From Trypanosoma brucei (taxonomy: Eukaryota): a stretch of 64,000 nt of DNA. Made by a program: the position numbers and the translations under genes. Of the stretch, positions 1 through 64,000 are shown one piece after another; position 1 is the stretch's first letter; each line of letters begins with the position of its first letter. The stretch lies in NCBI GenBank assembly GCA_000002445.1, contig CM000208.1, positions 3,840,001-3,904,000 of the forward strand. Direction: 5' to 3'. Below the pieces are notes generated by a model. It was not told where the DNA came from and did no database searches. It worked only from the letters and a program-made list of their open reading frames with translations.

Positions 1-804
1 TTGATGACGAAGAGGAAAACGCGACGCTATAGCCTTGCTTGTCCTATATCATGTGCAGGCTTATTTCCTTGTGAGTTGGAGGTGGTCTCTCCATGTACAC
101 GCTCTTAGTTACACCCATAGACACTGGGGGTTGGTACCGCAACAACGGTCGGAAAGTGTGCTCTACCCGGTCCGTCACCACTTGGCAGGAAGAGTTAGCA
201 CCGACAAGAGATGGTCGTTATACCATGGAGAGTCACTGATCCCCAATTTTTTATTATTTGATTATTCCTCTCCGCGATTTCATTTGGTTGTGTCACACAC
301 ACATTTTGTCAAGACTAATGCTGTATGCTAACTATGATTTCCCCTCCCCGTCTTCACACGTGGCACAGCTCCTGACTCGTTTCCCATGAGATACCCGTGA
401 TTACCCAGCACATGTGCAGCTGACTTATCGTTCGCGTCTCCGAGCCACCCGTCAACAATTTAATAGGGAAGTGAAGGGGTTGAAATCATAAAGAATGGAC
501 AAAGTTATATATAACAGATGAGTCATCAGTTGCGTTGTTTCTTGTCTGTAGGAACTTTTTTGGCCTGCGGACACTTGTGAGAAGCGTGCATTTGTCAATG
601 AACAGTGGCAGAGCCCGGGCCGCGTTAACATTTAATAACCCCGGTGTGCCTGTATCTTTGGCGCACAAAGTGGGTGTGTGCCTATCCGGCATTGGTGGGA
701 CTCCTGCGTTTGCTATTCCCTCATCGTTATCTCTCCATTTTTTTTCCCCCACCAACTATGAGTACAACACCAGTAACTGAAATATTTGACCACTGACAAG
801 CTTA

Positions 805-1992
805 ATGATAGAGAGTAACTTGCTCTCGCAGGTTAACACCGCTTCCCCCCTTCCCACCTTTATGGAAGTGGAGCTTGTGAACTCCATCAATACCACCGTG
901 GGAAAAGCCTTCCAGTTCGCTCATGTCTTTCTCGCTGAAAAGTGCGACTATTTGGCAGCGCTTTTACCCTATAACTCGGAAATTTGGTTGGTTCTTCATG
1001 CATTACTTGAACACCGCCTACTTTTCCACGCCGATACGTCCTTTGCCGAGATGATGTTCAGCCTCTGTCGTGGGACAATCATTTCGCCATCACGACCGCT
1101 ACCCAGTCAAGGGAGGCTGTCATGGCTGCTGCGTGGCCCGCCACCCGTCCCCCCTTTAGAAGCCCGAATGATGGACACACCCGCAGCGACAGACTCTCGT
1201 GCAGTAGGCGAAGCCATGGTAGGTATGAAGGCAGGGGAAATTGCAGCAGCGGATAGGGCCCCATACGGGCACCTGAAATTCCGACCCCTTACCAACCGAC
1301 AGAAGTACATTACACTCTTTCTCCTCACGGTGAAGCCGTACCTACAGCAGCGCCTTGCTTCATGGTATGAGGCAAACAAAGACGCACAAGTGGCGGGAGA
1401 ATCACAGTCTGGTAGCGCTTTGAGTCGGCAAACCCTCGGGGCACGCTTGAAACAACTCGCTCTGCAGCTCTACCCAGCGCTCCACGCCGGTTGGGAAGGC
1501 CTCAATTTAGCCTTCAAGATCCTCTTCCTTCTAGAACTGACGCCTTATACAGCACCGCTCCACCGGATTTTTAGTATTGTGCTTCGTCGCCCCACAGGTG
1601 ATGACCTCATCGCTGCTTCAAATCCGCGTGCTCAGGCTGCCCTAATGCTTGGCCGTGTATTGATTGTCGTGCTTCTCCTTGGTTTCCGTCTAATGGAATT
1701 CAGTGGCAACACGGGTGGGGCTAGTCCTTCTCATGCCAACAGCGATGACCTGGCCATCCCACGCCCGCCTGAGTGGGGCGTCGATGTGGTAGTCCCACCG
1801 GGCACACCGGACCCTCAGCCGGGTGTCTGTCCCGTTTGTGAGCGACCAGTTACCAATGCCGCGGTGTGTACCGTGAGTGGGGTGGTGGGATGCTATCCCT
1901 GTCTCACACAATTCGCACGGGAGAAGAATGCCTGCCCGGTTACACGGGCACCCATGTCGTTGGAGTGCGTTCGACGCATTTATGAGTGCTGA
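805..1992 (+). CDS. PEX12: Peroxin-12 (PEX12), peroxisomal/glycosomal import RING-finger protein
   Basis: ATG start; 395 aa. The C-terminus 'CPVCERPVTNAAVCTVSGVVGCYPCLTQFAREKNACPVTRAPMSLECVRRIYEC' matches the degenerate PEX12 RING (human 'CPLC..NDTVLATSGYVFCYRCV...HQACPITGYP...LIKLY'). The N-terminal region is Pex2/Pex12-like and hydrophobic. Family knowledge: PEX2/10/12 RING peroxins. Confidence 0.75.
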   Translation: MIESNLLSQVNTASPLPTFMEVELVNSINTTVGKAFQFAHVFLAEKCDYLAALLPYNSEIWLVLHALLEHRLLFHADTSFAEMMFSLCRGTIISPSRPLPSQGRLSWLLRGPPPVPPLEARMMDTPAATDSRAVGEAMVGMKAGEIAAADRAPYGHLKFRPLTNRQKYITLFLLTVKPYLQQRLASWYEANKDAQVAGESQSGSALSRQTLGARLKQLALQLYPALHAGWEGLNLAFKILFLLELTPYTAPLHRIFSIVLRRPTGDDLIAASNPRAQAALMLGRVLIVVLLLGFRLMEFSGNTGGASPSHANSDDLAIPRPPEWGVDVVVPPGTPDPQPGVCPVCERPVTNAAVCTVSGVVGCYPCLTQFAREKNACPVTRAPMSLECVRRIYEC

Positions 1993-2626
1993 AGGCCACA
2001 CGGTCTTGGCGCTAGTGGATGGAAAAAAGCACCGGACCCAAATACGAGTACGGTGTTAGTGGTGTGCTACATAACCGCGGATGTGTGCAGGTTTGGTAGG
2101 AACAGCGCTATCTGCTGATCCCTTGTCGGTGCTCGTTCGTTGGAATTATACTAAAAACGTGTGAAGGCAAAGACACATAGGGAAGGGGAAACAAACAGGA
2201 AGAAGGGTAACAATAAGAAAATTAGCTGGGTGTGGTGTTTGAATGTATCCTGATGACGAGTTAGAACCGAAAAAGTGACGCGTAAGTGGTGCCCTCCAAG
2301 GATGAATAAGGGGATGGGTCCCTAATGGATTGGGGTGGGAAGGGACAAAGTGGGTGGTGCCGTTTATTCGGACGTACACGAGGAGAGGGAACAGTCGCGA
2401 GTTGGTAAAGGGCGGGAACTACTTGCACTTATACGTTAACGGTGGAACAGCAAACTATCCGCCACACTATCCCACGTGTTCAACCTTTCCATAGTCTCTT
2501 CGGCGTTCTTTAATTCTCTATGTGGGGTGATGAGTGAAGTACAGAAGGAAAGACGAGGAGTTCTTCCACGGTGGCGCACCGGTTGGCAGTAGGGTTAGGG
2601 TGAAGAGACCGGTGGTCCCTAGCGGT

Positions 2627-3097
2627 ATGCCAAACATAAAGGGAGGGGTTGGTAGCTTCTTGATGCGCCGCGCTGCACCAAAGAGCATACGTCAGAAATA
2701 TCAGACAGGCCCACAATTCTATAAGCGCAAGTTTTTTCAGTTCCAAAAGGGCCACCACCGCCTGCACCGTCGTATCAGTGGAGTTCAAACCGGATCCCCA
2801 ACACACCAGAGGGAGTACGAGAGGTTCCACCACCTCCCGGGCGATGTCCGTACGCGACCACAATTCGACTTTACCTTCGGTGAAACCCGGGCGGACCGGG
2901 TGATGTTCGCGTGGCGAAAGCGGGGGGACCTTCAACTATACCAAATGAGCGGCAGAGGTGAAACGTTCGTATGCTACCGCTGTGGTTATCCCGTGCGTAG
3001 CCAGCTTGTGGCGGTTAAAGCTGACAATTGGGATTACCGTATGTGTTATCGCTGCTACACAAATACAGTGCACCGTGGAATGGAAAACGATACGTAG
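2627..3097 (+). CDS. Hypothetical small protein with two CxxC pairs (possible zinc ribbon)
   Basis: The track ORF 2534..3097 starts at GTG and the first in-frame ATG is at 2627. The C-terminus 'FVCYRCGYPV...MCYRCY' has two CxxC pairs. It overlaps a minus-strand ORF of similar length, so coding status is uncertain. Confidence 0.3.
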   Translation: MPNIKGGVGSFLMRRAAPKSIRQKYQTGPQFYKRKFFQFQKGHHRLHRRISGVQTGSPTHQREYERFHHLPGDVRTRPQFDFTFGETRADRVMFAWRKRGDLQLYQMSGRGETFVCYRCGYPVRSQLVAVKADNWDYRMCYRCYTNTVHRGMENDT

Positions 3098-3504
3098 GCT
3101 TGTGGCGAGTAAATGGTGCTGAAAAAGATGTCGAAGTACGAGACGAATAAAAGCCTATCTCGTCCACTGAGAAAGGAAACGTGACTGCTGCGTACCCGAC
3201 TTTTTTCAGTTTAACGTGGGCGTGTACGGTTTGTCCTTGGTTTTGACCAGCACATCATTTGTCTGTGCATGTGTCAGGGTGGTTGCGGAATGAATGATTA
3301 TGGCAATGTCACCATTACACCTCTGTACTGCATACCCTGCCCCCCGTAGTCATCTGCTTTTCTGTCTTCAAGGCTCCTTTACCCAAACATATCGCTTTTT
3401 ACCCACTGTGCGTTCGGCCGTAACATACAAATATACATTAGTTGCACAAGCACGCGTGTGAATCCAGGGAGGCGAAGTTGTTTGGCATTTGGCGGGGTGA
3501 CCTG

Positions 3505-4230
3505 ATGAACTACGCCGACGGTAACTACTACGACTCCCAGCAGGCAGCGGGTTATTACTACCCTGAGGGGCAACAGGTGGACGACGGTTATACAATTGAC
3601 CTCCGCCCACCTGATATCACTGAACAACAAGACAATATCATTCAATTAGTTGCAAAGTACGTGGTAGCGTCGTGTGATGGTGCTCGGTACCAGAACAAGC
3701 TAATGAAGAAGACGAAGTTTAATTCATACTTTGCCTTCCTCGCCTCACCAGAGCATAAGTATCACGAGTATTACCAGTACCTTGTTCGTAGTTATACACA
3801 CTGGCGCCACGTCGCTGCAGCGAGTGCCGCCAACCAGGACAACAATGAGGGTTACGCCTTCTACACGGAGCAGCTTCAGCAGCAAATGTACGATGCCAAT
3901 ATGTATTATGCCCATGCCTACAACATAGCTGCAGCAGATAACTTGGCGGCATCCGCGTCAGCAGTGGTTGGCACGGCAACGGGTGGATATTATGATGCCA
4001 ACAGCGCTTTTCCCCTTCATAACCAACAGCCACAACCCGAGCCGCTGAGCGGTAAATCCGTTCTTGGAAATGCGAGCGACGCAATTAGTCAACCACTCGG
4101 GGAAGCTGAAAGCAGAAAACGTGCCCGCTCTGCAACACCATTGGAAAGCAGCGATGATGAGGAAGAGGATCAAGGAGTGGAGTTTGTCATGGAAAATGGT
4201 GTCGCCAGGGCTGTCCCAAGGAGATCTTGA
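3505..4230 (+). CDS. SURP (SWAP) module protein, splicing-factor-like, with Tyr/Gln-rich N-terminus and acidic C-terminus
   Basis: The track ORF starts at TTG (3442) and the first ATG is at 3505. The segment 'IIQLVAKYVVASCDGARYQNKLMKKTKFNSYFAFLASPEHKYHEYYQYLV' fits the SURP consensus (compare SF3A1 'IIDKTAQFVARNGPEFEARI..NPKFNFLNPNDPYHAYYRHKV'). Confidence 0.5.
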   Translation: MNYADGNYYDSQQAAGYYYPEGQQVDDGYTIDLRPPDITEQQDNIIQLVAKYVVASCDGARYQNKLMKKTKFNSYFAFLASPEHKYHEYYQYLVRSYTHWRHVAAASAANQDNNEGYAFYTEQLQQQMYDANMYYAHAYNIAAADNLAASASAVVGTATGGYYDANSAFPLHNQQPQPEPLSGKSVLGNASDAISQPLGEAESRKRARSATPLESSDDEEEDQGVEFVMENGVARAVPRRS

Positions 4231-4609
4231 ACAGTGCGAAGTGAAGCACCTCGAAAGGAACATGGGGAAGTGGAACGAATGTTGCATAAGCGTCGTACTG
4301 TCAAAAGAAACGGAAGTGGGAGACCCAAAGGGGGAATGCCAAAAAAAAGTAGGCAACTGCTTCCCATCGATATTCGGTGCCTTTGGTTGCGGCACTCGCT
4401 GCAACGCCTGCAGCTCTGCGGTTTAACTGCCAGGAGCAGGGCTACACCCTGACCTCTGCGTGCCCTCCCTCACTTCTTGGCGCCTAATTGCGCTCTTCTT
4501 TAAACACATTCACGTACCGGTCCTGTAACGCAGGAATGTGAGAATGAAGCTGCCTCTTACTCCGCCATTCCTTCATTCTTCCCCACCTTCCTGACTTAGT
4601 TGAAAGAAT

Positions 4610-7048
4610 ATGTATTTAAAACCATATAACAATCCCTACCCCGTCGTAAGTGACAGACTGGAGGTTATTCTTGAAACCATGCGAAAAATTAATGGAGACA
4701 GCGGTTCCCCCGTCGAAACGCCACCAGAAAGGGTACCGTGCATTGGCTCCGGTGCGTTTGCTACCGTTCGTGTTGGCTGGGTGCAGGAGCGGTGGCACAG
4801 TCAAGGCAAGAATGAAGAACCTGGACAACTCACCTTCGGAACTACAGCCGCAGTGGCCGTGAAGCGCGTGGTTGTTCCAGGGAAGTTGCGAAGTCCCCTT
4901 GACGGTTGTAGGCAGCGGCTGCTCCGCGAGCTGCAGGTAATGGAACACATCAGAATCTGTCCACATCCGAATGTCGTGCAGTGCTGGGGGTTTGTCTTCT
5001 ACAAGGCGGGCGATAGAGCAAGTATCGGCAGAGAAGTAACAGATAATTTGCTTGGTGAGGTCCTCACAAACTTTTCCCAATTGCGCGAGCAGCAAAGGGT
5101 AATAACAGGGAACATGGACAAGGAGAAAATTGGAAACGAGGTCCTTGATGGGGTCTCTTGCTTTGATGTGTGTCTCTCGTTGTGCACAGGCGGTACTTTA
5201 ACCGAGTATGTCCGCCGAGTAGCCGATGCAGCGCTCCGTGCGACGCGCACGTGCATACAGGAGCGGATAGTCACTCAACCGAAAAACACGAGCATGACTG
5301 ACTCCACACTTGGGGAGTCACCCACTGGACATAATCAGGGTCTGACCAGCAGCTCAAGTGATGCTGGGATCGAACCTAAGGGGGCGCTGCTCGGGCTTAA
5401 AACAAGAAAATTGACACCGATTAGAAAAGATGTTTCGGGAGAATTTTTCACACAAAAAGACTCCACTTTAGTTGTCTCCCATCTCACAATCCGCGAAAAA
5501 GACATTGTCGCCATTGCGTATGCGTTGTGCAACGCCCTTCGTCACACCCATGAAACGCTACGGACGCTACACCGTGACATCAAACCAGCCAATGTGTTAA
5601 TATGCGATGGGATCGGAAAGATACCGTCATATACATCGCGTGCCACTTCATGCGACTTCACGGCCAGAACCACAGCAAGAGCCCGAGGTGCTCCAACTGA
5701 GTTGGAAAACAAAAAAGCAGACGGCAGCAAAGCGGTTGAGTTGGTGCTTTTCTCAGACCTTCGCGACGCGCTGGGTAATCCACAGGAAGGAGGGAGCGCT
5801 GATGATAAACTCACTCCTGATGTGTTGGTTGTGCCTGCTGAAGCAGGATCACATCGTGTGCTGTGTAATTCATCTGATTCGCCCCCATACGTGCTGGAGT
5901 GTCTGCCCCAGGTGGACGCCTGGCGCCTGCAGTTGGCGGACTACGGCATCGCGTCAGGTTTAGATCACATGGAGGCCTCGGGTCGCTGTGGTACATTCCC
6001 TTTTATGGCACCCGAGGTGGAGGACGAGGACTGCACCGGGTCCACGTACGGACCTAAAGCTGATATTTATAGTCTGGGGGTCACAATTCAGCATGTTATT
6101 GTGAATGCTACCGTTGAGTTTAACGAGGTGGCTCAGGCGCTACCCAGGCGGGCAGATGCTTTGGGGCGGCAGTGGGTTGACGAAGAAGACAGGGAGACAA
6201 GCGAAGTGGACAATGACTCCGGCACCAGTGGTGGCGTAACAGATGAAACGAAGAGGAAGCGGACGTTTAACCTCCCCGGCAACTGGCGCTGTAAGCGGGA
6301 GCTTAGCGACAGGGACTATGTTCGCGACATATACTCTCATCTGTCACATCCACTACCGCACGATGACTGTGCTAGATCATTTACCGTACCGCGCTCGTGG
6401 CGTTGCCATGATGAGTTAGCCTCCGGCAACTGCGTTGAAGGTTTAAGCACTGACGGCAGGACTGACACTGACAATGCTGGAGACAAAAGGGGCCATCTTC
6501 AACCTCAAAATTCCGACTACCGTGATAATATCAAGGCGCTAAACTTTAGAAAGGGCCAAGGGGCTCGGTGCAGGTCTTGTGGGAAGCTCCACCGAAACCT
6601 TATCGAGCTTCTCAACGCCATGACGGCCCCTGATCCCTCACAGCGACCGACATTGTCGTGTATATTGCGTGACACAGCGGTCATTGAGCAGGGAACGTTT
6701 GTTGATGAACCAAGGGAATCCAGTTTCCCCTTCTCCAGAAGTAGCAGTAGCAGCAAGCACGCGAATGCGGTGGCAAACACTTCAGGGCGCAGGAACACAA
6801 CAAACAGCACAGCATGCAGCCCAAAACAGCTGTCGCATACAAGTAGAGGGACCGCACCCTCACCAATGGCGGGCCGCAATCACCGTTCCAGTTGCTCTGG
6901 GGAATGTAAGGATCAGAAAACTCACGACGGATCGAGTGAAATGTTTGGCGGTGTTAACAAATACGACGGGTGGCGCGAAGGCGTGTTGTGGCGCCCGCCT
7001 TCGCTCAAGTTTCTTCGTCGGTATAGTGGACAGGAGGGGCGTTGCTAA
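4610..7048 (+). CDS. Ser/Thr protein kinase with DYG in place of DFG and large inserts in the catalytic domain
   Basis: ATG start; 812 aa. Motifs: 'AVAVKRV' (beta-3 Lys), 'HRDIKPANVLI' (catalytic loop), 'LADYGIASG' (DFG-like DYG), 'GTFPFMAPEV' (APE). About 240 aa lie between beta-3 and the HRD motif and about 120 aa between HRD and DYG. Confidence 0.8.
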   Translation: MYLKPYNNPYPVVSDRLEVILETMRKINGDSGSPVETPPERVPCIGSGAFATVRVGWVQERWHSQGKNEEPGQLTFGTTAAVAVKRVVVPGKLRSPLDGCRQRLLRELQVMEHIRICPHPNVVQCWGFVFYKAGDRASIGREVTDNLLGEVLTNFSQLREQQRVITGNMDKEKIGNEVLDGVSCFDVCLSLCTGGTLTEYVRRVADAALRATRTCIQERIVTQPKNTSMTDSTLGESPTGHNQGLTSSSSDAGIEPKGALLGLKTRKLTPIRKDVSGEFFTQKDSTLVVSHLTIREKDIVAIAYALCNALRHTHETLRTLHRDIKPANVLICDGIGKIPSYTSRATSCDFTARTTARARGAPTELENKKADGSKAVELVLFSDLRDALGNPQEGGSADDKLTPDVLVVPAEAGSHRVLCNSSDSPPYVLECLPQVDAWRLQLADYGIASGLDHMEASGRCGTFPFMAPEVEDEDCTGSTYGPKADIYSLGVTIQHVIVNATVEFNEVAQALPRRADALGRQWVDEEDRETSEVDNDSGTSGGVTDETKRKRTFNLPGNWRCKRELSDRDYVRDIYSHLSHPLPHDDCARSFTVPRSWRCHDELASGNCVEGLSTDGRTDTDNAGDKRGHLQPQNSDYRDNIKALNFRKGQGARCRSCGKLHRNLIELLNAMTAPDPSQRPTLSCILRDTAVIEQGTFVDEPRESSFPFSRSSSSSKHANAVANTSGRRNTTNSTACSPKQLSHTSRGTAPSPMAGRNHRSSCSGECKDQKTHDGSSEMFGGVNKYDGWREGVLWRPPSLKFLRRYSGQEGRC

Positions 7049-7635
7049 CCGATCGGCATTTAGGGGCCTGGCGGGTGTCTCTTGTTTCACGCGTTCACCA
7101 TCCGATGCGGTGGTCTCTAAATTTCCTCACAATATTCATTACCTTTACTTACTTTCTCTGCCACACGGCGCAAGCGGCTCCTGCTTGCGGGCGGGTTTGC
7201 TTAACGTGGGTTGTGCTTTTTTGCCGCTTGCTCTCATTGTCCGAGTGGTCACTTCTATTTTTTTTTCTTGTTGACGTTTGACTGTGGTCAGGGGACATCT
7301 CATTGTTGTTATTTTTGCTTTTAATTGTTACCTAAACATGTTTCTTCGCCTAAACGGAGGCGGGTGGGGCCTCGCGCACTTACAAGAAACGTCTGTAGAG
7401 GTGGTCATTTGGGTCAGGTGGAGAGGGAAAGCTTGTTTGCTTGTTCAACTTTACGCTGTGAGTAGTCCTCCCTTCCGTGCATCATTCTTTGGACTTTTTT
7501 TTTCTTTTACCGCCCATCCGTTGGGCTGTTCGTTTATTTTTTCTATCAGGCTATGTCAAACATCAGCCCCGCCAGTGGGCTACGGCCCCGCTACTCTCTG
7601 AAGGCATTTAAATGTGTGGTCGTGTATACCTGATG

Positions 7636-7690
7636 CTTCATTTTTATCTCGGCCCCCTTTCTTTCCCTTCCTATGCATTTCTCCCCCTCG
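7636..7690 (+). promoter_or_regulatory. Polypyrimidine tract with downstream AG (trans-splicing/polyadenylation signal) upstream of the 7772 CDS
   Basis: A T/C-rich run 'gcttcatttttatctcggccccctttctttcccttcctatgcatttctccccctcg'. This is the kinetoplastid pre-mRNA processing signal architecture. Confidence 0.5.
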
Positions 7691-7771
7691 AACAATATAT
7701 GATTAAACGAAATGAAGGCCACAGGGATAGAGAAGTAGTAGGTGCGACGTCTCCATCCCGGTGCGTGTGGT

Positions 7772-9025
7772 ATGCGGTCATCTTCCGCCGCATCATCGAC
7801 TAGAGCCCTTACCCCTGGGAAGTTGAAGCAGCCAGGCTCCACGAGAGGGCTGAAGAGTACGCACTCCGGCAGTGAAGAAGCCGTCCTGAGCGATAAGTTG
7901 CTGCTGTTTTTACAGCAAAGTCGGGAACGGACATCCCATAATCATGCCGCGCGAATTTCCCTGCTGGAATCTCAGTACACACAAAGCCTCCACGGACTCT
8001 CAGGGGCCCGTGGTTCATCTACCCTCTTCACCGAAGCTTCACTGAATGCGCGAAAAGGTGGACGTCACGGCAGAGACCCTGCAGGAATTGTTGACAAGGA
8101 GATTGTTATTGAGGTTGATATGAGTGAAAGTGAGGATGAAGTATCGTCGCAACCGATAGAAACGAATCATAGGGCACAGCAGCGGGAACATGCAGCAACG
8201 CAGTTTTCGTCGGTTCGCCTGACGGCATCGTCCTGCAGGGTCACTGCCACCGCTGCTGCTACCGATCTCTCACCTCAGAGTCTGTCCGAATCGTATGGTG
8301 TATCTCCGGAGGTTCGTACACCCATTTCCCCTTTTATAGAAAAGATGCATTACCGCGAGGTTCTGTGCGCGCCTGAGCTGCCTCAGGGTCCTGAAAAGCG
8401 CAACAAGACTACAACCCACTACACGGCAACGGAATTGTCTCTTGGGAGGGCACAGGCGGGGGTGCGTGCCAATGTCGGGAGGGGTATGGTGTCCTCACTC
8501 CCCCCGTGTGCTGCGGCACGTAACGAAGTTTCTGTTTCACTAGAGCGAGCCATCAATGAGGCAAGGGACAAGCACAACTGGAGTGAGTCAACGACGGCAA
8601 ATGTTATGAGCCGTGGTACGACGACGGCCCCGCCCATGCTACCCCGTACCAATGCAGTGACATCTAAAGTGGATGACGAAGTGCAGCACTCCCCCCTCTT
8701 TCCGCACGAACCGGAGATAGAGGAGTTTCTCGCGTGGGAAGCGGCAAAACCCGCTGAGCTACTCAAATGCTTGCGTGCGGGCTTTAGCAACCACTGCCCC
8801 ATCGCAACCGCGTATGCCGCCGTGCGCCCCGAGGTCCATTGGCTCTCTCTGCTCTGCAACAGTGAATCGGATGTCAAGAGTGAAGCAAAGGGATCGCCAC
8901 TTCGACCGGACTCAGCTCCCTCGCGATTCATTGAGTGGATCGCATCTGACGTGGACTGCTATGAGGGACTGCTACTGCAACGGGGGGCTGTAGCGCCAAT
9001 TGTTGCCAGAAGTGCGAAGTCATAG
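7772..9025 (+). CDS. Hypothetical protein (Ser/Thr/Ala-rich, no recognisable domain)
   Basis: The track ORF starts at GTG 7742 and the first ATG is at 7772 (MRSSSAASS...). It is a long + strand ORF (417 aa) in the same orientation as its neighbours, preceded by a polypyrimidine tract. Confidence 0.55.
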   Translation: MRSSSAASSTRALTPGKLKQPGSTRGLKSTHSGSEEAVLSDKLLLFLQQSRERTSHNHAARISLLESQYTQSLHGLSGARGSSTLFTEASLNARKGGRHGRDPAGIVDKEIVIEVDMSESEDEVSSQPIETNHRAQQREHAATQFSSVRLTASSCRVTATAAATDLSPQSLSESYGVSPEVRTPISPFIEKMHYREVLCAPELPQGPEKRNKTTTHYTATELSLGRAQAGVRANVGRGMVSSLPPCAAARNEVSVSLERAINEARDKHNWSESTTANVMSRGTTTAPPMLPRTNAVTSKVDDEVQHSPLFPHEPEIEEFLAWEAAKPAELLKCLRAGFSNHCPIATAYAAVRPEVHWLSLLCNSESDVKSEAKGSPLRPDSAPSRFIEWIASDVDCYEGLLLQRGAVAPIVARSAKS

Positions 9026-9371
9026 CGGTGACGGCATCCCCGTGCCGCTTAACCCCGTTAAGAGAGGGAGAGTTGGCACACACGCACACAGCGAACACTG
9101 ATTTTGCTGTTGTCAATAGAAAGTTATGTGTACGCATCTGTACGCACATTGATTCTGCAAAGGCCTTCGCAGATTACAATTCTGCTGCCGGGCTTGCTGC
9201 TTCATCACTGTCGGCGCTTTCAACATATTTGAACATGAAATGCTGTGATATTCTCATCAAACTGATGGCAGTTTTTTTTTTTCACTCAATCTTTATTTCG
9301 TGATTTGAGAAATTCTGTGCTTAGGAAGGATAAAGGAAGGGAATATACATAAATAAAGTAATATATAATAT

Positions 9372-9591
9372 ATTACTTTCCTCAGGCATAAAATGTTTGG
9401 ACGACGCGTTTACGCCAGTGCGGCAGTTCCCCGCCGTATGTGGCCGGCACTTCACATTCAGAGCAGTAGCCAAGCACTGCGTATCCTTCCTTCACTCGCA
9501 CCACTTCACCCGACTATAACTCGGCATGTTGCACTTGTGTCCGCCCCGCTCACAAGCCTCTCCGCGGTCGGTTTGTGTGAATCCTCAACGG
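9372..9591 (+). repeat. Copy 1 of a 220-bp perfectly duplicated segment (second copy at 13869..14088)
   Basis: Direct comparison by eye: 'attactttcctcaggcataaaatgtttggacgacgcgtttacgccagtgcgg...gtgtgaatcctcaacgg' is identical in both places, then diverges abruptly (9592 'a' versus 14089 'c'). Confidence 0.85.
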
Positions 9592-9725
9592 AGTTATGCA
9601 AAGATACAACGCAGTCGCAGGGCTGTGTCGTCCTGTCGCTCATCTCAGCCTCGTGGTGCCAACCGCACAATTTTCTCCCTCCATTTGTGGCAGAGTGCAC
9701 AGGGGTAAAGAAAGTGCTTCACTGA
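9393..9725 (+). CDS. Small ORF (110 aa) with mitochondrial-presequence-like N-terminus; paralogue A of a duplicated ORF
   Basis: ATG at 9393, 21 nt into the duplicated segment. The N-terminus 'MFGRRVYASAAVPRRMWPAL' is Arg-rich and amphipathic like trypanosome mitochondrial targeting peptides. The first 66 aa are identical to the ORF at 13890. Coding status is unproven. Confidence 0.35.
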   Translation: MFGRRVYASAAVPRRMWPALHIQSSSQALRILPSLAPLHPTITRHVALVSAPLTSLSAVGLCESSTELCKDTTQSQGCVVLSLISASWCQPHNFLPPFVAECTGVKKVLH

Positions 9726-10421
9726 AAAGCTTCTTCTCATTATAAAAGAGGGGGGCTGAAGGTGAAGGGCCCCCCCCCCCAACAGGGAGGTTTGAAGGGA
9801 TGAGATGCTTGGATCGCCTACATGTCGTTCGTGTTGATCGGCTATTCTTCACAGCTGCATCATGTCCTCGCTTCACTTTCATTTCAACGGACGGTGGGGC
9901 TTTCCTCCCCGTGCATGCGCTCCCCTCACCACTCCGTCGCGGGTGTGCGCTCACAAAGCACACAAGTTTGTAATGTGTGCTTGTGTACATACGCACGTGC
10001 GTGTGCCCGCGCTCTTATCGCAGCAGTAGTAAATTTAAGTGGCCAACAAAAGTGATACTAAAACTACAAAAACAGTCGTTTGGGAGTAAAAATGTCTTGG
10101 TATGAGTGGGCCCGGACTGTGTGGCCCAACCAGAAAAACTTTTGGCATTTTCTCGCCCATGAGCCCACGCCCGAAGGGGTGAGGAAAATTCATTACATAC
10201 ATTTATGCATACACATCTTACCCCCTCCCATTGTGGATGTTACATTCCTCTTCTTTTCAACGGGCGGCCCAATCCCTTAACGAAGCCGCCTTCTCACCTC
10301 GTGAAGAGCATCATTTGAGGGCTAGCGTGTACGTATACCTTCTTTCCGTATTTGCTACCCGCGCTTATGGTTTTTGTAACGGTGAAAGAAAAGGCAACTA
10401 ATATAATTGCTTGCATATATT

Positions 10422-10424
<3 letters not shown>

Positions 10425-10461
<37 letters not shown>
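10425..10461. repeat. (TA)n microsatellite
   Basis: 'atatatat...' run of about 37 nt. Confidence 0.95.
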
Positions 10462-10464
<3 letters not shown>

Positions 10465-10572
10465 CGCACAGCATTAACTGCTGCTATTGCCTCATAAACT
10501 TTCGAGAAGTGCAACCTCAGCGTACAATTCCGTGCAGGTGTGTGAATTGGTGAGGGGAGAGTGCTGTTGGGT

Positions 10573-12402
10573 ATGTCAGACGACGAGCACAAACGACACC
10601 CGCACGCACAACGTTCCCGCCATTCAACAGCGTCGCCAGGCATGATCGGTCATGATGGAAACTTCATGGAGAGCTTCAAAGACATGCTGGGCGATATATA
10701 TGCCCCGCTGAAGACAGGTCTGAAGTTGGAGCACGTAATTTATAATGCATGTTATATGCTTCTCATGTTATATGGTTTCTTTGATGTTGCAGATGCGTCA
10801 AAGCAGTGGGCGTCAGAATTCTACATTGAGCCACCGCGTTGGAGCATACTAACCATAACCTCTCTGGGTTCCACCGGCTATAACGGGACTGGGGACGCGC
10901 AATGGACTTCCATCGACAGGGGGTTTGGTCTCCTCCTCTCTGCGCTGGCGTTATTCGTTATCGGGGCCCGTGGTGTCCGCAGTGTTTTCCATGGGGAAAA
11001 TGGCGTGAAGGCGCTCCAGCGGTACTACTTGTTCGCCGGATTCCTCTTCACAGCCTTCTTGCACGGGCCCATGTTCTGGCTGCCGATTACCATAATTGCA
11101 CTTAACTACGTCTTCATTATAATCTTGCTGAAGATCAAGATGCCTCACTGGGTGCACATGGCAGTTATGTGGACGGCAGTGGTGTCGCTGATGCTTAGTG
11201 TGGGATACTATGGAGGTCGGTTGATCATTGGTCCGAGGAGACTTGGCTTTTGGGGAGGCATGGCCAGCTGGGTTCCCACGTTTAACATGTCTATCCTTCG
11301 CATGATTTCGTTTAACACAGATCTGTATGAAGCGATACACGCGAGCGCTCCTGCGCGGGCAACAACTACGAGGAAACACGATAACGGTTGCTTGGATTGT
11401 GCACGACTACGTGACAAACACCCGGAAAAAGAAGTAACTGCCGTGCGGTGTTACAAGTTTCGTTCAGAATACCCCCGCAATGTCAATGAGTACAATCTGC
11501 TGAGCTACATGGCGTACATGCTCTACCCGCCGCTGTACATCGGTGGGCCCATGTCTTCCTTCAATGCGTTTGCTTCACACTGCCAATATTCTACTGTTGC
11601 CATGACGAGGTCGCAGTTGATCGTTTACGGAATATTCATTATTATTCTATACGTTACTCAGGTGAGCATGCTACACTTTGTGTACCTGAGTGCTCTGCGG
11701 CAAAGGGGCGATCTCGTCATGAAACTGAGCACAACGCAAGCTGCTTTCATGCTGTACTATTCCTTGGCCTTCCTTTGGCTGAAGTTCTCCTTGGTTTGGA
11801 AGACGGGTCGCTTGGCTGCTGTTGCGGACGGGGTTGATGTGCCAGAGGACATGCGGCGCGCCTACAGCAACACGTTAAGTGTGCGAGACTTCTGGCGTGA
11901 TTGGCATGCCTCATTTAATGTGTGGGTTGTGCGCTACATGTACATTCCCATGGGGGGAAATAGACGGAAGTATTTCAGCATCCTTCCCATATTCTTCTTC
12001 ATTGCGGTATGGCATGATTTGGAACTCCACCTTATTGAGTGGGCGGTATGGATTATTGCCTTCTTTTTAGTTGAGCTTTTTGTTGGGTATCTATGGGGCC
12101 TGCCGTTATTTGCGCCGGTACGACACTCAAAGTACGAGCGCCTGCTAAGAAGTCTTGCTGGAATGGTCAGTGTTTTTGGACTTACAATCACGAACATGAT
12201 CGGCTTCGCTACCGTGGCAGCACCTCACGGAGGTTCATTGACAGCGCAGATTATTCTGCATATCCTTGGGACTCTTAACTTAACTCTATTCTTCTTCTTT
12301 TTACTATTTTTCTTTTTGCTCTCTGCCACGGGTGTTTTGCTTCGTGATGAAGAAGCAAATCAAATAAAGCAGCTCAAGGAAAGGTACGGTATAGTTCGTT
12401 GA
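10573..12402 (+). CDS. Membrane-bound O-acyltransferase (MBOAT family, GUP1/HHAT-like)
   Basis: The track ORF starts at GTG 10561 and the first ATG is at 10573 (MSDDEHKRH...). It is multi-pass hydrophobic. The MBOAT signature 'FWRDWHASFNVWVVRYMYIPMGG' matches GUP1 '[23 protein letters not shown]', and the downstream conserved His is in 'AVWHDLE'. Confidence 0.8.
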   Translation: MSDDEHKRHPHAQRSRHSTASPGMIGHDGNFMESFKDMLGDIYAPLKTGLKLEHVIYNACYMLLMLYGFFDVADASKQWASEFYIEPPRWSILTITSLGSTGYNGTGDAQWTSIDRGFGLLLSALALFVIGARGVRSVFHGENGVKALQRYYLFAGFLFTAFLHGPMFWLPITIIALNYVFIIILLKIKMPHWVHMAVMWTAVVSLMLSVGYYGGRLIIGPRRLGFWGGMASWVPTFNMSILRMISFNTDLYEAIHASAPARATTTRKHDNGCLDCARLRDKHPEKEVTAVRCYKFRSEYPRNVNEYNLLSYMAYMLYPPLYIGGPMSSFNAFASHCQYSTVAMTRSQLIVYGIFIIILYVTQVSMLHFVYLSALRQRGDLVMKLSTTQAAFMLYYSLAFLWLKFSLVWKTGRLAAVADGVDVPEDMRRAYSNTLSVRDFWRDWHASFNVWVVRYMYIPMGGNRRKYFSILPIFFFIAVWHDLELHLIEWAVWIIAFFLVELFVGYLWGLPLFAPVRHSKYERLLRSLAGMVSVFGLTITNMIGFATVAAPHGGSLTAQIILHILGTLNLTLFFFFLLFFFLLSATGVLLRDEEANQIKQLKERYGIVR

Positions 12403-13868
12403 GCTGCTTTATTTGATTGGAAACTGAGAGCTGATTGCGCTTCAGTAGTTGCACATTCCTTGTGTGTTCGCGCAACACATGAACCGTAAGATGTCAGACG
12501 TCTTGTGTGAAGTTTTTATACTTCATTTCTGAAAATCGTATAGTCATTTATCCTCTATCTCATCATTATTCTTTCCCTTCCTCTTTTGTTGCCGTTACTT
12601 AAATGGCTTGTTTGATTGTGTGTTTGTTTTCTTCTCGCTTAACCGTTGAATTCTATATACTTTGTTAATATTTTTTAAAAAAAAAAAAGGAAAAGGAAAG
12701 AAAAAAGGAAAACGGAATAAATGCACGGTGTGGGGGCATAATGAATTCCACAGAATGAAAAAAAAGGGGGGAAAGTAACTTGTAGGCAAGAAGCGGATCA
12801 AAATATCCGTAAAGGCGGTGGAATGAAAACAAGTAAAATAGAGGGCGTACGAAACGCTTTAAAAAGATAAATAAATAAATAATGGCGGTGTAGTCGAATA
12901 TATTTAACGATTATGACAAAGAGGGAAAAAAGAAAAAGAAAAAGGTAAGAGAAGGGCAGTCGGATTGTAGGGGTGTTTGTATGCACTACCCGACTCCGCT
13001 TTTGCGGCATAGTGATGATGACAGATGCGGGCAAGTATCTAAGTAAAATTAGTTCAGTCATCAATTTGCTCCTCTACTACCGCTCTTCGTCTGATTCCTA
13101 TTTTCGCTATGTGTTGTCATTTTCTTTTTTTTCTTTGTTTGCTTGTCTTTCTATCAGTGTTTTTTGTTTCTTTTTCTTTTTTATTTTTGTTTTTTCTCTT
13201 GATTTATCTCTTTTTTTAATCTTCACATTTCATTACTCGAAGTTGATTGAATGGAATTAACACATGGAATTGCAGCAAAAAGCAGAACACGGAATTGGAT
13301 AAAAATGGATTAGGCGAAACGCTTCACAAATGCTATTTGCATTTTGGCTCATACCAGACCGGGTAACCACCGCTACCGTCATCAACACTGCTGCCGCTGC
13401 TGCTGCTGAATCCTGAGTGAAGGTGCCAAAAAAAAAAAAAAAGAGAAAAGAGAAGAGAAGAAAAGAAAAATCAAACAAAAGAAAAAAATAGCACGGCAAC
13501 ATTTTCTCACCGCGACGAAGTCACCCAACAGCGCTTAAGACAAACAGCCAGTGGAAGATGTATTAAGTGTAATCGTACCGCTCCATTATTTTACGGTGCT
13601 GTTTTATTCCTTTCATTCTTTTCTTCGCCCCTTTGCTAGGCAGTGAAACGGGAATATACATATATGTGTGTATGTGTGTGTGTTTTTACTGTTGGTGCTT
13701 AGGCTGCTTTCTTTTCTTTTTATTTCTTCTTTTTTTGTTTTGCTTCCTATCTTCATGTCACTACAACCACTCTCCAAAAAAATAAAAACAACAACAACAA
13801 CACAATCCCAAGAAATCGACAGAGAAGGGGCTCAACCACAGTTCCACTCGCGCGTTGCTTTTTTACTC

Positions 13869-14088
13869 ATTACTTTCCTCAGGCATAAAATGTTTGGACG
13901 ACGCGTTTACGCCAGTGCGGCAGTTCCCCGCCGTATGTGGCCGGCACTTCACATTCAGAGCAGTAGCCAAGCACTGCGTATCCTTCCTTCACTCGCACCA
14001 CTTCACCCGACTATAACTCGGCATGTTGCACTTGTGTCCGCCCCGCTCACAAGCCTCTCCGCGGTCGGTTTGTGTGAATCCTCAACGG
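13869..14088 (+). repeat. Copy 2 of the 220-bp duplicated segment
   Basis: Identical to 9372..9591 over 220 bp. Confidence 0.85.
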
Positions 14089-14273
14089 CGCTGGAACCTT
14101 TACAAGGCGATGGCAGGGGATTCCTCGTCTCACATGCAGGCGGTTGGTACAATTGCGCACGCGCGTTGCTCACAAATGTCAGTACGGCTCCTATGAGGAC
14201 TATAATTTGGAAACTACACAATAAAGCGCAAGCCCCGTGGTCGCTACCGCGCCTTCAAACTACCCGAGAATAA
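13890..14273 (+). CDS. Small ORF (127 aa), paralogue B, sharing an identical 66-aa N-terminus with the 9393 ORF
   Basis: ATG at 13890 in the same frame as track ORF 13668..14273. The upstream part of the track ORF is translation of a GT/TA microsatellite and a polypyrimidine tract, not coding. The C-terminal 61 aa are unrelated to paralogue A. Confidence 0.35.
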   Translation: MFGRRVYASAAVPRRMWPALHIQSSSQALRILPSLAPLHPTITRHVALVSAPLTSLSAVGLCESSTALEPLQGDGRGFLVSHAGGWYNCARALLTNVSTAPMRTIIWKLHNKAQAPWSLPRLQTTRE

Positions 14274-14337
14274 AGCGTCCGAAAAATAGGGCCGATGGGG
14301 GGGAGGGAGACGGAATAATCATGTAAGTGGAGAACAA

Positions 14338-14340
<3 letters not shown>

Positions 14341-14379
<39 letters not shown>
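14341..14379. repeat. (TA)n microsatellite
   Basis: Uninterrupted TA run of about 39 nt. Confidence 0.95.
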
Positions 14380-14382
<3 letters not shown>

Positions 14383-14951
14383 CCCGGTGAAAATAATGGA
14401 GGGGAGATGAAATAACTGGGACAGAGTGGCTGGGAGCATCAATAACTATCGTATGCTATTTTGTGTTCACAGAAGGAAACATAATTAATAATTTGATTTG
14501 TGTTTACATTTCATTCTCTGGTTGCGTAGGGACATGCGTGCACTCAATTTTAGTGTGCGCGCTTTCCCACGTTAAAAACCAAAGTTTAACACCAAAGTGA
14601 AACGCCGGCGCCAGGAAACCAAAGAGTGAAAAAGGGAAAGGAACGAATATGTTGGATGCGTGAAAGAAAAGAGTTGGAAAAGCTCTTAGTGTAAGTCGAA
14701 TATTTCCCGTGGTGAGTGTACGCGTTGGCCTGCTCTCCGTATGAAGAGAAGGGAATTAAACAAAATGTATCGCACAGGGTTTTATACCCACGCTAACTGT
14801 ATGAAGGGAAAATGTGCAGAGAGGAGAGAAGAGGAGGAAAAGAAAGGAAGTGATACACGACCTTCCACCAATTCTGTTGTCCGTCCCAAACGTCGTTTTC
14901 TTGACCCACTCTTTTCTTTTGTGACTTTGTCATCTTCACCCGTCCACTTTC

Positions 14952-14954
<3 letters not shown>

Positions 14955-14990
<36 letters not shown>
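14955..14990. repeat. (GT)n microsatellite
   Basis: 'gtgtgtgt...' run of about 36 nt. Confidence 0.95.
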
Positions 14991-14992
<2 letters not shown>

Positions 14993-15454
14993 CCTTTCAA
15001 CCTATGGCTTGGGGTTCATACCGGCAAGGCTTGTTGATGGTGACGAGACCGTTTGTAAGCATTCCTTGTCTCCGAACGGTTTTTTTTTGCATCTATTGTC
15101 CATACTGAAGTTGCAAGCGCAAGGCTGCACATGAAGAAGCTTGCACGGAAAGAAAAAAAAAGTAAAATGCTTCCCAACTTAGCTAACCGTTATCGTATTT
15201 ATCGCTCATTCCCCGCTGTAAGCTACGCAATTCGCAACATATCCTCCTCCTTTTGGGTACACCCACCGAAAGAAGGGGAAAAAAACACTTTGCATTCGAC
15301 GCAAGGGGCTGAAGAAAGTGAGTCACAGATACCTGAAAAGCAACCAGCAGAATATACAAAAATAAAGGGGAAGTGAGCCAGCGGTCTCAGTGTTGACGGT
15401 ACGAAGACCCTGCAGCAAACCCACCCCGTATGCCGGTTGGCGTACATGTTGGAT

Positions 15455-15520
15455 CATTTTACCATTATTGTTATTATTGTTATTATTTTTTCTTCTATTT
15501 TGTTCTTTCTCTTAAACTTC
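15455..15520 (+). promoter_or_regulatory. Polypyrimidine/T-rich tract upstream of the 15570 CDS
   Basis: 'ttaccattattgttattattgttattattttttcttctattttgttctttctcttaaacttc'. Confidence 0.5.
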
Positions 15521-15569
15521 GAACAATGCGGTTTTGTTGGTGCCGTTGTTAGAAAATAGGGGCGACAAA

Positions 15570-17027
15570 ATGTTATGGAGCACACCGCCACAGTCCGAAA
15601 GGGTACCGCAGGTTTCGACGACGATGGAGGAGCTCGCCAGCACCAGCAGTACACTCGAGCAACTTCAGAGTTTCTTCGTTCTTCACACATTTGATACGTC
15701 AGGGCCATTCTCAGACCTTTTCTCCGTGCTCCTCTCATGCTGCAAACATTTGGTGGATTCAAGCGTAAGTCAAAACACTGTCATATGCGGACAAGCGCGT
15801 GAAATTGAGCGTTTGGCGCGTGAGGTTGAAGAACTTCGCGGCACACTTGTCTCTCAGCAGAGCTACTTTCAGGATCTGGAGAGTCGTAGATTAGCACACT
15901 CAGTGGCTTCAGCAGAGGAAGCGCAAGGAATCAACGCGGAAGTAGTGGGAAGACGCCTCAACAAACTTGATGAAGCCGTTCATGCCGTACAAAAGACTGT
16001 AGAGGAATACCGTCACCCCTGTACGGGAGGAGTAAATGAGGAACGAGGGATGTGGGAACGCGTTAACCGGTTGGAGGTGGATTTGGAAAGTCTCAAAGAA
16101 AGGGTTTCATCCACCACTGAAAATATTAGGGCAGAAGTGGCGACAATTGGCAACGCAGTGAGTTCGATCAAAACATCGAGTGCCCCAGACTACATCCTAG
16201 CATCTCAATCTTACACTGATGCGAAGATGGCAAATGTGAGGGAAGAGATTCTCATGGCCAAGCAATCGAAGACGAGCACCGCCGACGATAGCAAGCTTTA
16301 CACGGGCACGTCACCTCCACAAAACTGGAAGAGTGACACAGAGTGTGTGATGAACAGGAGCACACGAAGTTTAGAAAGCGGGGACCCCAACGAGAAATGT
16401 GGCCGGGCGGGTTATCGGCCCTGTGGTACGGAAGTTTGGGAAAATATTCCTGCGCGGCTTGACGAGTTGGAGAGCCGCTTAGAAGTACTGGAAGTGTATG
16501 CCCCCCACCACTCTGCCATGGCCGCGCGCCCACCTCTGCTTGGTGTTGAGCTGCGGGACGAACGTGGTGGTGGTGTACGGGTACATGAAGTTTTTAGTGG
16601 GTTTGCCGCGCATGCCGCTGGTGTGCTACCCGGTGATGTGGTGGTGGCGCTCAACGCCCGTAATGTAAACACACGAGCCGAGATGTACGCCCTTATTGCA
16701 GAACTTACGCAGGAAAATGAGGTGAAGCGGCGTCTTCTGATGCAAATGTACTATGAAGAACATTCTGGTACTTGTAGAAATGAGGAAGCAAAGGAGGGAT
16801 GTTGCTTCCTTCAAGCGCCCAATAGCGCCGCAGTTAGTGGAAGGTGGTTTGGTAGCGGTTCAGGCACGGCTGGTGCGGGTAACGTTAGGACAATGAACAA
16901 AGCGGAACTGACCGCAGGTATGGCAAGGAGATGGGACCTTCCTAAGCTCCAGTTTGCGCTTCATCTGAAGCGGGGTGTTTTTTTGCATGAAGTAGTGGTA
17001 ATTTGTGAACGTGCGTCGGGTTCTTGA
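15570..17027 (+). CDS. Coiled-coil protein with C-terminal PDZ-like domain (hypothetical)
   Basis: The track start is TTG 15534 and the first ATG is at 15570 (MLWSTPPQ...). The middle has heptad-like Leu/Glu-rich stretches (coiled coil). 'GVELRDERGGGVRVHEVFSGFAAHAAGVLPGDVVVALNARNVNTRAEMYALI' fits a PDZ fold pattern. Confidence 0.6.
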   Translation: MLWSTPPQSERVPQVSTTMEELASTSSTLEQLQSFFVLHTFDTSGPFSDLFSVLLSCCKHLVDSSVSQNTVICGQAREIERLAREVEELRGTLVSQQSYFQDLESRRLAHSVASAEEAQGINAEVVGRRLNKLDEAVHAVQKTVEEYRHPCTGGVNEERGMWERVNRLEVDLESLKERVSSTTENIRAEVATIGNAVSSIKTSSAPDYILASQSYTDAKMANVREEILMAKQSKTSTADDSKLYTGTSPPQNWKSDTECVMNRSTRSLESGDPNEKCGRAGYRPCGTEVWENIPARLDELESRLEVLEVYAPHHSAMAARPPLLGVELRDERGGGVRVHEVFSGFAAHAAGVLPGDVVVALNARNVNTRAEMYALIAELTQENEVKRRLLMQMYYEEHSGTCRNEEAKEGCCFLQAPNSAAVSGRWFGSGSGTAGAGNVRTMNKAELTAGMARRWDLPKLQFALHLKRGVFLHEVVVICERASGS

Positions 17028-17673
17028 TAGCGGGGGTGGAGAGCGATACGCGTGATTCAGCCACCCTGTGTCACCCAGAGTGAGGTTAATGGCCGCGAAA
17101 CTCAAAAATGAGCCAAGAGGTTGTACTGTAGAAAGACTTGTTTTCAAGGAACACCACGTCAATTCATGTATCAACACCATTGGGTGTATGTATGTGCATA
17201 TGTTTTCCGTTAATGTTGTCCACTTGCACTCGTGCAACTTGAAGCTGCCCTCCGAGCGAACAAGGTCGTTGTAACACGCTCCGTTGGGGAATGTGCCGCA
17301 GGTGTACTTATTTATGTTATTTTTCTCCGTTCGAGTTTGTACCCGTTTTCGATTATTTGGTATTGTTGCATTTGGTGTTGTTCCCCTCCGTGGATGGGCA
17401 ACATGCAGGGCCGGGACTGCAAGGAGTCTTTATTGTTTGTTGCATTTTATCTGTCTCAGCAGCCGCCGTCACGCGTGCCTTTTCGTTGCTGTTGCTGTTT
17501 CAATGAGATTGATCTTCCATTCGTAGCAGAGTGCATCACTTCAAACGGGGATGCAGGTGATTGAAGTGGAATATAGCGCATGGCAAACGATTCTCCTCCT
17601 ACCCTACTTTGCTACCTAATGACACATATATTTTAATATATACATGTGTGTAACATTCAGACATTAGGTTTAA

Positions 17674-19089
17674 ATGCGGCGACGGCTCCATAACGTAGTC
17701 ACAAGCATAACTTCCCGGGTTGGTAACCCCCATGATGACGGTAGGGGTGCTCGTCATCTGAGCCACGGCCACAGCCATAGTCATGGTCATGGTCATTCTC
17801 ACACACTGGAAGACACCGTGCAGGGGAAGCAATTACGGTTGTGTCAAATTGCCACAGCAGTTGGTGGAGCAACGAATATCTTCTTTTCCACAACGAAAAT
17901 TTGGTTCGGCCTTAGCGGTGGGTCTGTGGCGCTTGTCGCAGATGGCTTCCATGCCCTGGTGGACCTTCTAGCGGATGTTGTCTCTTACATGGCGCTTACG
18001 GTCTCCACTAAGCGATTACCGCGTTGTCGATTTCCATTCGGCATTGGTCGCACCGAAACCGCAGGTGCAGTTATCGTCGCTAGCATGCTGCTCTTCGGCG
18101 CTGTGACGCTTCTTTTCACTTCAATGCAAGAGTGTACTCGAGAGCTTCTGAAATTGATAAACCCCAATGGCGAGTCTTCGGCCGCCTCTACGGGAGCGCA
18201 CAGTCACAACGAGCATGTCCCCAACCACCATCAGCACCACGGGAACGCCATGGGTGGCCACCCCCACGAGCATGCACACCACAGTCACTCACATTACCAG
18301 GTAGCGCAGACGGATGAAATGGGGCGTGTGACGATAATGTGGACGATGGTGGCATTAGCTGCTGCTTCTGTCGTTTGCAAAGAGGCTCTCTTCCGCTGGA
18401 CAAAACGTGTGGGAGAGCGAGCAGGGTCACGAGTTGTCGTGGCAAACGCATACCACCACCGGGCCGATGCATGGTCCGGCGCCATCGCCCTGGTGGGTGT
18501 AGCCGGGCAATGCATTGGAATGCCGGGGATCGACGGTCTGGCAGGACTCTTTGTTTCCGCCAGCATTTGCCAAATCGGTTACGCTTTAATGCGCGACAGT
18601 GTGTTGGAGTTCTTCGACTTCCAGCGTGCAGAGGAGGTGGCAGCAGTGCGCCGGGTGCTACAAGATTACAACAAGTTGCATCTTGTCAATGTTTTTCTTA
18701 TTCGGCACGGGCACTCATACGCCCTTCACGTCACACTGCTCACGGAAATGGACACCGCCGCGATGGTACTCGCCAGAACCTCCAATGAGCTGACAACACT
18801 TGCGCAAAGGAGTGTTCGAGTGGCCGACACCTTCACAACTATAGCCCCATGCGACCGCGGAAGTGAAGAATCTCTGAGCAACATACTGAGGCTTGTCGAA
18901 GAGTTTCACGGGTTGCAGCCCATTCCATTTGACTGGGGAACAAGGCGGATTTCCCTGCCACAGACAATAGATGAGGAGTGCATGAGAGATGTGAAATCTA
19001 TTGCCGCTTTCTTCGAACTGGAAATAGACATCGTTGCGGGGGAAAACGATTTCAAAGGGACTGCTCATCCTTCAGTGGGTTGTTGTTGA
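17674..19089 (+). CDS. Cation diffusion facilitator (CDF/ZnT-like) metal transporter with His-rich loops
   Basis: ATG start; 471 aa. His-rich 'HLSHGHSHSHGHGHSH' and 'HSHNEHVPNHHQHHGNAMGGHPHEHAHHSHSHY'. TM helices carry the CDF motif 'SVALVADGFHALVDLLAD'. The C-terminal cytoplasmic domain is typical of CDFs. Confidence 0.8.
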   Translation: MRRRLHNVVTSITSRVGNPHDDGRGARHLSHGHSHSHGHGHSHTLEDTVQGKQLRLCQIATAVGGATNIFFSTTKIWFGLSGGSVALVADGFHALVDLLADVVSYMALTVSTKRLPRCRFPFGIGRTETAGAVIVASMLLFGAVTLLFTSMQECTRELLKLINPNGESSAASTGAHSHNEHVPNHHQHHGNAMGGHPHEHAHHSHSHYQVAQTDEMGRVTIMWTMVALAAASVVCKEALFRWTKRVGERAGSRVVVANAYHHRADAWSGAIALVGVAGQCIGMPGIDGLAGLFVSASICQIGYALMRDSVLEFFDFQRAEEVAAVRRVLQDYNKLHLVNVFLIRHGHSYALHVTLLTEMDTAAMVLARTSNELTTLAQRSVRVADTFTTIAPCDRGSEESLSNILRLVEEFHGLQPIPFDWGTRRISLPQTIDEECMRDVKSIAAFFELEIDIVAGENDFKGTAHPSVGCC

Positions 19090-19655
19090 TTGAAAGGTAT
19101 GTCTTTTTGTTCTATCGAAGATGACTTTACCGGATTACACATGAGTGCACTGAAGTTGTGTGGATGGCCCCCACTGAAAAGGAAGGGACGGATTTTTTTT
19201 TACACTAAGGAGTACCGTGGTAACCCTGATGAGAAAATAGTGCGTACCCATCTTGGAGAAGGGTGTTTCTCAGCGGCCATTATTTTCTGCTCGTTCCCTT
19301 TTTTCTAGTTTGTTATCTGGGTGCACGCTGACCTTCTGTATCGGCATTTATTGTCACCTTAACGAAAGTCGAAAACGCTGCAACAAGGTTGATGTGGGAA
19401 CCACCGTAGCATCCCTTTTCCCTCGTTGCCCACATGCGGCTAGTAAGCCACAAACACAAACTTGTAATCATGTGTGTTCGAATATCTCTGGTTTATCACA
19501 TCCCCCCTTTTTTTTTGCTTTCTTTTCTCCTCCCACACCAGGTCTTAAAGGGAACAGAAAACTCTTGCTCGGACGCCAACTAAAGTACGGAAGTAAAGGT
19601 AGCATCTCACCTGGGGATAGTGATTATTGACCCTGAGGAGGAAACAAAAAGAACG

Positions 19656-20444
19656 ATGGACAATGACTTCACTGGAAACTTTGACATGGACGAGAATGAC
19701 TTCTTCATAGATGAAGATGAGGGTGATATGGACTTCCTGCAGCGTGCAGCCGGCGCGTCAGGCGTATACGTAGACGCTGCACCGAAGGTGGTGATGGAGA
19801 ATAATGAACAAATGAAAGGGGAATGTAGTGATCGAGTAGCGGAGGTAAACATACAGGAGCTATTTCCGAATGCGGATCCAGCCACTGTGCCACTAGTTGT
19901 AGGTATCATTGCCCAAGCGAAACTCGGTGTGGGCGTGGACCTACGGGCCTTGAGTTGTGCGACGAGAAATGTCGAGTTCACCCCGCGTGTCCGCTGCCCT
20001 GCAGCCACACTTCGACTTCACGAACCGAACGCTGTCGTTCAGGTCCGCACCTCTGGTCTTCTTGGCATCATCGGGTCCACCAGTGTTGGTGAGGCAAGGC
20101 AAGCAACGGAGCTTGCCGCCCGTATCATCCGCAAGGCGCTCAATCTCAACTTCTCCAGCGTCCAGTTTCGTGTCCGTTCCCTGATGGCACGCTTTGACCT
20201 CTGCCATCCTATACGACTAGACGAGCTGGCCAAGCATGAAGGAGTGTTCTGCAGCTATGAGCCAGACAGGTTTAGTGGGTGTATCGTGCGGCTTTCTGGA
20301 AGCTCGCGGGGTAATCAGTGGCAGGTTTGTTGCACTGTGTTTGTGACAGGAAAGGTGATTGTGCTTGGAGCGCGGAGCAGAGAGGAGTTGTTAGATGCCT
20401 TTTACACTGTTTTGCCTATCATTGCACAGTACGCAAAGAGGTAA
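19656..20444 (+). CDS. TRF4: TATA-binding-protein-related factor (TRF4-like; two TBP repeats)
   Basis: The track start is GTG 19620 and the first ATG is at 19656 (MDNDFTGNF...). It has two TBP-fold repeats, 'GIIAQAKLGVGVDLRALSCATRNVEFTPRVRCPAATLRLHEPNAVVQVRTSGLLGIIGSTSV' and 'FRVRSLMARFDLCHPIRLDELAKHEGVFCSYEPDRFSGCIVRLSG...CTVFVTGKVIVLGARSREELLDAFYTVLPII', which align with human TBP repeats (NIVGS..L.LDL..IA...[39 protein letters not shown]). Confidence 0.8.
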   Translation: MDNDFTGNFDMDENDFFIDEDEGDMDFLQRAAGASGVYVDAAPKVVMENNEQMKGECSDRVAEVNIQELFPNADPATVPLVVGIIAQAKLGVGVDLRALSCATRNVEFTPRVRCPAATLRLHEPNAVVQVRTSGLLGIIGSTSVGEARQATELAARIIRKALNLNFSSVQFRVRSLMARFDLCHPIRLDELAKHEGVFCSYEPDRFSGCIVRLSGSSRGNQWQVCCTVFVTGKVIVLGARSREELLDAFYTVLPIIAQYAKR

Positions 20445-21019
20445 TGGAGTCTGACATTTTCGGCGTGATACGGTCGATTCATTCCGACTCCTTTCATCGG
20501 CCACAGGATGTTTAGGCCGTCCTGATGAGATAGAGGAAGAGAGTGGCAAATTCGGAGACAGTAGGCGCTCCACTTGACCTTACAGGCTCCCTCTCCCTTC
20601 CAATAATCTTTTTGTGCTCACCCTCTTCGTCGGAAGGTACGAACCAAAAGGTAGGGGAGGGTGGGATAGCAGCACATGAAACACGGTGGGACGGACCGAT
20701 GTGTGATGCAAAGTGGCCACTCTGTTCAAGTGAAGTTTTTTCCTCGTGAAGTTTTTGTGTCACGGCTTTGTAGTGCGTATAATGCGGTCTCTTCGTTACT
20801 CTTGCGATGTTGTTTCTAGTGATGTCGCCACGCTCGCTCCCTTCTATTAAGTTACGCTCACTCTTACTAGTAGCCCGTGTAAAGAGTATAAACAACGCTA
20901 TCATCAGGGAAAGGGGGGAAAAGGGAAAAGCTACTGGGAGGTTAAGGAAGAAGGGCATACAACAAATATAACGAAAAGTAAAACAGGAAGACGGTGGTTC
21001 CAAGCACGTAGGGACAAAG

Positions 21020-21712
21020 ATGTCTACGTGGGAGCAGGCAGTGGAGGAGGCTGACAAAGCCTTCGCAAAGCGTGACTGCAAAGCCGTTTGTGAGATCATT
21101 GAAAAGGCCGAGAGCGATGGCACTTGTCACGTACAACTTATGTGGCGTAGGGCCCGAGCGTTGCACACGTTGGGCGACGAGTCCCTGGACAAATCTGAGA
21201 AGGAACGGTACGCGCGTGATGCGGCGGTTGCAGCTGAGAGGGCAGTGGAGGAAGACCCGACATCTGCGGAAGCCAATCTGTGGAAAGCCATTTGCATCGG
21301 CATACTGTGCGACTACCTTACGACTAAGGAGAGGATGTCCAACGTTTATGTCATTCGTGACCATCTGCTCAGGTCGTTGGAGCTAAAGAGCGATAACCCC
21401 GATGCACTTCATGGCATGGGGATGTGGAGTTTGAGTCTCCTTCAGATAAGCTGGTTTGAGCGCAGTGCGGCCAGTCTACTCTTCGGAAGCCTTCCAACAG
21501 TTTCGCATGAGGAGTGTCTCAAGTATTTTCTCGCTTCCCATGAACTGAGGCCCTCTATTCGTAATTGCCTTGCGCTGGGCAATCTGTTCCGGTACCAAGG
21601 AAACTGGACTGAGGCAAAGACCTGGTACCAGAAAGCGCTTGACATTCCAGCGGAAACACACGCGCATAAGCAAAAGCAGGACGAGGCAGTGCAACTCCTC
21701 AACTCGTGTTGA
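21020..21712 (+). CDS. RMD/FAM82-family TPR-like protein (regulator of microtubule dynamics homologue)
   Basis: ATG start; 230 aa. It aligns with human RMDN1 along its length: 'LMWRRARA' versus 'LWRLARA', 'NLWKAICI' versus 'HKWYAICL', 'LHGMGMWSLSLLQISWFERSAASLLFGSLP...YFLASHELRP' versus 'IHLMGIWCYTFAEMPWYQRRIAKMLFATPP...YFHRAEQVDP', and 'QDEAVQLLNSC' versus 'QTEAAQLLTSF'. Confidence 0.65.
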   Translation: MSTWEQAVEEADKAFAKRDCKAVCEIIEKAESDGTCHVQLMWRRARALHTLGDESLDKSEKERYARDAAVAAERAVEEDPTSAEANLWKAICIGILCDYLTTKERMSNVYVIRDHLLRSLELKSDNPDALHGMGMWSLSLLQISWFERSAASLLFGSLPTVSHEECLKYFLASHELRPSIRNCLALGNLFRYQGNWTEAKTWYQKALDIPAETHAHKQKQDEAVQLLNSC

Positions 21713-22485
21713 GCAAAGGTATACTTAAGTGTGCAAGATGTGGAGGCGCACATCTTCATTCCCTCTCACCATTCATATTTTTATCCAGTTTGTTTGTGTG
21801 ATTCCTCTCCCACTATTTTTGTTATTCATTTTTTCTTTACGTATAATGTCACGTTTCTCCTTACTTACACATGTGGCGAAGAAGGGGAGAGCAGTATTTA
21901 CTTCATCGCTTTATCCGATACACGCATCTCATCTGAAGTTGTGCTAGGAAGACAGCAGCGGTGTCAGTGTCTGCACCGTAGTTTGTTTACATTTTTCGGG
22001 GCGCGGCAGAAAATGCGATTTGATCCCCTCCCGCACGCGCACGCCCAACGAAACATCCCAATCACTATAACATGTTTTACTTTGGTTTTCCTCTCATTTC
22101 AAAGAACCGGAGTGGGGAGAAAGGACTCCTCATCATATTTACTTAACCTTGTATTTTTCTTTACTCTGTATCCCATGGACACCTTTCTTCGCCACACCTT
22201 TCACCCTCCCTCTCTAGCAGACGTCTGGGCTCTACACCTCCCAATCGCACCGGGAGGTGCTTTTGCTCGTTCTCTTTAAATTCGATGCACATGTTTGTGT
22301 TTCTAATTCATTTGCTGCTGCACTGGGGAAGACTCGTCCCCTGTTTTGCTTCGATTGTCTCTTCCTCTTCACCGTCATTTGCATCGCGAGCTTGTTTCAC
22401 CTCTTCCACTGCAATTAACGTTACATTGGCGGCATATGATGTGACCGCCCAAATAGTTTGAACGCGCGCATCATAGGGAACCGCC

Positions 22486-24180
22486 ATGTGTACGTGCACC
22501 TGCTGTAACAAAGCAATACAATACTGCTGTTGTCGCACCTGTTCCCGCTGCTCAAAACCCCTCAACCGGCTACCACGAGGCCGTCATTGTAAAAGGTGTT
22601 GGCGTAGCGTGTGCTCAGCTTGCACGACTCGGTGCCGGTACGTCAATATGCTGGGGCCGCCTGAGGTAGTGTGTGATGGCTGCGCTGTCCCGCACAGCAT
22701 TGCATTCCTCAACGAGAGAAAGAGAGGCACCCCGTTGTGGGGGCTCTATGTCCTCTGGGGCGCAACGGATGCACCGGCGGTATGCGTTACGCCGTCATGT
22801 GGCACCTACGCTTATACGACCTTGTGCCGTGCCTGCGGCCTACCCACCGTTTCCTCCAGGGCCCATGTAACCCGTAGCGTCCACGACACTCGGAAACCTT
22901 CTCCCCAAGTGACGGACGAATTAAGGTTCCTCGATGTGAGAGAATACCATGATCGTGAGGCTGTCGTCAATGGGTACAGTAGCGCTGATGTAGAAGAGAC
23001 CTTTCGCTCATGCTTTCCCCGTGGGGAAGACGTTGCCGCTTTCCCCCATATTGGTAGCGCTTGTGAGGTACGGAACTTGTTGATGTCGCTGGTGGCTGCC
23101 GGCTTGGCTTACGAATACAACCGCGCGCCGAGTTTGACTCTCTCTCTCTCCGATTTTCCGTTTGCCTGTTTGCTGAAGTTGGTCCGCTATAACCGTCGCT
23201 ACACCGTTCTAGAAGCACCCGGGAAAGTTAAGTTCATCTCATTCCCGGGGACACATAATCCCGAAACAGTGGCCGTGAGTTTGCGTCTTTCTCACGTTAA
23301 GAGGCAACGGTGGTTTTTCCACAAGGAAGGCGAGGCAGGAGCCAGCGCCTGCGCATCCTCCACTGACGTAATTGGTGACTGTAATTCCCGACCAGGTCTC
23401 CACCAACAAGTTGGCGGGTTACCCCTCCACTACCGCGTCCACGCCGGCTTCATTCGCGAGGCAGAAAACCTGGTCCCACAGATGGAAGAATTTGTTGGGG
23501 AGGCCATTCACCACGGATACAGACTTGTGTTTTCGGGGCACTCCCTAGGCGGCGCAGTCGCCACCCTGGTGGCATTACAATTGCTGCAAACCCATCCCGA
23601 TCTCGCAAGGGACAGAGTCAGGTGCTTCACGTTTGGAGCCCCACTAGTTGGCGACCGTCAATTGACTGAGTTGGTGCAAAGGTTTGGTCTGACGCCTAAT
23701 TTTCACCACATTGTACATCAATTAGATATTGTTCCCCGACTATTATGCACGTATGAATGGTTGCGCGGCTGTGTAGACGAGCTGGCGGGAAGGGCCACCT
23801 TGCTTTTTAGCTCAGTGAAAAGTTGGGTGGGACGGTTCTCTAGCGGTGAGGTCGATGAAGGCGGACATAGCGAAGAGGCGGACACGATCGAGAGCCGAAT
23901 CAGGAATGGTGAAGGCGCAGTGAATGCGGAGAGCCCAGTTGAAGTAGAAGACGGTGATGAGCCGCATAGTTCAGCGAGTGGACCAAGGTATGCATGTTTT
24001 GGGAATTACCACTTCCTCAGCGACGACGGTACTAAGTTTTTCTCGACAGATAATCCCGAAGCGGCCTATCAAACGCTCAGAGGCAGTGGCAATGAAAAAG
24101 CGGCAGTGAGGAGTCACCGTGTCTTCGCGTACAACAGGGCCATATTCCTTCGTGTGTACACCAACGGACGATCCACCTAG
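22486..24180 (+). CDS. Class-3 (fungal-type) lipase with N-terminal FYVE-like zinc finger
   Basis: ATG start; 564 aa. The N-terminal Cys cluster 'CSRCSKPLNRLPRGRHCKRCWRSVCSAC...VVCDGC' fits the FYVE core (CxxC...R[RK]HHCRxCGxxxCxxC...RVCxxC). It lacks the WxxD motif and the second His. The serine nucleophile motif 'VFSGHSLGGAVATLVAL' (GHSLG) is typical of lipase_3. Confidence 0.8.
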   Translation: MCTCTCCNKAIQYCCCRTCSRCSKPLNRLPRGRHCKRCWRSVCSACTTRCRYVNMLGPPEVVCDGCAVPHSIAFLNERKRGTPLWGLYVLWGATDAPAVCVTPSCGTYAYTTLCRACGLPTVSSRAHVTRSVHDTRKPSPQVTDELRFLDVREYHDREAVVNGYSSADVEETFRSCFPRGEDVAAFPHIGSACEVRNLLMSLVAAGLAYEYNRAPSLTLSLSDFPFACLLKLVRYNRRYTVLEAPGKVKFISFPGTHNPETVAVSLRLSHVKRQRWFFHKEGEAGASACASSTDVIGDCNSRPGLHQQVGGLPLHYRVHAGFIREAENLVPQMEEFVGEAIHHGYRLVFSGHSLGGAVATLVALQLLQTHPDLARDRVRCFTFGAPLVGDRQLTELVQRFGLTPNFHHIVHQLDIVPRLLCTYEWLRGCVDELAGRATLLFSSVKSWVGRFSSGEVDEGGHSEEADTIESRIRNGEGAVNAESPVEVEDGDEPHSSASGPRYACFGNYHFLSDDGTKFFSTDNPEAAYQTLRGSGNEKAAVRSHRVFAYNRAIFLRVYTNGRST

Positions 24181-25889
24181 GCCAGACGGGAATGAGCCGC
24201 GTCAACGAGGAGCAAATACCTTTTCCCGCATCCTCACCCCCCCCCCTCCCTTTCACAATTCAGAGTGAAGAAGTTGTGGGGTGGAGCGGGTACAAGGCAT
24301 ATGTTTTCGTGAAAAGTGGAGTGTTTAATTATCTGTTAGGAAGAGTCTTGGAATTGTATGGATGTGTCAAGAACTGGTGGAAATACAATTGAACTCCAGG
24401 AGGTGGTTTTCAGTATTCCGAAACACCCAGGAGGTAGTTTGGGTGCTCCACAACACCTGCATCGAAGCTGCCGACAGTGTCATAGGAAGATTAATTGGGG
24501 CTTTAACTCAGCCAAATCGCATCACAACGCCGTGGCAAACAAGGATTACGACAAATGTGGTGTTCTTAACTTTCCCTGTTCTCATTACGGACGGAGCTCC
24601 CCGCGCGGGAGCCCACAATGGAACGTTCTCCCGGAAAAAAAAAGTTTACATGTGTCCTGCCATTTAAAAGCCCTCCAGCGCGCGCGCATTTACCTCTGCT
24701 CGCTCCTATCGCCGTGGTACTGCTGCTTTATTTTAACACGCAGGGCTTAACGTACCACGCAAACACATCTTCTTTTGGGCGCTGAACGCGACAGGAGGAG
24801 AGTCGTTGCGCACGTTAAGGGGGAGGGGAGAATGAGGGGTGACAAACCTAATAGGAACTATGTTAGGAAGCAACACACTCCCACACGCTCGCATGGGCCG
24901 CCACGTGTGTCCACATTTTGGGGAGTCCAAATTGGAAAATTCCTCTTTATTACTCCCAAATCTAAGGGATGTATTACATTCTGCTGGTGAAGAAAAAAGG
25001 AAAATAAAAGTTTGTCACGCACTCTCTTCCTCAAGAAGTCCGGGTGTTGATAAGAGGACAACCGGCACTTTGAAAACCTATGCAAAGGCGGACGCTGATT
25101 GGCGTTGGTTTCTTAGGAGATAATGGCACCTTTAGGTGAGTACGTGGAGACCGCTCAAATGGAGGGGAAAGCAATTGTAATAACTATAGTCGAATTGAAA
25201 TGTTTGCAAGCATTTGTTCCCTATAGGATTGTATCCCTCGGTTCAGGTTTGCAACGGCCGTACAGTTATCTGCTGTATTAGTTTAACGTCACAAGCTTCT
25301 CAGGTGACATTTAACCAGGGTCAGAAAGACAAACTGCAGTCGTGTCTTCACAGGGTTCGAAGTAGGCACATCATCTGTCGAATTAAGGTCCTGTTAACAT
25401 GCAAATCTGAGGTATCTCATTTTTTGTATAGGGCATCCGAGCACCACATTCATATGTGTACGTGAATGGCGCGGTCACTCGAACAGCTGACCATCCTTTC
25501 TTTGCTACCGTGGAAATTACCACGGATTGGCTTGTGTGTCTTCTCGCGAGGGGACTTGCAGTATTTCTGCTGGTCGCTTACAGCTACCACGCAAATAGCG
25601 AACTAAACGGTCGGATTGAGGGCGAAGAATTAAGCCCCGCGTCACGACTTTGTGTTTCCCGCCTCTCTCTACATGGGATCACGACACTGCGCGGGCCACC
25701 CTCATACAGCGAAAGCGACTACTGTCAGAGCCTCCTCACAGCACAATTCACCACCAGACGTCATTTTGTTGCGTGACTCATGAACCTTCGGCGTCCACCC
25801 CACTGCCCCTTTGACCTACTCGATTAATCGGGGAGGCGTCGGTCGCATTTGACAGCAACACACCTCAGCTCATACGGAAGGGGGGAGCA

Positions 25890-26474
25890 GTGACTACCAT
25901 ACGTGAAGATGGGGAAGGTGTTGGTAAATACCTTCCGATAAGTGGGACCGTGTTTGTCATTGGCCTTTCCGTTCCAGATGTGAGGGAAATCGCGAGGAAA
26001 CTTGAAGAACGCAACGATTTGCGTGTTATTGTTCTCTTCGGGGAATTTTCATTACTGTATGATCTGTTTACCACGGCCCTCAACAACACCGCAGGCGCCG
26101 CACGTCTTGTGTTTGCCACCAGCTTGCCACATTGGGGTGATACTGAAACCTCATCGAAGACTGCTCAACTGTTCCATGATGTTGAAAAAGACTCACGATT
26201 GTGGACACCCCTATCACTTCTGGCATTCGCAACCGGTCGATTGATGCGGGTAATACTTCTTCATGTAGAAGAAATGAGTCCAGACACGTTGGTAAATTTC
26301 TTCTATGCCGATTCTTCCATCATCTCTGATGACATGCGCTACGGCGTATTCGACGACACAAAATGCGACACCGCGGAGAAACTTCCGAAGAATGATTGTG
26401 CCTCAAACTATGGCGCAACGCAGGTATCCGTGTGGTCTATGGCCCGTGCCCTCAACGCCTCCATTCCTCCACTT
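25890..26474 (+). pseudogene. Truncated fragment of a receptor-type adenylate cyclase extracellular domain (no ATG; ends in a microsatellite)
   Basis: The track ORF 25890..26750 begins at GTG with no in-frame ATG near the 5' end. Its translation 'VFATSLPHWGDTETSS...TPLSLLAFATGRLMRV...MRYGVFDDTKC...NYGATQVSVWSMARALNASIPPL' parallels residues about 640–820 of the downstream cyclase ('VLFATNLPHWADEITAS...TPLSLLGFATAYFMRV...MRYGPFADDGC...NYGATQISVWSMARALNASIPPL'). Homology stops at 26474, where a (TA)n repeat follows. Confidence 0.7.
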
Positions 26475-26497
26475 GCAGATTGCTTTTCTTCCACTTG

Positions 26498-26521
26498 TAT
26501 ATATATATATATATGTATATA
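26498..26521. repeat. (TA)n microsatellite at the truncation point of the cyclase fragment
   Basis: 'tatatatatatatatatgtatatat'. Confidence 0.9.
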
Positions 26522-27125
26522 TCTTCATCCATTAAATTCTCTGCTACCGTTTAAGTTTGGGTTGAGGCGAAAATGCCTTGGAGGCGAGGTGTGGAAATCA
26601 TCCAGGCAAAGGGTTATACGGGGTTACCTTCCAGCGTGTCTGCCATCAGTGATCTGGGTAGTGAAGCGCGGGTTGCTGGTGTGTGTCCCCCGTTTCGTTA
26701 CTGAATACGTCATGTCAGTCTTTCGGGGTTACGCAGCGTGTAGGAGGTAGGGGAGGAAGGCAACCCATAATGCACATGCGAAGAAGGTGAAGTGGTGTGG
26801 GAACATGTGTGCCGGCAAATGTCGTCAAGGGGCAAAATATTACAGGCATCGCCCACGGTCGATGAGACGCAAACTGGACCTTCAGTGTATGGGGAAAGTG
26901 ATTACAAAGTGGCTCATGGGCATCGATAGCTTGCTCGGAAGCACGGGTCACGGATGGTGGCGTGTGTTCAGTTTGTCTCGAAACCGTGCGGTGCGGTGAG
27001 TGCGGACTTTACTGCACATGCCGTAAGTACTGATACTCTCCTCAGTTCGCGTTCCTCTCCCCTACCAAATCCCTTCCCCCTTTTGTCTCCACACGAACAT
27101 AGTTTACTCGGTTAAACAGAAGACC

Positions 27126-30100
27126 ATGTGCGTTGGCACCCGTGCTGCTGGTTTTGGCGGCAGTGCCGCAGACACATCCATCGTAGTCGGTCCAGCACGG
27201 AGGAGATCCTACTGCGGCCGCGCCCTTGTTGGAGCGGCGCCGTTGCCAGTCTTACTGCTTCTGTTGCTGTCGGTAATGTGTGTGAAAGCCGATATAGAGA
27301 TCGAGGTTTTCTCTCTATTGCACCATCAGAAGATAGAGAAAAGGTTCGTTGAAGCGGTTAACGCTGGCTTCAACGCTTCCATGACCTCGCGCCGGTGGAA
27401 GACGGCACCCAGTGTGCACATCAAAGTCATGCATCCATTTACGCCCAGCGCGTCACCTGTTAGTGGCTTCCAACAGGCTGTGGAACGCAACAGGGGCAAA
27501 CTCTTCGTTGTAGTTGGACCCCTGGGCGATTTCGGCACCGTCTCGTCGCTCATTACACTACTGGCAGAACAGGATGTGGTCGCCTTCGCGCCCCTAACTG
27601 GATCAAGTGGGGGTCGTGGGTGGAACCCTAATCTATACTTCACGCGTGCTTCTCCATCCGCAGAGCTACTGGCGCTCATCCGATACGCGTTGGGCCGGCT
27701 ACGTACAATTCGATTGGGTTTCATGTACCTTCACAATGTCTTCTTCGGGGTGGAGGAATATGACGTCGCCCAGCGCATATTGCGTCGCATGGGTTATGGA
27801 TTTTGCGGTGTTTTCACTTTAAGTAGCTCACTGACCGGGGTTGCGAGCACCAGACACTTCGATTCCGCTTGGAATACGTTTGTGGAAAGTCGTCCACAGG
27901 CTGTGATTGTGTTCGCTCCCCCCGTGGGGGATACGGCAAGGTTCATACGAAACCTGGTTGCTGACAGTCGCACGAGAAGTGCGTACGTGCTTGTTCCGTC
28001 GATGCTCCAGTTTGCCATTGAGAACATGTGGCGCGAGGCGCTGGCCTTTGCCGATAGCCCATTTGTGGATGGGCAAGTTGTGGTAACGGGAACCAACCCA
28101 CTTGCAAGGGACACACAGTATCACGCTATCCGACGGTTTCAGAGAGACGTGAGGTCGTATCTAAAATCGAACCCGGGTGTAACGGTCTTCAATGCCTCGA
28201 GCAATTTCGATCACGATGACATAGATGGGCAGTTGTTGGTTTATGGATGGATCACTGGTGAGGTGTTAGCTCAGGCGTTGAGCGTGCCCGAGCGTCTGAC
28301 TGACAGAAAAACATTTATGCAATCGTTGTATGACCAGCGGCGATACGTAATTGATGACCTTGTGATTGGAGACTATGGTGGTGAGTGCGCTGGTTGGGCA
28401 GCCGGTCAGGGAGCAATGTGCTGGTGCAACCAGGGGGGGAACACGGTGCACGTAAGGGTGATCAGTAGAGGCTACCGGCTGCTGGATGCACCCGATGGAA
28501 TTATGATGTTTGACTCTTCTCACTGCTACCCTAGCGAGGTCGAAATGCAGGCTCCGTTCAATGGTGTGTCTGTTCTGATACCGGATAGACCAACCGCATT
28601 GCATGCTGCTGTAGAAATGGAAGAGGGCGCCTCTCTACTCGAAGTGAGGGAGCACAACCAAGACAGCAGGCTGTTTTTCGACACCATCGTCTCGCCTTTC
28701 AGCGGAGCCGCCGAGGAGTTGCAGCGGGAGTGGTCCACGAAGATCACCACGGCTGTGCTGGGTGTTGTGGATGAAGCAATGCTAAAAACACCCGGTGTCG
28801 CGTTCATTGACCCGGTGCCGCTCGCGCCGCGACTGAACAAAATGGAAAGGAATGTTATTCATCTCTCGCCAACCCTGGAACAGCAATTTTATGTGTGCAC
28901 GTCGTATCTTTCGAGGAACGACAAAAAACGTCTGCATATCGTTATCCGCAGTATCGATGCGGCCGCAATCGAGGATGTTCTGAAGAAAACCCTTGCGACG
29001 TTCAGTGTGGAACCGCAGTCAGTGGTAGTGCTGGACGGCAACGCCACGGTAGAGGGCCACCTGCCTGACAGTGGGGATGTTTACGTCATCGGCCTCACGG
29101 CAGCTGATCCCGTAGTGATTGCGGCCCATCTCAATAGTCATGATAGTGCTCGTGTGTTCGTTCCATTTTTCGATGTAGTACTGCTTCATGAAGAATTTTT
29201 TAACGCGTTCGAAGGCGTCTCGAGTGCTGATCGCGTCCTCTTCGCCACTAACCTACCACATTGGGCGGACGAGATCACAGCGTCAGAGGTTGTACAGAAA
29301 TTCTACACAGCGGAAAGAAATGCATCACGGCGAACGCCGCTCTCGCTTCTAGGATTTGCCACAGCGTATTTCATGCGGGTTATTATTTCCCCGATGAAGG
29401 CTATGAACGCAACTGCGCTTGTTGACTCCATTTTTGCTCAATCTGTAGTCAACGTCGGTGAGATGCGCTACGGCCCCTTCGCCGATGACGGTTGTTTTCT
29501 GAAAGGAGTGCCGCGTTTGACAGGTTGTGCCGTTAACTATGGCGCAACGCAGATATCCGTGTGGTCTATGGCCCGTGCCCTCAACGCCTCCATTCCTCCA
29601 CTTACAAATCCCATGACACCGTCAATGAGGTACTTGGACCCGGACGCCGGTAAACTTTCACGGGGACAACTTGCTGGCGTAATCGCCAGTTCCATTCTCG
29701 TCGCACTGCTTCTTGTGGCTCTGACTACGGTGCTGCTGCATGTCTCGCGACACAACACCCGTGATAACAACAGCGCGCCAAAGGAGCCCACAGAGCCTGT
29801 GACAATTGTTTTCACAGATATTGAAAGCAGCACGGCACAGTGGGCTGCCCACCCCGATGTCATGGCTGATGCTGTCGCCGCACACCACAAGTTGATCCGC
29901 GCGCTGATCTCCCAGTACGAGTGTTACGAGGTGAAGACCGTTGGGGACTCGTTCATGATCGCGAGCCGAAGTGCGTTTATGGCGGTGCAACTTGTGCGGG
30001 ATCTGCAGAGGGCGTTCCTTCGCCACGACTGGGGCGCGTCCGTGTTTGACGAGTATTATCGCAGTCTTGAGCAGGACCGTGCGTCAGAAAGTGAGGGATA

Positions 30101-30836
30101 CGTGCCGCCAACCGCACGCCTGGACCCCGACGTGTACCGAAAGTTGTGGAATGGCCTCCGAGTGCGAGTTGGTGTGCACACCGGATTGTGTGACATTCGC
30201 CACGATGAGGTGACAAAGGGTTACGACTACTATGGTCATACGTCGAACATGGCTGCCCGCACAGAGAGCGCTGCGAATGGTGGACAGATATTGCTGACAC
30301 GTGCAACATACCTTTCGCTAAGCACAGCAGAGCGTGAGCAACTTGACGTCACTGCGCTGGGCGCCGTCCCACTGCGTGGCGTTCCCGATCCGGTCGAAAT
30401 GTACCAAGTTGATGCTGTGGTCGGTCGGTCCTTCGCTGCACTGCGCCTCGACGGGGAAGTCGATCTGGTCGCTGAAAGTGAATTAGCTGTTTGCCACGCC
30501 AGTGACACCAGTTCAGCTACTACTGCCCTGGATGAATCATCGCAGATCATCACCAGCTGCTTTGAGACGCTGCTTGGCGCATTCACTCCTTCCAAGCGGC
30601 GAGACCTGCTGTTGCCTATCTGCGAGCGTTGGCGTGTGACGTTGCCACAGAAAACCAAGTCCGTGTGGGATGATAACGACTGTCAGGAGGTTATGCGGCG
30701 TATAGCAACAAAAGTGGGCCGTGTGGTGGACTTCCATGTTGTGGATGACGGCGGTTGCTCGACGGAAACAGTAAGCAGTGCATCGGTGATTATTATATCT
30801 AATCATGTGGAGGATTTCACCGCGCATCAAACTTAG
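27126..30836 (+). CDS. Receptor-type adenylate cyclase (GRESAG4/ESAG4-like): signal peptide, large extracellular VFT-like region, single TM, class III cyclase catalytic domain
   Basis: ATG start; 1236 aa. The N-terminal signal 'AAPLPVLLLLLLSVMCVKA', a TM helix 'AGVIASSILVALLLVALTTVLL', and a catalytic domain 'VTIVFTDIESSTAQWA...YEVKTVGDSFMIAS...VRVGVHTGLCD...YYGHTSNMAARTESAANGGQILLT' carrying class III cyclase signatures. This architecture is characteristic of trypanosomatid receptor adenylate cyclases. Confidence 0.9.
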   Translation: MCVGTRAAGFGGSAADTSIVVGPARRRSYCGRALVGAAPLPVLLLLLLSVMCVKADIEIEVFSLLHHQKIEKRFVEAVNAGFNASMTSRRWKTAPSVHIKVMHPFTPSASPVSGFQQAVERNRGKLFVVVGPLGDFGTVSSLITLLAEQDVVAFAPLTGSSGGRGWNPNLYFTRASPSAELLALIRYALGRLRTIRLGFMYLHNVFFGVEEYDVAQRILRRMGYGFCGVFTLSSSLTGVASTRHFDSAWNTFVESRPQAVIVFAPPVGDTARFIRNLVADSRTRSAYVLVPSMLQFAIENMWREALAFADSPFVDGQVVVTGTNPLARDTQYHAIRRFQRDVRSYLKSNPGVTVFNASSNFDHDDIDGQLLVYGWITGEVLAQALSVPERLTDRKTFMQSLYDQRRYVIDDLVIGDYGGECAGWAAGQGAMCWCNQGGNTVHVRVISRGYRLLDAPDGIMMFDSSHCYPSEVEMQAPFNGVSVLIPDRPTALHAAVEMEEGASLLEVREHNQDSRLFFDTIVSPFSGAAEELQREWSTKITTAVLGVVDEAMLKTPGVAFIDPVPLAPRLNKMERNVIHLSPTLEQQFYVCTSYLSRNDKKRLHIVIRSIDAAAIEDVLKKTLATFSVEPQSVVVLDGNATVEGHLPDSGDVYVIGLTAADPVVIAAHLNSHDSARVFVPFFDVVLLHEEFFNAFEGVSSADRVLFATNLPHWADEITASEVVQKFYTAERNASRRTPLSLLGFATAYFMRVIISPMKAMNATALVDSIFAQSVVNVGEMRYGPFADDGCFLKGVPRLTGCAVNYGATQISVWSMARALNASIPPLTNPMTPSMRYLDPDAGKLSRGQLAGVIASSILVALLLVALTTVLLHVSRHNTRDNNSAPKEPTEPVTIVFTDIESSTAQWAAHPDVMADAVAAHHKLIRALISQYECYEVKTVGDSFMIASRSAFMAVQLVRDLQRAFLRHDWGASVFDEYYRSLEQDRASESEGYVPPTARLDPDVYRKLWNGLRVRVGVHTGLCDIRHDEVTKGYDYYGHTSNMAARTESAANGGQILLTRATYLSLSTAEREQLDVTALGAVPLRGVPDPVEMYQVDAVVGRSFAALRLDGEVDLVAESELAVCHASDTSSATTALDESSQIITSCFETLLGAFTPSKRRDLLLPICERWRVTLPQKTKSVWDDNDCQEVMRRIATKVGRVVDFHVVDDGGCSTETVSSASVIIISNHVEDFTAHQT

Positions 30837-30918
30837 CTGGTATGCTCTTCTGTGGGTACATGTGTGGCTTTCACTTCCCGTGTGGCAGTTCTTTTCTGAA
30901 CTCCGTTTTGCTGTCCTC

Positions 30919-30935
30919 TTTTTTTTTTTTTTTTT
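30919..30935. repeat. poly(T) homopolymer
   Basis: 17 consecutive T. Confidence 0.9.
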
Positions 30936-32072
30936 GAGCATCTTTTTCTTTTAAATAGCGTGCGAATGCAATAAGCCGCGTCTATATACCACCCCTCCAT
31001 TTTGTTTGTCCCCTTCACGGTGCTTTCCGCGGTTAAGCATATAGTGTTTCTATCAGTCACCCTCTTTGTCTCTTAAGTATTTGTTTTTGTTTTTACTTCG
31101 CTCATACATTGGACCATTCATGGTGAAGCATTCTCAATTTATGTCGCCTTCACCATATTATCGATTCTTTTATGCTGTTCTGACAAATGTGTTCAGTTAA
31201 GCCGCAATCGGGTGTCTTGTTTGGATTACTTTATGTTACGCTACCTACGTGCATTTCTTCCTCCTGTTGCATGCGAGGCCATATGACGTTTATTGTGTTC
31301 CTTATTTTATTTTTATTTGTTTGCTGTTCTGCTGCTAAGCTGGTGTTATACGGCGCCCACGGTCCTTAGTTTGTAACTGCACGCGATTGTGCAGTGGATT
31401 CCGTGCTTTTGATTCAACTGCGGGCTGTCCCCTTGCCACTCCGGTGCGGCCGTGCCATGGTTGTGTATTTGATGTGTGGTTAGCTTGATGTAAAGCCCCT
31501 TCTCTGAACCTGGATTTTTCAATGTCGTTGCGCTCCCACTATTTTTATTGCTTAGCGTTTTATGTGTGTCTTTATCAACAACCACCTTGCAGCAAGTGTA
31601 GAATTGTTTAAATTACTTTGAGGGGGCCGGTATCGCCGACGTTGTAAGTCGGTACCCTGACATTATGCTGAACTCGCGGAGCTTTCAGCATATGTAGGCA
31701 GCATGGCTTCGGTACGTTGGTGAAGTAGCGTGCCTGAGTTGACACATCATCTGCTGATGTTAAGAAGCTTCCCACACTTGTTGAATCCGCCATGCTCGCC
31801 ACCAATCACGCGGCATCCACGGACCACTTGTTTGTGTGGAACGGGGCTTTCGGTTGAATACGTATCACAACGCAACTCGGGGTTTCACCAATCGCAACGC
31901 GGCCACCAAGAGCGTTGTAAGAAACCAAAGCAACAAGAGAACGACTCCCACTCTTGATATCCGAGAGGCGGCGCTGAGCCTTCGCGGGTCCTCCACAAGA
32001 GCGAAGGCTAAACCGTCACCCCTTGCGATGGGCTTCTGACAAGCATAGCGCAGTGTTTGTGAGTTCAATCGT

Positions 32073-32074
<2 letters not shown>

Positions 32075-32106
<32 letters not shown>
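32075..32106. repeat. (GT)n microsatellite
   Basis: 'gtgtgt...' run of about 32 nt. Confidence 0.95.
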
Positions 32107-32107
<1 letters not shown>

Positions 32108-35100
32108 GGCCGCTGAAGTTGTCAGACCCCATTTTTGCACTCTGTTCAGCCAAGGACAATGGGGGGACCGGACCTTCCCAAGCCGCTTGCTTGGAGAACG
32201 GAGTTTGTGGTGATGTAGAGGCCTTACTTCACATCACCAAGTGGAGCGGCAGCGGCAGCAGGGGAAAAAAAAAAAGAGACTTCCGTGAATGCGCCGGGGT
32301 CGTTTATCGCGAGCGAGGGGGTGCAAGTTTCCCGCGACCCAACGGAGGAGTTGATACACGGGAGTCCCTTGCCTCCGTCGGCCCTCTCGGGACCGCAGTT
32401 TCCGCCTGGAGTGCACCTAAATACGTTTCATCCTCCACGATTTGAGTGATTGTAATATGTTCCCCGAGGCGTCGGTAAGCTGGCAACGAATGATGGACAA
32501 GTGTGTGTCTTGCTGTGTTGTGAAGAACCAACACTCCAAAGGGCAAGCGCCAACAGGAACAAAACTTCTGCGGCCACCTCACGCCTTACCCGCGGCGGTC
32601 TTGAAGATTAGAATTCACTCCCCAGGCGGTCTGTGTGTGTGTAGTGGGGGGGGGGTATTTTTTCATTTTCTATTTTTTTTAGGTGTATAGGGTCCTTGCG
32701 TTTGCTCGTTTCTAAGATTCCTACGAAGCTGTGCGCTTCTTACGCGCTAGTGGCCGTGATTCCACGTTGTTGCGCGGTGGGATCCCTTTGCAGTACTGTC
32801 CGCAGGGCACCAGCGTGTAGGTTCATGCGCTTACTACGGAATTGGCCCAGTTGTGCGGGCTGAACGCTCCCAAAACACAAACTATGTTGCCAAGGCCTAT
32901 GCTCGCCAACTAGCGTCTACCTTAGTTCCCCCATTACCTCGATTACAACTGGCGGCCCCTGGGGGTGATGCTGTATTTTCTCCGGGATGTTCAAGCTCTA
33001 GGATCCCTGACGTACATTTGACTCCCCAAGTGAGCGGAGCATAGCCGAATACAAAGTCCCCCTCAGTATTTCCGTCCAGTTCCATAATTACCACTTCGCC
33101 TTTTTATTCTGACAGCCGTCCCTTGCTACGAGTAGCTGAATCACCTCTAATACCCCATAGACCTCCGTGAGCGCAGGGTTTTTGCCTTGAGGCCATTTGC
33201 CCTCGTGCAACCCCAATGTTTTTGTTTTGTTTTTGCTGGCTGGGTGGTGACCACCTTAGGCGGCGGGGGGGGGGGCGCGGAGGCGCACAGAAATTTTCTA
33301 AAATTAAAATTTTTTAACCTGGTTAAACAACCTTGAAACACATAAATGCGCAGCGCGCGTAAGATATTTCACTTTCCTAGCGACTCCAACTTTCGATGCC
33401 GATTCGTCGAGCTTTCCCGTGCGGAGCGGCGGCTATCCCTCGTGGGATGCACAAGAATGTTTTCACGTCCGGTGGCCGCGAGCCTTGTGGTCACGCACCG
33501 CCCCTCTCCCCCACTACCGGAGAACCGGTTATGGCCGCCAGAGCCACTTTTACTCGGGCTTCCCAGTTGGGCCGACCAACGAGGTGTTGCTGAGCTCTGG
33601 CCCTGTTTGGTCCCCCTTTTCCACGCGCGGTTCATTTTGCACCTCCTCCAACAATTTCATCCGCATCGGCAGAGCACGTAGGCGGCTATCAAGCACTGCA
33701 CTAGATTTGCGACTGCCGCGATCCTGCTCATTTGGGTTGGGCTTGGGGTGGGTGGGATGCCGACGCCGCCGAAGGCATGCTCACAGATGCCTTCTGGTGT
33801 CGGCCAAAAGTGCCTTCACCGTTAAAAACAAACAGCAGAAGGAAGGGAAAGGGGGAAAAAGCAACCAGCGGCAGCAAGTGATTGGCTGAAAGCCGCACCC
33901 TACTTCGTCCGAGTCCCGCGCGGGGCTGGCTAATTTTAATAATTCGGGGAGGGGCGATGGCGGCAACAGCACCCCCGGGCGTGCCCAAGGGCCCTTTGGC
34001 CGTCCACGTCGCCATTTGCAGGGTCTCTTCGAACAACAAATTGTTTGATGGCCTAACCTTTCGGAAGCACAGCTTTTATCACCCAATCACCGTTTCCACA
34101 ACCCTGGTGAGGGCAAATGCGACCTGACACCGCACATCTGTTATGGTTCTCTTTATAGCGACCTGGCGAACCCTAGCTTCGCCGCAACGGGCATTTCCAG
34201 AGAAAATTAGGCCTCGGCACCGCAATGGCGCACGCCGGACGATGTGGGCTAGAGCAGGGGCGGTGACTTTGTCCATCGCCCCAACGGTTTACGCAACGTT
34301 TTCACAACCTCGTTTACCCACCACCCCTTAAAGCCCTATCGGCATTGCTTCCCACACCAAAAAAAAGGAGGCGACCACGCTTGATGTGCAGCCGGCGCCC
34401 TCTCCGACAGCGGGCCCTGACCCCAGTCCCGCACCGTATTCCTCGTTTTTTTAGTTTCCAATCTCAGCTTCGCGTTGCACACTGGAACTTCAGAGTCCGC
34501 AGCCAGCGGTATCGGGTACGGCCCCTGCCCCACATTTCCGCCGTCCCCGCGGGACCATTCCGGCAGCGGCGATCGACGCATGCCCCTGAAGACCCCGATG
34601 TGTCCTCATTTCGTGGCGCAACATGTGGAGATGGCACCGTCAAGAAAGAAGCGAGCGGAGCCAACGCACATCCCAGCCGCTTGCTTTCCGGCTGCGCTGC
34701 GCATCTCTGCACTCAAGACGAGCCTTCCAAGGGGGTGACGTGCCGTTTCTGTACCACCATCGGCCTCGGGTTGTTCGGCGGGCACGGGTCGGCAAGGGGC
34801 CATCCCCGGGTTCACATGGAGCCGACCTTGCGCTTGTGGTCACTGCATGGAGGGGGATTTTATGGGTTGTGGTCGCCCCCTTTGGATGCCCCTGCCACCT
34901 GGAGAACGTCACTGAACACGGTGACCGCTGGTCCGGGCGGCGTCAGCCTGACGGAATAGCGGTCCTTTTCTCTGTGGCGGCGGCGGTGGCGCCCGTGATC
35001 CAAGCCTGGGCATGCCTTTGTTTGGTGGCGTGCGCGGAGTCACTTAGGTGAGCGGTGGACGGTTGCTCCCTTTTTTTCGCACTATCGCGGCCGGTCTAAA

Positions 35101-36191
35101 TGGTAGGGACCGCCCGTAGAGTATATCACGCGAATGTAGTGTGTTTGCAATCCTTTGAGCATGTCAGCGATGCGAGAGGTGCACCGTTACTCCGTATGGA
35201 GAAAAAATGTAGTGATACGTAGCGAAGTCACCACCGAGTGACACGCTAGGAAACGATCATGGATTCGTCGGAGGGAGTGTCCCGGTCGTTGACGGTGTTG
35301 TTTTCGATGCGCTGCGACGTTTTCAAGGCTAATTCGTTGCGAGCGGTTAATATCCCATGTACCCGGTAACCAATGCTGGTGTGCTGTCAAGAAGGTGGCA
35401 ATACCCATCCATCCGGTCACAGCAGGTTTGTTTTACTGTTCCCCCATCCAATTCGTTGTTGATCGGTTTGAATACCGCCTCGTCGCAACGCGCACGCGGG
35501 TTCAGACGTCAATACGCCACCTGAAAGCTAACCCCCTAACGCCTCGGTGGTACTGGTGCATCTCTAACCCGCAACGTTGCAAGTGACGCTGGAGTCCTGT
35601 GCCGCAGAGCTGAACCAATGGGTTGCGCTGCGGATGCACTCTACGTCCGTATGTCGTTGCTAGTGCAAGTATTTGCGTAGCATTCGTCAACTTGCCTATG
35701 GCGCGACTACTTATATCCATCAATGCTGAAGTGATGTATATTCGCGGTTACCGGCGGGTTGTATCTACTGCAAGCGGTTTTGAAGGTTTGTACCGCGATC
35801 CTTCTATCTTCAGTACCCCAATGTGGGTTATATTTCTCATTTCTTTGTTTATTCTGTTTTGAATGCAACAAGTTATTGCAAAACAAATGTGTATATTGTA
35901 TTTTTGTCATTTCGTTTTTCTTAATCCTTGCTTCGGGGGTACCAGTGTCTTATCGCACGTTTCTCTCTATGTAACGGGCGCACGTAACACTTATGAGCGG
36001 CATTTAACAGCGGGAAAATTCGGCTCCCGTGGTATTGCAAACCTCAAGAAACTGGCTGCTAACATACCGGTATCTGCACACTTTATCCTCTTCGTCTGCT
36101 TGAAATCTCTCTGCATACTGCATTTACATTGGTAGGCAGCACTTTTATCATACCTGCAAGAACACTCCTGATTTATAACTTAGTTTTTTAA

Positions 36192-37253
36192 ATGCTTCAA
36201 CCAGAGTGTCAACCGGGGTTTTGCTTCGATTCGGTTGCGGTGGATGGGAAGACGAACGTTGTAGTTAACGTCTGTGGGCATGAATCAGTCGGTAAGGCAC
36301 TGACAAAAAGCATGGACGTCGCACCCACAAGCTATTTAGATGAATATGGAGTAGATAATCTTATTGTTCCAATATCTGTTAGGCCTCCATTGAAATGCGA
36401 AGAGGGTAGGTGTGATTTTGTTATCGACGTCGTTGTCCATCCGTCACTGACTGAGCGCTGTGTGAAGGGACACCGACTTTTTGAACATTATATAACCAGG
36501 CTAACAACCCTCGCTATTGAATGGATCTTGCAGGAGTGTGGAGTAAGGCTAAATGCACGGGACTGTAAGCTTATTAAAGGGACGAAATACTATAGTTGCA
36601 CAAAACGGGACGTCAAGCAAATGATTTCAGAGTTGATGAGATCAATGGATACACAGTTGAAGAACGAGTCAACAAAGACAGACTCAGAATCGGATTTGCT
36701 AGGGGACAAACTTAAGGTAAACACCAATAGAAAGGATGCGGAGAATAGCCGACCACCCCTTGTTACAGAAATGCCTGCAAGTAGTGGAATTCAGAAAGGT
36801 TTCCTTAGCAAGGCCAGGCTATATGGAGACAAGGGAAGTGGTGAGTGTAACGAATCTCAATCCGATCCACTTCTTCATCTCCCTGAGAACCTTAGAAAGA
36901 AATGTCAAATTGTTGATCTTCGGCAAAGTAGTTGCACGCCACAAGAACCGGGAAAGGCCGGTCTAATCTCCAAATGTGATGAAGTGCTCAAAAATACTCC
37001 TACTGTCCCTACAAAGCCACTCCACGAATGGAAGGTTATTTCTTTGAGTTGCGATGAAACGGCGGTTGTTGTACGACTACATCCACCGCCGGGCGTAACA
37101 TCAATGAAGTCGGTAAACCTGGAGGTAACGCCGGGCACTATAGAAATTGACGAAACTGTTGTTAACCTACCGAAATCCATACGCGTGGGTGAAGTATCGG
37201 CGAAATTTTTGAAATCTTCGAGCAGCTTAATTCTGACGTGTCCGATAGCTTAG
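36192..37253 (+). CDS. PIH1-domain protein (Kintoun/PIH1D-like dynein pre-assembly or R2TP co-chaperone family) with C-terminal CS-like domain
   Basis: ATG start; 353 aa. The N-terminus 'LQPECQPGFCFDSVAVDGKTNVVVNVCGHESVGKA' matches the PIH1 motif (P.PGFC.K.....K.FINICHS..I..P). The C-terminus 'WKVISLSCDETAVVVRLHPPPGVTSMKSVNLEVTPGTIEIDE...AKFLKSSSSLILTCPIA' resembles the PIH1 C-terminal CS/alpha-crystallin-like domain. Confidence 0.65.
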   Translation: MLQPECQPGFCFDSVAVDGKTNVVVNVCGHESVGKALTKSMDVAPTSYLDEYGVDNLIVPISVRPPLKCEEGRCDFVIDVVVHPSLTERCVKGHRLFEHYITRLTTLAIEWILQECGVRLNARDCKLIKGTKYYSCTKRDVKQMISELMRSMDTQLKNESTKTDSESDLLGDKLKVNTNRKDAENSRPPLVTEMPASSGIQKGFLSKARLYGDKGSGECNESQSDPLLHLPENLRKKCQIVDLRQSSCTPQEPGKAGLISKCDEVLKNTPTVPTKPLHEWKVISLSCDETAVVVRLHPPPGVTSMKSVNLEVTPGTIEIDETVVNLPKSIRVGEVSAKFLKSSSSLILTCPIA

Positions 37254-37523
37254 CATGTGAATTGCTCTGGTTGAAAAGCAGGAGAAATGCGGCCAAGTTT
37301 TATGGAGGATTTTTAACACGTTCAGCATCGCGACGCAATTCATTCAGCTCTGTTGCATTTAGTTTTACTGTGTGTGTATTTCAGTAGCCAACTTTTTGTG
37401 GTAAGGAGCAATTGAAGTAGTTTAAATCTTCCATATTTCTTACTTCTGTTCTCACATGTACAGTGTCTTATGAGTGTGCGAAATATTTCCGAAGGGTACC
37501 ATATTTAGTGAGTTTAAGGAAAT

Positions 37524-38621
37524 ATGGACATACCACAAGAACTGGCTTGTCCTACGGAAGATCGACGTTTATACGTTGTCCGGGGGCAAACATTTGAAGT
37601 TGGCCGTTCTCATAAACTCGTGAAATTTATTGGATCCGGGTCGTACGGGTCTGTGTGCTCGGCTGTTGATGAAGATAGCGGCGAACGTGTCGCTATCAAA
37701 AGAATACAACGCGTATTCTCAGACTTAAAGGAAGGCAAGCGTATATTGAGGGAAATGGATATTCTTACATCGCTACATCACACCAACCTCGTACGCCTAA
37801 GGCAGTTTATTCGCCCAGTACGGAAAGACGATTTTTCTGATATATACATAGTGATGGACCTTTACGACACGGATCTTCACCGGATCATCCGAAGTCGACA
37901 AAGTCTTACAAACGAACATTATCAGTACCTAATGATTCAGGCGTTTCGTGGGCTTTTCTACTTGCACACCGCAAAAGTTATACACCGTGACTTAAAACCA
38001 AGTAATTTATTAGTTAACGCTGATTGTACTCTGGCTATCTGTGACTTCGGGCTTGCTCGTGATGATCAATGTACGCAGACCTCTGCGCTCACCGAATATG
38101 TTGTAACTAGGTGGTATCGACCACCTGAAGTGTTAGGCATGGGATCCCATCGATATACAAACGCAGTGGATGTCTGGAGCCTAGGGCTCATCTTTGCTGA
38201 ATTGATGGTTGGTAAGACGCTTTTGCCGGGCTCTGATTACATTCACCAATTGATAATGATTGTCCATCTCCTAGGGACCCCCGCTTCGGAGGATATGGAA
38301 TTTCTTAGCGAGGAAGCAAAGAACTTTCTTCTTGCACAGCCTTTTCAGGAGGCTCGACCGTTTACAGAACTCTTTCCCGCTGCTACTCCTGAGGCGGCTG
38401 ATCTACTTTCAAAGCTGCTAGTATTCCATCCTGACAAGCGGCTTACGGCAAAGGAGGTGATTGAACATGCGTATTTTGCTAAGTTTAGGAACCCTGCGGC
38501 GGAGACAGGTGCTAAAGAGCCGTATGTTTGGCGACACAATGAGGGACTCACACTTGAGGGCCTTCGTGAGGAAATGTGGCGTATTATTTTGGCACATTCT
38601 CCCGGTCCAAAGGGTGACTAG
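37524..38621 (+). CDS. Mitogen-activated protein kinase (TEY activation-loop motif)
   Basis: ATG start; 365 aa. Motifs: 'GSGSYGSV', 'VAIKRI', 'HRDLKPSNLL', 'DFGLAR', 'TEYVVTRWYRPPE', 'DVWSLG'. Together these are the full MAPK signature. Confidence 0.9.
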   Translation: MDIPQELACPTEDRRLYVVRGQTFEVGRSHKLVKFIGSGSYGSVCSAVDEDSGERVAIKRIQRVFSDLKEGKRILREMDILTSLHHTNLVRLRQFIRPVRKDDFSDIYIVMDLYDTDLHRIIRSRQSLTNEHYQYLMIQAFRGLFYLHTAKVIHRDLKPSNLLVNADCTLAICDFGLARDDQCTQTSALTEYVVTRWYRPPEVLGMGSHRYTNAVDVWSLGLIFAELMVGKTLLPGSDYIHQLIMIVHLLGTPASEDMEFLSEEAKNFLLAQPFQEARPFTELFPAATPEAADLLSKLLVFHPDKRLTAKEVIEHAYFAKFRNPAAETGAKEPYVWRHNEGLTLEGLREEMWRIILAHSPGPKGD

Positions 38622-38819
38622 GGTTGCATTTTCCTCATCCACTCAACGTTAGTCAATACATTTTAAATAAAATATGCACGAGATTTTGTCGGTAATGGGG
38701 CGAGGTCTGTGATGGCCTCGTTAGCGTCGACGTGCAGTATTTATGATATCAATGCTTACGGTGCTCACCGAACAGATAATTGTCCCTTTGCACCCTCTCA
38801 AGTGTGACATAATAGGGCG

Positions 38820-40685
38820 ATGAAGCATGACTTTCCAAAGCGTCCACGGGAGCCTGCACCCAGCGATTGCTGTGGCAGCGGGTGTACAAGATGTGTATGG
38901 GATGTGTATTTCGACGAAATGATGAAATACGAAGAACGCATGCAAAACGCCGTAATTAAAGACGAGTTTGCAGATGGTGATGTTAAAGGGGGATGTGATA
39001 GTTCATCTGATGATAGTGATGGTGATGGTGTTTCATCGAATTATGTGGGCTCTGTTGTGGTCAAGTATATTGACATTCCCAACGACGAAGGCCGCTGCGT
39101 AACGGCAGCGACCTCGATATCGACCATACTCGGTCGTTTTTCTGATGTTGTTGACGTTCATACAGTCTCGAGCAGCTCCCGTGGCAATTCCGGTGCTCAC
39201 TCCCCCGTCGGGAACCAAGACATACATGTGCTTGATGTAGTTTTGGGTGAAACTGATGGATTCGAAAAGCTAAAATTACCATTGTTACCGTTACCGGGGG
39301 ATGTTGTTGAGATTTTTCGCCCCAATGATTACAGTGTGGGAAATTGTGAACAACCCGGAGAGGTAGAAAAATTATGCGATCGCTTGGGTGTGTCTCCCAA
39401 CCAGTGGTGTGAACTCTATCGGTCTCCGTTTGTGCCAACAGGCCACTTTCCCCCGTGGCTTCCGTTACAACAACCCGTTCAGATCCGTACCCTTTTGGCC
39501 TATTTTGTGGACATCGGGAGTTGCAGCTACATTTTGCGCCCAACGTTTCTCCAGACGCTATTCCGTGTCGCGACGTCCGTTAAGGGTGTTCTCCCAGATT
39601 CTTTGACACCTGAGAGTCGTGATATGCTGGAGTTGCTAAAGGTGTGTGGATCGAGTGAGGTGGCGCCACTGATATACAAGGCCACCGTAAGTGGAAATGC
39701 TACGCCATGTTTTCCACGACTGATTGACGTTTTAAATGTGTTCTCATTCGTAAATTTTCCGCTTGCGCGTTTGCTCGAGGTCAGTGGACCGTTGCGGGCG
39801 AGAAAGTTCAGCGTAGCTAACTACACACTAAGTGAAACCGCTGACAGACAAGGGGGATCGTGCCTGGGCTCTGTGCAACTCTGTTTGCGTGGTGTCGACG
39901 TTGCCAAAACTGAAAGCGCCGTTGAGAAGGAATGCACCAGTGAACCTGCTCACATCTTTGCGGGTCTGCTGCGTGGCGCCGCGTTACGGCGTTGTACGGA
40001 AGGAGGAAATGGTGGGAACCACTTCACTGGGCACGTCTCAAACCCGTTGTGTTACTTTCATTCTCGTCAACATGCGCTTCGTTTGTATGTTGGCACTAAG
40101 CTGTTTGGTATGTCCTCGTTTGCGAAGAACTTGAATAGGGCTATCACCCCTGTTCGTCTGTCCACAGGACTGTCTCCAGTCCCAACGATGTTGCCATGGG
40201 TGATACTTGTGGGTGCGGGTACTGGAATTGCGCCCTTGATGAGTGCAGTGAACGAACTCGTGCGTCGCCGTGCTGATGGTTCGGCCGTTGAGCGTTGCAG
40301 TACTAAATGCTGGGTGGTGTATGGCGCAAGAAACTTCTCGGAACTCGTGTACCATGAGCAGCTACAAGAGGCACTGAGGCTAGGTGCAATCTCCCGGTAC
40401 GAAGTAGCCCTTTCACGATCGACTGCAGGTGAACACCCAAGATACGTCACGGATGTGCTGGAGTCGCATGCTGAGTTTATACGTTCTGAGCTTCTCGAAA
40501 GGAGCGGATGGATGTTTGCTTGTGGACCATTGAGTGCTATGCGGTCGCTGAGGGAACGAATGACCGCAAAAATTTTGCGCGCCGCGGACGACGACGAGAG
40601 TGTATCTGAACAACGCATTCGCTACTTGGAGGGCACAGAGCATCTTGTATTTGATATTTGGGGTTCGGTTGGCCTCTTCAGCTGA
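38820..40685 (+). CDS. Flavoprotein oxidoreductase: N-terminal oxidoreductase-like domain (OXLD) plus C-terminal ferredoxin-NADP reductase-type FAD/NAD(P)-binding domain
   Basis: ATG start; 621 aa. 'CCGSGCTRCVWDVY' matches the OXLD motif (CCxSGCxxCVW). The C-terminus 'VILVGAGTGIAPLMSAV', 'WVVYGARNFSELVY' and 'MFACGP' are FNR-type NAD(P)-binding motifs. Confidence 0.7.
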   Translation: MKHDFPKRPREPAPSDCCGSGCTRCVWDVYFDEMMKYEERMQNAVIKDEFADGDVKGGCDSSSDDSDGDGVSSNYVGSVVVKYIDIPNDEGRCVTAATSISTILGRFSDVVDVHTVSSSSRGNSGAHSPVGNQDIHVLDVVLGETDGFEKLKLPLLPLPGDVVEIFRPNDYSVGNCEQPGEVEKLCDRLGVSPNQWCELYRSPFVPTGHFPPWLPLQQPVQIRTLLAYFVDIGSCSYILRPTFLQTLFRVATSVKGVLPDSLTPESRDMLELLKVCGSSEVAPLIYKATVSGNATPCFPRLIDVLNVFSFVNFPLARLLEVSGPLRARKFSVANYTLSETADRQGGSCLGSVQLCLRGVDVAKTESAVEKECTSEPAHIFAGLLRGAALRRCTEGGNGGNHFTGHVSNPLCYFHSRQHALRLYVGTKLFGMSSFAKNLNRAITPVRLSTGLSPVPTMLPWVILVGAGTGIAPLMSAVNELVRRRADGSAVERCSTKCWVVYGARNFSELVYHEQLQEALRLGAISRYEVALSRSTAGEHPRYVTDVLESHAEFIRSELLERSGWMFACGPLSAMRSLRERMTAKILRAADDDESVSEQRIRYLEGTEHLVFDIWGSVGLFS

Positions 40686-40941
40686 GCGGTGCGTATTTTT
40701 TTCCCCCAGAAAGGTAAGCAATCATAGCTCTATTTGTTTGTTGCATTGTTTATTTGTTTGTTTTCCCTTCACCACAACTCATGTTGTTTCGTCATGGTCG
40801 TCCCCACTCGTGTGTTTTGTGTTCGTTTGTGTTACTTTGCCTACGCGCAGTACATAAGGAAGGTCAGTAAGCATAATAATACAGTGACAAGCGTCAAGGT
40901 TTTGGGTGGGGTGATAGGGGAGTCTGTGTGGCTCTCATAGA

Positions 40942-41481
40942 ATGTCAGATGGACTTCCGTGGCCCTCATCGACGGTGAGTGCTCTCCAAAGAATCCCTTT
41001 TCGGGAGCGCCTGAAGAACTTTTACTTCTTGATTTTTAGCGCTAAAACGAACCGATGTATCCTTGCCACATCTATTGTGCTGTTGCTAATCAGCGTGGTG
41101 AGGAGTAGCTGCGTAACGACCCTTTGGTACCATACAGCTGAAGCAATCGTAACGTTGCTTTTCGTCTGCGAAGTCACTATTCGTCTCATGGTGATGCGAG
41201 GTAACTTTTGGGATTCTTCGTACAATGTAGCGGAGGCGCTGTCTTGTGTGGTTTGTATTACTATTTTTTTCGTTCTCCACTACACACGTCAGATGAGCTC
41301 TTCAGTGGAACATCAGTTTCTTATCGCACTGCGCTATTTGGGCCAGGTGCTGCGATTGGCGGGGTTAGTTGCGGTGGACACTGTACTCTTGGGAAGTGGT
41401 GAGGCTACCCTTCATCTTTCTTTTGTCGGCACCCGGCCATGTGTGGTCAGTGGGAGAGAAAACCTGTGTGATGTACTGTGA
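40942..41481 (+). CDS. Small 4-TM protein resembling an isolated voltage-sensor / ion_trans S1–S4 segment (hypothetical)
   Basis: ATG start; 179 aa. 'LLFVCEVTIRLMVMRGNFWDSSYNVAEALSCVVCI' parallels the S2–S3 pattern of voltage-gated cation channels ('FTxEmvLKiiA.G......WNxxDfvVV'). 'LIALRYLGQVLRLAGL' is a degenerate S4-like helix. Confidence 0.4.
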   Translation: MSDGLPWPSSTVSALQRIPFRERLKNFYFLIFSAKTNRCILATSIVLLLISVVRSSCVTTLWYHTAEAIVTLLFVCEVTIRLMVMRGNFWDSSYNVAEALSCVVCITIFFVLHYTRQMSSSVEHQFLIALRYLGQVLRLAGLVAVDTVLLGSGEATLHLSFVGTRPCVVSGRENLCDVL

Positions 41482-41899
41482 AAATTTTTTATTTTCCTCC
41501 GTGGGCTGTCTGTGCTCTCCAGCGATTGGCACCTGGTGCGACGCGGGTGGTCACTCTTTTCTTTCCGTCTCTCTTTTACTTCTTGCTGAGTAGTGAGCCG
41601 GGGGGTGGGCCGCAACAGATATGCGGCGGCATCCAACACGCGTCTCAGGGAACCTCATGCCATGTGCACATGTGGACACATAAACACGTAAGTGTCAATT
41701 AGTGCCCATTTTGGAAGTGCGCAGTCACCACGTCTCGCGTACGCTTTTTTCTTTTTTTTTTACCTTCCTTTTGTACATACCCTCCTTTTTGACTCCTATG
41801 TCTTTGTCATTTTTTATGCAGATAGTAGGCAGGCTGGAGAAACGCAGGTGTCCGCATACCTGATTGGACGTTAGCGGGGCTTTGATCACCTTCTGACTA

Positions 41900-42247
41900 A
41901 TGTCCGAGGACACGTTTTTTCGCCGTGCTGCCAATTGGATGTACGGTGACTCTTCGTACCTACAGAGGACGCCGCCACCGGAGCTTGGTGATAGGCACAT
42001 CAACGAACTCTTGAGTCGCCATCCTTTTCACCCGTTTGACCCGGAGATGAGCTCCGAGCACCCTTGTAGCGAAAATAACTCGTTATTCTACTCGTGTATG
42101 ACAAGTGACGAGGTCGAGGGCTACGAACTGCACATGAAGCACGTCACCTGCTATTTTCCGTATAAAGTAAATCTGATGAAATGCCTCTCGAGAGAGCGCC
42201 GCCTGGCACGCGCGGGGGCGTCTTCGGATATAGACAAACAGAAATGA
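41900..42247 (+). CDS. Hypothetical small protein (115 aa)
   Basis: ATG start, + strand, non-repetitive composition. No domain recognised. Coding status uncertain. Confidence 0.3.
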   Translation: MSEDTFFRRAANWMYGDSSYLQRTPPPELGDRHINELLSRHPFHPFDPEMSSEHPCSENNSLFYSCMTSDEVEGYELHMKHVTCYFPYKVNLMKCLSRERRLARAGASSDIDKQK

Positions 42248-42573
42248 CTACTCACAATGAACATTAGGCCCAGCCACACCCCCTTCCGGCTGCCGGTTAA
42301 GCACGGGGCTGAGTTTTCCATTGGGACGCCAGTATTTATTTATTATCACAATTATTTTTACCGCGCACGATCCTTAGGTTTGGTAGACATACGTGGAACA
42401 CATACAAGCACATGGATGTATATTCGTCTGTGCGCATAGTCAAACCGATAAGCTCATGTTTTCTGCAAACTTACACAGGACTCTCCCCCGACCCCCTTAA
42501 ATACAGAGTCGTCACCTACGTGCTCGTCTCCCACTCTTGCCATCTATAGTGTTACAAAGCTCCCACACACAAG

Positions 42574-43329
42574 ATGCAGACCTTACTGAGACCCCGCCCC
42601 GGAGAGCCCACTCTCTTTGGCCCACCCACCAATCAGTGCACTCAGCTATGGGGTGTCTGGGAAATGTGGTGCGTGTTGCCTGATGGCCACGAAGCAGCAA
42701 CTGCTACACCAAATGTGCGTGGCAGCGGCGCGAAGAAGGGTGGTATGTCCAAGACGAAAGTGAAGAAGGCGACATGGCTTGACCAGGTGCGAAGCATCGG
42801 TCTATTCGACAGTGCTGAAGGGTTCTGGGGGATTATTACATGTACACTCAATCCTTCGCAGCTACCGCCCGGATTTAACTACTACCTCTTCCGGCGGAAT
42901 ATCGCCCCTATGTGGGAGCACGAAGCCAACCGCAGGGGTGGGCGCTGGGTAATGCGTTTCCGCGTCTCTCAACACGATGACAGCCCCGCTACCGCTCTCG
43001 ACGGCGCTGTGGCTGCCGCAGCTGAGGGTCAACTCCCAGTGGATCGAGCATGGGAGGCGCTTTGTGTTGCAATGATTGGTGAGCAGCTCCCAGGCGATGA
43101 AACAGAGATTTGTGGAGCAGTGGTGCGGCGGGCAGAGCGTCGGCGAGACTGGAAGTTAAGCCTCTGGACCCGAACCGCCGCGGACCGCTGCACGCAGGAG
43201 CGCATCGGCTTTTTTGTGAAGGACCTGCTTCATTTGGAAGATGGTTCACTACAGTATTTCTCGCACCGCGAACTAATGCAAGCGAGTGAGAAGGGGAACT
43301 GGGATGTCCCACCCTTGTATCAATTGTGA
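42574..43329 (+). CDS. Translation initiation factor eIF4E family (cap-binding protein homologue)
   Basis: ATG start; 251 aa. 'FDSAEGFWGII...LPPGFNYYLFRRNIAPMWEHEANRRGGRWVMRF' matches the eIF4E core ('FdtVEdFWalynhi...l..g.dYsLFKdGIePmWEDeknkrGGrW'), and 'LSLWTRTAADR' matches 'IcIWT'. The cap-stacking Trp positions are present. Confidence 0.8.
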   Translation: MQTLLRPRPGEPTLFGPPTNQCTQLWGVWEMWCVLPDGHEAATATPNVRGSGAKKGGMSKTKVKKATWLDQVRSIGLFDSAEGFWGIITCTLNPSQLPPGFNYYLFRRNIAPMWEHEANRRGGRWVMRFRVSQHDDSPATALDGAVAAAAEGQLPVDRAWEALCVAMIGEQLPGDETEICGAVVRRAERRRDWKLSLWTRTAADRCTQERIGFFVKDLLHLEDGSLQYFSHRELMQASEKGNWDVPPLYQL

Positions 43330-45077
43330 TGGAATTAACGCGAAGGCCCATGCCTACTGTCTTTTACCGCGCGGCCTTTCAATCGAGAAGGTTTCTAATC
43401 TCTTTTCAGGAAGCGTCCTGGGAGAGAAATGAAGTAATATATTCATAGATGCAGGCACCAGTCGACGACAGACCAACACATGGTCTTCATAGAATTTATA
43501 GAAAAATAGATTACATTTTTAGGTACCCACTTAGAATTGGTACGGCTGGTGAGAGAGCAATCAAGGGTGTTTCGTGCAATAACATCGACCAACAATTTGT
43601 AGAAACGTTTGCGTTCGTTTAGTTTCCCATTTGTCCAGTTGACTAGGAATCATTAACCGGAAGTCGATGTTCTAGTTAGTAAAAATCTGTTGTGTTTTCC
43701 CCAATTATCCGTCTGGTTTGTTTCATCGCTTGTGTCGTGGCTTAGGCCTGTGTTGCCCATACATTCCTACCTCCTTTTTGCCCTTGTGTGCCCCGTACGT
43801 ACAAATGTGGTGGTTGCAAACTACGCGTGTGCGTCCGTTTGTACACCTGCTTGAAATGTTAGGGGGGAAAAAATAGGTTGGGTACCTAGACATTTTCACA
43901 AGATAGCTCAAGAATATCGAGAAGGCTCCGAGTGTAAGACACAGCATTATGTTCAGTCGCCGCGTGGCTAGCTGTTGCCCCATCCCCACAGCCATGTATG
44001 GCGCACTGCACATCAACACCAAGCGTCAGGCGTCCCGCCTCGTGTCGCCACTTGTACCGGTTGCGCCATCACTCAAACATGTTGCTGGGGCAAGTGTAAC
44101 GGTGACGGGTGTGGTACTTGGAGAGCTCTCTACCGTGAGTCTCGCCTCAAACGTGTCGTTGTTGTCTCTTGTGGGCCCTTTATCACAGCTGTTTATGAAC
44201 GGCTTTGCTTCCAACCCAGTCTTCATGCGAGTCATTTCCGATACAATGCATACTTATAGCGTTTTACTTCACTCGGTTAGGGGTGGTGCGGCACCCTCGC
44301 CACCAGGACGGACGAGCGAAATGTAGCGCGGGTGTTAGTATGTGCACACAACTTTCGGGGGCGGCTATTCCCCTTCGGCTTACATGGTGGAGAAGGCGCG
44401 GAGGAAGTTAAGAGAAGGTGAACGAAGATAAGGGCTGTTCCCATAACTTCTGTGGATGCTATAGCCTTGTTCCTTCCCTTTCATATGCAGTTTGGCACCT
44501 GTCGACGAGGTTTGTAGAAAAGGAGGTAGGTGCACGTGGAGCCTATGACGCGCACACATAGGAAGCTGGGGACGACAAGAGGAAGAATAGTGTAACGAGG
44601 AGCAGTGTGGCAACGAAGGCAACAACGGTCAATTGGGGACAGGAGTTTCGTGATAGTTGTTTAAGGGAACGAATAAAACACAGTTCAGACATATATGAAT
44701 AGTTGAGGTTTGTCTTATCTTTTGCCGTTAGCAAATGTCGTGGCATTTCCTCTGTTCTTCACTTCTAACTGCACATAACTGAGTTGGGAGATCACCAACT
44801 CAACTGTATCGGCTGAAAGGTGAGCGGAAGGATAAATTCTTTTGTTGAAGGTTTACGCTGCAAATCATACTGTGCTATGGTTTGAGAACTCTGTGAAACC
44901 CTTAGTTTTGCACTCTTCACGCCCCCGCTTCCCATCACCTCCCGCATTCATGCTCACCAGAAAGACAAAACCTCCCTCCTTGCAGGGCTCGCGAGCAAAC
45001 GGCACGAAGGGAAATAAGAGGTTGAAGTGCCTCCGCCCCTTTTGTGGGCAGCTACACTCTCCTACAACCTAGCAATC

Positions 45078-47489
45078 ATGCGTAGATCGGGCAGAGGCAG
45101 TGCCGTGCGGTGGTCCTCGTTATGCAAGTGCCAGTGCTGTTTGTACCGCACGCCACTCGGTGGAACTTACTTCGAGCAAGCGCTGCCTCGGTCGTTGGGT
45201 GCCAGACAGGGAAAGGGCGTTCTCAGTACTGTCAACACGGCATTGTCCAGGAAGGCCCTGAAGCGGCGGCAATCCTTGCCACGGAAGAAGCTCAACGTCC
45301 CCCTCACAGCGGAGGGGTTGAAGGAGCGACTCAAGCAGCTGTCCGCAGAGGAGAGAGAACTTAGTATCAAAAACAACACAGAGGAATGTGATGAACCCTC
45401 ACCTAACGAGTTTACAACCACTCATGAAGCTCGTGTGGCGCTGGCGAGGGTGTTGCACCACGGAGAGAACGCAGGCGAAAGAGAAGAGGTGGCGATGCGC
45501 ATACCCAGTTTCTGTCGTTCCCCGGCTGTTAGTGAGACACAGTCGATTGTAGTTGATGACAAAGAGGGCGATATCACGAATGCCGCAGTCCACGTCGGGT
45601 GCAGCGTGCTCGGAAGTGACCTAGACCACCTGGAGCGAGATATGATACGTGACTACCATCAACGCGGAAAGAAGCTCCCAACGTTTGACAATATCTACAG
45701 GACTTTAGGTTGCGGACGCAAAGGGACGTCGGTGTCAGATACGGAGCCGGAAAATGAAAATTCCAGTGGGGCGATTCAAAGCGAATCTGGACTAGGAGAT
45801 GCAGGGCGAAGGGGGACAGTGGTTGTTGCACCTTCGCACCTTCACCACTCTAGACCACCAACCAAGGGACGAAGTGGTAAAGAGGAGGAGGAGGGTGGGT
45901 ATTTTGATACAAATACGCTACCGGCGGATGCGAATCCACACTTTCCTCCCGGGGCATGTGACAATGAAGTCCTTGCGCCTCTGAGCGGCGGATGTGCAGC
46001 TTCGGAGCAAAGCGAAATAACCGACACTGCTTCCTTTATTCCAAGCAACAGCAGGCTCTCCACGGCAGTTTACGATGCTTATAGGCAACGGCCGGCTGAT
46101 GATCGTCTGGTCGTGCTACGGGGAACTGATTTTTGGGATAACGAAGAAAACCGAGCACGTCTGCAAGAGCTGACGGATTATGCCGAAGAAGACTTTGCAC
46201 GCGAGATGCTGATGGAAGGCGCGATGGACACTAGTGAAGTTGGTTACTCCACCAACAAGGTACGAAAAGAAACGCTGCTGTACTTTCAGGCACACCCCAT
46301 TAACGAAATGATTCAAGAACCGTTTGCGCGCGTGCGGAGCATTCTCCCAAGCGACGGTGGACCGGAAGTACATTTCCCGGCCGATGACCCCGATACAGAT
46401 GTTGATATTCCCACCGCCCAAGCGCGGACCATGGCTCGCGAACTCGGCCTCGCCCTCATTCGGGTAGGTACACTGTATACACCCATAAATGACAGGCGCG
46501 TGGTGGCAGTATGCACTATCGCTGATCATCGAGAGCATATGAGGGACATGATTCGATTCAAGATTAAAAAACTTGGGGTGCAGCGGCCGCCAACAAAGGA
46601 GGGTATTGAAGTACCTTTCCGAGGTGGCACTCATCCCCATGCAGTGCGCTTTAAGAGTATCGGGATTGCAAAGCATCTACTCCTGGGCCATGTGGTGCGC
46701 ATTAATCTCACGGACTTCGGCACGGTTCGTGAAGGCTTCCCCGTCTTTGGGAGCATTCTTGACGAGGTTGCGCGACAGGCCCTCCAACTGCGTGCTTACC
46801 ACACCGCTGGCGTTGTGCGCGCTAACTATAACGAAGTTTACTGTTATCTTTACCCATCAACGGGGCGTTCGCCCAAGTCAACGGTTTTGCATCCCACGCA
46901 AGAACAACTAGCCACAGTACGTGATCGGTGTCTTCTTGAACGAGAACGTGAAGTGTACTTTGATGGCCTATACGATAAGAAGACCCCCCGAGAGCGGCTA
47001 ACCTACATGAGGAAGCTGCAGGACGGCACGGCGTGGGCTGATAGGGACGATGGCCTCTCACTGCAACGCCAGCGTGATATGAAGGTAATGTTGGGATATT
47101 TACCAAAGGGAAATCACGAACTCTACGCCGCCCGTGGTGATGTGAATGTCCCTGCTCCCTTTCGGGCGAGCCACCCCACATCTGTCGACCGCTGGACGCA
47201 CCCACAAGAATCTAACTTGGAGCAGGCGGCGCGTGGGTCAGCTGTGCTTGCTAAGCGGCTTTCCATGACAGTAAGCGAAATGCACGACCGTCAGGAAACA
47301 GCTGAAAACCCAGCAACGTTGGACCGTTTCTACTATCGCATACAGGGTCCAGCCCTGGAGGCTGGTGAGTTGAAGGAGGCTCTAGGATTGAAAGGCAACC
47401 GCAAGCGGCTACCCCGGCGTGCCCCAGGCTGGGCGACGCTGGGAATGGAGAAGGTTTCCCCTCAAGAACCGGGGCACGCGGCCAAGTAG
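45078..47489 (+). CDS. Hypothetical protein (803 aa, no recognisable domain)
   Basis: The track start is GTG 45027 and the first ATG is at 45078 (MRRSGRGSAVRW...). It is a long uninterrupted + strand ORF of mixed composition with acidic and basic patches. Confidence 0.6.
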   Translation: MRRSGRGSAVRWSSLCKCQCCLYRTPLGGTYFEQALPRSLGARQGKGVLSTVNTALSRKALKRRQSLPRKKLNVPLTAEGLKERLKQLSAEERELSIKNNTEECDEPSPNEFTTTHEARVALARVLHHGENAGEREEVAMRIPSFCRSPAVSETQSIVVDDKEGDITNAAVHVGCSVLGSDLDHLERDMIRDYHQRGKKLPTFDNIYRTLGCGRKGTSVSDTEPENENSSGAIQSESGLGDAGRRGTVVVAPSHLHHSRPPTKGRSGKEEEEGGYFDTNTLPADANPHFPPGACDNEVLAPLSGGCAASEQSEITDTASFIPSNSRLSTAVYDAYRQRPADDRLVVLRGTDFWDNEENRARLQELTDYAEEDFAREMLMEGAMDTSEVGYSTNKVRKETLLYFQAHPINEMIQEPFARVRSILPSDGGPEVHFPADDPDTDVDIPTAQARTMARELGLALIRVGTLYTPINDRRVVAVCTIADHREHMRDMIRFKIKKLGVQRPPTKEGIEVPFRGGTHPHAVRFKSIGIAKHLLLGHVVRINLTDFGTVREGFPVFGSILDEVARQALQLRAYHTAGVVRANYNEVYCYLYPSTGRSPKSTVLHPTQEQLATVRDRCLLEREREVYFDGLYDKKTPRERLTYMRKLQDGTAWADRDDGLSLQRQRDMKVMLGYLPKGNHELYAARGDVNVPAPFRASHPTSVDRWTHPQESNLEQAARGSAVLAKRLSMTVSEMHDRQETAENPATLDRFYYRIQGPALEAGELKEALGLKGNRKRLPRRAPGWATLGMEKVSPQEPGHAAK

Positions 47490-47942
47490 TTAAAAAATCA
47501 TGTCACGGCTGATTTTTTTTTTGTGGGTAGGTGTGCATTATTAACTTCTGCTTGAGTTGGCTGGTCGCTTCGACCCCCCTTACTATCTTTATCGCATATA
47601 TTGCTCACGTAGTTTGTTAACTTCACTTACCCAAGCGATATGGAGTGCTTTCCTCTTAGTGCTTTACCTCCTTTTGGTCTGTGCATTGAGAACGTTGAAT
47701 TACTCCTTGGTGCTGTCAGGACTGTGGGTTCCAAGGGAAGCACTGGGTGAAGACGACGATCGCAACACACGGCCCAACGGAGTGACGCCAGTAGGGAGAA
47801 TTTGTTCTTATTTCTCTTCTATTTCCCTCCTTATTTTTTTTTTCGCCCTCCTCTCCCCTCCTCCTTGTTACTACCGTAGTTGTAAAGGCACCAGAAGGGA
47901 AAAACACAAAAGAACATTACTGACCCTGTTGGAAATTATCCA

Positions 47943-49220
47943 ATGAGCTCACCAGAGAGCAGTGTGACGAGCTTGGACAGTCAACCTGTTCGCGAGGTGG
48001 AGTACCCCGTCGGTGTGCAAACCGAGGTTCCGGACACGAATGGCGGTCTCTTCAAGACGGTGCTTATTGAGGGAAGCGGGACTAAGCCAATAAAGGGTTC
48101 GAAGGTGACAGTACACTACGTCGGCACGCTGGAGTCCGATGGCTCCAAGTTCGACAGCAGTCGTGACCGCGGGGAATACTTCGAGTTCACGTTGGGTCGC
48201 GGGCAGGTCATCAAAGGTTGGGATCGGGGCGTCGCCACTATGCGGGTGGGGGAGAAGGCAGTTTTGCGCTGCACACCAGAATACGGCTACGGTGCGGCCG
48301 GTAGCCCGCCAAAGATACCAGCGAACGCCACACTTCTATTTGAAGTGGAGCTATTCAGTTGGACACGGGAGGAGGATATTTCCGAGAGCAAGGACAAATC
48401 GATCATGAAAAGCCTTGCTGTCGAGGGTATCGATTACGAAAAGCCTGGATACGAATCCAAGCTGAAAGTTGACCTACGCGTGTACGCGGGGCCGCACAGC
48501 GATGATCAGCCAGGGACGCTGCTGTGCGAGCGGCTCGACTGGGAACTCACCTTGGGTGACACGCCGCTGCCACCCCACCTTGAGACATGCCTCTCAACTA
48601 TGCGGAAGCGCGAATCTGCTTCCTTCCGTATCGATCCCCGTCTTTCCACGGAACACAACGAGGAGTTCAACATATCCCCTGGCTCGCAGCTAACATACGC
48701 AGTAGAGTTGCGTGAGCTCACTACGGTCAAAACATGGATGTTCGAGGGTCCGGCACGGGTGGAAGAAGCAGAGCGACGGAGGGCACAGGGCAATGAGGCC
48801 GTAAGGAGCGGAAAGTTCAGCGTCGCAGAACGGAAATATCGTCGAGCACTGGAATTTGTCGAGGCAGATAGCGGTTTCGGCAGTGATAATGATGAGAGCT
48901 TGGCGAGTGCCCGCAAAGTCCGTCTGGTGCTTTGGGGTAACCTGGCGCAGGCCCTTCTTGCCCAAGGGTCTCACCAGGAGTGTATCCGGTACTGTAACAG
49001 GGTGCTGGAGGTTGAACCAGGTAACGCAAAGGCATTGTTCCGCCGGGCAAAGGCCTATGATGCACAGAGTGACTGGCACGAGGCGAAGGGGGATCTTGAG
49101 ACGATCCTGCAAGCAGATCCACAGAATACGGACGCCAGGGTGCTGTTGCAGCGGGTACAGGCACAACGCAAAGCCTACGAGAAAAAGCAGCGTGAGGCAT
49201 ATAAGAAGATGTTTTCGTAG
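47943..49220 (+). CDS. FKBP-type peptidyl-prolyl isomerase with C-terminal TPR repeats (FKBP52/Hsp90 co-chaperone-like)
   Basis: ATG start; 425 aa. The FKBP domain 'GSKVTVHYVGTLESDGSKFDSSRDRGEYFEFTLGRGQVIKGWDRGVATMRVGEKAVLRCTPEYGYGAAGSPPKIPANATLLFEVELF', a second degenerate FKBP-like domain, and three C-terminal TPRs ('AQGNEAVRSGKFSVAERKYRRALEF...NLAQALLAQGSHQECIRYCNRVLEVEPGNAKALFRRAKAY'). Confidence 0.85.
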   Translation: MSSPESSVTSLDSQPVREVEYPVGVQTEVPDTNGGLFKTVLIEGSGTKPIKGSKVTVHYVGTLESDGSKFDSSRDRGEYFEFTLGRGQVIKGWDRGVATMRVGEKAVLRCTPEYGYGAAGSPPKIPANATLLFEVELFSWTREEDISESKDKSIMKSLAVEGIDYEKPGYESKLKVDLRVYAGPHSDDQPGTLLCERLDWELTLGDTPLPPHLETCLSTMRKRESASFRIDPRLSTEHNEEFNISPGSQLTYAVELRELTTVKTWMFEGPARVEEAERRRAQGNEAVRSGKFSVAERKYRRALEFVEADSGFGSDNDESLASARKVRLVLWGNLAQALLAQGSHQECIRYCNRVLEVEPGNAKALFRRAKAYDAQSDWHEAKGDLETILQADPQNTDARVLLQRVQAQRKAYEKKQREAYKKMFS

Positions 49221-49298
49221 ATGTGTGCTATGAAGCGGGTCTTATCTCATCCTGTGACTCAACATTATTTAAGCCACCGCTACATATATGAAGCGACC

Positions 49299-49350
49299 AC
49301 TATTATTACTATTATTATTATTATTATTATCACTATTATTATTATTACTT
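49299..49350. repeat. (ATT)n/(TAT)n imperfect trinucleotide microsatellite
   Basis: 'ctattattactattattattattattattatcactattattattattact'. Confidence 0.9.
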
Positions 49351-51523
49351 TTTATTTCTGTTACCTTAAACGCACTGGCCTTGTCGCATTCCCCTTCCTC
49401 CTTTCCCCTCTTTGGAAGGTACCGCACCTTTATGCGTTTGATAAGAGGTCCGCCACCGTGCAATCACTCTTCTCCACTTGTCTCCCGCGTCTTCAGTTTC
49501 TTTCGATAGCATCTCTTTGTAGCGGTATGCATTAGATCGTATTTACTTTGACGAGGATGAAGTAGCGTGGGAAGGAGAAACGTTGACTGAGTTGTATAAT
49601 TAGGCCAACATCCCCCCTCTTTCCTCCCTGTGATTACCTTACTACTGCGCTTGTCCTGCTTGTGAACGTTATTGTTTACTTGTTTGCTGCCAGATAGCAC
49701 GTGTGTTCAGATGGGGTTGCTGGTGTCTTCGGTTAAACCCAGGAGAAGCTGGCGGTCCGTGGTAGCGGCCGAAAGACATCCACCGGGTGCGTAGCCGTTT
49801 CAAGTTGCACTGTACTGACAGGCCCTACGGGTTCGTTACTGCACTCATGTCTCTTACTTAGCGTGTGGCGCCTCCATAGAGATGGGACGCAATTAAAGTC
49901 GCCTCCGGAGAACTGCCTGCTAGCAGTCCGTTTGTGGGCGCAGAGGGGTGCGGACTATTTGGTGTCTATTGGGGGTACCGTCCGCACGTCAGTCTACATT
50001 CTAAACTTCAAACGGCTGGTCACCACTTCTTCGTTATGGAGTACCGCTAAGCCGGTGGTTTGTACTGTCGGCTCTACGGCTGTTTGATGCTGGCTGAGCA
50101 TCAGGTTACATGCATTGCGACTCAACTGATTCCCGCCCCATATTACTCTTACACCCTCTGCAAGACACTGTGCTGCAGTCGGTGGAAGCCCATCAATGTC
50201 CTGTTTGCCACAAACGGTCTCTTTAAAATAGTCGATTTCGACTGGGTCCCCTGTGAGATGTCACTGTACGTTCCGTCAGACACTTATGGCTCCCTCTACG
50301 GACGTGCAATCATTGGGGGTCGCACTGCACGAACCGGTCACCGGAAATTCGCAAAATGAAACCCCAACCGCGAGAAATTTCGACATTCTGTTCTGCTCTG
50401 TGGATTCCCCCCTCCCCAATTATTACTCTCAACGGCTGAAATCTTGAGTGGATTGTGGAAACCATACTACAAAATTGACCAAAGGTAGGTCCGATACGTT
50501 GAGGTTGCTTGACGAACCAGTGTGGTTCATCTCCACTTGCTACGACCACTGTCAACACCGTCACAGCGGTACCGGTGTGTGTGCGGGGTGGTCTTCGTGT
50601 AGTTGTGGGACGAGCAGTTGTTTTCCTCATTGCAGGTCCTGGGCCCCACGACTTCGTTTGACACGGTGCGGATACTTGAACCCTCACTTGCCTACCACAA
50701 ACGGTATTTAAATTTCGTCTAGCCACCAAATTTACCCACACTAGCAGAACGTGGTAGCAAGCGCTCGGAGCAGCACTTCACCACATGACAGGGGGCGGAT
50801 CATGCTCTTTAAGAAGTGATCAACGGGCGTTGGAAGTGCTGTTGAGGATGTGGATCCTTTTTTTTTTTTAAACAGAATGGACCGTCCAGTAAGTGATCCG
50901 ATTATGAGAAGAGGCCGTGCTGCGGAAGAAACAGGATGGGGGGAAAGTGACGGTAATTTTGTCACCTGAAGTAATCAGTTTCCCTTCCACGTGTTGTGAT
51001 AGATCTTTACGCTGATTAGTCGCATTTTGTACCTCCGCACAATCATGTACAAAGGTATAGTTGATTATCTCTTAATGTGCGTATTTCCCTTTCCCCTCAT
51101 CCTCAGTTCGTATCGTTTGTTTTATGTTGACGATTCTTATTTTTTTCTCCGCCTCTCTTCACGTGTGCCTGCGTCGGGTAACATTTTTTTTTTCAAGCGC
51201 ACTTGGCACCCCTTATAACTAATCACCACGATTACTGTTGCCGGTTCGGTGAAAATAGCTATACGGGGCAATACCTGTTGATAGCGGCTGCAAGAGGTTC
51301 GCCGAAAGGGGGTGGTAGGCGTTTCCAATTTGTGTGCAAAGAAACTCCAAGGACACTTCGTCTATCATACACTGGAGGAGAGCTGTCGCAGCCAGTTCGT
51401 GTTTTGTTTTCTCCGCTGTGGTGCCGCCTTTAGGTACCAGTGATAAGAGAAGTTGGTTGCGTTGGGCCGCCAACTTGTTGTTTTTTCTAGCTTCCTCTTC
51501 AGATATTACTCGTCCGTTTACTC

Positions 51524-51539
51524 ATATATATATATATAT
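51524..51539. repeat. (TA)n microsatellite
   Basis: 'atatatatatatatat'. Confidence 0.85.
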
Positions 51540-51681
51540 TTTTTGTAGCACCTGCTTTTTATAAGGTGAGGCTGGGTAGGGTTTTAAAAGAATAGTTTAT
51601 TATCTTATTTCATTTACCCCAAGAGCACTTGCACACAAGCACATACATATTCAAACATACAGTCACTGACTCCAACTTCCG

Positions 51682-52842
51682 ATGTCTTACTTGACAGAGG
51701 AGGAGGAGAAGGAGCGACAGCGGGAACAGCAGCGCCGCATGTCACGGCAGCAGATCATAGAGCATGTCAAGAAAAATCTCCTCTATACCGCTTTTGATGT
51801 GAAGTGGGTTCCTCACAGCGCCTGTCTCGCCATTGTGGGGCAGTATCCGAACAACCAAGGTGCACTTTCCTTCATGCAGCTCAACAAGGGTGAGCTCACT
51901 GTACGGCATGAGATCCGTACGAAGCTTCCGTTGAAGTGCTGCACGTTTGCCCACAACAGCCGCCAGATGTCCTCAGCTGCTCTTACAATAGCAGCTGGAG
52001 ACTTCGCCGGAGGCCTTTCCCTTTGGGATGTTGAGCGCCTCAGTAGCAGTAGTGGGGACAACGGCAAATTTGACGAGAATGAGGCACTCTTTAAGGCACC
52101 ACGTGCCCATGAGAATATAATCAACGCGGTAGACGGGGCCCAGTTCACCGGCCCACCGGAAATTGCGAGTTGCGGTCGCGACGGGTGTGTGAAGGTGTGG
52201 GATGTTCGGCAGGCTGCGAAGCCGGTGGTGGTATTAAGCCCAGCGGACCCGGCGCGGGCGCGCGACTGTTGGACTGTTCGGCTCGGTAATAGCAGTGACC
52301 CCGACGAGCGGGTAGTAGTGGCAGGGTACGACAATGGCGATGTGAAGCTGTTTGACCTCCGCACGCAGAAGATGCTGCATGAATTTAATGTGGGTAACGG
52401 CGTGTGTGATGTGGAGTTTGATCGACCCGATATTCCCATGAACAAGCTCATCGTCTCACTGCTAGAGGGACGTGTGCGCGTTTATGACGTACGGACGTTA
52501 CATCCCACACTAGGATATGCCTATGTGGAAGAACGCGTCTCGAGTGGAACTGTTTGGTGCAGTCGGGCGTTGCCGCAGAATCGTGAGGTGTTCGCGTGCG
52601 GTGGTGGTGGCGAAGTGACGTTGTGCCGCTATCGGTATCCCCCTGAGCGGACCCTGCGGGATAGTGACGGCGTAGCGAAGGGGATCGCAGGATGTGTGGA
52701 GGAACTGAACAAGGCGAAGGTGGGGGACCAGCCGATTCACACGATGGATTGGAACCGTTCCAAAGAGGGGCTATTAGCCTGCGCATCCTTCGATCAAAGT
52801 ATTCGAGTTATGCTCGTGACCAAGTTGTCGCTCGTACAATGA
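51682..52842 (+). CDS. WDR92: WD-repeat protein 92 (WDR92/Monad) orthologue, an axonemal dynein arm assembly factor
   Basis: ATG start; 386 aa. It aligns end to end with human WDR92 from memory: 'QIIEHVKKNLLYTAFDVKWVP' versus '[21 protein letters not shown]', 'CGRDGCVKVWDVRQ' versus 'GSRDGTVKVWDPRQ', 'RDCWTV...ERVVVAGYDNGDVKLFDLR' versus 'RDCWTV...ERVVCAGYDNGDIKLFDLR', 'NGVCDVEFDRPDIPMNKLIVSLLEGR' versus '[26 protein letters not shown]', 'ASFDQSIRVMLVTKL' versus 'SSFDQTVRVLIVTKL'. Confidence 0.85.
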   Translation: MSYLTEEEEKERQREQQRRMSRQQIIEHVKKNLLYTAFDVKWVPHSACLAIVGQYPNNQGALSFMQLNKGELTVRHEIRTKLPLKCCTFAHNSRQMSSAALTIAAGDFAGGLSLWDVERLSSSSGDNGKFDENEALFKAPRAHENIINAVDGAQFTGPPEIASCGRDGCVKVWDVRQAAKPVVVLSPADPARARDCWTVRLGNSSDPDERVVVAGYDNGDVKLFDLRTQKMLHEFNVGNGVCDVEFDRPDIPMNKLIVSLLEGRVRVYDVRTLHPTLGYAYVEERVSSGTVWCSRALPQNREVFACGGGGEVTLCRYRYPPERTLRDSDGVAKGIAGCVEELNKAKVGDQPIHTMDWNRSKEGLLACASFDQSIRVMLVTKLSLVQ

Positions 52843-53160
52843 GTGGTGAAACAGGTATGACGACAGTAGGTTACCACAATTTGCAAGTGATGACAAAATG
52901 GAGTGGAGCCATGAGAAACAAGTGAATGGAGAGACATAAGATTAAAAGGGTGTTTTCAACGCTTCCTGCATACGTGTGCACGTGTTAAGCGATGTGGCCT
53001 GCGCTGCGTCAGACTATTTTGTGGGAAACTGCAGCCGCCGCCACCGCAGCTATCTTGACCTTCCTCCGTACAGGAAGCCATCCCTGTGCAAAGGACCCAC
53101 CCATGCTTGGCTGGGGATACAAACAGAGAGGTGCAAAAAGCGTAGCCTTCCCAGAGTTCT

Positions 53161-53176
53161 TATATATATATATATA
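53161..53176. repeat. (TA)n microsatellite
   Basis: 'tatatatatatatata'. Confidence 0.85.
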
Positions 53177-53674
53177 GCAGTGGGTTACGGGACGTACTAT
53201 AGGAAACGGGGCTGTATGTTTGTGGGGTTAGGTGGAGTGAAAGAGCTGCACACGCACGCATACACATGCTTGCATGTGCTGTAAGTGAAGCCTAATAGAA
53301 CAGTAAAAGGGATTACAGGTTTGGTAGTGAGGTCTCTGTGGCCACAACCACGTGCTATCTTTCGATTTCTGACTACATGGCCTTATTTCCCATATTATTC
53401 CTTTCCTCTTTTGAATACAGCGTGCGCTATATAACGAAAAGCAGTGACTACAGAGAGAATAAGCGGCTAATAGAGCTACCTGATAAAATTAAACTACATT
53501 TCCATATTTGCTCACCACCCATATATAAGGAGGTGTTAACTAAAGAAGGGGGATTGAATTTACGCAAACGATATATAATAATAAAGCGAGCTTGCACGCT
53601 CCTGGAGGAAGCAAACAACTTTATCCTTTAAGAGGGGACAAAACTGCATAAGACCGCAGCGCAAGTGTATCTAA

Positions 53675-55213
53675 ATGGAAAACACCAACCTACGCACCAA
53701 AACGCTGCGGGACGGTACCACTGCCGAGGAGCTCTTTTCCCAGGATGGACTATCATTCAATGATTTCATAATTTTACCCGGTTTTATTGACTTTGACTCT
53801 TCGAAGGTAAATGTCTCGGGACAGTTTACCAAAAATATTCTTCTTCACCTTCCACTGGTGTCTTCCCCTATGGACACAGTGACGGAGAGCAGCATGGCCC
53901 GTGCCATGGCACTGATGGGGGGCATCGGTGTCATTCACAACAACTGCACTGTGGAGCAGCAGGCACGGATGGTGCGAAGTGTGAAACTGTACCGCAACGG
54001 GTTTATCATGAAGCCAAAGTCTGTCTCCCCCGACGTGCCTGTCTCGACCATTAGGAATATAAAATCGGAGAAGGGTATCAGCGGCATTCTTGTCACAGAA
54101 GGGGGTAAATACGACGGTAAATTGCTGGGTATTGTATGCACCAAGGATATAGACTTCGTAAAGGATGCCAGTGCTCCGGTGTCGCAATACATGACACGGC
54201 GCGAAAATATGACAGTGGAGCGGTACCCTATCAAGTTGGAGGAGGCGATGGATGTACTGAACCGCAGCCGTCACGGATACCTCCCCGTGCTCAATGACAA
54301 GGACGAGGTGGTATGCCTCTGTTCCCGTCGTGATGCCGTCCGCGCGAGGGACTATCCAAACAGTTCTTTGGACCGCAATGGGCATTTGCTTTGTGCGGCG
54401 GCCACCTCCACTCGGGAGGCCGACAAAGGACGTGTGGCAGCTCTGTCAGAGGCGGGTATCGATGTTCTGGTACTTGACAGCTCGCAAGGCAACACAATTT
54501 ATCAGGTGTCTTTCATACGCTGGGTGAAGAAGACATACCCCCACCTCGAGGTTGTGGCCGGTAACGTCGTAACGCAGGACCAGGCGAAGAACCTGATAGA
54601 TGCCGGGGCAGATAGCCTGCGGATCGGGATGGGAAGTGGGAGCATTTGCATCACACAGGAGGTTCTTGCATGCGGTCGGCCCCAGGCAACAGCAATTTAT
54701 AAAGTTGCCCGCTACGCTGCTTCTCGTGGGGTTCCGTGTGTTGCCGATGGTGGCCTGAGGAATGTTGGTGACGTTTGCAAGGCGCTGGCGGTTGGCGCCA
54801 ACGTGGCGATGCTGGGTTCGATGATTGCGGGTACCTCCGAAACGCCTGGGGAGTATTTCTTCAAGGATGGCATGCGGCTCAAGGGCTACCGTGGAATGGG
54901 GAGCATTGATGCTATGCTGCAGGGACGGGAGTCAGGCAAACGGTACCTGTCGGAAAATGAAACCCTGCAAGTGGCACAGGGTGTGGCAGGGGCTGTGCTT
55001 GACAAGGGCTCCGTTCTGAAACTTCTGGCGTACATCCATAAGGGTTTGCAGCAGTCGGCTCAAGATATTGGGGAGGTGAGTTTTGATGCCATAAGGGAGA
55101 AGGTGTACGAAGGTCAAGTTCTCTTTAACCGGCGCAGCCTGACGGCGCAGTCAGAGGGTGCTGTTCACTCGTTGCACCACTACGAGAGGAAACTCTTTGC
55201 CTCGAAGCTCTAA
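53675..55213 (+). CDS. IMPDH: Inosine-5'-monophosphate dehydrogenase (IMPDH) with CBS pair and C-terminal PTS1 (-SKL) glycosomal signal
   Basis: ATG start; 512 aa. The catalytic Cys loop '[26 protein letters not shown]', two CBS modules in the inserted subdomain, phosphate-binding '[20 protein letters not shown]', and C-terminal tripeptide 'SKL'. T. brucei IMPDH is known to be 512 aa and glycosomal. Confidence 0.95.
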
Positions 55214-57385
55214 GGCAGAAGTGCCCGCACACCCACTTGTCCACTTCCTTTTTGGCACGCAGCAACTGCTAAAGCTCCAAGGGGTTCCGGACGGGGCTGA
55301 AGACGTTCAAGTGGGGTTATATATTACCGTAGTGATGTGCATTTATCAGTGGTGTTTGGGGGCTGTTTATATTGGTTTGGGGGCCGCACCCCATCTGTCA
55401 CCGAGTGACGCTGCGGCAATACAAACGTAGTCAAAAAAAAATGTAAATGGGGATGGGGATGGGTAAAATGGTCGGGAAACACAGGGACAGTAGGAAGAAG
55501 CATATGGGAAAAGAGGCTCATGCATTTGTATTTTTGGCTGCTTGCCTTTATAGTGTTCTCTTCTCTCTCTCCTTTTCGTCCGGGAACCTCGAACCGACGC
55601 GGGTTTTCGGTTCCCCTCGTGTTTGCGGGGTAAGCCGCGACGGAGCCCTTGTTTTTCATCAACTTTCAATCAAGCAAACAAATGGACAACGCCAGAAATA
55701 ATGTGTCTGAGAGGTAATGAGAATAATAATGGTAATAATAATGGTGGTGGAGAGGGATACGAGTCAGCAGTAGGGAGGGGCTGAGAAGTGAACTATAATA
55801 AATGTATGCGTCCGCGGGTGGGGAAGCATGGAAGGGAATACGATGTGCGTGCGTCAAGATGGCGGGTAAACGTTCGGCTGATGCGTGAAGGCGAACAGAG
55901 GGCTACATTTTACCGAAACGATGAACATGAATGCTTTCCTCTGAGGTTCACAGACTACTATTATTATGCGTAATGGCGAAAACGAAGAAGCTGAGCTCAT
56001 AATTTTTTTTAGCAGGGAGAGGGACACTGTAAGTGGGTACATTTCATTACTTAGTGCTGTGTCTGAAAGTTCTTTTTTTTTTTCGCTCTGTCTCCGACCC
56101 CCCCTCACTTTGTGATTCCCACACTGCTCTCTACCAGATTTGTGGCTTTTGGCCCACTGCTATGCCGGAAGTGAAGATGATGTTGTGTTGCGTGCTCCCA
56201 TGGTGGGTACATTGGTTCCTTACGTCGACGTACCCGGAAATGAGGCACAACGCATCGATGCAGTAAGGAAGATGCGGTAAAAAAGTGTGCTGACAGGGGA
56301 GAATCGCCTGATAAAGGAACAACACGACTGATGGAAAGAAAACAAACGGCATGGCAGCTGAGCAACAGGAAGGTGATGGATTTAATGAAGTAGGATAGCG
56401 GTCGGGTTGTCATGGGCGTGGGAACTTCAGGATTCGCGCATGTCGCTCCTTCTAGGGGATGACTCGTGTCTCTGTCCGTTTTTGGATCTAGTTTTTAACA
56501 AATACCTACTTCCTTCACATGAATGCTGCACTGGTCTCAGGGACAGCAGGCCGTTCCGTGGAATGACAGGGATCGTCCCGTTTATGAATGCATACAAACG
56601 GCAGAAATCGATGCAGAGGCCAAAGCTAGAAGCCTGGGGAACTGTGCGACCGTGGATTTGTGTGGAGGAGGAACAAGCGTAAGGGATATTGTCGTCGTCA
56701 CTTTAGGTCGGTTCAACCCCCGTCACCCTGTCAGTACGGTTGGGAACATATTTTACTTTTTATTTTTTGCAGTGCTCCTTACCCGCTTTCGACATGGCGA
56801 CGGGCGCGTGACAGAACAATACATCCTTTCCCAGGATCCCTGCGGTGAAGTTAGAAATGACAGAAACCATCTGCCACGGCGGGTTGGCACAATGCCCGGG
56901 AAAGGGGAGGGGCAGCGGGTTTTTCCTCACCCAAGAATCCTGGTGCCTGTTCTCGACTCAAGCCTGGTTGTCGCGGGCCATCCGCAGCGGCATCGCAGTT
57001 TCCCAAAGAGGGCGGTAGTGCTCAGTCTCCTATTCGCATGAATAATGTACCGAACCTTAGCACCACGACGCGATATTTGCTGCGACGCCGGGGTAAGAGA
57101 GTACGTTCACAACAGTTAACAAGAATGAGAACGGCGCGGTGGAGTCCTTCTGTACATTCTGAATCGGATGATGTTGTAGCATTTGTCGGCAATTTTTTAA
57201 CGTCACTGAGAAGACGTCGGGGAGTTGTGGGCGGTTCACTAACAGTCGCACGTTCCCTCGATGTTGCTTACCTCTCCTTTACCTTTGCAGTAGCGTGCTT
57301 CCCCCTTGTGGAGCTAGTGGGAAATAGGAAAGGTTTGAGTAAGTGCCCCAACTGAAGTAGAGCGTGCGTGGGGGCCCACTACAAC

Positions 57386-58186
57386 ATGTCACTCCCAATT
57401 ATGAGTGTGGTGCGGATGGCGGTACAAGAACTCCCGCTGCTATCGTTTGCGCCAACCTCGCTGGTGAGCGATGGATGTGTCTTTCTTCCCACTCTCTCGG
57501 ACTGCTCCGCGTTTGCAGGTTGCAGCATCACATCCGCCACACTGCAGTGCGATGGGACACTGCTCATCAAAGTTGTGCCCGCAATTCTGCGACTCATTCC
57601 GTTAAAAGGAATTTCATCATCACACGGCTACTCTTCGTTAGCCGCGGGCGGTTCGCATAGCGAGGCAGTGGCATTACTGAAAGGTCTCCCAACGGTTCGA
57701 CTACAGGCCGTCTCGCCGGTTTTTCCACTTTTTACGCCCGGAGGTTGTGTGGAATATTTCTCCGCTACGAGCCAGCAGACAACTGCTGCCGTACCGGTAC
57801 TGACAAATACCATACGGGAACATTTGCGGCGCCTCCGTGCATACGTTCCACAACATTTAGATGAACTCGTTCCGTCAGCACCCTCCAAAGTGTCCTCATG
57901 GTTTGTTGTGTCCTACCCGGGTGCGGACGCCGTGCCAGAGCCATGTTTGTTTGTACTTCCGGACGTACTTGTTGTCCGGACAGTAATGTCACAGGTAGGT
58001 AGTAGGAAAATTCCGCCTCACCACAAACGTTCCGTGGCCGTTATGGGACAGAGCGGGGTGGCCAAATTACTTGAGGAACTAAAGTGGTCCGGGTGTGCTG
58101 TTCGCGTCGTCGACGATGCTAATCATGTTTGTGTTTTGCCTCCAACACTCACGGCGGCATCGCAGATGAAACAAGTAACCCATTGA
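57386..58186 (+). CDS. Hypothetical protein (266 aa)
   Basis: The track start is GTG 57368 and the first ATG is at 57386 (MSLPIMSVVRMAVQ...). It is a + strand ORF in the array. No domain recognised. Confidence 0.5.
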   Translation: MSLPIMSVVRMAVQELPLLSFAPTSLVSDGCVFLPTLSDCSAFAGCSITSATLQCDGTLLIKVVPAILRLIPLKGISSSHGYSSLAAGGSHSEAVALLKGLPTVRLQAVSPVFPLFTPGGCVEYFSATSQQTTAAVPVLTNTIREHLRRLRAYVPQHLDELVPSAPSKVSSWFVVSYPGADAVPEPCLFVLPDVLVVRTVMSQVGSRKIPPHHKRSVAVMGQSGVAKLLEELKWSGCAVRVVDDANHVCVLPPTLTAASQMKQVTH

Positions 58187-58663
58187 CAGCCGTGTCATGT
58201 CCTCTCCATTTGAACACTAACGTTTGAACTTTTCTCACCCTTGTTTCTTTTCCGCCTCTCTATCGGACCTTTGGTTTATCTGATTATTTTGTTTCTTATA
58301 CTTTTGTGGTTTCATATGCTCTTCCTGTCATCTGCAAGGGGATTCCACATGCCGGCGTTGGGTAGCAGGTGTCCCCCCCCCTCCGTCGCAGTTAGCAACG
58401 TTTCCTCTTTTTTTTTTTTCGCCGCTCATGCTGGTCTAGCGCGTGTGGGTCATCACACAACCTGTTTTTTTTTTTCAAGATCCCCTATTCCTCACCTTGT
58501 GGTGTCTCTTGTTTTCGCTTGTAGGAACAAAGGAAAGGACACATCGGTGAGCACGACCGTCGGTGTGTTACTCGCGCCAGCAGCATCTAACGGGCCGGCA
58601 CGCATCCTCGTATCTATCAGGGACATCCACTGGTAGTCAGACTTCCGTATTGTATCCAATAGG

Positions 58664-60397
58664 ATGGATCCCCTGTCGCGTGATGCCCGTGCTTCCAACT
58701 TACCGTCATATTACCGTGGATTTTATGATGCTCAGCAGCGTCGGCCGACAAAGAATGTGGAACCCTCCGTCACGCAGGCGTTTGGTGGTGCTTTCTTGGC
58801 CGCAGTTCCGCTCGCTGCACTATACTTTTTTCTGAGGCGCCGATCCGCCGCTGCCGTGAAAGTTGCGGCGCCCAATGCAAAACCCTCGGGCTTTTTTGCA
58901 GACGTGATGAAAGCAATGCAAAAACAAATGAACCCACTGGGGGACAAAAATTTCCGTGTGGACGTGACAGACACCAAGTTCAAGGATGTTATTGGCATCC
59001 CAGAGGCAGTGGAAGAAATCCAGCAGTACGTTAAGTTTCTTCAGACTCCGGAGCGTTTCACACGGCTAGGGGCGCGGCTTCCCAAAGGTTGTCTGCTGAC
59101 GGGCCAGCCCGGAACGGGGAAAACGTTATTGGCGAAGGCCGTGGCTGGGGAAGCTGGTGTTCCCTTCTTCTCCTGCAGTGGGGCGGACTTCATTGAAGTG
59201 TACGCGGGCTCTGGGCCCAAGCGTGTCCGGGAGCTCTTTGCGGAAGCAAAGAAGGTGGCGCCATCCGTCGTTTTTTTAGACGAGATTGACGCTGTTGGGA
59301 CTCGTGGCGGCGAACAGGATGCTGGCGGCGTGACTTCGGAGGAAAACCGGACCGTCAATCAACTTCTTGCTGAACTTGACGGCCTCGGCGCAAGCGAGGC
59401 CGTGGTTGTGTTTGCAGCCACAAATTTTATGGATAACATAGACAAGGCTCTCCTACGTGAAGGTCGGTTTGACCGCAAGATCGAGGTGCCTATGCCCGAT
59501 CGCCAAGCACGGGAAGATCTTTTTAGGCATTACCTTAAGAGAATTGTCGCGTCTGACGTGGAGGTCAAAGCACAACGTCTCGCGGGGCTTACTCCAGGGG
59601 TGTCTCCAGCAGCCATATCGACCATCGTGAATGAGGCGGCCCTCGCGGCTGCGGTGCGGGGCGACGGCGAGGTGACGGAGCAGACATTGCTTCCGGCTGT
59701 CGATGATGTTCTTCTAGGGAAAAAGCACCGCAGTTACATGACTGACGCAGCGCTTCGCCGTGTAGCCTTGCACGAAAGCGGGCATGCGCTTGTAGCGTGG
59801 CTACTTCCACAACAACCCGACGTTGTTAAGCTGTCCGTGACGCCGCGTGGATGTGCGGCGGGTTTCACCCAGCAACTAGGAAGGGAGGCACTCGATATGC
59901 ACACTGATTTGTCACTCTTCACGGACCTCTGTGTTTTACTCGCTGGGCGCCTTGCAGAAGCCACGCGCTACGACGGACTCACAACGGGGGCACAGGACGA
60001 CTATCAACGCGCCACGCAAGCTGCCATACAGCAGTTTCTTTCATTCGGCATGTCTCAAAGCGTTGGGTTACTTGCATACGAACCGCAGAGACTGAATGAG
60101 GGTCGAATTTATCAACGTCACTCCGAGAAGGCGCAAGCGATGGCCGAGGTTGAAGCTGCACGTCTGGTCGAAGTTGCACAACGCTTTACGCAGACGCTCA
60201 TTGCTGCAAATGCAAACACTCTGCACAGAGTGGCGGATGCCCTGGTGGTCAAGCGGGAACTTCTTTCCGATGAATTGGCGGCTTTGATGGGAAAGCGGGG
60301 AACAGTACGGTTGACGAAAGAAGCAAAAGAAGCGCTTGCTGAATTTTTGAGGAAGGCTGAGGAACACAGGCCCTCGTTCAGTGATGTGACAGCCTGA
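58664..60397 (+). CDS. FtsH-like AAA+ zinc metalloprotease (mitochondrial i-AAA/m-AAA protease family)
   Basis: ATG start; 577 aa. One N-terminal TM segment 'AFGGAFLAAVPLAALYFFL'. Walker A 'GQPGTGKTLLAKAVAGEAGVPFF', Walker B 'VVFLDEIDAV', SRH 'FAATNFMDNIDKALLREGRFDRKIEV'. The HExxH zinc site 'ALHESGHALVAW' and the third ligand region 'TTGAQDDYQRATQAA' are as in FtsH 'TTGASNDIERAT'. Confidence 0.8.
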   Translation: MDPLSRDARASNLPSYYRGFYDAQQRRPTKNVEPSVTQAFGGAFLAAVPLAALYFFLRRRSAAAVKVAAPNAKPSGFFADVMKAMQKQMNPLGDKNFRVDVTDTKFKDVIGIPEAVEEIQQYVKFLQTPERFTRLGARLPKGCLLTGQPGTGKTLLAKAVAGEAGVPFFSCSGADFIEVYAGSGPKRVRELFAEAKKVAPSVVFLDEIDAVGTRGGEQDAGGVTSEENRTVNQLLAELDGLGASEAVVVFAATNFMDNIDKALLREGRFDRKIEVPMPDRQAREDLFRHYLKRIVASDVEVKAQRLAGLTPGVSPAAISTIVNEAALAAAVRGDGEVTEQTLLPAVDDVLLGKKHRSYMTDAALRRVALHESGHALVAWLLPQQPDVVKLSVTPRGCAAGFTQQLGREALDMHTDLSLFTDLCVLLAGRLAEATRYDGLTTGAQDDYQRATQAAIQQFLSFGMSQSVGLLAYEPQRLNEGRIYQRHSEKAQAMAEVEAARLVEVAQRFTQTLIAANANTLHRVADALVVKRELLSDELAALMGKRGTVRLTKEAKEALAEFLRKAEEHRPSFSDVTA

Positions 60398-60620
60398 GGT
60401 GTCAAATGGTATATGTTGTTTGTTTGCGCAGTAGCGCACCTTAGTATTAGTGGAGGACTTGTTTATTTTGTTGGCACCGTTGCTATTATGGATGCCTTGC
60501 CTCTGCGACCTTATTCCCCTACCTGTAACGCTGCGCGATACCGAGTTTCTTGATAAGGATTTTTTTTTGCATTTATTTTAACAATTCGTAAGACGCAGTG
60601 GTGGATGTTTTTTGATTACC

Positions 60621-60697
60621 CTTCACTCAGCCTTCTTCATCTCACTTTTCTTTTCTTTTCCACCTCCTTTATTCTTACTTCACTTGAGCTCTTGCAG
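60621..60697 (+). promoter_or_regulatory. Polypyrimidine tract plus AG trans-splice acceptor upstream of the 60722 CDS
   Basis: 'cttcactcagccttcttcatctcacttttcttttcttttccacctcctttattcttacttcacttgagctcttgcag'. The track ORF's first 39 codons are a translation of this tract. Confidence 0.55.
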
Positions 60698-60721
60698 ACA
60701 CGCCGTGCGTGCAGACTTGCA

Positions 60722-61624
60722 ATGAGCGACAGTCAAATGGACTGCACGGCTGTGTGGCCCAGCCAGGTGCAATACGTGGACGCAGGTGAACGGACACTTC
60801 TGTACCGTAGCAGGCGAGGATGTGTTTACCGCGTTTTCTCGAAAGAGCGAAATGAGTGGCTTGTGCTGAAAGAGGAGGAAGTCCTTGAGCCCAACAATCT
60901 CGTACGCGCGGTGACGGCGGTGCAGAGTTTGCAATCACAGTTCCTTCTGTATCACTATAGCGTTCGCGTTCAAGACGGCCGCATGGCGGCGCTGCTGATG
61001 GAACAAATGGACTTTACCCTCCGCGATGTGCTGGCAGTCCAAAGCCGACTTGCAGAGGCGCAAGTGAGGGCAATTGCGCTGGTTGCCCTAAATGCTCTGG
61101 CAGACCTGCACGAAAGGGCTGGAATGGTTCACGGGGATCTGAGCCCGGCGAATATTTTTTTTAGGCGAACTGGGGAAATGCGCCTCGGTGATTTTTCTAG
61201 TGCCGTCCCCATTGACGCTGCGGTGGAGTATTTTGCTAGCACGGTGTTGTACTCTCCTGTGGAAGCGTTGCGAAATCGGCAGCTGGTCTCCAGACCCAGT
61301 AGTGACATTTGGGCGCTCGGTGTCGTGCTGAATCACTGCGTTAGCGGTGAACGTCATCCCTTTGTCGCCGCGGGGGCCAGCGATTTCTGGAAATTTCTGT
61401 CAGAATTAGCCGAGGCAGAGGAAGAGACTCGCCGGTTACAGCTCCAGACTCACATCAGCGGTGAGTTTAGCGAATTACTAAGTGGGATGCTGTCCTGGAA
61501 TCCTGCGTCCCGCCCAACCGCAAAGGAATTGCTTAACAGCCGCTGCCTTTCGCAGATGAGCATGTGTTCCGCCAGAGAAACATTGTGGTCCTTGGTTTCT
61601 GAGCATTGTAGTCTGAGAAGTTAA
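60722..61624 (+). CDS. Protein-kinase-like protein with degenerate catalytic motifs (HGD and DFS; candidate pseudokinase)
   Basis: The first ATG after the polypyrimidine tract and AG is at 60722 (MSDSQMDCTAV...); the track ORF begins at 60605 inside the tract. Motifs: 'MVHGDLSPANIFF' (HRD replaced by HGD), 'RLGDFSSAVP' (DFG replaced by DFS), 'SPVEALR' (APE-like), 'DIWALGVVL'. The Gly-loop is not canonical. Confidence 0.6.
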   Translation: MSDSQMDCTAVWPSQVQYVDAGERTLLYRSRRGCVYRVFSKERNEWLVLKEEEVLEPNNLVRAVTAVQSLQSQFLLYHYSVRVQDGRMAALLMEQMDFTLRDVLAVQSRLAEAQVRAIALVALNALADLHERAGMVHGDLSPANIFFRRTGEMRLGDFSSAVPIDAAVEYFASTVLYSPVEALRNRQLVSRPSSDIWALGVVLNHCVSGERHPFVAAGASDFWKFLSELAEAEEETRRLQLQTHISGEFSELLSGMLSWNPASRPTAKELLNSRCLSQMSMCSARETLWSLVSEHCSLRS

Positions 61625-61755
61625 ATGTGTACATTCGCTGTTGTTTCGCACACTAGTTGAGCGTCTACCCCATCAGTGTTTTCATTTTCTGTTCGGTAAC
61701 TGTGGCCCTTCCTCTTCACTTTCTTCCCCGTGTTTTTCTTTCATTTTGTACAGCC

Positions 61756-62679
61756 ATGAGGTTCATCAACCAAGCAGCGTCTGACCGTGCGGTCATCAAT
61801 GCCGGAGGACGTCGGTTTGAAACTCTCTTCAGCACTTTGCATCGTTACCCTGACACGCCTTTCGCTCAGCTCTTTCCACTGCCCGGTCGTGGCGCCCGCC
61901 AACACCGGGGCCGTGAATTCTTTTTGGATGTCACTCCACATGTTTTCGAGTACATTCTGGGATTCCTGCGGACCAACCAACTGAACCTCCCAGCTGAGAA
62001 TTTGCAGATACGGGCGGAGGTAGTTTACTCTATGAACCAGTGGGGGCTTCTAGAGCATGCCTTCCCGCCGGAAGTTATTGAAGACGGTGAAGGTTGCAGC
62101 ACTGGAGGTGCGGTGGTTAAGCTCCCTGATGTTTGTGTCGTTCAGGTTTGCGACCACATGCAACACGACCAAGGAGTGAAGCGGCATGCGTTAACCATTA
62201 CTTACGGTGCGGATGGCTTTCAGCTCCGTTCGCTCATTCGCCGCGTGCGACGTGACCTTGAGCGCCAGCTATCGTCAACTTACTGGCAGTGCTATCAAAC
62301 CAATGAACGGGCAGCCTTCTTTGTCACGACTAAGGTGGCTAATGGAACTGCCGACCTTCTCACAACGTCCGTGACGCAGCAACTTGTAGAGCACACAGAA
62401 TCAATGGGTTACTCACTGGCTTCGTCATACGTGACGCTGAGCCCGGACGTTGTACACACCAGCGTACGCATGCTAATTCACAATTTTACCTTCCGTCGCA
62501 GTAGGCGGGTTGAAGTGGAGCCAGGTGATGGAATTGCATTAGGAGAGGGCAGTGAAACCATCGAGGCTGAGCCCAATATACCGACGATGCACGTGGGACC
62601 AAGGAGGGAACCACTTAATGCAGCCGAGTCGATTCCACCAAGAAACGAAAGGGCAGTTAATATTTGGACGGTGGACTGA
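61756..62679 (+). CDS. BTB/POZ (T1-type, KCTD-like) domain protein
   Basis: The track start is TTG 61657 inside a polypyrimidine tract. The first ATG is at 61756, with AG 3 nt upstream. 'AVINAGGRRFETLFSTLHRYPDTPFAQLF...GREFFLDVTPHVFEYILGFLRTNQLNLP' matches the K-channel-tetramerisation BTB consensus (V.NVGG..F.T...TL...PDS.L...F...dg.yFiDRdp..F..ILnylRtg.L.lP). Confidence 0.65.
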   Translation: MRFINQAASDRAVINAGGRRFETLFSTLHRYPDTPFAQLFPLPGRGARQHRGREFFLDVTPHVFEYILGFLRTNQLNLPAENLQIRAEVVYSMNQWGLLEHAFPPEVIEDGEGCSTGGAVVKLPDVCVVQVCDHMQHDQGVKRHALTITYGADGFQLRSLIRRVRRDLERQLSSTYWQCYQTNERAAFFVTTKVANGTADLLTTSVTQQLVEHTESMGYSLASSYVTLSPDVVHTSVRMLIHNFTFRRSRRVEVEPGDGIALGEGSETIEAEPNIPTMHVGPRREPLNAAESIPPRNERAVNIWTVD

Positions 62680-64000
62680 TGGATGGAAGTCACTGAAGGG
62701 TATCGATCGCGCTTGTTTGCATCCATACCTCATGCCGTTGGTAACTCGATTTTAGGCGCAAGTAAAGTACGCTTACTGTTTCTATTCACTTCGTGACTCA
62801 TCATGCTTTTTGCTGGTGTTCATGCATGCTCTGGAAGTGCTTGAAATAGGTTCAGGGGGGGCGAGGTGCGTTAATATCCCTTGGAGATAGTGCAACTTCC
62901 AAACAAGTGTGCAATTGTCTCATCTTGGGTAGAACCATTGGGCTCCAGGAGAAGGCAAAAGCGGGGACGCTGTACCTCTGTGATTAAGTTGACTGCAAGG
63001 GGGGCAGATGTCAGGTGCCCCGTGCCGCGCCGTGCTGCCGCTAGTTGGGCGTGTTCCTACTGCGTCTCCCACTCTAGCGACTAGGACCCTGCCGATGCAA
63101 CGACATTTCAGATTGTTAGGGTGGGTTCCGTGTTGCTTCACCCAGGATATTTGAAGTAGCACCCCATACGGTGCCATCAAGGTGCGCTGTTCTCGCGTTC
63201 AACATCACAATTATCTCAATGTGTGTGTAAGGACATTCGCCTTCATACGAGACCAGGGCGCAGAAGCTGAGTCGTCTTCCCTGAGACATCCTCTTTTTTG
63301 TTTTTTTTCGAGCGTGAAGGCGGAGTGCCACTTTCTAAGACTGATTTTTGCATCACTCTCCAGCAGCCTTTCTAGAGTGCGTTCTGTGCCCTTTCTTCAT
63401 AACAGTGTGTTCCTCACCGCTGCCGGAACTCAGCCGATACACTTGGGTGGGTCCTTTCCCACGGAGAAGGAATGGTTAGGGTTACGCCACTGCTGTTCGG
63501 CCTGTCTGTTTGCACAGCATCTGGCGGGGACAAGGCTCTCTTTGAGTATTGCAATATTTTACTTACTCCGGGGAGGGCTTCGCAGCTTTTGAGAGGGGCT
63601 TGAAAACTCGGGCTGTACCTGGTGAGGGGAAGGGGAAAGTTTTGCTGTACGCCTTTTGTTTCCCTTTGATGTTACGGGCCACGGTAAGTGTAAGTTTTCC
63701 ACACGTGTTTACATGCGCACGCGTTGCGTGCTAAATTCGCTGCTGGATATTTTTCCGCCACCCCTTACGGTTTCAGTTTCACAATGTTTCTCTGAGCACT
63801 ATCCTCCGTTCGTTTACGTTGGGGTATTTAGTTAACTTCATGCATTTTGAACGTGTTGAAGTGTGACGTCGTCAGATGGCTCCTCTTTGCTGCAATTCGA
63901 TCTAGCCTGTGCGACGGCACTGAACCACTATACCCGATGCACGGAGCTGGGGAAGGATAAGCAAGAGCAAGGTAAACCATCTGCATCTGGGAATGAAGTG

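Follow-up and report, generated by a model that had tools for sequence, protein, structure and literature searches.

The analysed window is a 64,000-nucleotide (64-kb) stretch of chromosome 10 of Trypanosoma brucei TREU927. It contains the gene GUP1 (Tb927.10.15910; named in PMC8591177), with the small ORFs Tb927.10.15900 and Tb927.10.15920 on either side. The GUP1 product exactly matches EAN78949 ("glycerol uptake protein") and clusters with BAF43804 ("sn-2 acyltransferase"). The features considered here, in window coordinates, are as follows:

9310..9392, forward strand: 5'UTR of Tb927.10.15900, spliced-leader (SL) site at 9310, after the AG at 9308-9309 (AG verified in the sequence)
9372..9591, forward strand: identity tract copy 1, comprising the last 21 nt of the 5'UTR and codons 1-66 of Tb927.10.15900
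9393..9725, forward strand: CDS of Tb927.10.15900, upstream-type gene, 110 aa; exact protein match to EAN78948/Q387S4; C-terminal motif WCQPHNFLPPF
10573..12402, forward strand: GUP1/MBOAT gene Tb927.10.15910 (Pfam PF03062, E 6.6e-29), between the two repeat copies
12403..13812, no strand: gene-less stretch of 1.4 kb, at the position of PAP2 (phosphatidic acid phosphatase type 2) in other trypanosomatids
13813..13889, forward strand: 5'UTR of Tb927.10.15920, SL site at 13813, after the AG at 13811-13812 (AG verified in the sequence)
13869..14088, forward strand: identity tract copy 2, comprising the last 21 nt of the 5'UTR and codons 1-66 of Tb927.10.15920
13890..14273, forward strand: CDS of Tb927.10.15920, downstream-type gene, 127 aa; exact match to CBH16844; motifs ALEPLQ and PMRTIIWKL
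43949..44326, forward strand: Tb927.10.16080, 125 aa, third, divergent family member (N-module HMM, E 8e-19), outside the identity tract

The identity tract and the two flanking genes

Pairwise comparison of 9372-9591 with 13869-14088 gave matches at 220 of 220 positions (100%), each copy spanning -21 to +199 relative to the ATG of its ORF. A perfect match of this length is beyond the reach of chance. The copies are direct repeats with a spacing of 4497 bp. In an ungapped comparison, matching falls to the random level within one base of the tract ends, on both sides. The encoded proteins have their first 66 aa in common and then continue into unrelated tails. A preliminary description of this DNA had reported the perfect duplicate with abrupt ends, the common 66 aa followed by different C-termini, and the bracketing of the MBOAT gene by the two copies, each with a (TA)n run downstream; all of this agrees with the sequence and its translations, the (TA)n runs lying at about 10425-10462 and 14340-14381.

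Judged from the 64-kb window, from protein searches and from related assemblies, a piece of some dispersed repeat or mobile element, or an artefact of assembly, is a very improbable account of the 220-bp unit. Perfect identity might suggest such an origin, as might the multi-mapping of reads at Tb927.10.15900 and Tb927.10.15920 (63% and 36%, with 37% and 64% mapping uniquely; PMC4210626), but these fractions are roughly what two copies predict. The unit occurs only twice in the 64-kb window and is not, within it, the end of a dispersed repeat, the condition under which the preliminary description would have taken it for a repeat fragment; the sequence has no hallmarks of an element. It lies in frame with coding sequence that is conserved and under purifying selection, and protein searches return just two T. 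brucei proteins with the head encoded by the 220-bp tract. The same structure recurs in three independent assemblies of the T. brucei group, and five other species have it too. Both proteins are present in the independent assemblies of TREU927, T. b. gambiense DAL972 and T. equiperdum, which excludes an assembly artefact as the source of the repeat.

The coordinates of Tb927.10.15900 in Jensen et al. (2014; PMC4210626), 3920871-3921203, agree with the window at an offset of 3911478. In the TREU927 annotation Tb927.10.15920 appears in a 172-aa form, with an ATG located further upstream; its start was shifted to 3925368 (window 13890) because the sole splice site falls inside the old model (Jensen et al., 2014; PMC4210626), and the shorter 127-aa model is thus supported. 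The 5' end of Tb927.10.15900 maps to 3920788 (83 nt, 44 SL reads, 75%, same as in TriTrypDB), and that of Tb927.10.15920 to 3925291 (77 nt, 385 SL reads, 70%; both from Jensen et al., 2014, Additional file 6, PMC4210626). The first 62 nt and 56 nt of these 5'UTRs, respectively, are unique sequence. An AG located 9 nt 5' of the ATG, inside the repeat, was considered as splice acceptor and rejected, since SL addition maps outside the repeat, to unique sequence at -83 and -77.

Ribosome-profiling counts in procyclic forms were 565-775 for Tb927.10.15900 and 1190-1476 for Tb927.10.15920, and both mRNAs are up-regulated in procyclic forms (Jensen et al., 2014; PMC4210626). Both genes are therefore trans-spliced at their own sites and translated. 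The parts of the two ORFs lying outside the common segment show pN < pS, the C-terminal dN/dS values being derived from protein-guided alignments with saturated dS. Each ORF thus has its own SL site, ribosome footprints and a signature of purifying selection, as expected of an expressed gene; SL sites and footprints were the evidence on which the preliminary description had made the reality of these ORFs depend. No Pfam domain was found in either of them, in the other small ORFs or in their relatives.

Orthologues and concerted evolution of the 5' heads

The gene order kinase - hypothetical - upstream type - MBOAT(s) - PAP2 - downstream type - PDZ - CDF - TBP is conserved. T. vivax, T. theileri, T. 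grayi and T. cruzi each carry both gene types, with distinct orthologous C-termini, in conserved synteny, and the pair is also present in T. congolense (proteins only) and Leishmania donovani. Compared from residue 60 to the end, the upstream types of T. brucei, T. vivax, T. theileri, T. grayi and T. cruzi match best with one another, as do the downstream types; this grouping by type covers Trypanosoma, the L. donovani C-termini having no clear orthology to either type. A 632-aa protein of L. donovani (P0031), "MBOAT with N-module", was considered as a third graft and rejected as an artefact of a spliced gene model, since it extends over a 4343-bp range and has no direct translation; an error in the L. 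donovani annotation is thereby exposed.

In T. vivax, T. theileri, T. cruzi, T. grayi and L. donovani, a PAP2 gene separates MBOAT from the downstream paralogue. A tblastn search with the PAP2 proteins of T. vivax and T. theileri gave no significant match in the 1.4-kb gap or in the rest of the window. The deletion that had been suspected behind the gene-less stretch is supported by these results, which identify the loss of PAP2 beside GUP1 in T. brucei. The number of MBOAT copies varies among the species, with the upstream-type gene lying among those copies.

Five Trypanosoma species have orthologous upstream and downstream C-termini in one and the same gene order, and L. donovani has the pair as well, which indicates that the paralogy predates the split of these lineages. 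As judged from sequence comparison, the paralogy is ancient and the homogenisation alone is recent. A recent, T. brucei-specific segmental duplication or rearrangement, grafting a 5' piece onto unrelated sequence and creating one or two chimeric, probably non-functional ORFs, is therefore very improbable. Perfect identity with abrupt ends, the lack of a Pfam domain in both ORFs and the nearby gene loss, which indicates that the locus has been rearranged, would be in line with it. Against it are the occurrence of both types, with their C-terminal motifs and in corresponding positions, in T. congolense, T. vivax, T. theileri, T. grayi and T. cruzi, as well as the SL sites, ribosome footprints and pN < pS noted above. 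Absence from outgroups, which a recent duplication predicts, was not observed: both genes are present in these five other Trypanosoma species and the pair in L. donovani. The syntenic comparison with related Trypanosoma genomes proposed in the preliminary description thus recovered both gene types; its "recombination junction" stands, as the ends of a tract, while its "recent segmental duplication", as opposed to old paralogy, does not.

The histories of the 5' heads differ from those of the tails. Over the first 105 nt, the two genes of one species differ at 0 positions in T. brucei, 4 in T. vivax, 0 in T. theileri, 0 in T. grayi, 4 in T. cruzi and 1 in L. donovani, while differences between these six species, for which DNA was available, number 18-38 and are mostly at synonymous sites. 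For codons 1-38 compared between species, pS is 0.45-0.80 and pN 0.05-0.14; at the lowest pS, the probability of zero silent differences over 38 codons is about 1e-7. Zero silent differences within the species were found in T. brucei, T. theileri and T. grayi. Since the amino acids are under selection while silent sites drift between species, the within-species identity of silent sites cannot result from selection alone. The 5'UTR flanks follow this pattern too, being identical between the two genes of a species and unrelated from one species to another.

The limits of the homogenised tract are specific to each lineage: -21 to +199 in T. brucei, +1 to +104 in T. vivax, about -104 to +209 in T. 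theileri, -29 to +114 in T. grayi, -18 to +121 in T. cruzi and about -31 to +111 in L. donovani. In T. congolense the shared head comprises 45 aa, to about +135 (protein level). The start codon region is included in every lineage. Codons 46-66 of T. brucei copy 2 are closer to the T. congolense upstream-type orthologue, with 10/21 identities and a score of 41, than to the downstream type, with 4/21 and a score of 16, indicating that the upstream gene was the donor and copy 2 the recipient of this segment. The preliminary description had proposed that one or both ORFs are chimeric; this applies to the downstream ORF, with codons 46-66 of upstream origin.

Within-species likeness, separate histories outside the segment, identity at silent and non-coding sites and lineage-specific boundaries are all observed, as expected of gene conversion. 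We consider it probable (about 0.87) that Tb927.10.15900 and Tb927.10.15920 are ancient paralogues beside GUP1, predicted to be mitochondrial, whose heads have been repeatedly overwritten by partial gene conversion; the recurrence is inferred from the phylogenetic pattern. Non-reciprocal intrachromosomal recombination would overwrite the first 35-70 codons together with a stretch of 5'UTR that ranges from a few nucleotides to about 100 nt. The C-terminal halves evolve apart and are orthologous across Trypanosoma species. The T. brucei 220-bp tract is probably the footprint of the latest event, which appears to have carried upstream-gene sequence into the downstream gene and to have reached further 3' than in T. 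congolense. The knife-edges would be the tract ends, beyond which the two genes have no homology. Strong purifying selection acting on the N-terminal 38 aa probably keeps the copies alike enough for recombination to re-initiate. The "mobile 5' exon-like module" of the preliminary description is accurate insofar as the end of the 5'UTR and the N-terminus behave as a unit copied from one gene body to a different one.

Another explanation is that the nucleotide sequence itself is functional, as a 5' RNA element or structure or as a recombination site for MBOAT/PAP2 copy number, conversion being the selected means of preserving it. The homogenisation of the 5' ends in all six lineages with DNA, always including the start codon region, is consistent with this, as are the variable MBOAT copy number with the interspersed upstream-type gene and the co-regulation of the two mRNAs, both high in procyclic forms. 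Nevertheless, we regard it as improbable. The pS of 0.45-0.80 and the variable 5'UTR indicate that no specific nucleotide element is conserved between species. RNA folding of the 220 nt was no better than that of shuffled sequences (z +1.1), giving no signal of structure, and an Rfam scan of 8500-15500 gave no match in the tract and just sub-threshold chance matches on the (TA)n runs. The third paralogue, moreover, has the peptide in common with the other two but not the DNA, its head differing from theirs at 51 of 105 nt.

The N-terminal module and its family

The 38-aa head has the consensus MFxRRVFxSxxIPRxMWxxLHIxSxxQAxRxLPSLxPL and defines a kinetoplastid-wide family. Among 62 members, the first 38 aa contain one acidic residue in all and a mean of 5.2 basic residues. 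Conservation collapses past residue 38, and from Bodo to Trypanosoma the module is conserved to a far higher degree than the remainder of the protein. Jensen et al. (2014; PMC4210626) record translation of the third T. brucei member, Tb927.10.16080, and 2028 SL reads for it; its T. congolense orthologue (P0077) likewise lies next to eIF4E.

Both TargetP and MitoFates give positive predictions for Tb927.10.15900 and Tb927.10.16080 (Peikert et al., 2017, Supplementary Data 2). Together with the basic, acid-free composition, the prediction for Tb927.10.15900 bears out the presequence-like character that had been ascribed to the N-terminus. Tb927.10.15900 and Tb927.10.15920 would accordingly be small (110-127 aa), largely unstructured, predicted mitochondrial proteins, in which the module would serve as the signal for mitochondrial targeting and processing. 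An AlphaFold2 model built with the 62-sequence alignment has a mean pLDDT of 61 and a pTM of 0.26, residues 11-30 alone being confident. Searches of PDB sequences, run with the family profile and with two members, gave no match better than E 0.48, which suggests that the family does not comprise subunits of the solved trypanosome mitochondrial complexes. No localisation or proteomic entries for the family genes were present in the available parts of TrypTag, PMC5739487 and the Dejung supplements. In the importome paper (Peikert et al., 2017) two of the family genes appear in prediction-based reference sets only and are absent from those of its result tables that were available. A search of full-text literature with the gene IDs gave the GUP1 review as its sole match, and no paper discussing the family.

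Presequences are rarely the best-conserved part of a protein, and for this reason "targeting signal" may be an incomplete description of the module. The 38-aa head may be the functional core of an undescribed small-protein family with swappable, fast-evolving tails, the identity of the heads itself being selected; we consider this unlikely. If true, a possible reason for keeping the heads in lock-step would be that two proteins show one partner an exactly equal module; another would be that the direct repeats let the MBOAT/PAP2 lipid-remodelling cluster change its copy number.

Significance and comparison with known systems

Under the gene-conversion reading, the identity of the knife-edge perfect repeat dates the last conversion rather than the duplication. 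The locus represents a clean multi-species case of concerted evolution confined to the heads of otherwise unrelated genes, and a possible test case for the rules of length and homology that govern recombination in trypanosomatids. Three "hypothetical" ORFs of T. brucei chromosome 10 are united into one conserved, translated family, probably mitochondrial by prediction, that has no match in Pfam or PDB.

Partial, biased gene conversion across start codons and UTRs is known from tandem arrays of T. brucei, with chimaeric copies in 21 of 47 arrays (Jackson, 2007; PMC1855330); the GUP1-flanking locus is absent from the main text of that paper. The likeness lies in the intrachromosomal, non-reciprocal homogenisation of parts of genes, the chimaeric copies and the breakpoints, which often extend over the start codon and UTR. 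In contrast to those arrays, the present partners are not adjacent, have unrelated 3' halves and are separated by 4.5 kb containing an unrelated gene; their homology is limited to the head, and homogenisation of the head alone recurs in each trypanosomatid lineage examined.

For the PGK A/B/C genes of T. brucei, gene conversion was reportedly described by Le Blancq and colleagues in 1988. These, too, are neighbouring paralogues with different termini and destinations, whose common parts are kept similar by conversion. The PGKs, however, are alike over most of their length and have a known enzyme fold, while the present pair is alike over about 40-70 codons and encodes tiny uncharacterised proteins.

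Amplification and deletion mediated by direct repeats in Leishmania is said to have been documented by Ubeda and colleagues in 2014. Short direct repeats around a gene, here GUP1, are likewise potential substrates for deletion or circular amplification. The present repeats are coding heads under purifying selection rather than intergenic repeats of the SIDER type.

The module also resembles the mitochondrial presequences of trypanosomatids in its M-F-x-R-R start, its basic, hydroxylated and nearly acid-free 38 aa and the procyclic-high expression of the genes. It differs from them in being better conserved than the rest of the protein, which is atypical of a mere cleavable signal.

Layout and expression of the repeat-bearing genes

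Window positions 9372-9591 and 13869-14088 are identical at 220 of 220 positions; these direct repeats are spaced 4497 bp apart, with no further copy within the 64-kb window. Both tract limits are in register with the start codons (-21 to +199), matching is no better than random from the next base outward on either side, and the first 66 residues are common to both products. The identity, edges, ORFs, intervening MBOAT gene and (TA)n runs downstream of each ORF, reported in the preliminary description, were all confirmed in the sequence. Exact protein look-ups assigned the window to T. brucei brucei TREU927 chromosome 10, and gene identifiers come from supplementary coordinates in Jensen et al. 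(2014; PMC4210626), which exceed the window positions by 3,911,478 throughout:

9393-9725, + strand: ORF1, Tb927.10.15900, 110 aa; EAN78948 (Q387S4) by exact protein look-up
between ORF1 and ORF2: MBOAT gene, Tb927.10.15910; EAN78949, "glycerol uptake protein", by exact protein look-up
13890-14273, + strand: ORF2, Tb927.10.15920, 127 aa; EAN78950 by protein look-up

The EAN78949 cluster contains BAF43804 ("sn-2 acyltransferase"), and Tb927.10.15910 is given as the GUP1 homologue in PMC8591177. In TREU927 the EAN78950 model starts at an upstream ATG and has 172 aa; the T. b. gambiense model has 127 aa. Both small proteins were found in three independently assembled T. brucei-group genomes, so the repeat is not an assembly artefact. 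More generally, the 220-bp unit is very unlikely to be a dispersed repeat or an artefact, as its mere two copies in the window are coding, under selection and present in many assemblies.

Other sequence features also lie in the window. A G3C11 homopolymer-type run (9770-9781) occupies the 3' region just past the Tb927.10.15900 stop codon. An 85-bp repeat (26396-26480 and 29525-29609; 93% identical), in frame at both sites (…NYGATQ[V/I]SVWSMARALNASIPPL…), is common to a 1236-aa ORF (27126-30836) and a truncated ORF (25890-26750) that continues into a (TA)n tract. The shorter ORF resembles a pseudogene or truncated paralogue preceding the large gene, which may be the GRESAG4-type adenylate cyclase Tb927.10.16000.

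Tb927.10.15900 and Tb927.10.15920 are expressed genes. Their spliced-leader (SL) sites are at 9310 (83-nt 5'UTR, 44 SL reads) and 13813 (77-nt 5'UTR, 385 SL reads), respectively (Jensen et al., 2014); both are directly preceded by AG in the window and lie in unique sequence 5' of the repeat. Since the sole splice site of Tb927.10.15920 is internal to the 172-aa model, its start was moved to the ATG at 13890 (PMC4210626). Normalised procyclic ribosome-profiling counts are 565-775 for Tb927.10.15900 and 1190-1476 for Tb927.10.15920, exceeding bloodstream-form counts three- to five-fold, and the two genes carry a procyclic-up flag (PMC4210626). Multi-mapping reads amount to 63% and 36%, respectively, as expected from the shared head, the rest being unique to each gene (PMC4210626). 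SL sites and ribosome footprints, whose absence was named in the preliminary description as a refutation of its reading, are thus present on both ORFs.

Age of the paralogy and gene order

In homology searches, T. congolense, T. vivax and T. theileri each yielded two relatives and T. grayi yielded one. With a profile search the set grew to include T. cruzi, a second T. grayi protein, Leishmania species, Porcisia, Phytomonas and Bodo saltans. The Trypanosoma proteins fall into two types by C-terminus in the alignment, an upstream type with the motif W/x-Q-P-H-x-F-[LI]-x-P and a downstream type with ALEPL and P-[LM]-R-T-I-[IVL]-W. Local alignment scores from residue 60 to the end match upstream with upstream and downstream with downstream across Trypanosoma; C-terminal orthology in Leishmania is not clear. 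The conserved gene order is kinase, hypothetical, upstream type, MBOAT (1-3 copies), PAP2, downstream type, PDZ protein, cation-efflux protein and TBP-like, and L. donovani has an equivalent small-gene pair around MBOAT and PAP2. Judged from these comparisons, the paralogy is old. The preliminary description had favoured a recent segmental duplication or recombination junction over old paralogy and proposed a syntenic comparison; orthologues of both genes, kept in place in other species, exclude a recent T. brucei-specific duplication as the source of the repeat.

In T. vivax, T. theileri, T. cruzi, T. grayi and L. donovani, the last MBOAT is separated from the downstream paralogue by a PAP2-family gene (phosphatidic acid phosphatase type 2). 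Its positions in the comparison loci are:

L001, 8716-9543: PAP2
L002, 7891-8745: PAP2
L008, 16055-16900: PAP2
L009, 1189-2034: PAP2
L006, 5339-6541: PAP2

In T. brucei, positions 12403-13868 contain no PAP2, and no relic was found in this gap or elsewhere in the window. Loss of PAP2 explains the 1.4-kb stretch that had been likened to two intergenic regions back to back. In T. b. gambiense, accession order puts protein CBH16843 after GUP1 (CBH16842) and before the downstream small ORF (CBH16844), in the stretch without genes in TREU927; it may correspond to a low-complexity ORF, 12973-13260 or 13257-13502. A perfect hairpin with a 20-bp stem (12358-12418) spans the stop codon of GUP1; the last codons form the 5' arm and the first 3'UTR bases the 3' arm (RNA dG -32.7 kcal/mol, z -7.7 vs shuffles).

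MBOAT/GUP1-like genes number one in T. brucei, one in T. vivax and three at the T. theileri locus, and three in T. grayi, where the contig ends inside the third; T. cruzi has two and a fragment. The upstream-type small gene is interspersed among the MBOAT copies, which share internal blocks of 87-95% identity, suggesting conversion among them too. In L. donovani, the 632-aa "MBOAT family protein" TPP41749.1 (L004 10001-14343, RHLD01000033.1) joins a small-ORF head to an MBOAT body via a predicted intron; this apparent third graft of the module is very probably a spliced gene-model artefact.

The small-protein family

The shared module comprises the first 38 residues (MFxRRVFxSxxIPRxMWxxLHIxSxxQAxRxLPSLxPL), past which conservation drops sharply in the family alignment. 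Among 62 family members these residues include one acidic residue in all and a mean of 5.2 basic residues. A third, divergent member is located in the window:

43949-44326, + strand: Tb927.10.16080, 125 aa, C-terminal motif FMRVISDTMHTYSV

An eIF4E homologue (42574-43329) lies just upstream of it, and its T. congolense orthologue has a matching context; the gene is translated, with 2028 SL reads (PMC4210626). Its head shares the peptide of the other two but not the DNA (51/105 differences).

Tb927.10.15900 and Tb927.10.16080 are TargetP- and MitoFates-positive in Supplementary Data 2 of Peikert et al. (2017; PMC5436138); their marks sit only in prediction- and annotation-based columns, and their identifiers are absent from the result tables covered by the analysis. 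A Pfam search with the small-ORF proteins gave no family match, and a PDB sequence search no relative. AlphaFold2 predicted no fold (mean pLDDT 61, only residues 11-30 reaching about 87-90). The unique parts of both proteins have pN < pS, with ω roughly 0.2-0.4 from a protein-guided alignment in which dS is saturated. Two long proteins, P0056 (1751 aa, 14 stretches) and P0084 (1731 aa, 6 stretches), match the module profile repeatedly, probably as repetitive or low-complexity chance matches. We infer that these genes probably represent a kinetoplastid-specific family of small, predicted mitochondrial proteins acting through short motifs.

Concerted evolution of the heads

Between any two species, the first 105 nt of the heads differ at 18-38 positions, and the within-species values are far lower.

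Within-species comparison of paired heads (differences in the first 105 nt; tract relative to ATG; identity)
T. brucei: 0; -21..+199; 100% identity
T. vivax: 4; +1..+104; 3 mismatches
T. theileri: 0; about -104..+209; coding part 209/209
T. grayi: 0; -29..+114; 1 mismatch
T. cruzi: 4; -18..+121; 4 mismatches
L. donovani: 1; about -31..+111; 1 coding mismatch
T. congolense: first 45 aa, protein comparison only; identical

Changed codons between Trypanosoma species comprise 12-18 synonymous and 4-9 non-synonymous, and codons 1-38 have pS of 0.45-0.80 and pN of 0.05-0.14 (Nei-Gojobori). The head peptide is thus under strong purifying selection and silent sites drift freely, so within-species silent identity is not due to protein selection; even at the lowest pS, 38 codons would lack any silent difference with a probability of ~1e-7. 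The within-species identity reaches into the 5'UTR, where different species show no similarity, and tract limits differ from lineage to lineage. In these sequence comparisons the pattern is characteristic of partial gene conversion that recurred independently. A functional nucleotide element maintaining the identity is not supported, as silent sites and UTRs are free to vary from species to species, folding of the 220 nt does not surpass that of shuffled sequences (z +1.1) and Rfam gave no match. Selection for identical heads, or a role of the repeats in changing the copy number of the lipid-remodelling genes between them, is conceivable.

Under gene conversion, the direction in T. brucei can be read from its tract, which extends ~21 codons past that of T. 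congolense. Codons 46-66 (VALVSAPLTSLSAVGLCESST) have 10/21 identities (score 41) with the T. congolense upstream type vs 4/21 (score 16) with the downstream type, pointing to the upstream gene as donor and Tb927.10.15920 as the chimera, which returns to its own sequence precisely at the conserved ALEPLQ motif. The earlier suggestion that one or both ORFs may be chimeric is borne out for this gene.

The homogenisation belongs to the kind documented in T. brucei tandem arrays, where partial, biased gene conversion extends across start codons and UTRs and gives rise to chimaeric copies (Jackson, 2007; PMC1855330). Unlike in those arrays, the partners here have only a head in common and are separated by an unrelated gene, and head-only homogenisation persists in all lineages examined, from Leishmania to T. 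brucei.

Follow-up and report, generated by a model that had tools for sequence, protein, structure and literature searches.

An ESAG4 relic on Trypanosoma brucei chromosome 10 and a short ESAG4-type block in the adjacent receptor adenylate cyclase gene

On chromosome 10 of T. b. brucei TREU927, a short reading frame resembling part of a receptor-type adenylate cyclase lies 5' of an intact cyclase gene, and the two share a patch of near-identical sequence although their identity outside this patch is only about 50%. What is this fragment, and which of the two sequences has been altered by the other? The first-pass annotation took the fragment for an old, diverged duplicate of the neighbour, in which a tract of 67 bp had recently been overwritten by the functional gene. 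We analyzed a window of 64,000 nucleotides around the locus together with the orthologous locus of T. b. gambiense DAL972 (FN554973.1, hereafter L001), ESAG4 genes and further cyclases. A literature search for Tb927.10.16180, the protein accessions and the locus found no description of the locus.

All the large open reading frames of the window are carried by the + strand, as expected for a trypanosomatid polycistronic unit. The intact gene (27126..30836, + strand) encodes a receptor-type adenylate cyclase of 1236 aa, in which Pfam detects the three domains PF25495, PF25493 and PF00211. The architecture of this family consists of a signal sequence, two periplasmic-binding-protein-like (PBP-like) ectodomains (PF25495 and PF25493), a transmembrane span and a class III catalytic domain (PF00211). 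The protein is a 100% match to XP_828069.1/EAN78957.1 of TREU927 and is 99% identical to a protein of DAL972 chromosome 10 that is labelled “ESAG4, putative”; it belongs to a subfamily other than ESAG4, with ~50% identity to ESAG4 proteins. From its position and annotation, the gene is probably Tb927.10.16190 (AC2/ACP2; PMC4534343). No cyclase fragment turned up 5' of the T. congolense orthologue, a region in which synteny was not apparent.

The fragment is an internal relic of an ESAG4 gene

The fragment spans 25898..26480 on the + strand (583 bases) and comes from the interior of an ESAG4 coding sequence, where it corresponds to nucleotides 1929-2514 (amino acids ~644-838); it is not a decayed duplicate of its neighbour. 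We compared it with the DNA of two ESAG4 genes, one from the right end of DAL972 chromosome 10 (L002:5101-8907) and one from T. equiperdum (L003:10001-13807), and found identities of 93.2% and 92.0%, respectively, over 586 nt. The alignment contains one in-frame 3-nt indel, and the identity is uniform from end to end, the patch included. Between the two ESAG4 genes, identity over the same segment is 93.9%, and the relic therefore falls within the diversity of the ESAG4 clade. A BLASTP comparison with the cyclases retrieved using the intact gene as a query gave the same picture at the protein level; the relic is 88-93% identical over 195 aa to 18 ESAG4 proteins, which include Lister 427 expression-site copies and those of TREU927, T. 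evansi and T. b. gambiense, as against 47% to the neighbouring cyclase and at most 62% to any non-ESAG4 cyclase. The fragment aligns with residues 636-837 of the intact protein, close to the 640–820 first estimated, and the early impression that about half of the nucleotides differ outside the patch is borne out by an identity of 49.9% 5' of it (31% at third positions, 39% in amino acids). This divergence is simply the distance between ESAG4 and a paralogue.

Truncation, already recognized in the first-pass annotation, affects both ends of the relic. ESAG4 homology starts at aa 644 and stops at aa 838, and Pfam detects PF25493 alone, from profile position 165 to 372 of 373, which leaves 55% of the membrane-proximal PBP-like domain, at its C-terminal side. 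Having neither PF25495 nor PF00211, and lacking an initiating ATG, a signal peptide, a transmembrane span and a catalytic domain, the fragment is a gene relic rather than a functional member of the cyclase family. Its reading frame, initially thought to end at 26474, in fact belongs to a stop-free frame of 311 codons plus TAG (25815..26750, + strand) that continues across a (TA)n repeat into unrelated sequence. An ATG is indeed missing from the 5' end of this frame, but in-frame ATGs exist inside it. The T. b. gambiense annotation calls the orthologous stretch a CDS (L001:7860-8738). All 195 of the 195 homologous relic codons are open and the sole indel is in frame, which is not the picture of neutral decay, and omega for the relic is 0.14-0.33.

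The surroundings of the relic differ from those of a telomeric VSG expression site with ESAG neighbours. It sits in the core of chromosome 10, between a lipase gene and the cyclase gene in a + strand cluster of housekeeping genes, and its orthologous position in T. b. gambiense is at ~3.83 Mb of the 3.90 Mb of chromosome 10. Its flanks showed no similarity to the flanks of the ESAG4 genes, to the rest of the window or to the comparison loci, and so gave no clue to how it arrived.

At its 3' side, the similarity to ESAG4 ends at 26480. An imperfect 12-nt direct repeat (26464..26497, + strand), with TTCCTCCACTTG at 26464-26475 and TTCTTCCACTTG at 26486-26497, brackets this breakpoint and adjoins the (TA)n microsatellite (26498..26522), the length of which varies between strains. 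The 12-nt repeat may have been left behind by the truncation, through microhomology or slippage. The microsatellite had been proposed as lying at the break, but it starts 17 nt downstream of 26480, and we rejected it as the breakpoint itself.

The relic also has a history of its own. Between the strains it differs by ~3% (15-17 of 522 nt), as against 1.1-1.7% in the flanking DNA, with a dS of 0.084 and an omega of 0.14, values unlike those of a dead fragment in neutral decay. Four of the five residue differences between the strains (R/K, G/A, L/F and T/A) are polymorphic among expression-site ESAG4 copies, and several of the nucleotide differences equal one or the other ESAG4 gene. We infer from these shared variants that the relic has probably been overwritten segment by segment from functional ESAG4 copies, rather than selected; such overwriting would also account for the frame staying open. 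The alternative would be a sorting of old alleles.

An ESAG4-type block of 94 nt in the intact cyclase gene

The sequence shared by the relic and its neighbour was first described as 26408..26474 and 29537..29603, identical except for one base. This description is accurate, and the identity starts two bases earlier; the core in the relic (26406..26474, + strand), which encodes NYGATQVSVWSMARALNASIPPL, matches 29535..29603 at 68 of its 69 nt, the lone mismatch being G at 26424 and A at 29553. Within the patch, the relic and the neighbour share 95% of nucleotides, 96% of third positions and 92% of amino acids. Wherever the two encode the same amino acid, they use the same codon in 24 of 24 cases in the patch and in 25 of 64 elsewhere, and taking codons as independent, the chance of the former is 0.39^24, or ~1e-10. 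The codon flanking the tract differs at all three positions (TCA vs GTT). The similarity thus switches abruptly, synonymous sites included, in the manner of a gene conversion.

The first-pass annotation had attributed this mosaic, seen in the fragment, to a short gene-conversion tract between a pseudogene and its functional neighbour. The conversion footprint is there, but the mosaic sequence is the intact gene, in which an ESAG4-type block (29535..29628, + strand, 94 nt) encodes NYGATQISVWSMARALNASIPPLTNPMTPSM in the ectodomain just before the membrane span. The block matches the two ESAG4 genes at 88 and 90 of 94 positions. A sliding-window comparison had been suggested as a check on the fragment, and we ran it, codon-aligned, on the intact gene against ESAG4. 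Overall, the two are 55% identical in nucleotides and 36% at third positions, with a single sharp peak of similarity at 29514-29630. Within the block, 24-27 of 31 third positions agree with ESAG4, the baseline being 0.35 (binomial P 2e-6 and 3e-9 for the two ESAG4 genes), and no such excess was seen in the T. congolense orthologue (L004) or in the array paralogues on chromosome 4 (L005) and chromosome 7 (L006), with P 0.2-0.99.

An alignment with paralogues had likewise been suggested, as a way to find the donor of the patch. It bore out that the patch stands above the background of the family, the 69-nt core being matched at 45-53 of 69 positions (65-77%) in the T. congolense orthologue and other paralogues despite a nearly identical encoded motif, but the fragment as a whole turned out to be uniform against ESAG4. 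Because the other paralogues reach only 65-77% in the core, conservation across the family fails to explain the block. Over the block, the intact gene agrees with ESAG4 and the relic at 84-89 of 93 positions, and with the others at 62-66 of 93. Over the rest of the gene, the closest sequence is the T. congolense orthologue (62.6% of nucleotides), followed by the chromosome 4 paralogues (57%) and ESAG4 (54%), so that the block and the rest of the gene have incongruent phylogenetic affinities. The intact gene is the chimaera, and the 94-nt block is the actual conversion tract.

The homology had been said to end exactly where the tract ends. The block of the neighbour, however, runs 25 nt (ACAAATCCCATGACACCGTCAATGA) past the last homologous base of the relic, and this extension is identical to ESAG4. 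Since the block continues beyond it, 26480 is the truncation point of the relic, and the tract end lies elsewhere.

As a control, we examined 18 other pairs of cyclase paralogues. The longest stretch with no more than one mismatch was 21-34 nt in these pairs, and their best 96-nt window, which always fell in the catalytic domain, had 75-86 identical positions. For the intact gene and ESAG4, such a stretch extends over 44-51 nt, and the best window, which lies in the ectodomain, has 88-90 of 96. This window is an outlier against the paralogue pairs, with their maximum of 86/96, without being an extreme one. The block was found in two independent assemblies and in the ESAG4 genes of T. b. gambiense and T. 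equiperdum. Together, the sequence comparisons support the view that the patch is the footprint of recombination or gene conversion, and neither chance nor simple conservation.

Exchange between the relic and its neighbour

The nearest known relative of the gene's core is the relic, with 68 of 69 positions identical, as against 63-65 of 69 for the two telomere-proximal ESAG4 genes. Variants common to the relic and the gene within a strain were seen in the comparison of two strains, TREU927 and DAL972, which offers 2-4 informative sites. At 26453/29582, a C is common to the relic and the gene of TREU927, and all the other sequences compared have G. At 26424/29553, G (Val) occurs in every relic copy; Ile is found in 18 of 18 ESAG4 proteins and in the TREU927 gene, and the two sequenced ESAG4 genes carry A at the equivalent site. 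The DAL972 intact gene, on the other hand, carries the relic-specific G/Val there. Among the 32 differences between the intact genes of the two strains, 4 lie inside the 69-nt core, an interval specified beforehand (P 0.002-0.007). A second cluster of differences, at 29780-29834, gave a scan-statistic P of only 0.057, so that the clustering by itself is not decisive. As far as two strains and a few sites can tell, the variants point to an exchange of sequence more recent than the divergence of the strains and directed, on at least one occasion, from the relic to the functional gene. The original proposal of an exchange between a pseudogene and its neighbour 3 kb away in cis is thereby supported.

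We consider it probable that the 94-nt block of the neighbour was formed by short-tract conversion involving an ESAG4 relic, the adjacent one being the likeliest partner, and that local exchange was then repeated. The relic and the neighbouring gene lie 3.1 kb apart in direct orientation, and short-tract gene conversion between them would have set ESAG4-type sequence into the intact gene via homologous or microhomology-primed recombination. RAD51-type recombination or microhomology may be involved. The two ends of the block fall on nucleotide motifs conserved in the family, AACTATGG at the 5' edge and ACACCGTCA at the 3' edge; AACTATGGCGCAACGC also occurs in the chromosome 4 paralogue, and ACACCGTCA also in the T. 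congolense orthologue. These motifs might have anchored the first exchange by initiating or resolving the conversion. Once in place, the ~70-94 nt of near-perfect homology would make later exchange self-reinforcing, and the relic and the gene would evolve in concert within each strain. At least one relic-specific change, the G at 26424 (Ile to Val), would then have passed from the relic to the T. b. gambiense intact gene, and the relic would keep swapping segments with the telomeric ESAG4 pool.

The block exceeds the TREU927 relic by 25 nt, and thus its donor would be a telomeric ESAG4 or else a relic longer than the present one. The likeliest partner is the adjacent relic, at a time when it was longer or in the form of a longer allele. 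At the T. b. gambiense locus (L001) the relic occurs twice, with 100 Ns between the copies (gap L001:8739-8838). Copy A (7943-8738) keeps the ESAG4 register to nt 2726 and then enters the gap, and copy B (8840-9361) shares its truncation and (TA)n with the TREU927 relic; over 522 nt the two differ by 2 nt and one indel. The longer relic, which adjoins the 100-N gap, may be a tandem duplication, an unmerged allele or a mis-join. A relic of this length could have supplied the whole of the 94-nt block. The last ~75 nt of copy A resemble the intact gene and not ESAG4, and may be a second conversion tract.

Could the original transfer have gone the other way? In this case the block would be native to the lineage of the intact gene and would long ago have been copied into the ancestor of ESAG4, from which every ESAG4 copy and the relic received it; the likeness of relic and neighbour would then be mostly inherited, with some later local homogenization. 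The block diverges from the ESAG4 genes at 4-9 of 93 positions, much as these diverge among themselves (5 of 93 in the block, 8.4% overall), so that it could date to the origin of ESAG4, and the codons GCC TCC of the block, which the two sampled ESAG4 genes lack, occur in the relic and the intact gene as well as in the chromosome 4 paralogue. An outgroup test at the nucleotide level was not significant, the block having 65-67 of 93 positions in common with a T. congolense ESAG4-like gene and 61-62 of 93 with the T. congolense orthologue. The Ile of NASI and the Met of PMTPSM, both diagnostic of the T. brucei plus T. congolense ESAG4 clade, are present in the T. brucei intact gene, whereas the T. 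congolense orthologue reads NVSA and PVTPSI and the nearest T. brucei paralogues read NASV and PVTPLI. The absence of the diagnostic residues from the orthologue and from the nearest paralogues favours an entry of ESAG4-type sequence into the intact gene. Moreover, the reversed direction needs the block to have spread to, or to have been inherited by, every ESAG4 copy, whereas the opposite needs one event, and it leaves unexplained why the T. b. gambiense gene has the relic-specific Val. We therefore regard the reversed direction as unlikely, and the relic-specific Val and the diagnostic residues, very few sites in all, suggest a transfer from relic to gene.

The donor might instead have been a telomeric or subtelomeric ESAG4, with the adjacent relic a bystander. 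The 25 nt by which the block passes the end of the TREU927 relic, identical there to ESAG4, would be readily explained in this way; a full ESAG4 lies ~54 kb off at the right end of T. b. gambiense chromosome 10, and the sites 29543, 29579 and 29582 of the T. b. gambiense gene equal those of that ESAG4. Against such a donor, the relic is nearer to the block than either ESAG4 gene, the derived C at 26453/29582 is limited to the relic and gene of TREU927, and the relic-specific G is present in the T. b. gambiense gene. Ectopic exchange in trans is, in addition, seldom seen in T. brucei arrays (PMC1855330). We hold the bystander role of the relic to be quite improbable.

The model with which the locus was first read, in which the fragment is the chimaera, arises naturally from a patch near-identical to the neighbour in a sequence otherwise ~50% identical to it, and the C shared at 26453/29582 leaves room for some flow from the neighbour to the relic within the block. 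The part regarded as diverged is, however, 92-93% ESAG4, the ESAG4 affinity of the relic is unchanged across the patch, and the switch in affinity sits in the neighbour, so that the model is refuted as stated and we give it very little credence in any form. Finally, an origin without any recombination, from a constrained motif with constrained codons or from an assembly artefact, has practically no chance of being right, since, although few parts of the ectodomain are as conserved as the NYGAT..WS..R motif and paralogues can be as similar as 86/96 in parts of the catalytic domain, paralogues with almost the same amino acids fall to the 65-77% given above, identity at synonymous sites is confined to the ESAG4 clade and the intact gene, and the block recurs in the independent assemblies and ESAG4 genes listed above.

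Meaning and relation to known systems

The reading of the locus is thus corrected in that the small open reading frame, a CDS in the T. b. gambiense annotation, is an ESAG4 relic and the neighbour is chimaeric over 94 nt. The block can distort phylogenies of the intact gene and labels such as “ESAG4-like”, and RNAi or probe designs that span it could also match ESAG4. The case is a fresh example of a known process and no new mechanism, with the modest twist that an internal relic of the ESAG4 clade exchanges with a diverged, non-ESAG4 gene. Prior surveys found exchange mostly among near-identical tandem copies or telomeric copies; here, the flow would be from a pseudogene to a gene, compact and cis-linked, between diverged cyclase subfamilies.

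A bolder reading, which we find possible but doubtful, is that the internal relic serves as a stepping stone, being overwritten by the telomeric, bloodstream-stage ESAG4 pool and handing short tracts to the adjacent core-genome cyclase, presumably the insect-stage flagellar cyclase ACP2. If it is true, expression-site variation leaks into the juxtamembrane ectodomain of a receptor in a housekeeping region, and a dead fragment stays open-framed as a useful conversion template outside the VSG system.

In VSG mosaic formation, pseudogenes act as donors in segmental gene conversion, contributing to antigenic variation. The present case is similar in that a pseudogene would give short segments to an expressed gene. 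It differs in having no expression-site context, no 70-bp repeats and no sign of selection for antigenic novelty, and its visible outcome is a single conservative Ile/Val difference.

Tandem arrays of T. brucei, including a cyclase array, undergo partial gene conversion, and ectopic exchange is seldom seen in them (PMC1855330). The short chimaeric tracts in cis between cyclase genes described for the array Tb62 (Tb927.7.6080; Jackson 2007, BMC Evol Biol 7:54) resemble the block reported here, as do the local switch in affinity and the concerted evolution of neighbours in those arrays. Unlike the near-identical tandem duplicates of that study, however, the partners here are a 583-bp ESAG4 relic and an intact gene that is ~55% identical in DNA, and the tract is very short (94 nt) and bounded by family-conserved motifs.

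Fragments of cyclase genes are prevalent in T. brucei (PMC7719234). ESAGs have a mosaic structure built of short tracts, and it has been suggested that even corrupted copies act as donors in gene conversion (PMC2567434). Their recombination tracts have mean lengths of 90 bp and more (Hertz-Fowler et al. 2008, PLoS One 3:e3527; PMC2567434), and the locus described here shares with those mosaics the ESAG4 family, a similar tract size and, probably, a pseudogene as donor. The differences in the relic between strains are, likewise, reshuffled standing ESAG4 polymorphisms. Internal and telomeric copies are said to evolve differently (PMC2567434). Unlike the telomeric copies of that study, the ESAG4-clade piece found here is internal to the chromosome and appears to exchange with an internal gene that is not an ESAG4.

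Divergence and copy number of the relic between strains

The relic, an internal ESAG4 fragment at 25898-26480, differs by 3% between TREU927 and the copies at the orthologous locus of T. b. gambiense DAL972 (L001), about twice the divergence of the flanking DNA (1.1-1.7%), with a dS of 0.084 and an omega of 0.14 between the strains. Most of the residues that vary between the strains' relics, four of the five, are sites of standing polymorphism among the expression-site ESAG4 genes, and this predominance suggests that the relic is being overwritten, on an ongoing basis, from the ESAG4 pool.

At this locus the DAL972 assembly carries two near-identical relic copies (L001:7943-9361), one on each side of a gap of 100 Ns at 8739-8838. 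The upstream copy extends as far as ESAG4 nucleotide 2726, and the downstream copy is truncated as in TREU927 and is followed by the (TA)n microsatellite. A tandem duplication could account for the pair, and so could an unmerged allele or a mis-join. The final ~75 nt of the longer copy (L001:8660-8738, aligning to 29753-29825 of the window) have almost the same sequence as the intact cyclase gene and do not resemble ESAG4, and the assembly gap cuts them off; this end may be a second conversion tract, running from the gene to the relic.

Possible exchange and similarity within the cyclase genes

Five of the 32 differences between TREU927 and DAL972 in the intact gene are clustered at 29780-29834 (scan-statistic P 0.057), immediately after the membrane span. 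The DAL972 state at four of the five is that of at least one sampled ESAG4 gene, and this agreement hints at another small exchange there.

The intact gene and ESAG4 also share a second peak of similarity at 28824-28900, weaker than that at 29535-29628 and outside the portion of the gene that the relic covers, with a nucleotide identity of 0.77-0.78 and a third-position identity of 0.60-0.75 in windows of 16-20 codons. In parts of the catalytic domain (29760-30400 in the window), paralogues that are otherwise ~55% identical match at 83-86 of 96 bases, with high third-position identity (L004, the T. congolense orthologue; L005 and L006, array paralogues on chromosomes 4 and 7; and the further cyclase locus L007); the two T. 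congolense genes form one such pair. The identity could reflect either strong constraint at the level of codons or further conversion.

Genomic surroundings

The window is AT-rich at 12001-14000, where the GC content is 0.40 vs ~0.51 in the remainder. At the extreme right end of DAL972 chromosome 10, within its last 19 kb and on the reverse strand, lies a full-length ESAG4 followed by a gene of 676 aa (L002:5101-11816); some 54 kb separate this terminal ESAG4 from the intact cyclase, which is encoded on the other strand. Downstream of the T. equiperdum ESAG4 (L003) are an LRR (ESAG8-like) gene and retroelement ORFs.

What the first reader, a model, noticed from the sequence alone, without database searches (positions are those of the whole stretch)
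33200..35100. GC-rich, non-repetitive, ORF-free island inside a 5.3-kb gene-less gap
Between the adenylate cyclase (ends 30836) and the PIH1 gene (starts 36192) there is no ORF longer than about 200 codons, which is unusually long for a trypanosome intergenic region. Within it, about 33.2–35.1 kb is unique, GC-rich sequence. It has many overlapping 80–200-codon ORFs in all frames on both strands, as expected of GC-rich non-coding DNA. It has none of the homopolymer or microsatellite content that characterises the true intergenic spacers elsewhere in the window, and those spacers flank it (31.0–32.7 kb and 35.7–36.2 kb are AT-rich, with a (GT)n run and a poly-G/poly-C tract at about 33.27 kb). 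This compositional signature suggests a decayed gene (a pseudogene with multiple frameshifts) or a long non-coding transcript; a degenerate retroelement is less likely. I could not recognise any protein family in any frame.
Basis: partly seen in the sequence, partly recalled or inferred. Interest (0 to 1): 0.5.

Follow-up and report, generated by a model that had tools for sequence, protein, structure and literature searches.

The report
Non-coding spacer at a transcription-unit boundary
The GC-rich, gene-less stretch is non-coding DNA inside a Trypanosoma brucei-specific insertion, lying in a gap where published mapping already places the end of one polycistronic transcription unit and the start of the next, so it is neither a decayed gene nor a new kind of element.

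Summary
Window 33.35-35.15 kb is the most GC-rich part of the 64 kb (58.7% against a mean of 50.7%). It is unique within the window and sits in a 5,355-bp gap with no ORF over 204 codons.

The window is T. b. brucei TREU927 chromosome 10 (v4 3,840,001-3,904,000). The island is not strictly ORF-free in the reference annotation. ORF 34387-34959 is the hypothetical protein Tb10.61.0270, which is probably spurious:
- shuffled sequence gives an ORF as long 19% of the time;
- the ORF is frameshifted in T. b. gambiense and carries a 108-bp deletion in T. b. equiperdum;
- annotators of different genomes chose different frames.

I found no homology, no Pfam domain in any frame, no coding-type codon usage, no Rfam or tRNA hit and no RNA-structure signal. 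Sequence divergence is above that of coding sequence.

T. rangeli has lipase and PIH1 335 bp apart. About 12 kb, including the adenylate cyclase and this gap, is therefore a lineage-specific insertion, and no ancestral gene decayed here.

Kolev et al. 2010 (Table S14) end one Pol II unit at the cyclase and start an "Internal" unit at PIH1. The best reading is a head-to-tail unit boundary and transcription start region. Whether the island itself is the promoter core is inferred, not shown.

The parts
24181..36191 (+). An insertion of about 12 kb specific to the T. brucei lineage, between lipase (22486-24180) and PIH1. It contains ORF Tb10.229.90, an ESAG4 pseudogene fragment, the GRESAG4 adenylate cyclase and the 5.3-kb gap.
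   Evidence: T. rangeli locus L010 is collinear with the window on both sides, with lipase ending at 9666 and PIH1 starting at 10001. tblastx finds no similarity between the insertion and L008, L010, L011 or L012.
27126..30836 (+). Receptor-type adenylate cyclase GRESAG4. By accession order this should be Tb10.61.0280, the last annotated ORF of the upstream Pol II unit.
   Evidence: Pfam domains. Exact identity to EAN78957/XP_828069. Kolev Table S14.
30837..36191 (.). Gene-less gap. It is the head-to-tail boundary between two same-strand polycistronic units, with termination of the upstream unit and an internal Pol II start for the downstream one.
   Evidence: Chromosome coordinates are Tb927_10_v4 3,870,837-3,876,191 (offset taken).
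30914..30935 (+). The only uninterrupted polypyrimidine tract of 14 nt or more in the gap (includes T17). It is followed by AG at 30937, 100 nt after the cyclase stop codon.
32075..32106 (+). (GT)16 microsatellite. Its length varies among Trypanozoon genomes.
32646..32690 (+). G10 run followed by a T-rich tract and AG. This is a G/T-rich element on the coding strand. The G-run length varies between strains.
33265..33275 (+). G11 run at the left edge of the island. It is one of only two G runs of 8 or more in the 64 kb.
33350..35150 (.). Core of the GC-rich island (GC 0.55-0.65). It is non-coding and unique within the window.
33346..33681 (+). 111-codon ORF, annotated in T. b. gambiense as 'hypothetical protein, unlikely'. 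It overlaps a 156-codon ORF (33419-33889) in another frame.
33734..33752 (+). Canonical G-quadruplex motif, one of four in the window.
34387..34959 (+). 191-codon ORF, the annotated hypothetical protein Tb10.61.0270 (XP_828070, Q387R4). It is probably a chance ORF.
   Evidence: Exact match. 18.6% of shuffles give an ATG ORF at least as long. The ORF is frameshifted with stops in T. b. gambiense and has a 108-bp deletion in T. b. equiperdum. Gambiense annotators used another frame, 34590-35048.
34411..34518 (.). Segment deleted in T. b. equiperdum (35 + 73 = 108 bp in the four-way alignment).
34600..34850 (.). Point where GC skew changes sign: C>G to the left and G>C to the right, coinciding with the GC maximum. 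The maximum contrast is at 34725, the third strongest such switch in the window.
36192..37253 (+). PIH1/Nop17. This should be Tb10.61.0260, the first annotated ORF of the downstream 'Internal' Pol II unit.

Best explanation
The 5.3-kb gap is the non-coding boundary between two polycistronic transcription units that run in the same direction on T. brucei chromosome 10. RNA polymerase II finishes the upstream unit after the GRESAG4 adenylate cyclase and starts a new unit whose first gene is PIH1.

The gap and the cyclase genes belong to an insertion of about 12 kb, specific to this lineage, between two genes that were neighbours in the ancestor (lipase and PIH1).

The GC-rich island (about 33.35-35.15 kb) is unconstrained, non-coding DNA within this boundary. 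Its ORFs, including the annotated Tb10.61.0270, are the chance ORFs expected in GC-rich sequence.

As an inference, the island is the core of the broad, bidirectional start region. G/T-rich runs lie just upstream on the coding strand. Strand composition flips at about 34.7 kb, from G-rich on the minus strand to the left to G-rich on the plus strand to the right. Sense transcripts would reach the first splice-acceptor region upstream of PIH1.

Shown: the gap is non-coding, it lies in an insertion, and the unit boundary falls within it. Inferred: the island itself is where initiation occurs.
For: Identity of the window:
- ORF 34387-34959, the cyclase and the kinase are 100% identical to TREU927 proteins with the consecutive accessions EAN78957, EAN78958 and EAN78960.
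- The coordinate offset to Tb927_10_v4 is 3,840,000.

Published boundary:
- Kolev et al. 2010 Table S14 lists unit Tb10.61.1790 to Tb10.61.0280 (+, Divergent) followed by unit Tb10.61.0260 to Tb10.61.0060 (+, Internal). Tb10.61.0270 is assigned to neither unit.
- The paper reports enrichment of 5'-triphosphate RNA ends, sense and antisense, at internal sites and summarises them in Table S14. This locus is not singled out in the text I read.

Non-coding character:
- Best codon-usage log-odds score in the island is 0.04. The in-frame gene mean is 0.163, with a 5th percentile of 0.058.
- 19-23% of dinucleotide shuffles give ORFs at least as long.
- An exhaustive HMMER search of the eight longest open frames (1,108 aa) against 1.84 billion proteins returned only three ORFs of the same locus in Trypanozoon.
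- Six-frame Pfam scans of 30837-35700 found nothing significant.
- There are no Rfam or tRNA hits. RNA folding z-scores average about 0.
- Three genome annotations call ORFs in different frames.
- ORF191 is broken in T. b. gambiense and carries a deletion in T. b. equiperdum.
- Substitutions against T. b. equiperdum are 1.8-2.75% in the gap, 0.3-1.0% in coding sequence, and 0.6-0.7% in the two intergenic regions longer than 1.5 kb.

Insertion:
- In T. rangeli, lipase and PIH1 are adjacent, 335 bp apart.

Boundary-like context in relatives:
- PIH1 is the first plus-strand gene after minus-strand genes in T. vivax and T. grayi, and follows a minus-strand RHS gene in T. congolense.

Composition:
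- The only two G runs of 8 or more in the window, and a (GT)16, lie at 32.0-33.3 kb on the coding strand. Wedel et al. 2017 report 10-mers made of long G or T stretches enriched on the coding strand of start regions.
- The GC-skew switch is at 34725.
- Non-homologous, ORF-poor blocks of raised GC lie 1-3 kb upstream of PIH1 in T. vivax, T. congolense, T. theileri and T. melophagium.
Against: - Table S14 fixes the boundary only to the interval between the cyclase and PIH1. I could not see read or ChIP profiles, so placing initiation on the island is an inference.
- The island itself is not GT-rich. Its G+T fraction is 0.45-0.51 over 33.5-34.5 kb.
- The skew switch is only the third strongest in the window.
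- CpG observed/expected is 0.96, the same as the whole window.
- A milder block of raised GC also sits in another long T. brucei gap, at L008 7750-9500, whose status as a start site is unknown. Such blocks may simply be what long spacers look like between T-rich processing signals.
- T. rangeli has only 335 bp at this junction, so a start site here is not universal.
- Tb10.61.0270 is absent from Kolev's list of ORFs without a detectable transcript. A processed RNA from the island may therefore exist and have a role of its own.
- The gene-number-to-ORF assignment for Tb10.61.0280 and Tb10.61.0260 rests on consecutive accessions and one literature mention. It is not a direct look-up.
Confidence: 0.62

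Rival explanations
1. The island is a decayed protein-coding gene: a pseudogene with frameshifts, perhaps carried in together with the GRESAG4 copy.
For: The GC content resembles or exceeds that of coding sequence. The island lies next to a gene family known for pseudogene copies, and an ESAG4 pseudogene fragment sits at 25830-26750. Only the eight longest open frames, about 29% of the six-frame space, went through the exhaustive sequence search.
Against: - There is no homology beyond the same locus.
- No Pfam hit at E<=1 in any of the six frames over 32700-35700.
- No frame reaches a gene-like codon score.
- No gene occupies this position in T. rangeli.
- Nothing similar lies upstream of PIH1 in T. 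congolense, T. vivax, T. theileri, T. grayi or T. melophagium.
- Divergence is at the neutral-looking level of the flanks.
Confidence: 0.07
2. Tb10.61.0270 (34387-34959) is a genuine, young, Trypanozoon-specific protein-coding gene.
For: It is annotated in TREU927 and T. equiperdum OVI with identical sequence. It is not on Kolev's list of ORFs lacking a transcript. The T. b. equiperdum deletion is a multiple of three.
Against: - The ORF length is matched or exceeded in 18.6% of shuffles.
- The codon score is not coding-like.
- T. b. gambiense has a +1 and a -1 indel with stops between them, and its annotators chose a different frame.
- At least three of the six substitutions against T. b. equiperdum change the amino acid.
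- It has no homologues.
Confidence: 0.05
3. The island is the body of a functional long non-coding RNA, processed from the start of the PIH1 unit or from read-through of the upstream unit.
For: Everything in a trypanosome unit is transcribed. Candidate splice-acceptor contexts exist (T-rich tract plus AG at about 32690, and 30937). Tb10.61.0270 appears to have had a detectable transcript in procyclic forms, inferred from its absence from Table S2.
Against: - There is no excess RNA structure: mean z is about 0 and the minimum is -2.6 in 58 tests.
- There is no Rfam family.
- Divergence among subspecies is the fastest in the compared region, and a 108-bp deletion is tolerated.
- No Kolev 'novel transcript' has an end in 30.9-36.0 kb.
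- I could not check the lncRNA catalogues because their supplements are not held.
Confidence: 0.12
4. The island is a degenerate mobile element, or a flank that moved together with the GRESAG4 gene, and has no role of its own.
For: It lies inside a lineage-specific insertion next to a dispersed gene family. T. congolense has an RHS gene at the equivalent junction.
Against: - No reverse transcriptase, endonuclease, RHS or other domain appears in any frame.
- No repeat is shared with the rest of the window, including the flank of the ESAG4 pseudogene.
- Each ORF from the island is recorded on only 1-2 contigs in the protein collection.
- This reading is compatible with, rather than exclusive of, the boundary explanation.
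Confidence: 0.1

Closest known systems
Internal (non-strand-switch, head-to-tail) RNA polymerase II transcription start regions of Trypanosoma brucei (Siegel et al. 2009; Kolev et al. 2010; Wedel et al. 2017)
   Same: The gap lies between two same-strand units, and this very interval is listed as the start of an 'Internal' unit. G runs and a GT repeat sit on the coding strand. No conserved promoter sequence is evident. The interval is long and gene-poor.
   Different: The island itself is GC-rich rather than GT-rich. Chromatin marks and exact start positions were not available to me. The boundary sits in a lineage-specific insertion, and T. rangeli has only 335 bp at this junction.
Divergent strand-switch regions of trypanosomatids
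   Same: In T. vivax and T. grayi, PIH1 is the first gene after minus-strand genes. The T. brucei island shows the same kind of skew reversal, C-rich on the left and G-rich on the right. Kolev et al. report bidirectional initiation at all putative sites.
   Different: In T. brucei no minus-strand gene lies to the left. The T. vivax partner block is on another chromosome in T. brucei.
Synteny-break regions enriched in lineage-specific gene families (known from comparative trypanosomatid genomics; stated from my own knowledge)
   Same: A GRESAG4 copy and a pseudogene are inserted exactly where several species show rearrangements.
   Different: The T. brucei flanks remain collinear with T. rangeli, so this is an insertion rather than a break.
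'Hypothetical protein, unlikely' ORFs of the T. brucei annotation
   Same: These are short orphan ORFs in non-coding DNA. One island ORF carries exactly this label in T. b. gambiense.
   Different: Tb10.61.0270 is labelled plain 'hypothetical protein' in TREU927.

Membership tests
T. brucei internal Pol II transcription start region / head-to-tail unit boundary | Lies between the last gene of one unit and the first gene of the next unit on the same strand | tested here: met
   Kolev et al. 2010 Table S14 gives Tb10.61.1790 to 0280 (+) and then Tb10.61.0260 to 0060 (+, Internal). The ORF-to-ID assignment comes from consecutive accessions and coordinates.
T. brucei internal Pol II transcription start region / head-to-tail unit boundary | Enrichment of 5'-triphosphate RNA ends, sense and antisense | not testable with these tools
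   The paper reports this for internal sites in general. Per-base profiles for this locus are not available here.
T. brucei internal Pol II transcription start region / head-to-tail unit boundary | H2A.Z/H2B.V, H4K10ac and BDF3 enrichment, with H3.V/H4.V/base J at the preceding termination site | not testable with these tools
   No ChIP data are accessible. The supplements I searched contained no entry for these genes.
T. brucei internal Pol II transcription start region / head-to-tail unit boundary | G/T-rich sequence and long G or T runs on the coding strand (Wedel et al. 2017) | tested here: inconclusive
   G10, G11 and (GT)16 lie at 32.0-33.3 kb, and the G+T fraction is 0.56-0.59 at 34.75-35.3 kb. 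Over 33.5-34.5 kb of the island it is only 0.45-0.51.
T. brucei internal Pol II transcription start region / head-to-tail unit boundary | Sequence-specific promoter elements (Cordon-Obras et al. 2022) | not tested
   The paper is not held, so I had no motif to search with.
Pseudogene (decayed protein-coding gene) | Recognisable homology to a functional gene, possibly across frameshifts | tested here: not met
   Searches were all negative. The six-frame word-index search was technically invalid, because it missed ORFs from the same locus.
Pseudogene (decayed protein-coding gene) | An intact orthologue at the syntenic position in a relative | tested here: not met
   T. rangeli has 335 bp between lipase and PIH1. 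Five other species show no similarity.
Non-LTR retroelement relic (ingi/RIME/DIRE) or RHS pseudogene | Remnants of reverse transcriptase, endonuclease or RHS domains | tested here: not met
   Six-frame Pfam scans.
Non-LTR retroelement relic (ingi/RIME/DIRE) or RHS pseudogene | Multiple copies in the genome, with an A-rich tail and target-site duplication | not testable with these tools
   No T. brucei genome search is available. There is no repeat within the 64 kb.
Structured or catalogued non-coding RNA | A match to a known RNA family, or folding energy below that of shuffled sequence | tested here: not met
   Rfam search at E<=1 gave 0 hits. No tRNAs. Folding z-scores average about 0.
CpG-island-type promoter | CpG observed/expected raised relative to surrounding DNA | tested here: not met
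   0.96 in the island against 0.95 in the window. Only GC content is raised.

The most novel reading that the evidence does not exclude
The GC-rich island could be a promoter defined by base composition rather than by sequence. On this reading, a block of high GC whose strand skew reverses in the middle is what recruits or permits bidirectional Pol II initiation. Such blocks would arise anew, without homology, upstream of the first gene of a unit. That would explain why non-homologous blocks of raised GC lie 1-3 kb upstream of PIH1 in T. vivax, T. congolense and the T. theileri group, and why a working start region exists inside a young T. brucei insertion.
Probability: 0.2. Interest if true: 0.55.

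Novelty: already known. Interest (0 to 1): 0.22.

Why it matters
The finding has modest practical value in three ways.
- It shows that a reference-genome 'hypothetical protein' (Tb10.61.0270) is very likely a chance ORF.
- It shows that an unusually long gene-less interval in a trypanosome is better read as a boundary between transcription units than as a lost gene.
- The locus is a compact example of an internal Pol II start region that sits inside a dated, lineage-specific insertion, flanked by genes that are adjacent in T. rangeli. That makes it a convenient place to test what sequence or composition is enough to create a trypanosome promoter.

The mapping itself is already published, so little here would surprise a specialist.

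Tried and rejected
- Six-frame word-index search. I joined all six frames of 33000-35400 with X and submitted them to the search for homologous proteins. It returned nothing, but it also missed the 93-100% identical ORFs of the same locus that are in the collection. I discard that negative.
- Pseudogene. Rejected on homology, codon usage and synteny.
- Retroelement or RHS relic. Rejected for lack of any domain remnant, although copy number in the genome could not be checked.
- Structured RNA. Rejected.
- CpG island. Rejected.
- Simple synteny breakpoint with T. vivax. This was my own first idea. I revised it once T. rangeli showed collinearity on both sides. T. brucei has an insertion, and it is other lineages that rearranged at this junction.
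- Literature supplements. Looking for chromatin, termination or lncRNA data on these genes found nothing or the files were not held. Cordon-Obras 2022 and Siegel 2009 are not held.
- Conserved element upstream of PIH1. Cross-species comparison of the upstream regions found no shared sequence among T. congolense, T. vivax and T. theileri.
Full report
**Where the window comes from.** The PIH1 protein at 36192-37253 is 97% identical to T. b. equiperdum PIH1, and the window is collinear with that genome at 98.4-98.9% identity. Three window ORFs are exact matches to T. b. brucei TREU927 proteins with consecutive accessions. These are the adenylate cyclase (EAN78957), the 191-codon ORF 34387-34959 (EAN78958, 'hypothetical protein Tb10.61.0270') and the MAP kinase (EAN78960). 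Coordinates printed in the supplements of Kolev et al. 2010 (Tb10.61.0290 at 3,865,830-3,866,750; Tb10.61.0100 at 3,900,605-3,901,624) match window ORFs at 25830-26750 and 60605-61624. The window is therefore Tb927_10_v4:3,840,001-3,904,000.

**Checking the observation.** The gap between the cyclase and PIH1 is 5,355 bp, and its longest ORF is 204 codons. No other gap between ORFs of 200 codons or more in the window exceeds 2.5 kb. The island at 33200-35100 is 58.7% GC, against a window mean of 50.7% (sd 4.7% for 500-bp windows). It contains the GC maximum of the whole 64 kb, 64.6% at 34501. It shares no repeat with the rest of the window and has almost no simple-sequence content. The description needs small corrections. 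31.7-32.6 kb is not AT-rich. The tract at 33265 is G11, with no poly-C. A second run, G10, lies at 32646. The reference annotation does place a hypothetical ORF in the island.

**Is anything encoded?** A codon-usage log-odds score trained on 21 window genes averages 0.163 in frame, with a 5th percentile of 0.058. The best 100-codon window in any of the six frames in the island scores 0.04. The longest ATG ORF (191 codons) is equalled or exceeded in 18.6% of dinucleotide shuffles, and the longest stop-to-stop frame (230 codons) in 22.6%.

An exhaustive HMMER search of the eight longest open frames (1,108 aa) against 1.84 billion representative proteins found three proteins only. All are ORFs of this same locus in Trypanozoon genomes, which also serves as a positive control for the search. 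They fall in different frames. TREU927, T. equiperdum OVI and T. b. equiperdum call the 34387-34959 frame. T. b. gambiense instead calls 34590-35048 ('T. brucei spp.-specific protein') and 33346-33678 ('hypothetical protein, unlikely').

A four-genome alignment shows the TREU927 ORF interrupted in T. b. gambiense by a +1 and a -1 indel with stops between them. In T. b. equiperdum it is shortened by 108 bp. Six-frame Pfam scans of 30837-35700 gave no family at E<=0.1. There is no Rfam hit at E<=1, no tRNA and no excess RNA structure.

Substitutions between TREU927 and T. b. equiperdum run at 1.8-2.75% across the gap. Coding sequence shows 0.3-1.0%, and the two intergenic regions longer than 1.5 kb show 0.6-0.7%. 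The island is therefore non-coding and unconstrained. One earlier search must be disregarded, because it missed proteins that are demonstrably in its database.

**Synteny.** Downstream of PIH1 the gene order (kinase, cytochrome-b5-reductase-like, eIF4E and onward) is conserved in T. congolense, T. vivax, T. theileri, T. melophagium, T. grayi and T. rangeli. Upstream the species differ:
- T. vivax and T. grayi have minus-strand genes.
- T. congolense has a minus-strand RHS gene followed by 7 kb of ORF-poor DNA.
- The T. theileri group has at least 7-10 kb without convincing genes.
- T. rangeli is collinear with the T. brucei window on both sides: PDZ protein, cation-efflux protein, TBP, a 230-aa protein, lipase, then PIH1 only 335 bp later.

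Window 24181-36191 is therefore an insertion of about 12 kb in the T. brucei lineage. It carries a GRESAG4 cyclase, an ESAG4 pseudogene fragment and the gap. None of it resembles anything in the other loci. This removes the basis for 'a gene decayed in place'. As an inference, the lipase|PIH1 junction has been rearranged independently at least three times. That pattern is expected if it has long been a unit boundary.

**What the gap is.** Table S14 of Kolev et al. 2010 ('Putative Pol II transcription units') lists two consecutive units on chromosome 10. The first runs from Tb10.61.1790 to Tb10.61.0280 (+, Divergent). The second runs from Tb10.61.0260 to Tb10.61.0060 (+, Internal). The authors derived these sites from libraries enriched in 5'-triphosphate ends, together with published histone-mark maps. 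They report sense and antisense initiation at all such sites.

By accession order, Tb10.61.0280 is the cyclase and Tb10.61.0260 is PIH1. A preprint on PIH homologues mentions Tb927.10.16020, and a paper on trypanosome kinases mentions Tb927.10.16030, which fits the numbering. Tb10.61.0270, which lies inside the island, is assigned to neither unit. The gap is thus a published head-to-tail boundary with an internal start site.

**Where in the gap? (inference)** The only two G runs of 8 or more in the 64 kb, and a (GT)16, lie on the coding strand at 32.0-33.3 kb. Wedel et al. [quoted passage not shown] Within the island, GC skew reverses at about 34.7 kb, C-rich to the left and G-rich to the right, exactly at the GC maximum. 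It is the third strongest such switch in the window, so it is suggestive and no more.

Non-homologous, ORF-poor blocks of raised GC lie 1-3 kb upstream of PIH1 in T. vivax, T. congolense, T. theileri and T. melophagium. A similar skew reversal sits at the block in T. vivax and T. congolense.

Several points weigh against reading much into this. The island is not GT-rich. CpG observed/expected is unremarkable. A milder GC block also occurs in another long T. brucei gap of unknown status.

**Verdict.** The preferred interpretation, a pseudogene, is not supported. The locus is an already catalogued boundary between transcription units, with an internal start region, lying in a lineage-specific insertion. 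The annotated ORF is probably spurious. The only open point of interest is whether the GC-rich, skew-reversing block is itself what makes the region a promoter.

Noticed in passing
window 24181-36191; L010 9666-10001: Lipase and PIH1 are 335 bp apart in T. rangeli. T. brucei has about 12 kb inserted between them, containing an ORF without a detectable transcript (Tb10.229.90, 24358-24750), an ESAG4 pseudogene fragment (25830-26750) and a full GRESAG4 cyclase.
   Followed up: yes
L003 6553-7860 (T. vivax); L008/L009 10001-11287 (T. brucei subspecies): The gene block that diverges from PIH1 in T. vivax (NDUFAF7-like methyltransferase, a ~650-aa protein, SET-domain proteins) lies on a different chromosome in T. 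brucei. There it follows a Kelch-repeat gene on the same strand after a 3.7-kb gene-poor gap with a mild GC rise and a (GT)8 run.
   Followed up: partly
window 30837-36191 compared with 40686-42573 and 43330-45026: The gap diverges two to four times faster between TREU927 and T. b. equiperdum (1.8-2.75%) than the two other long intergenic regions (0.6-0.7%). The G runs, the (GT)n run and the T17 tract all vary in length among Trypanozoon genomes.
   Followed up: partly
window 36192-37253: The 353-codon PIH1 ORF aligns from residue 1 with the T. congolense orthologue. T. b. equiperdum annotates a 313-aa version, and the exact 353-aa sequence is not in the protein collection. The annotated start codon probably differs between genome annotations.
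   Followed up: no
window 13668-14273: This 201-codon ORF has a weak but repeated translated match (40-47% identity over about 45-115 aa) to a small gene downstream of eIF4E in five other trypanosome species. In T. rangeli the match instead lies at the syntenic position, upstream of the PDZ-protein gene. This suggests a paralogue pair flanking the region.
   Followed up: no
window 14275 and 14955-14990: The strongest C-to-G skew switch in the window, and a second (GT)18 run, lie just after ORF 13668-14273 in another gene-poor stretch (12.4-15.5 kb).
   Followed up: no
tool behaviour: the search for homologous proteins, given a 4,823-aa query of six frames joined by X, returned no hit even though 93-100% identical proteins are in its collection. 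Negatives from such concatenated queries should not be trusted.
   Followed up: yes
L005 8102-8935 (T. theileri); L012 8527-9088 (T. melophagium): T. theileri has a gene call of 261 aa in the GC-rich block upstream of PIH1. It overlaps ORFs in all frames on both strands and has no Pfam hit, so it looks like a chance ORF, as Tb10.61.0270 does. T. melophagium has a 173-aa call without a Pfam hit at the equivalent block, which I did not examine further.
   Followed up: partly
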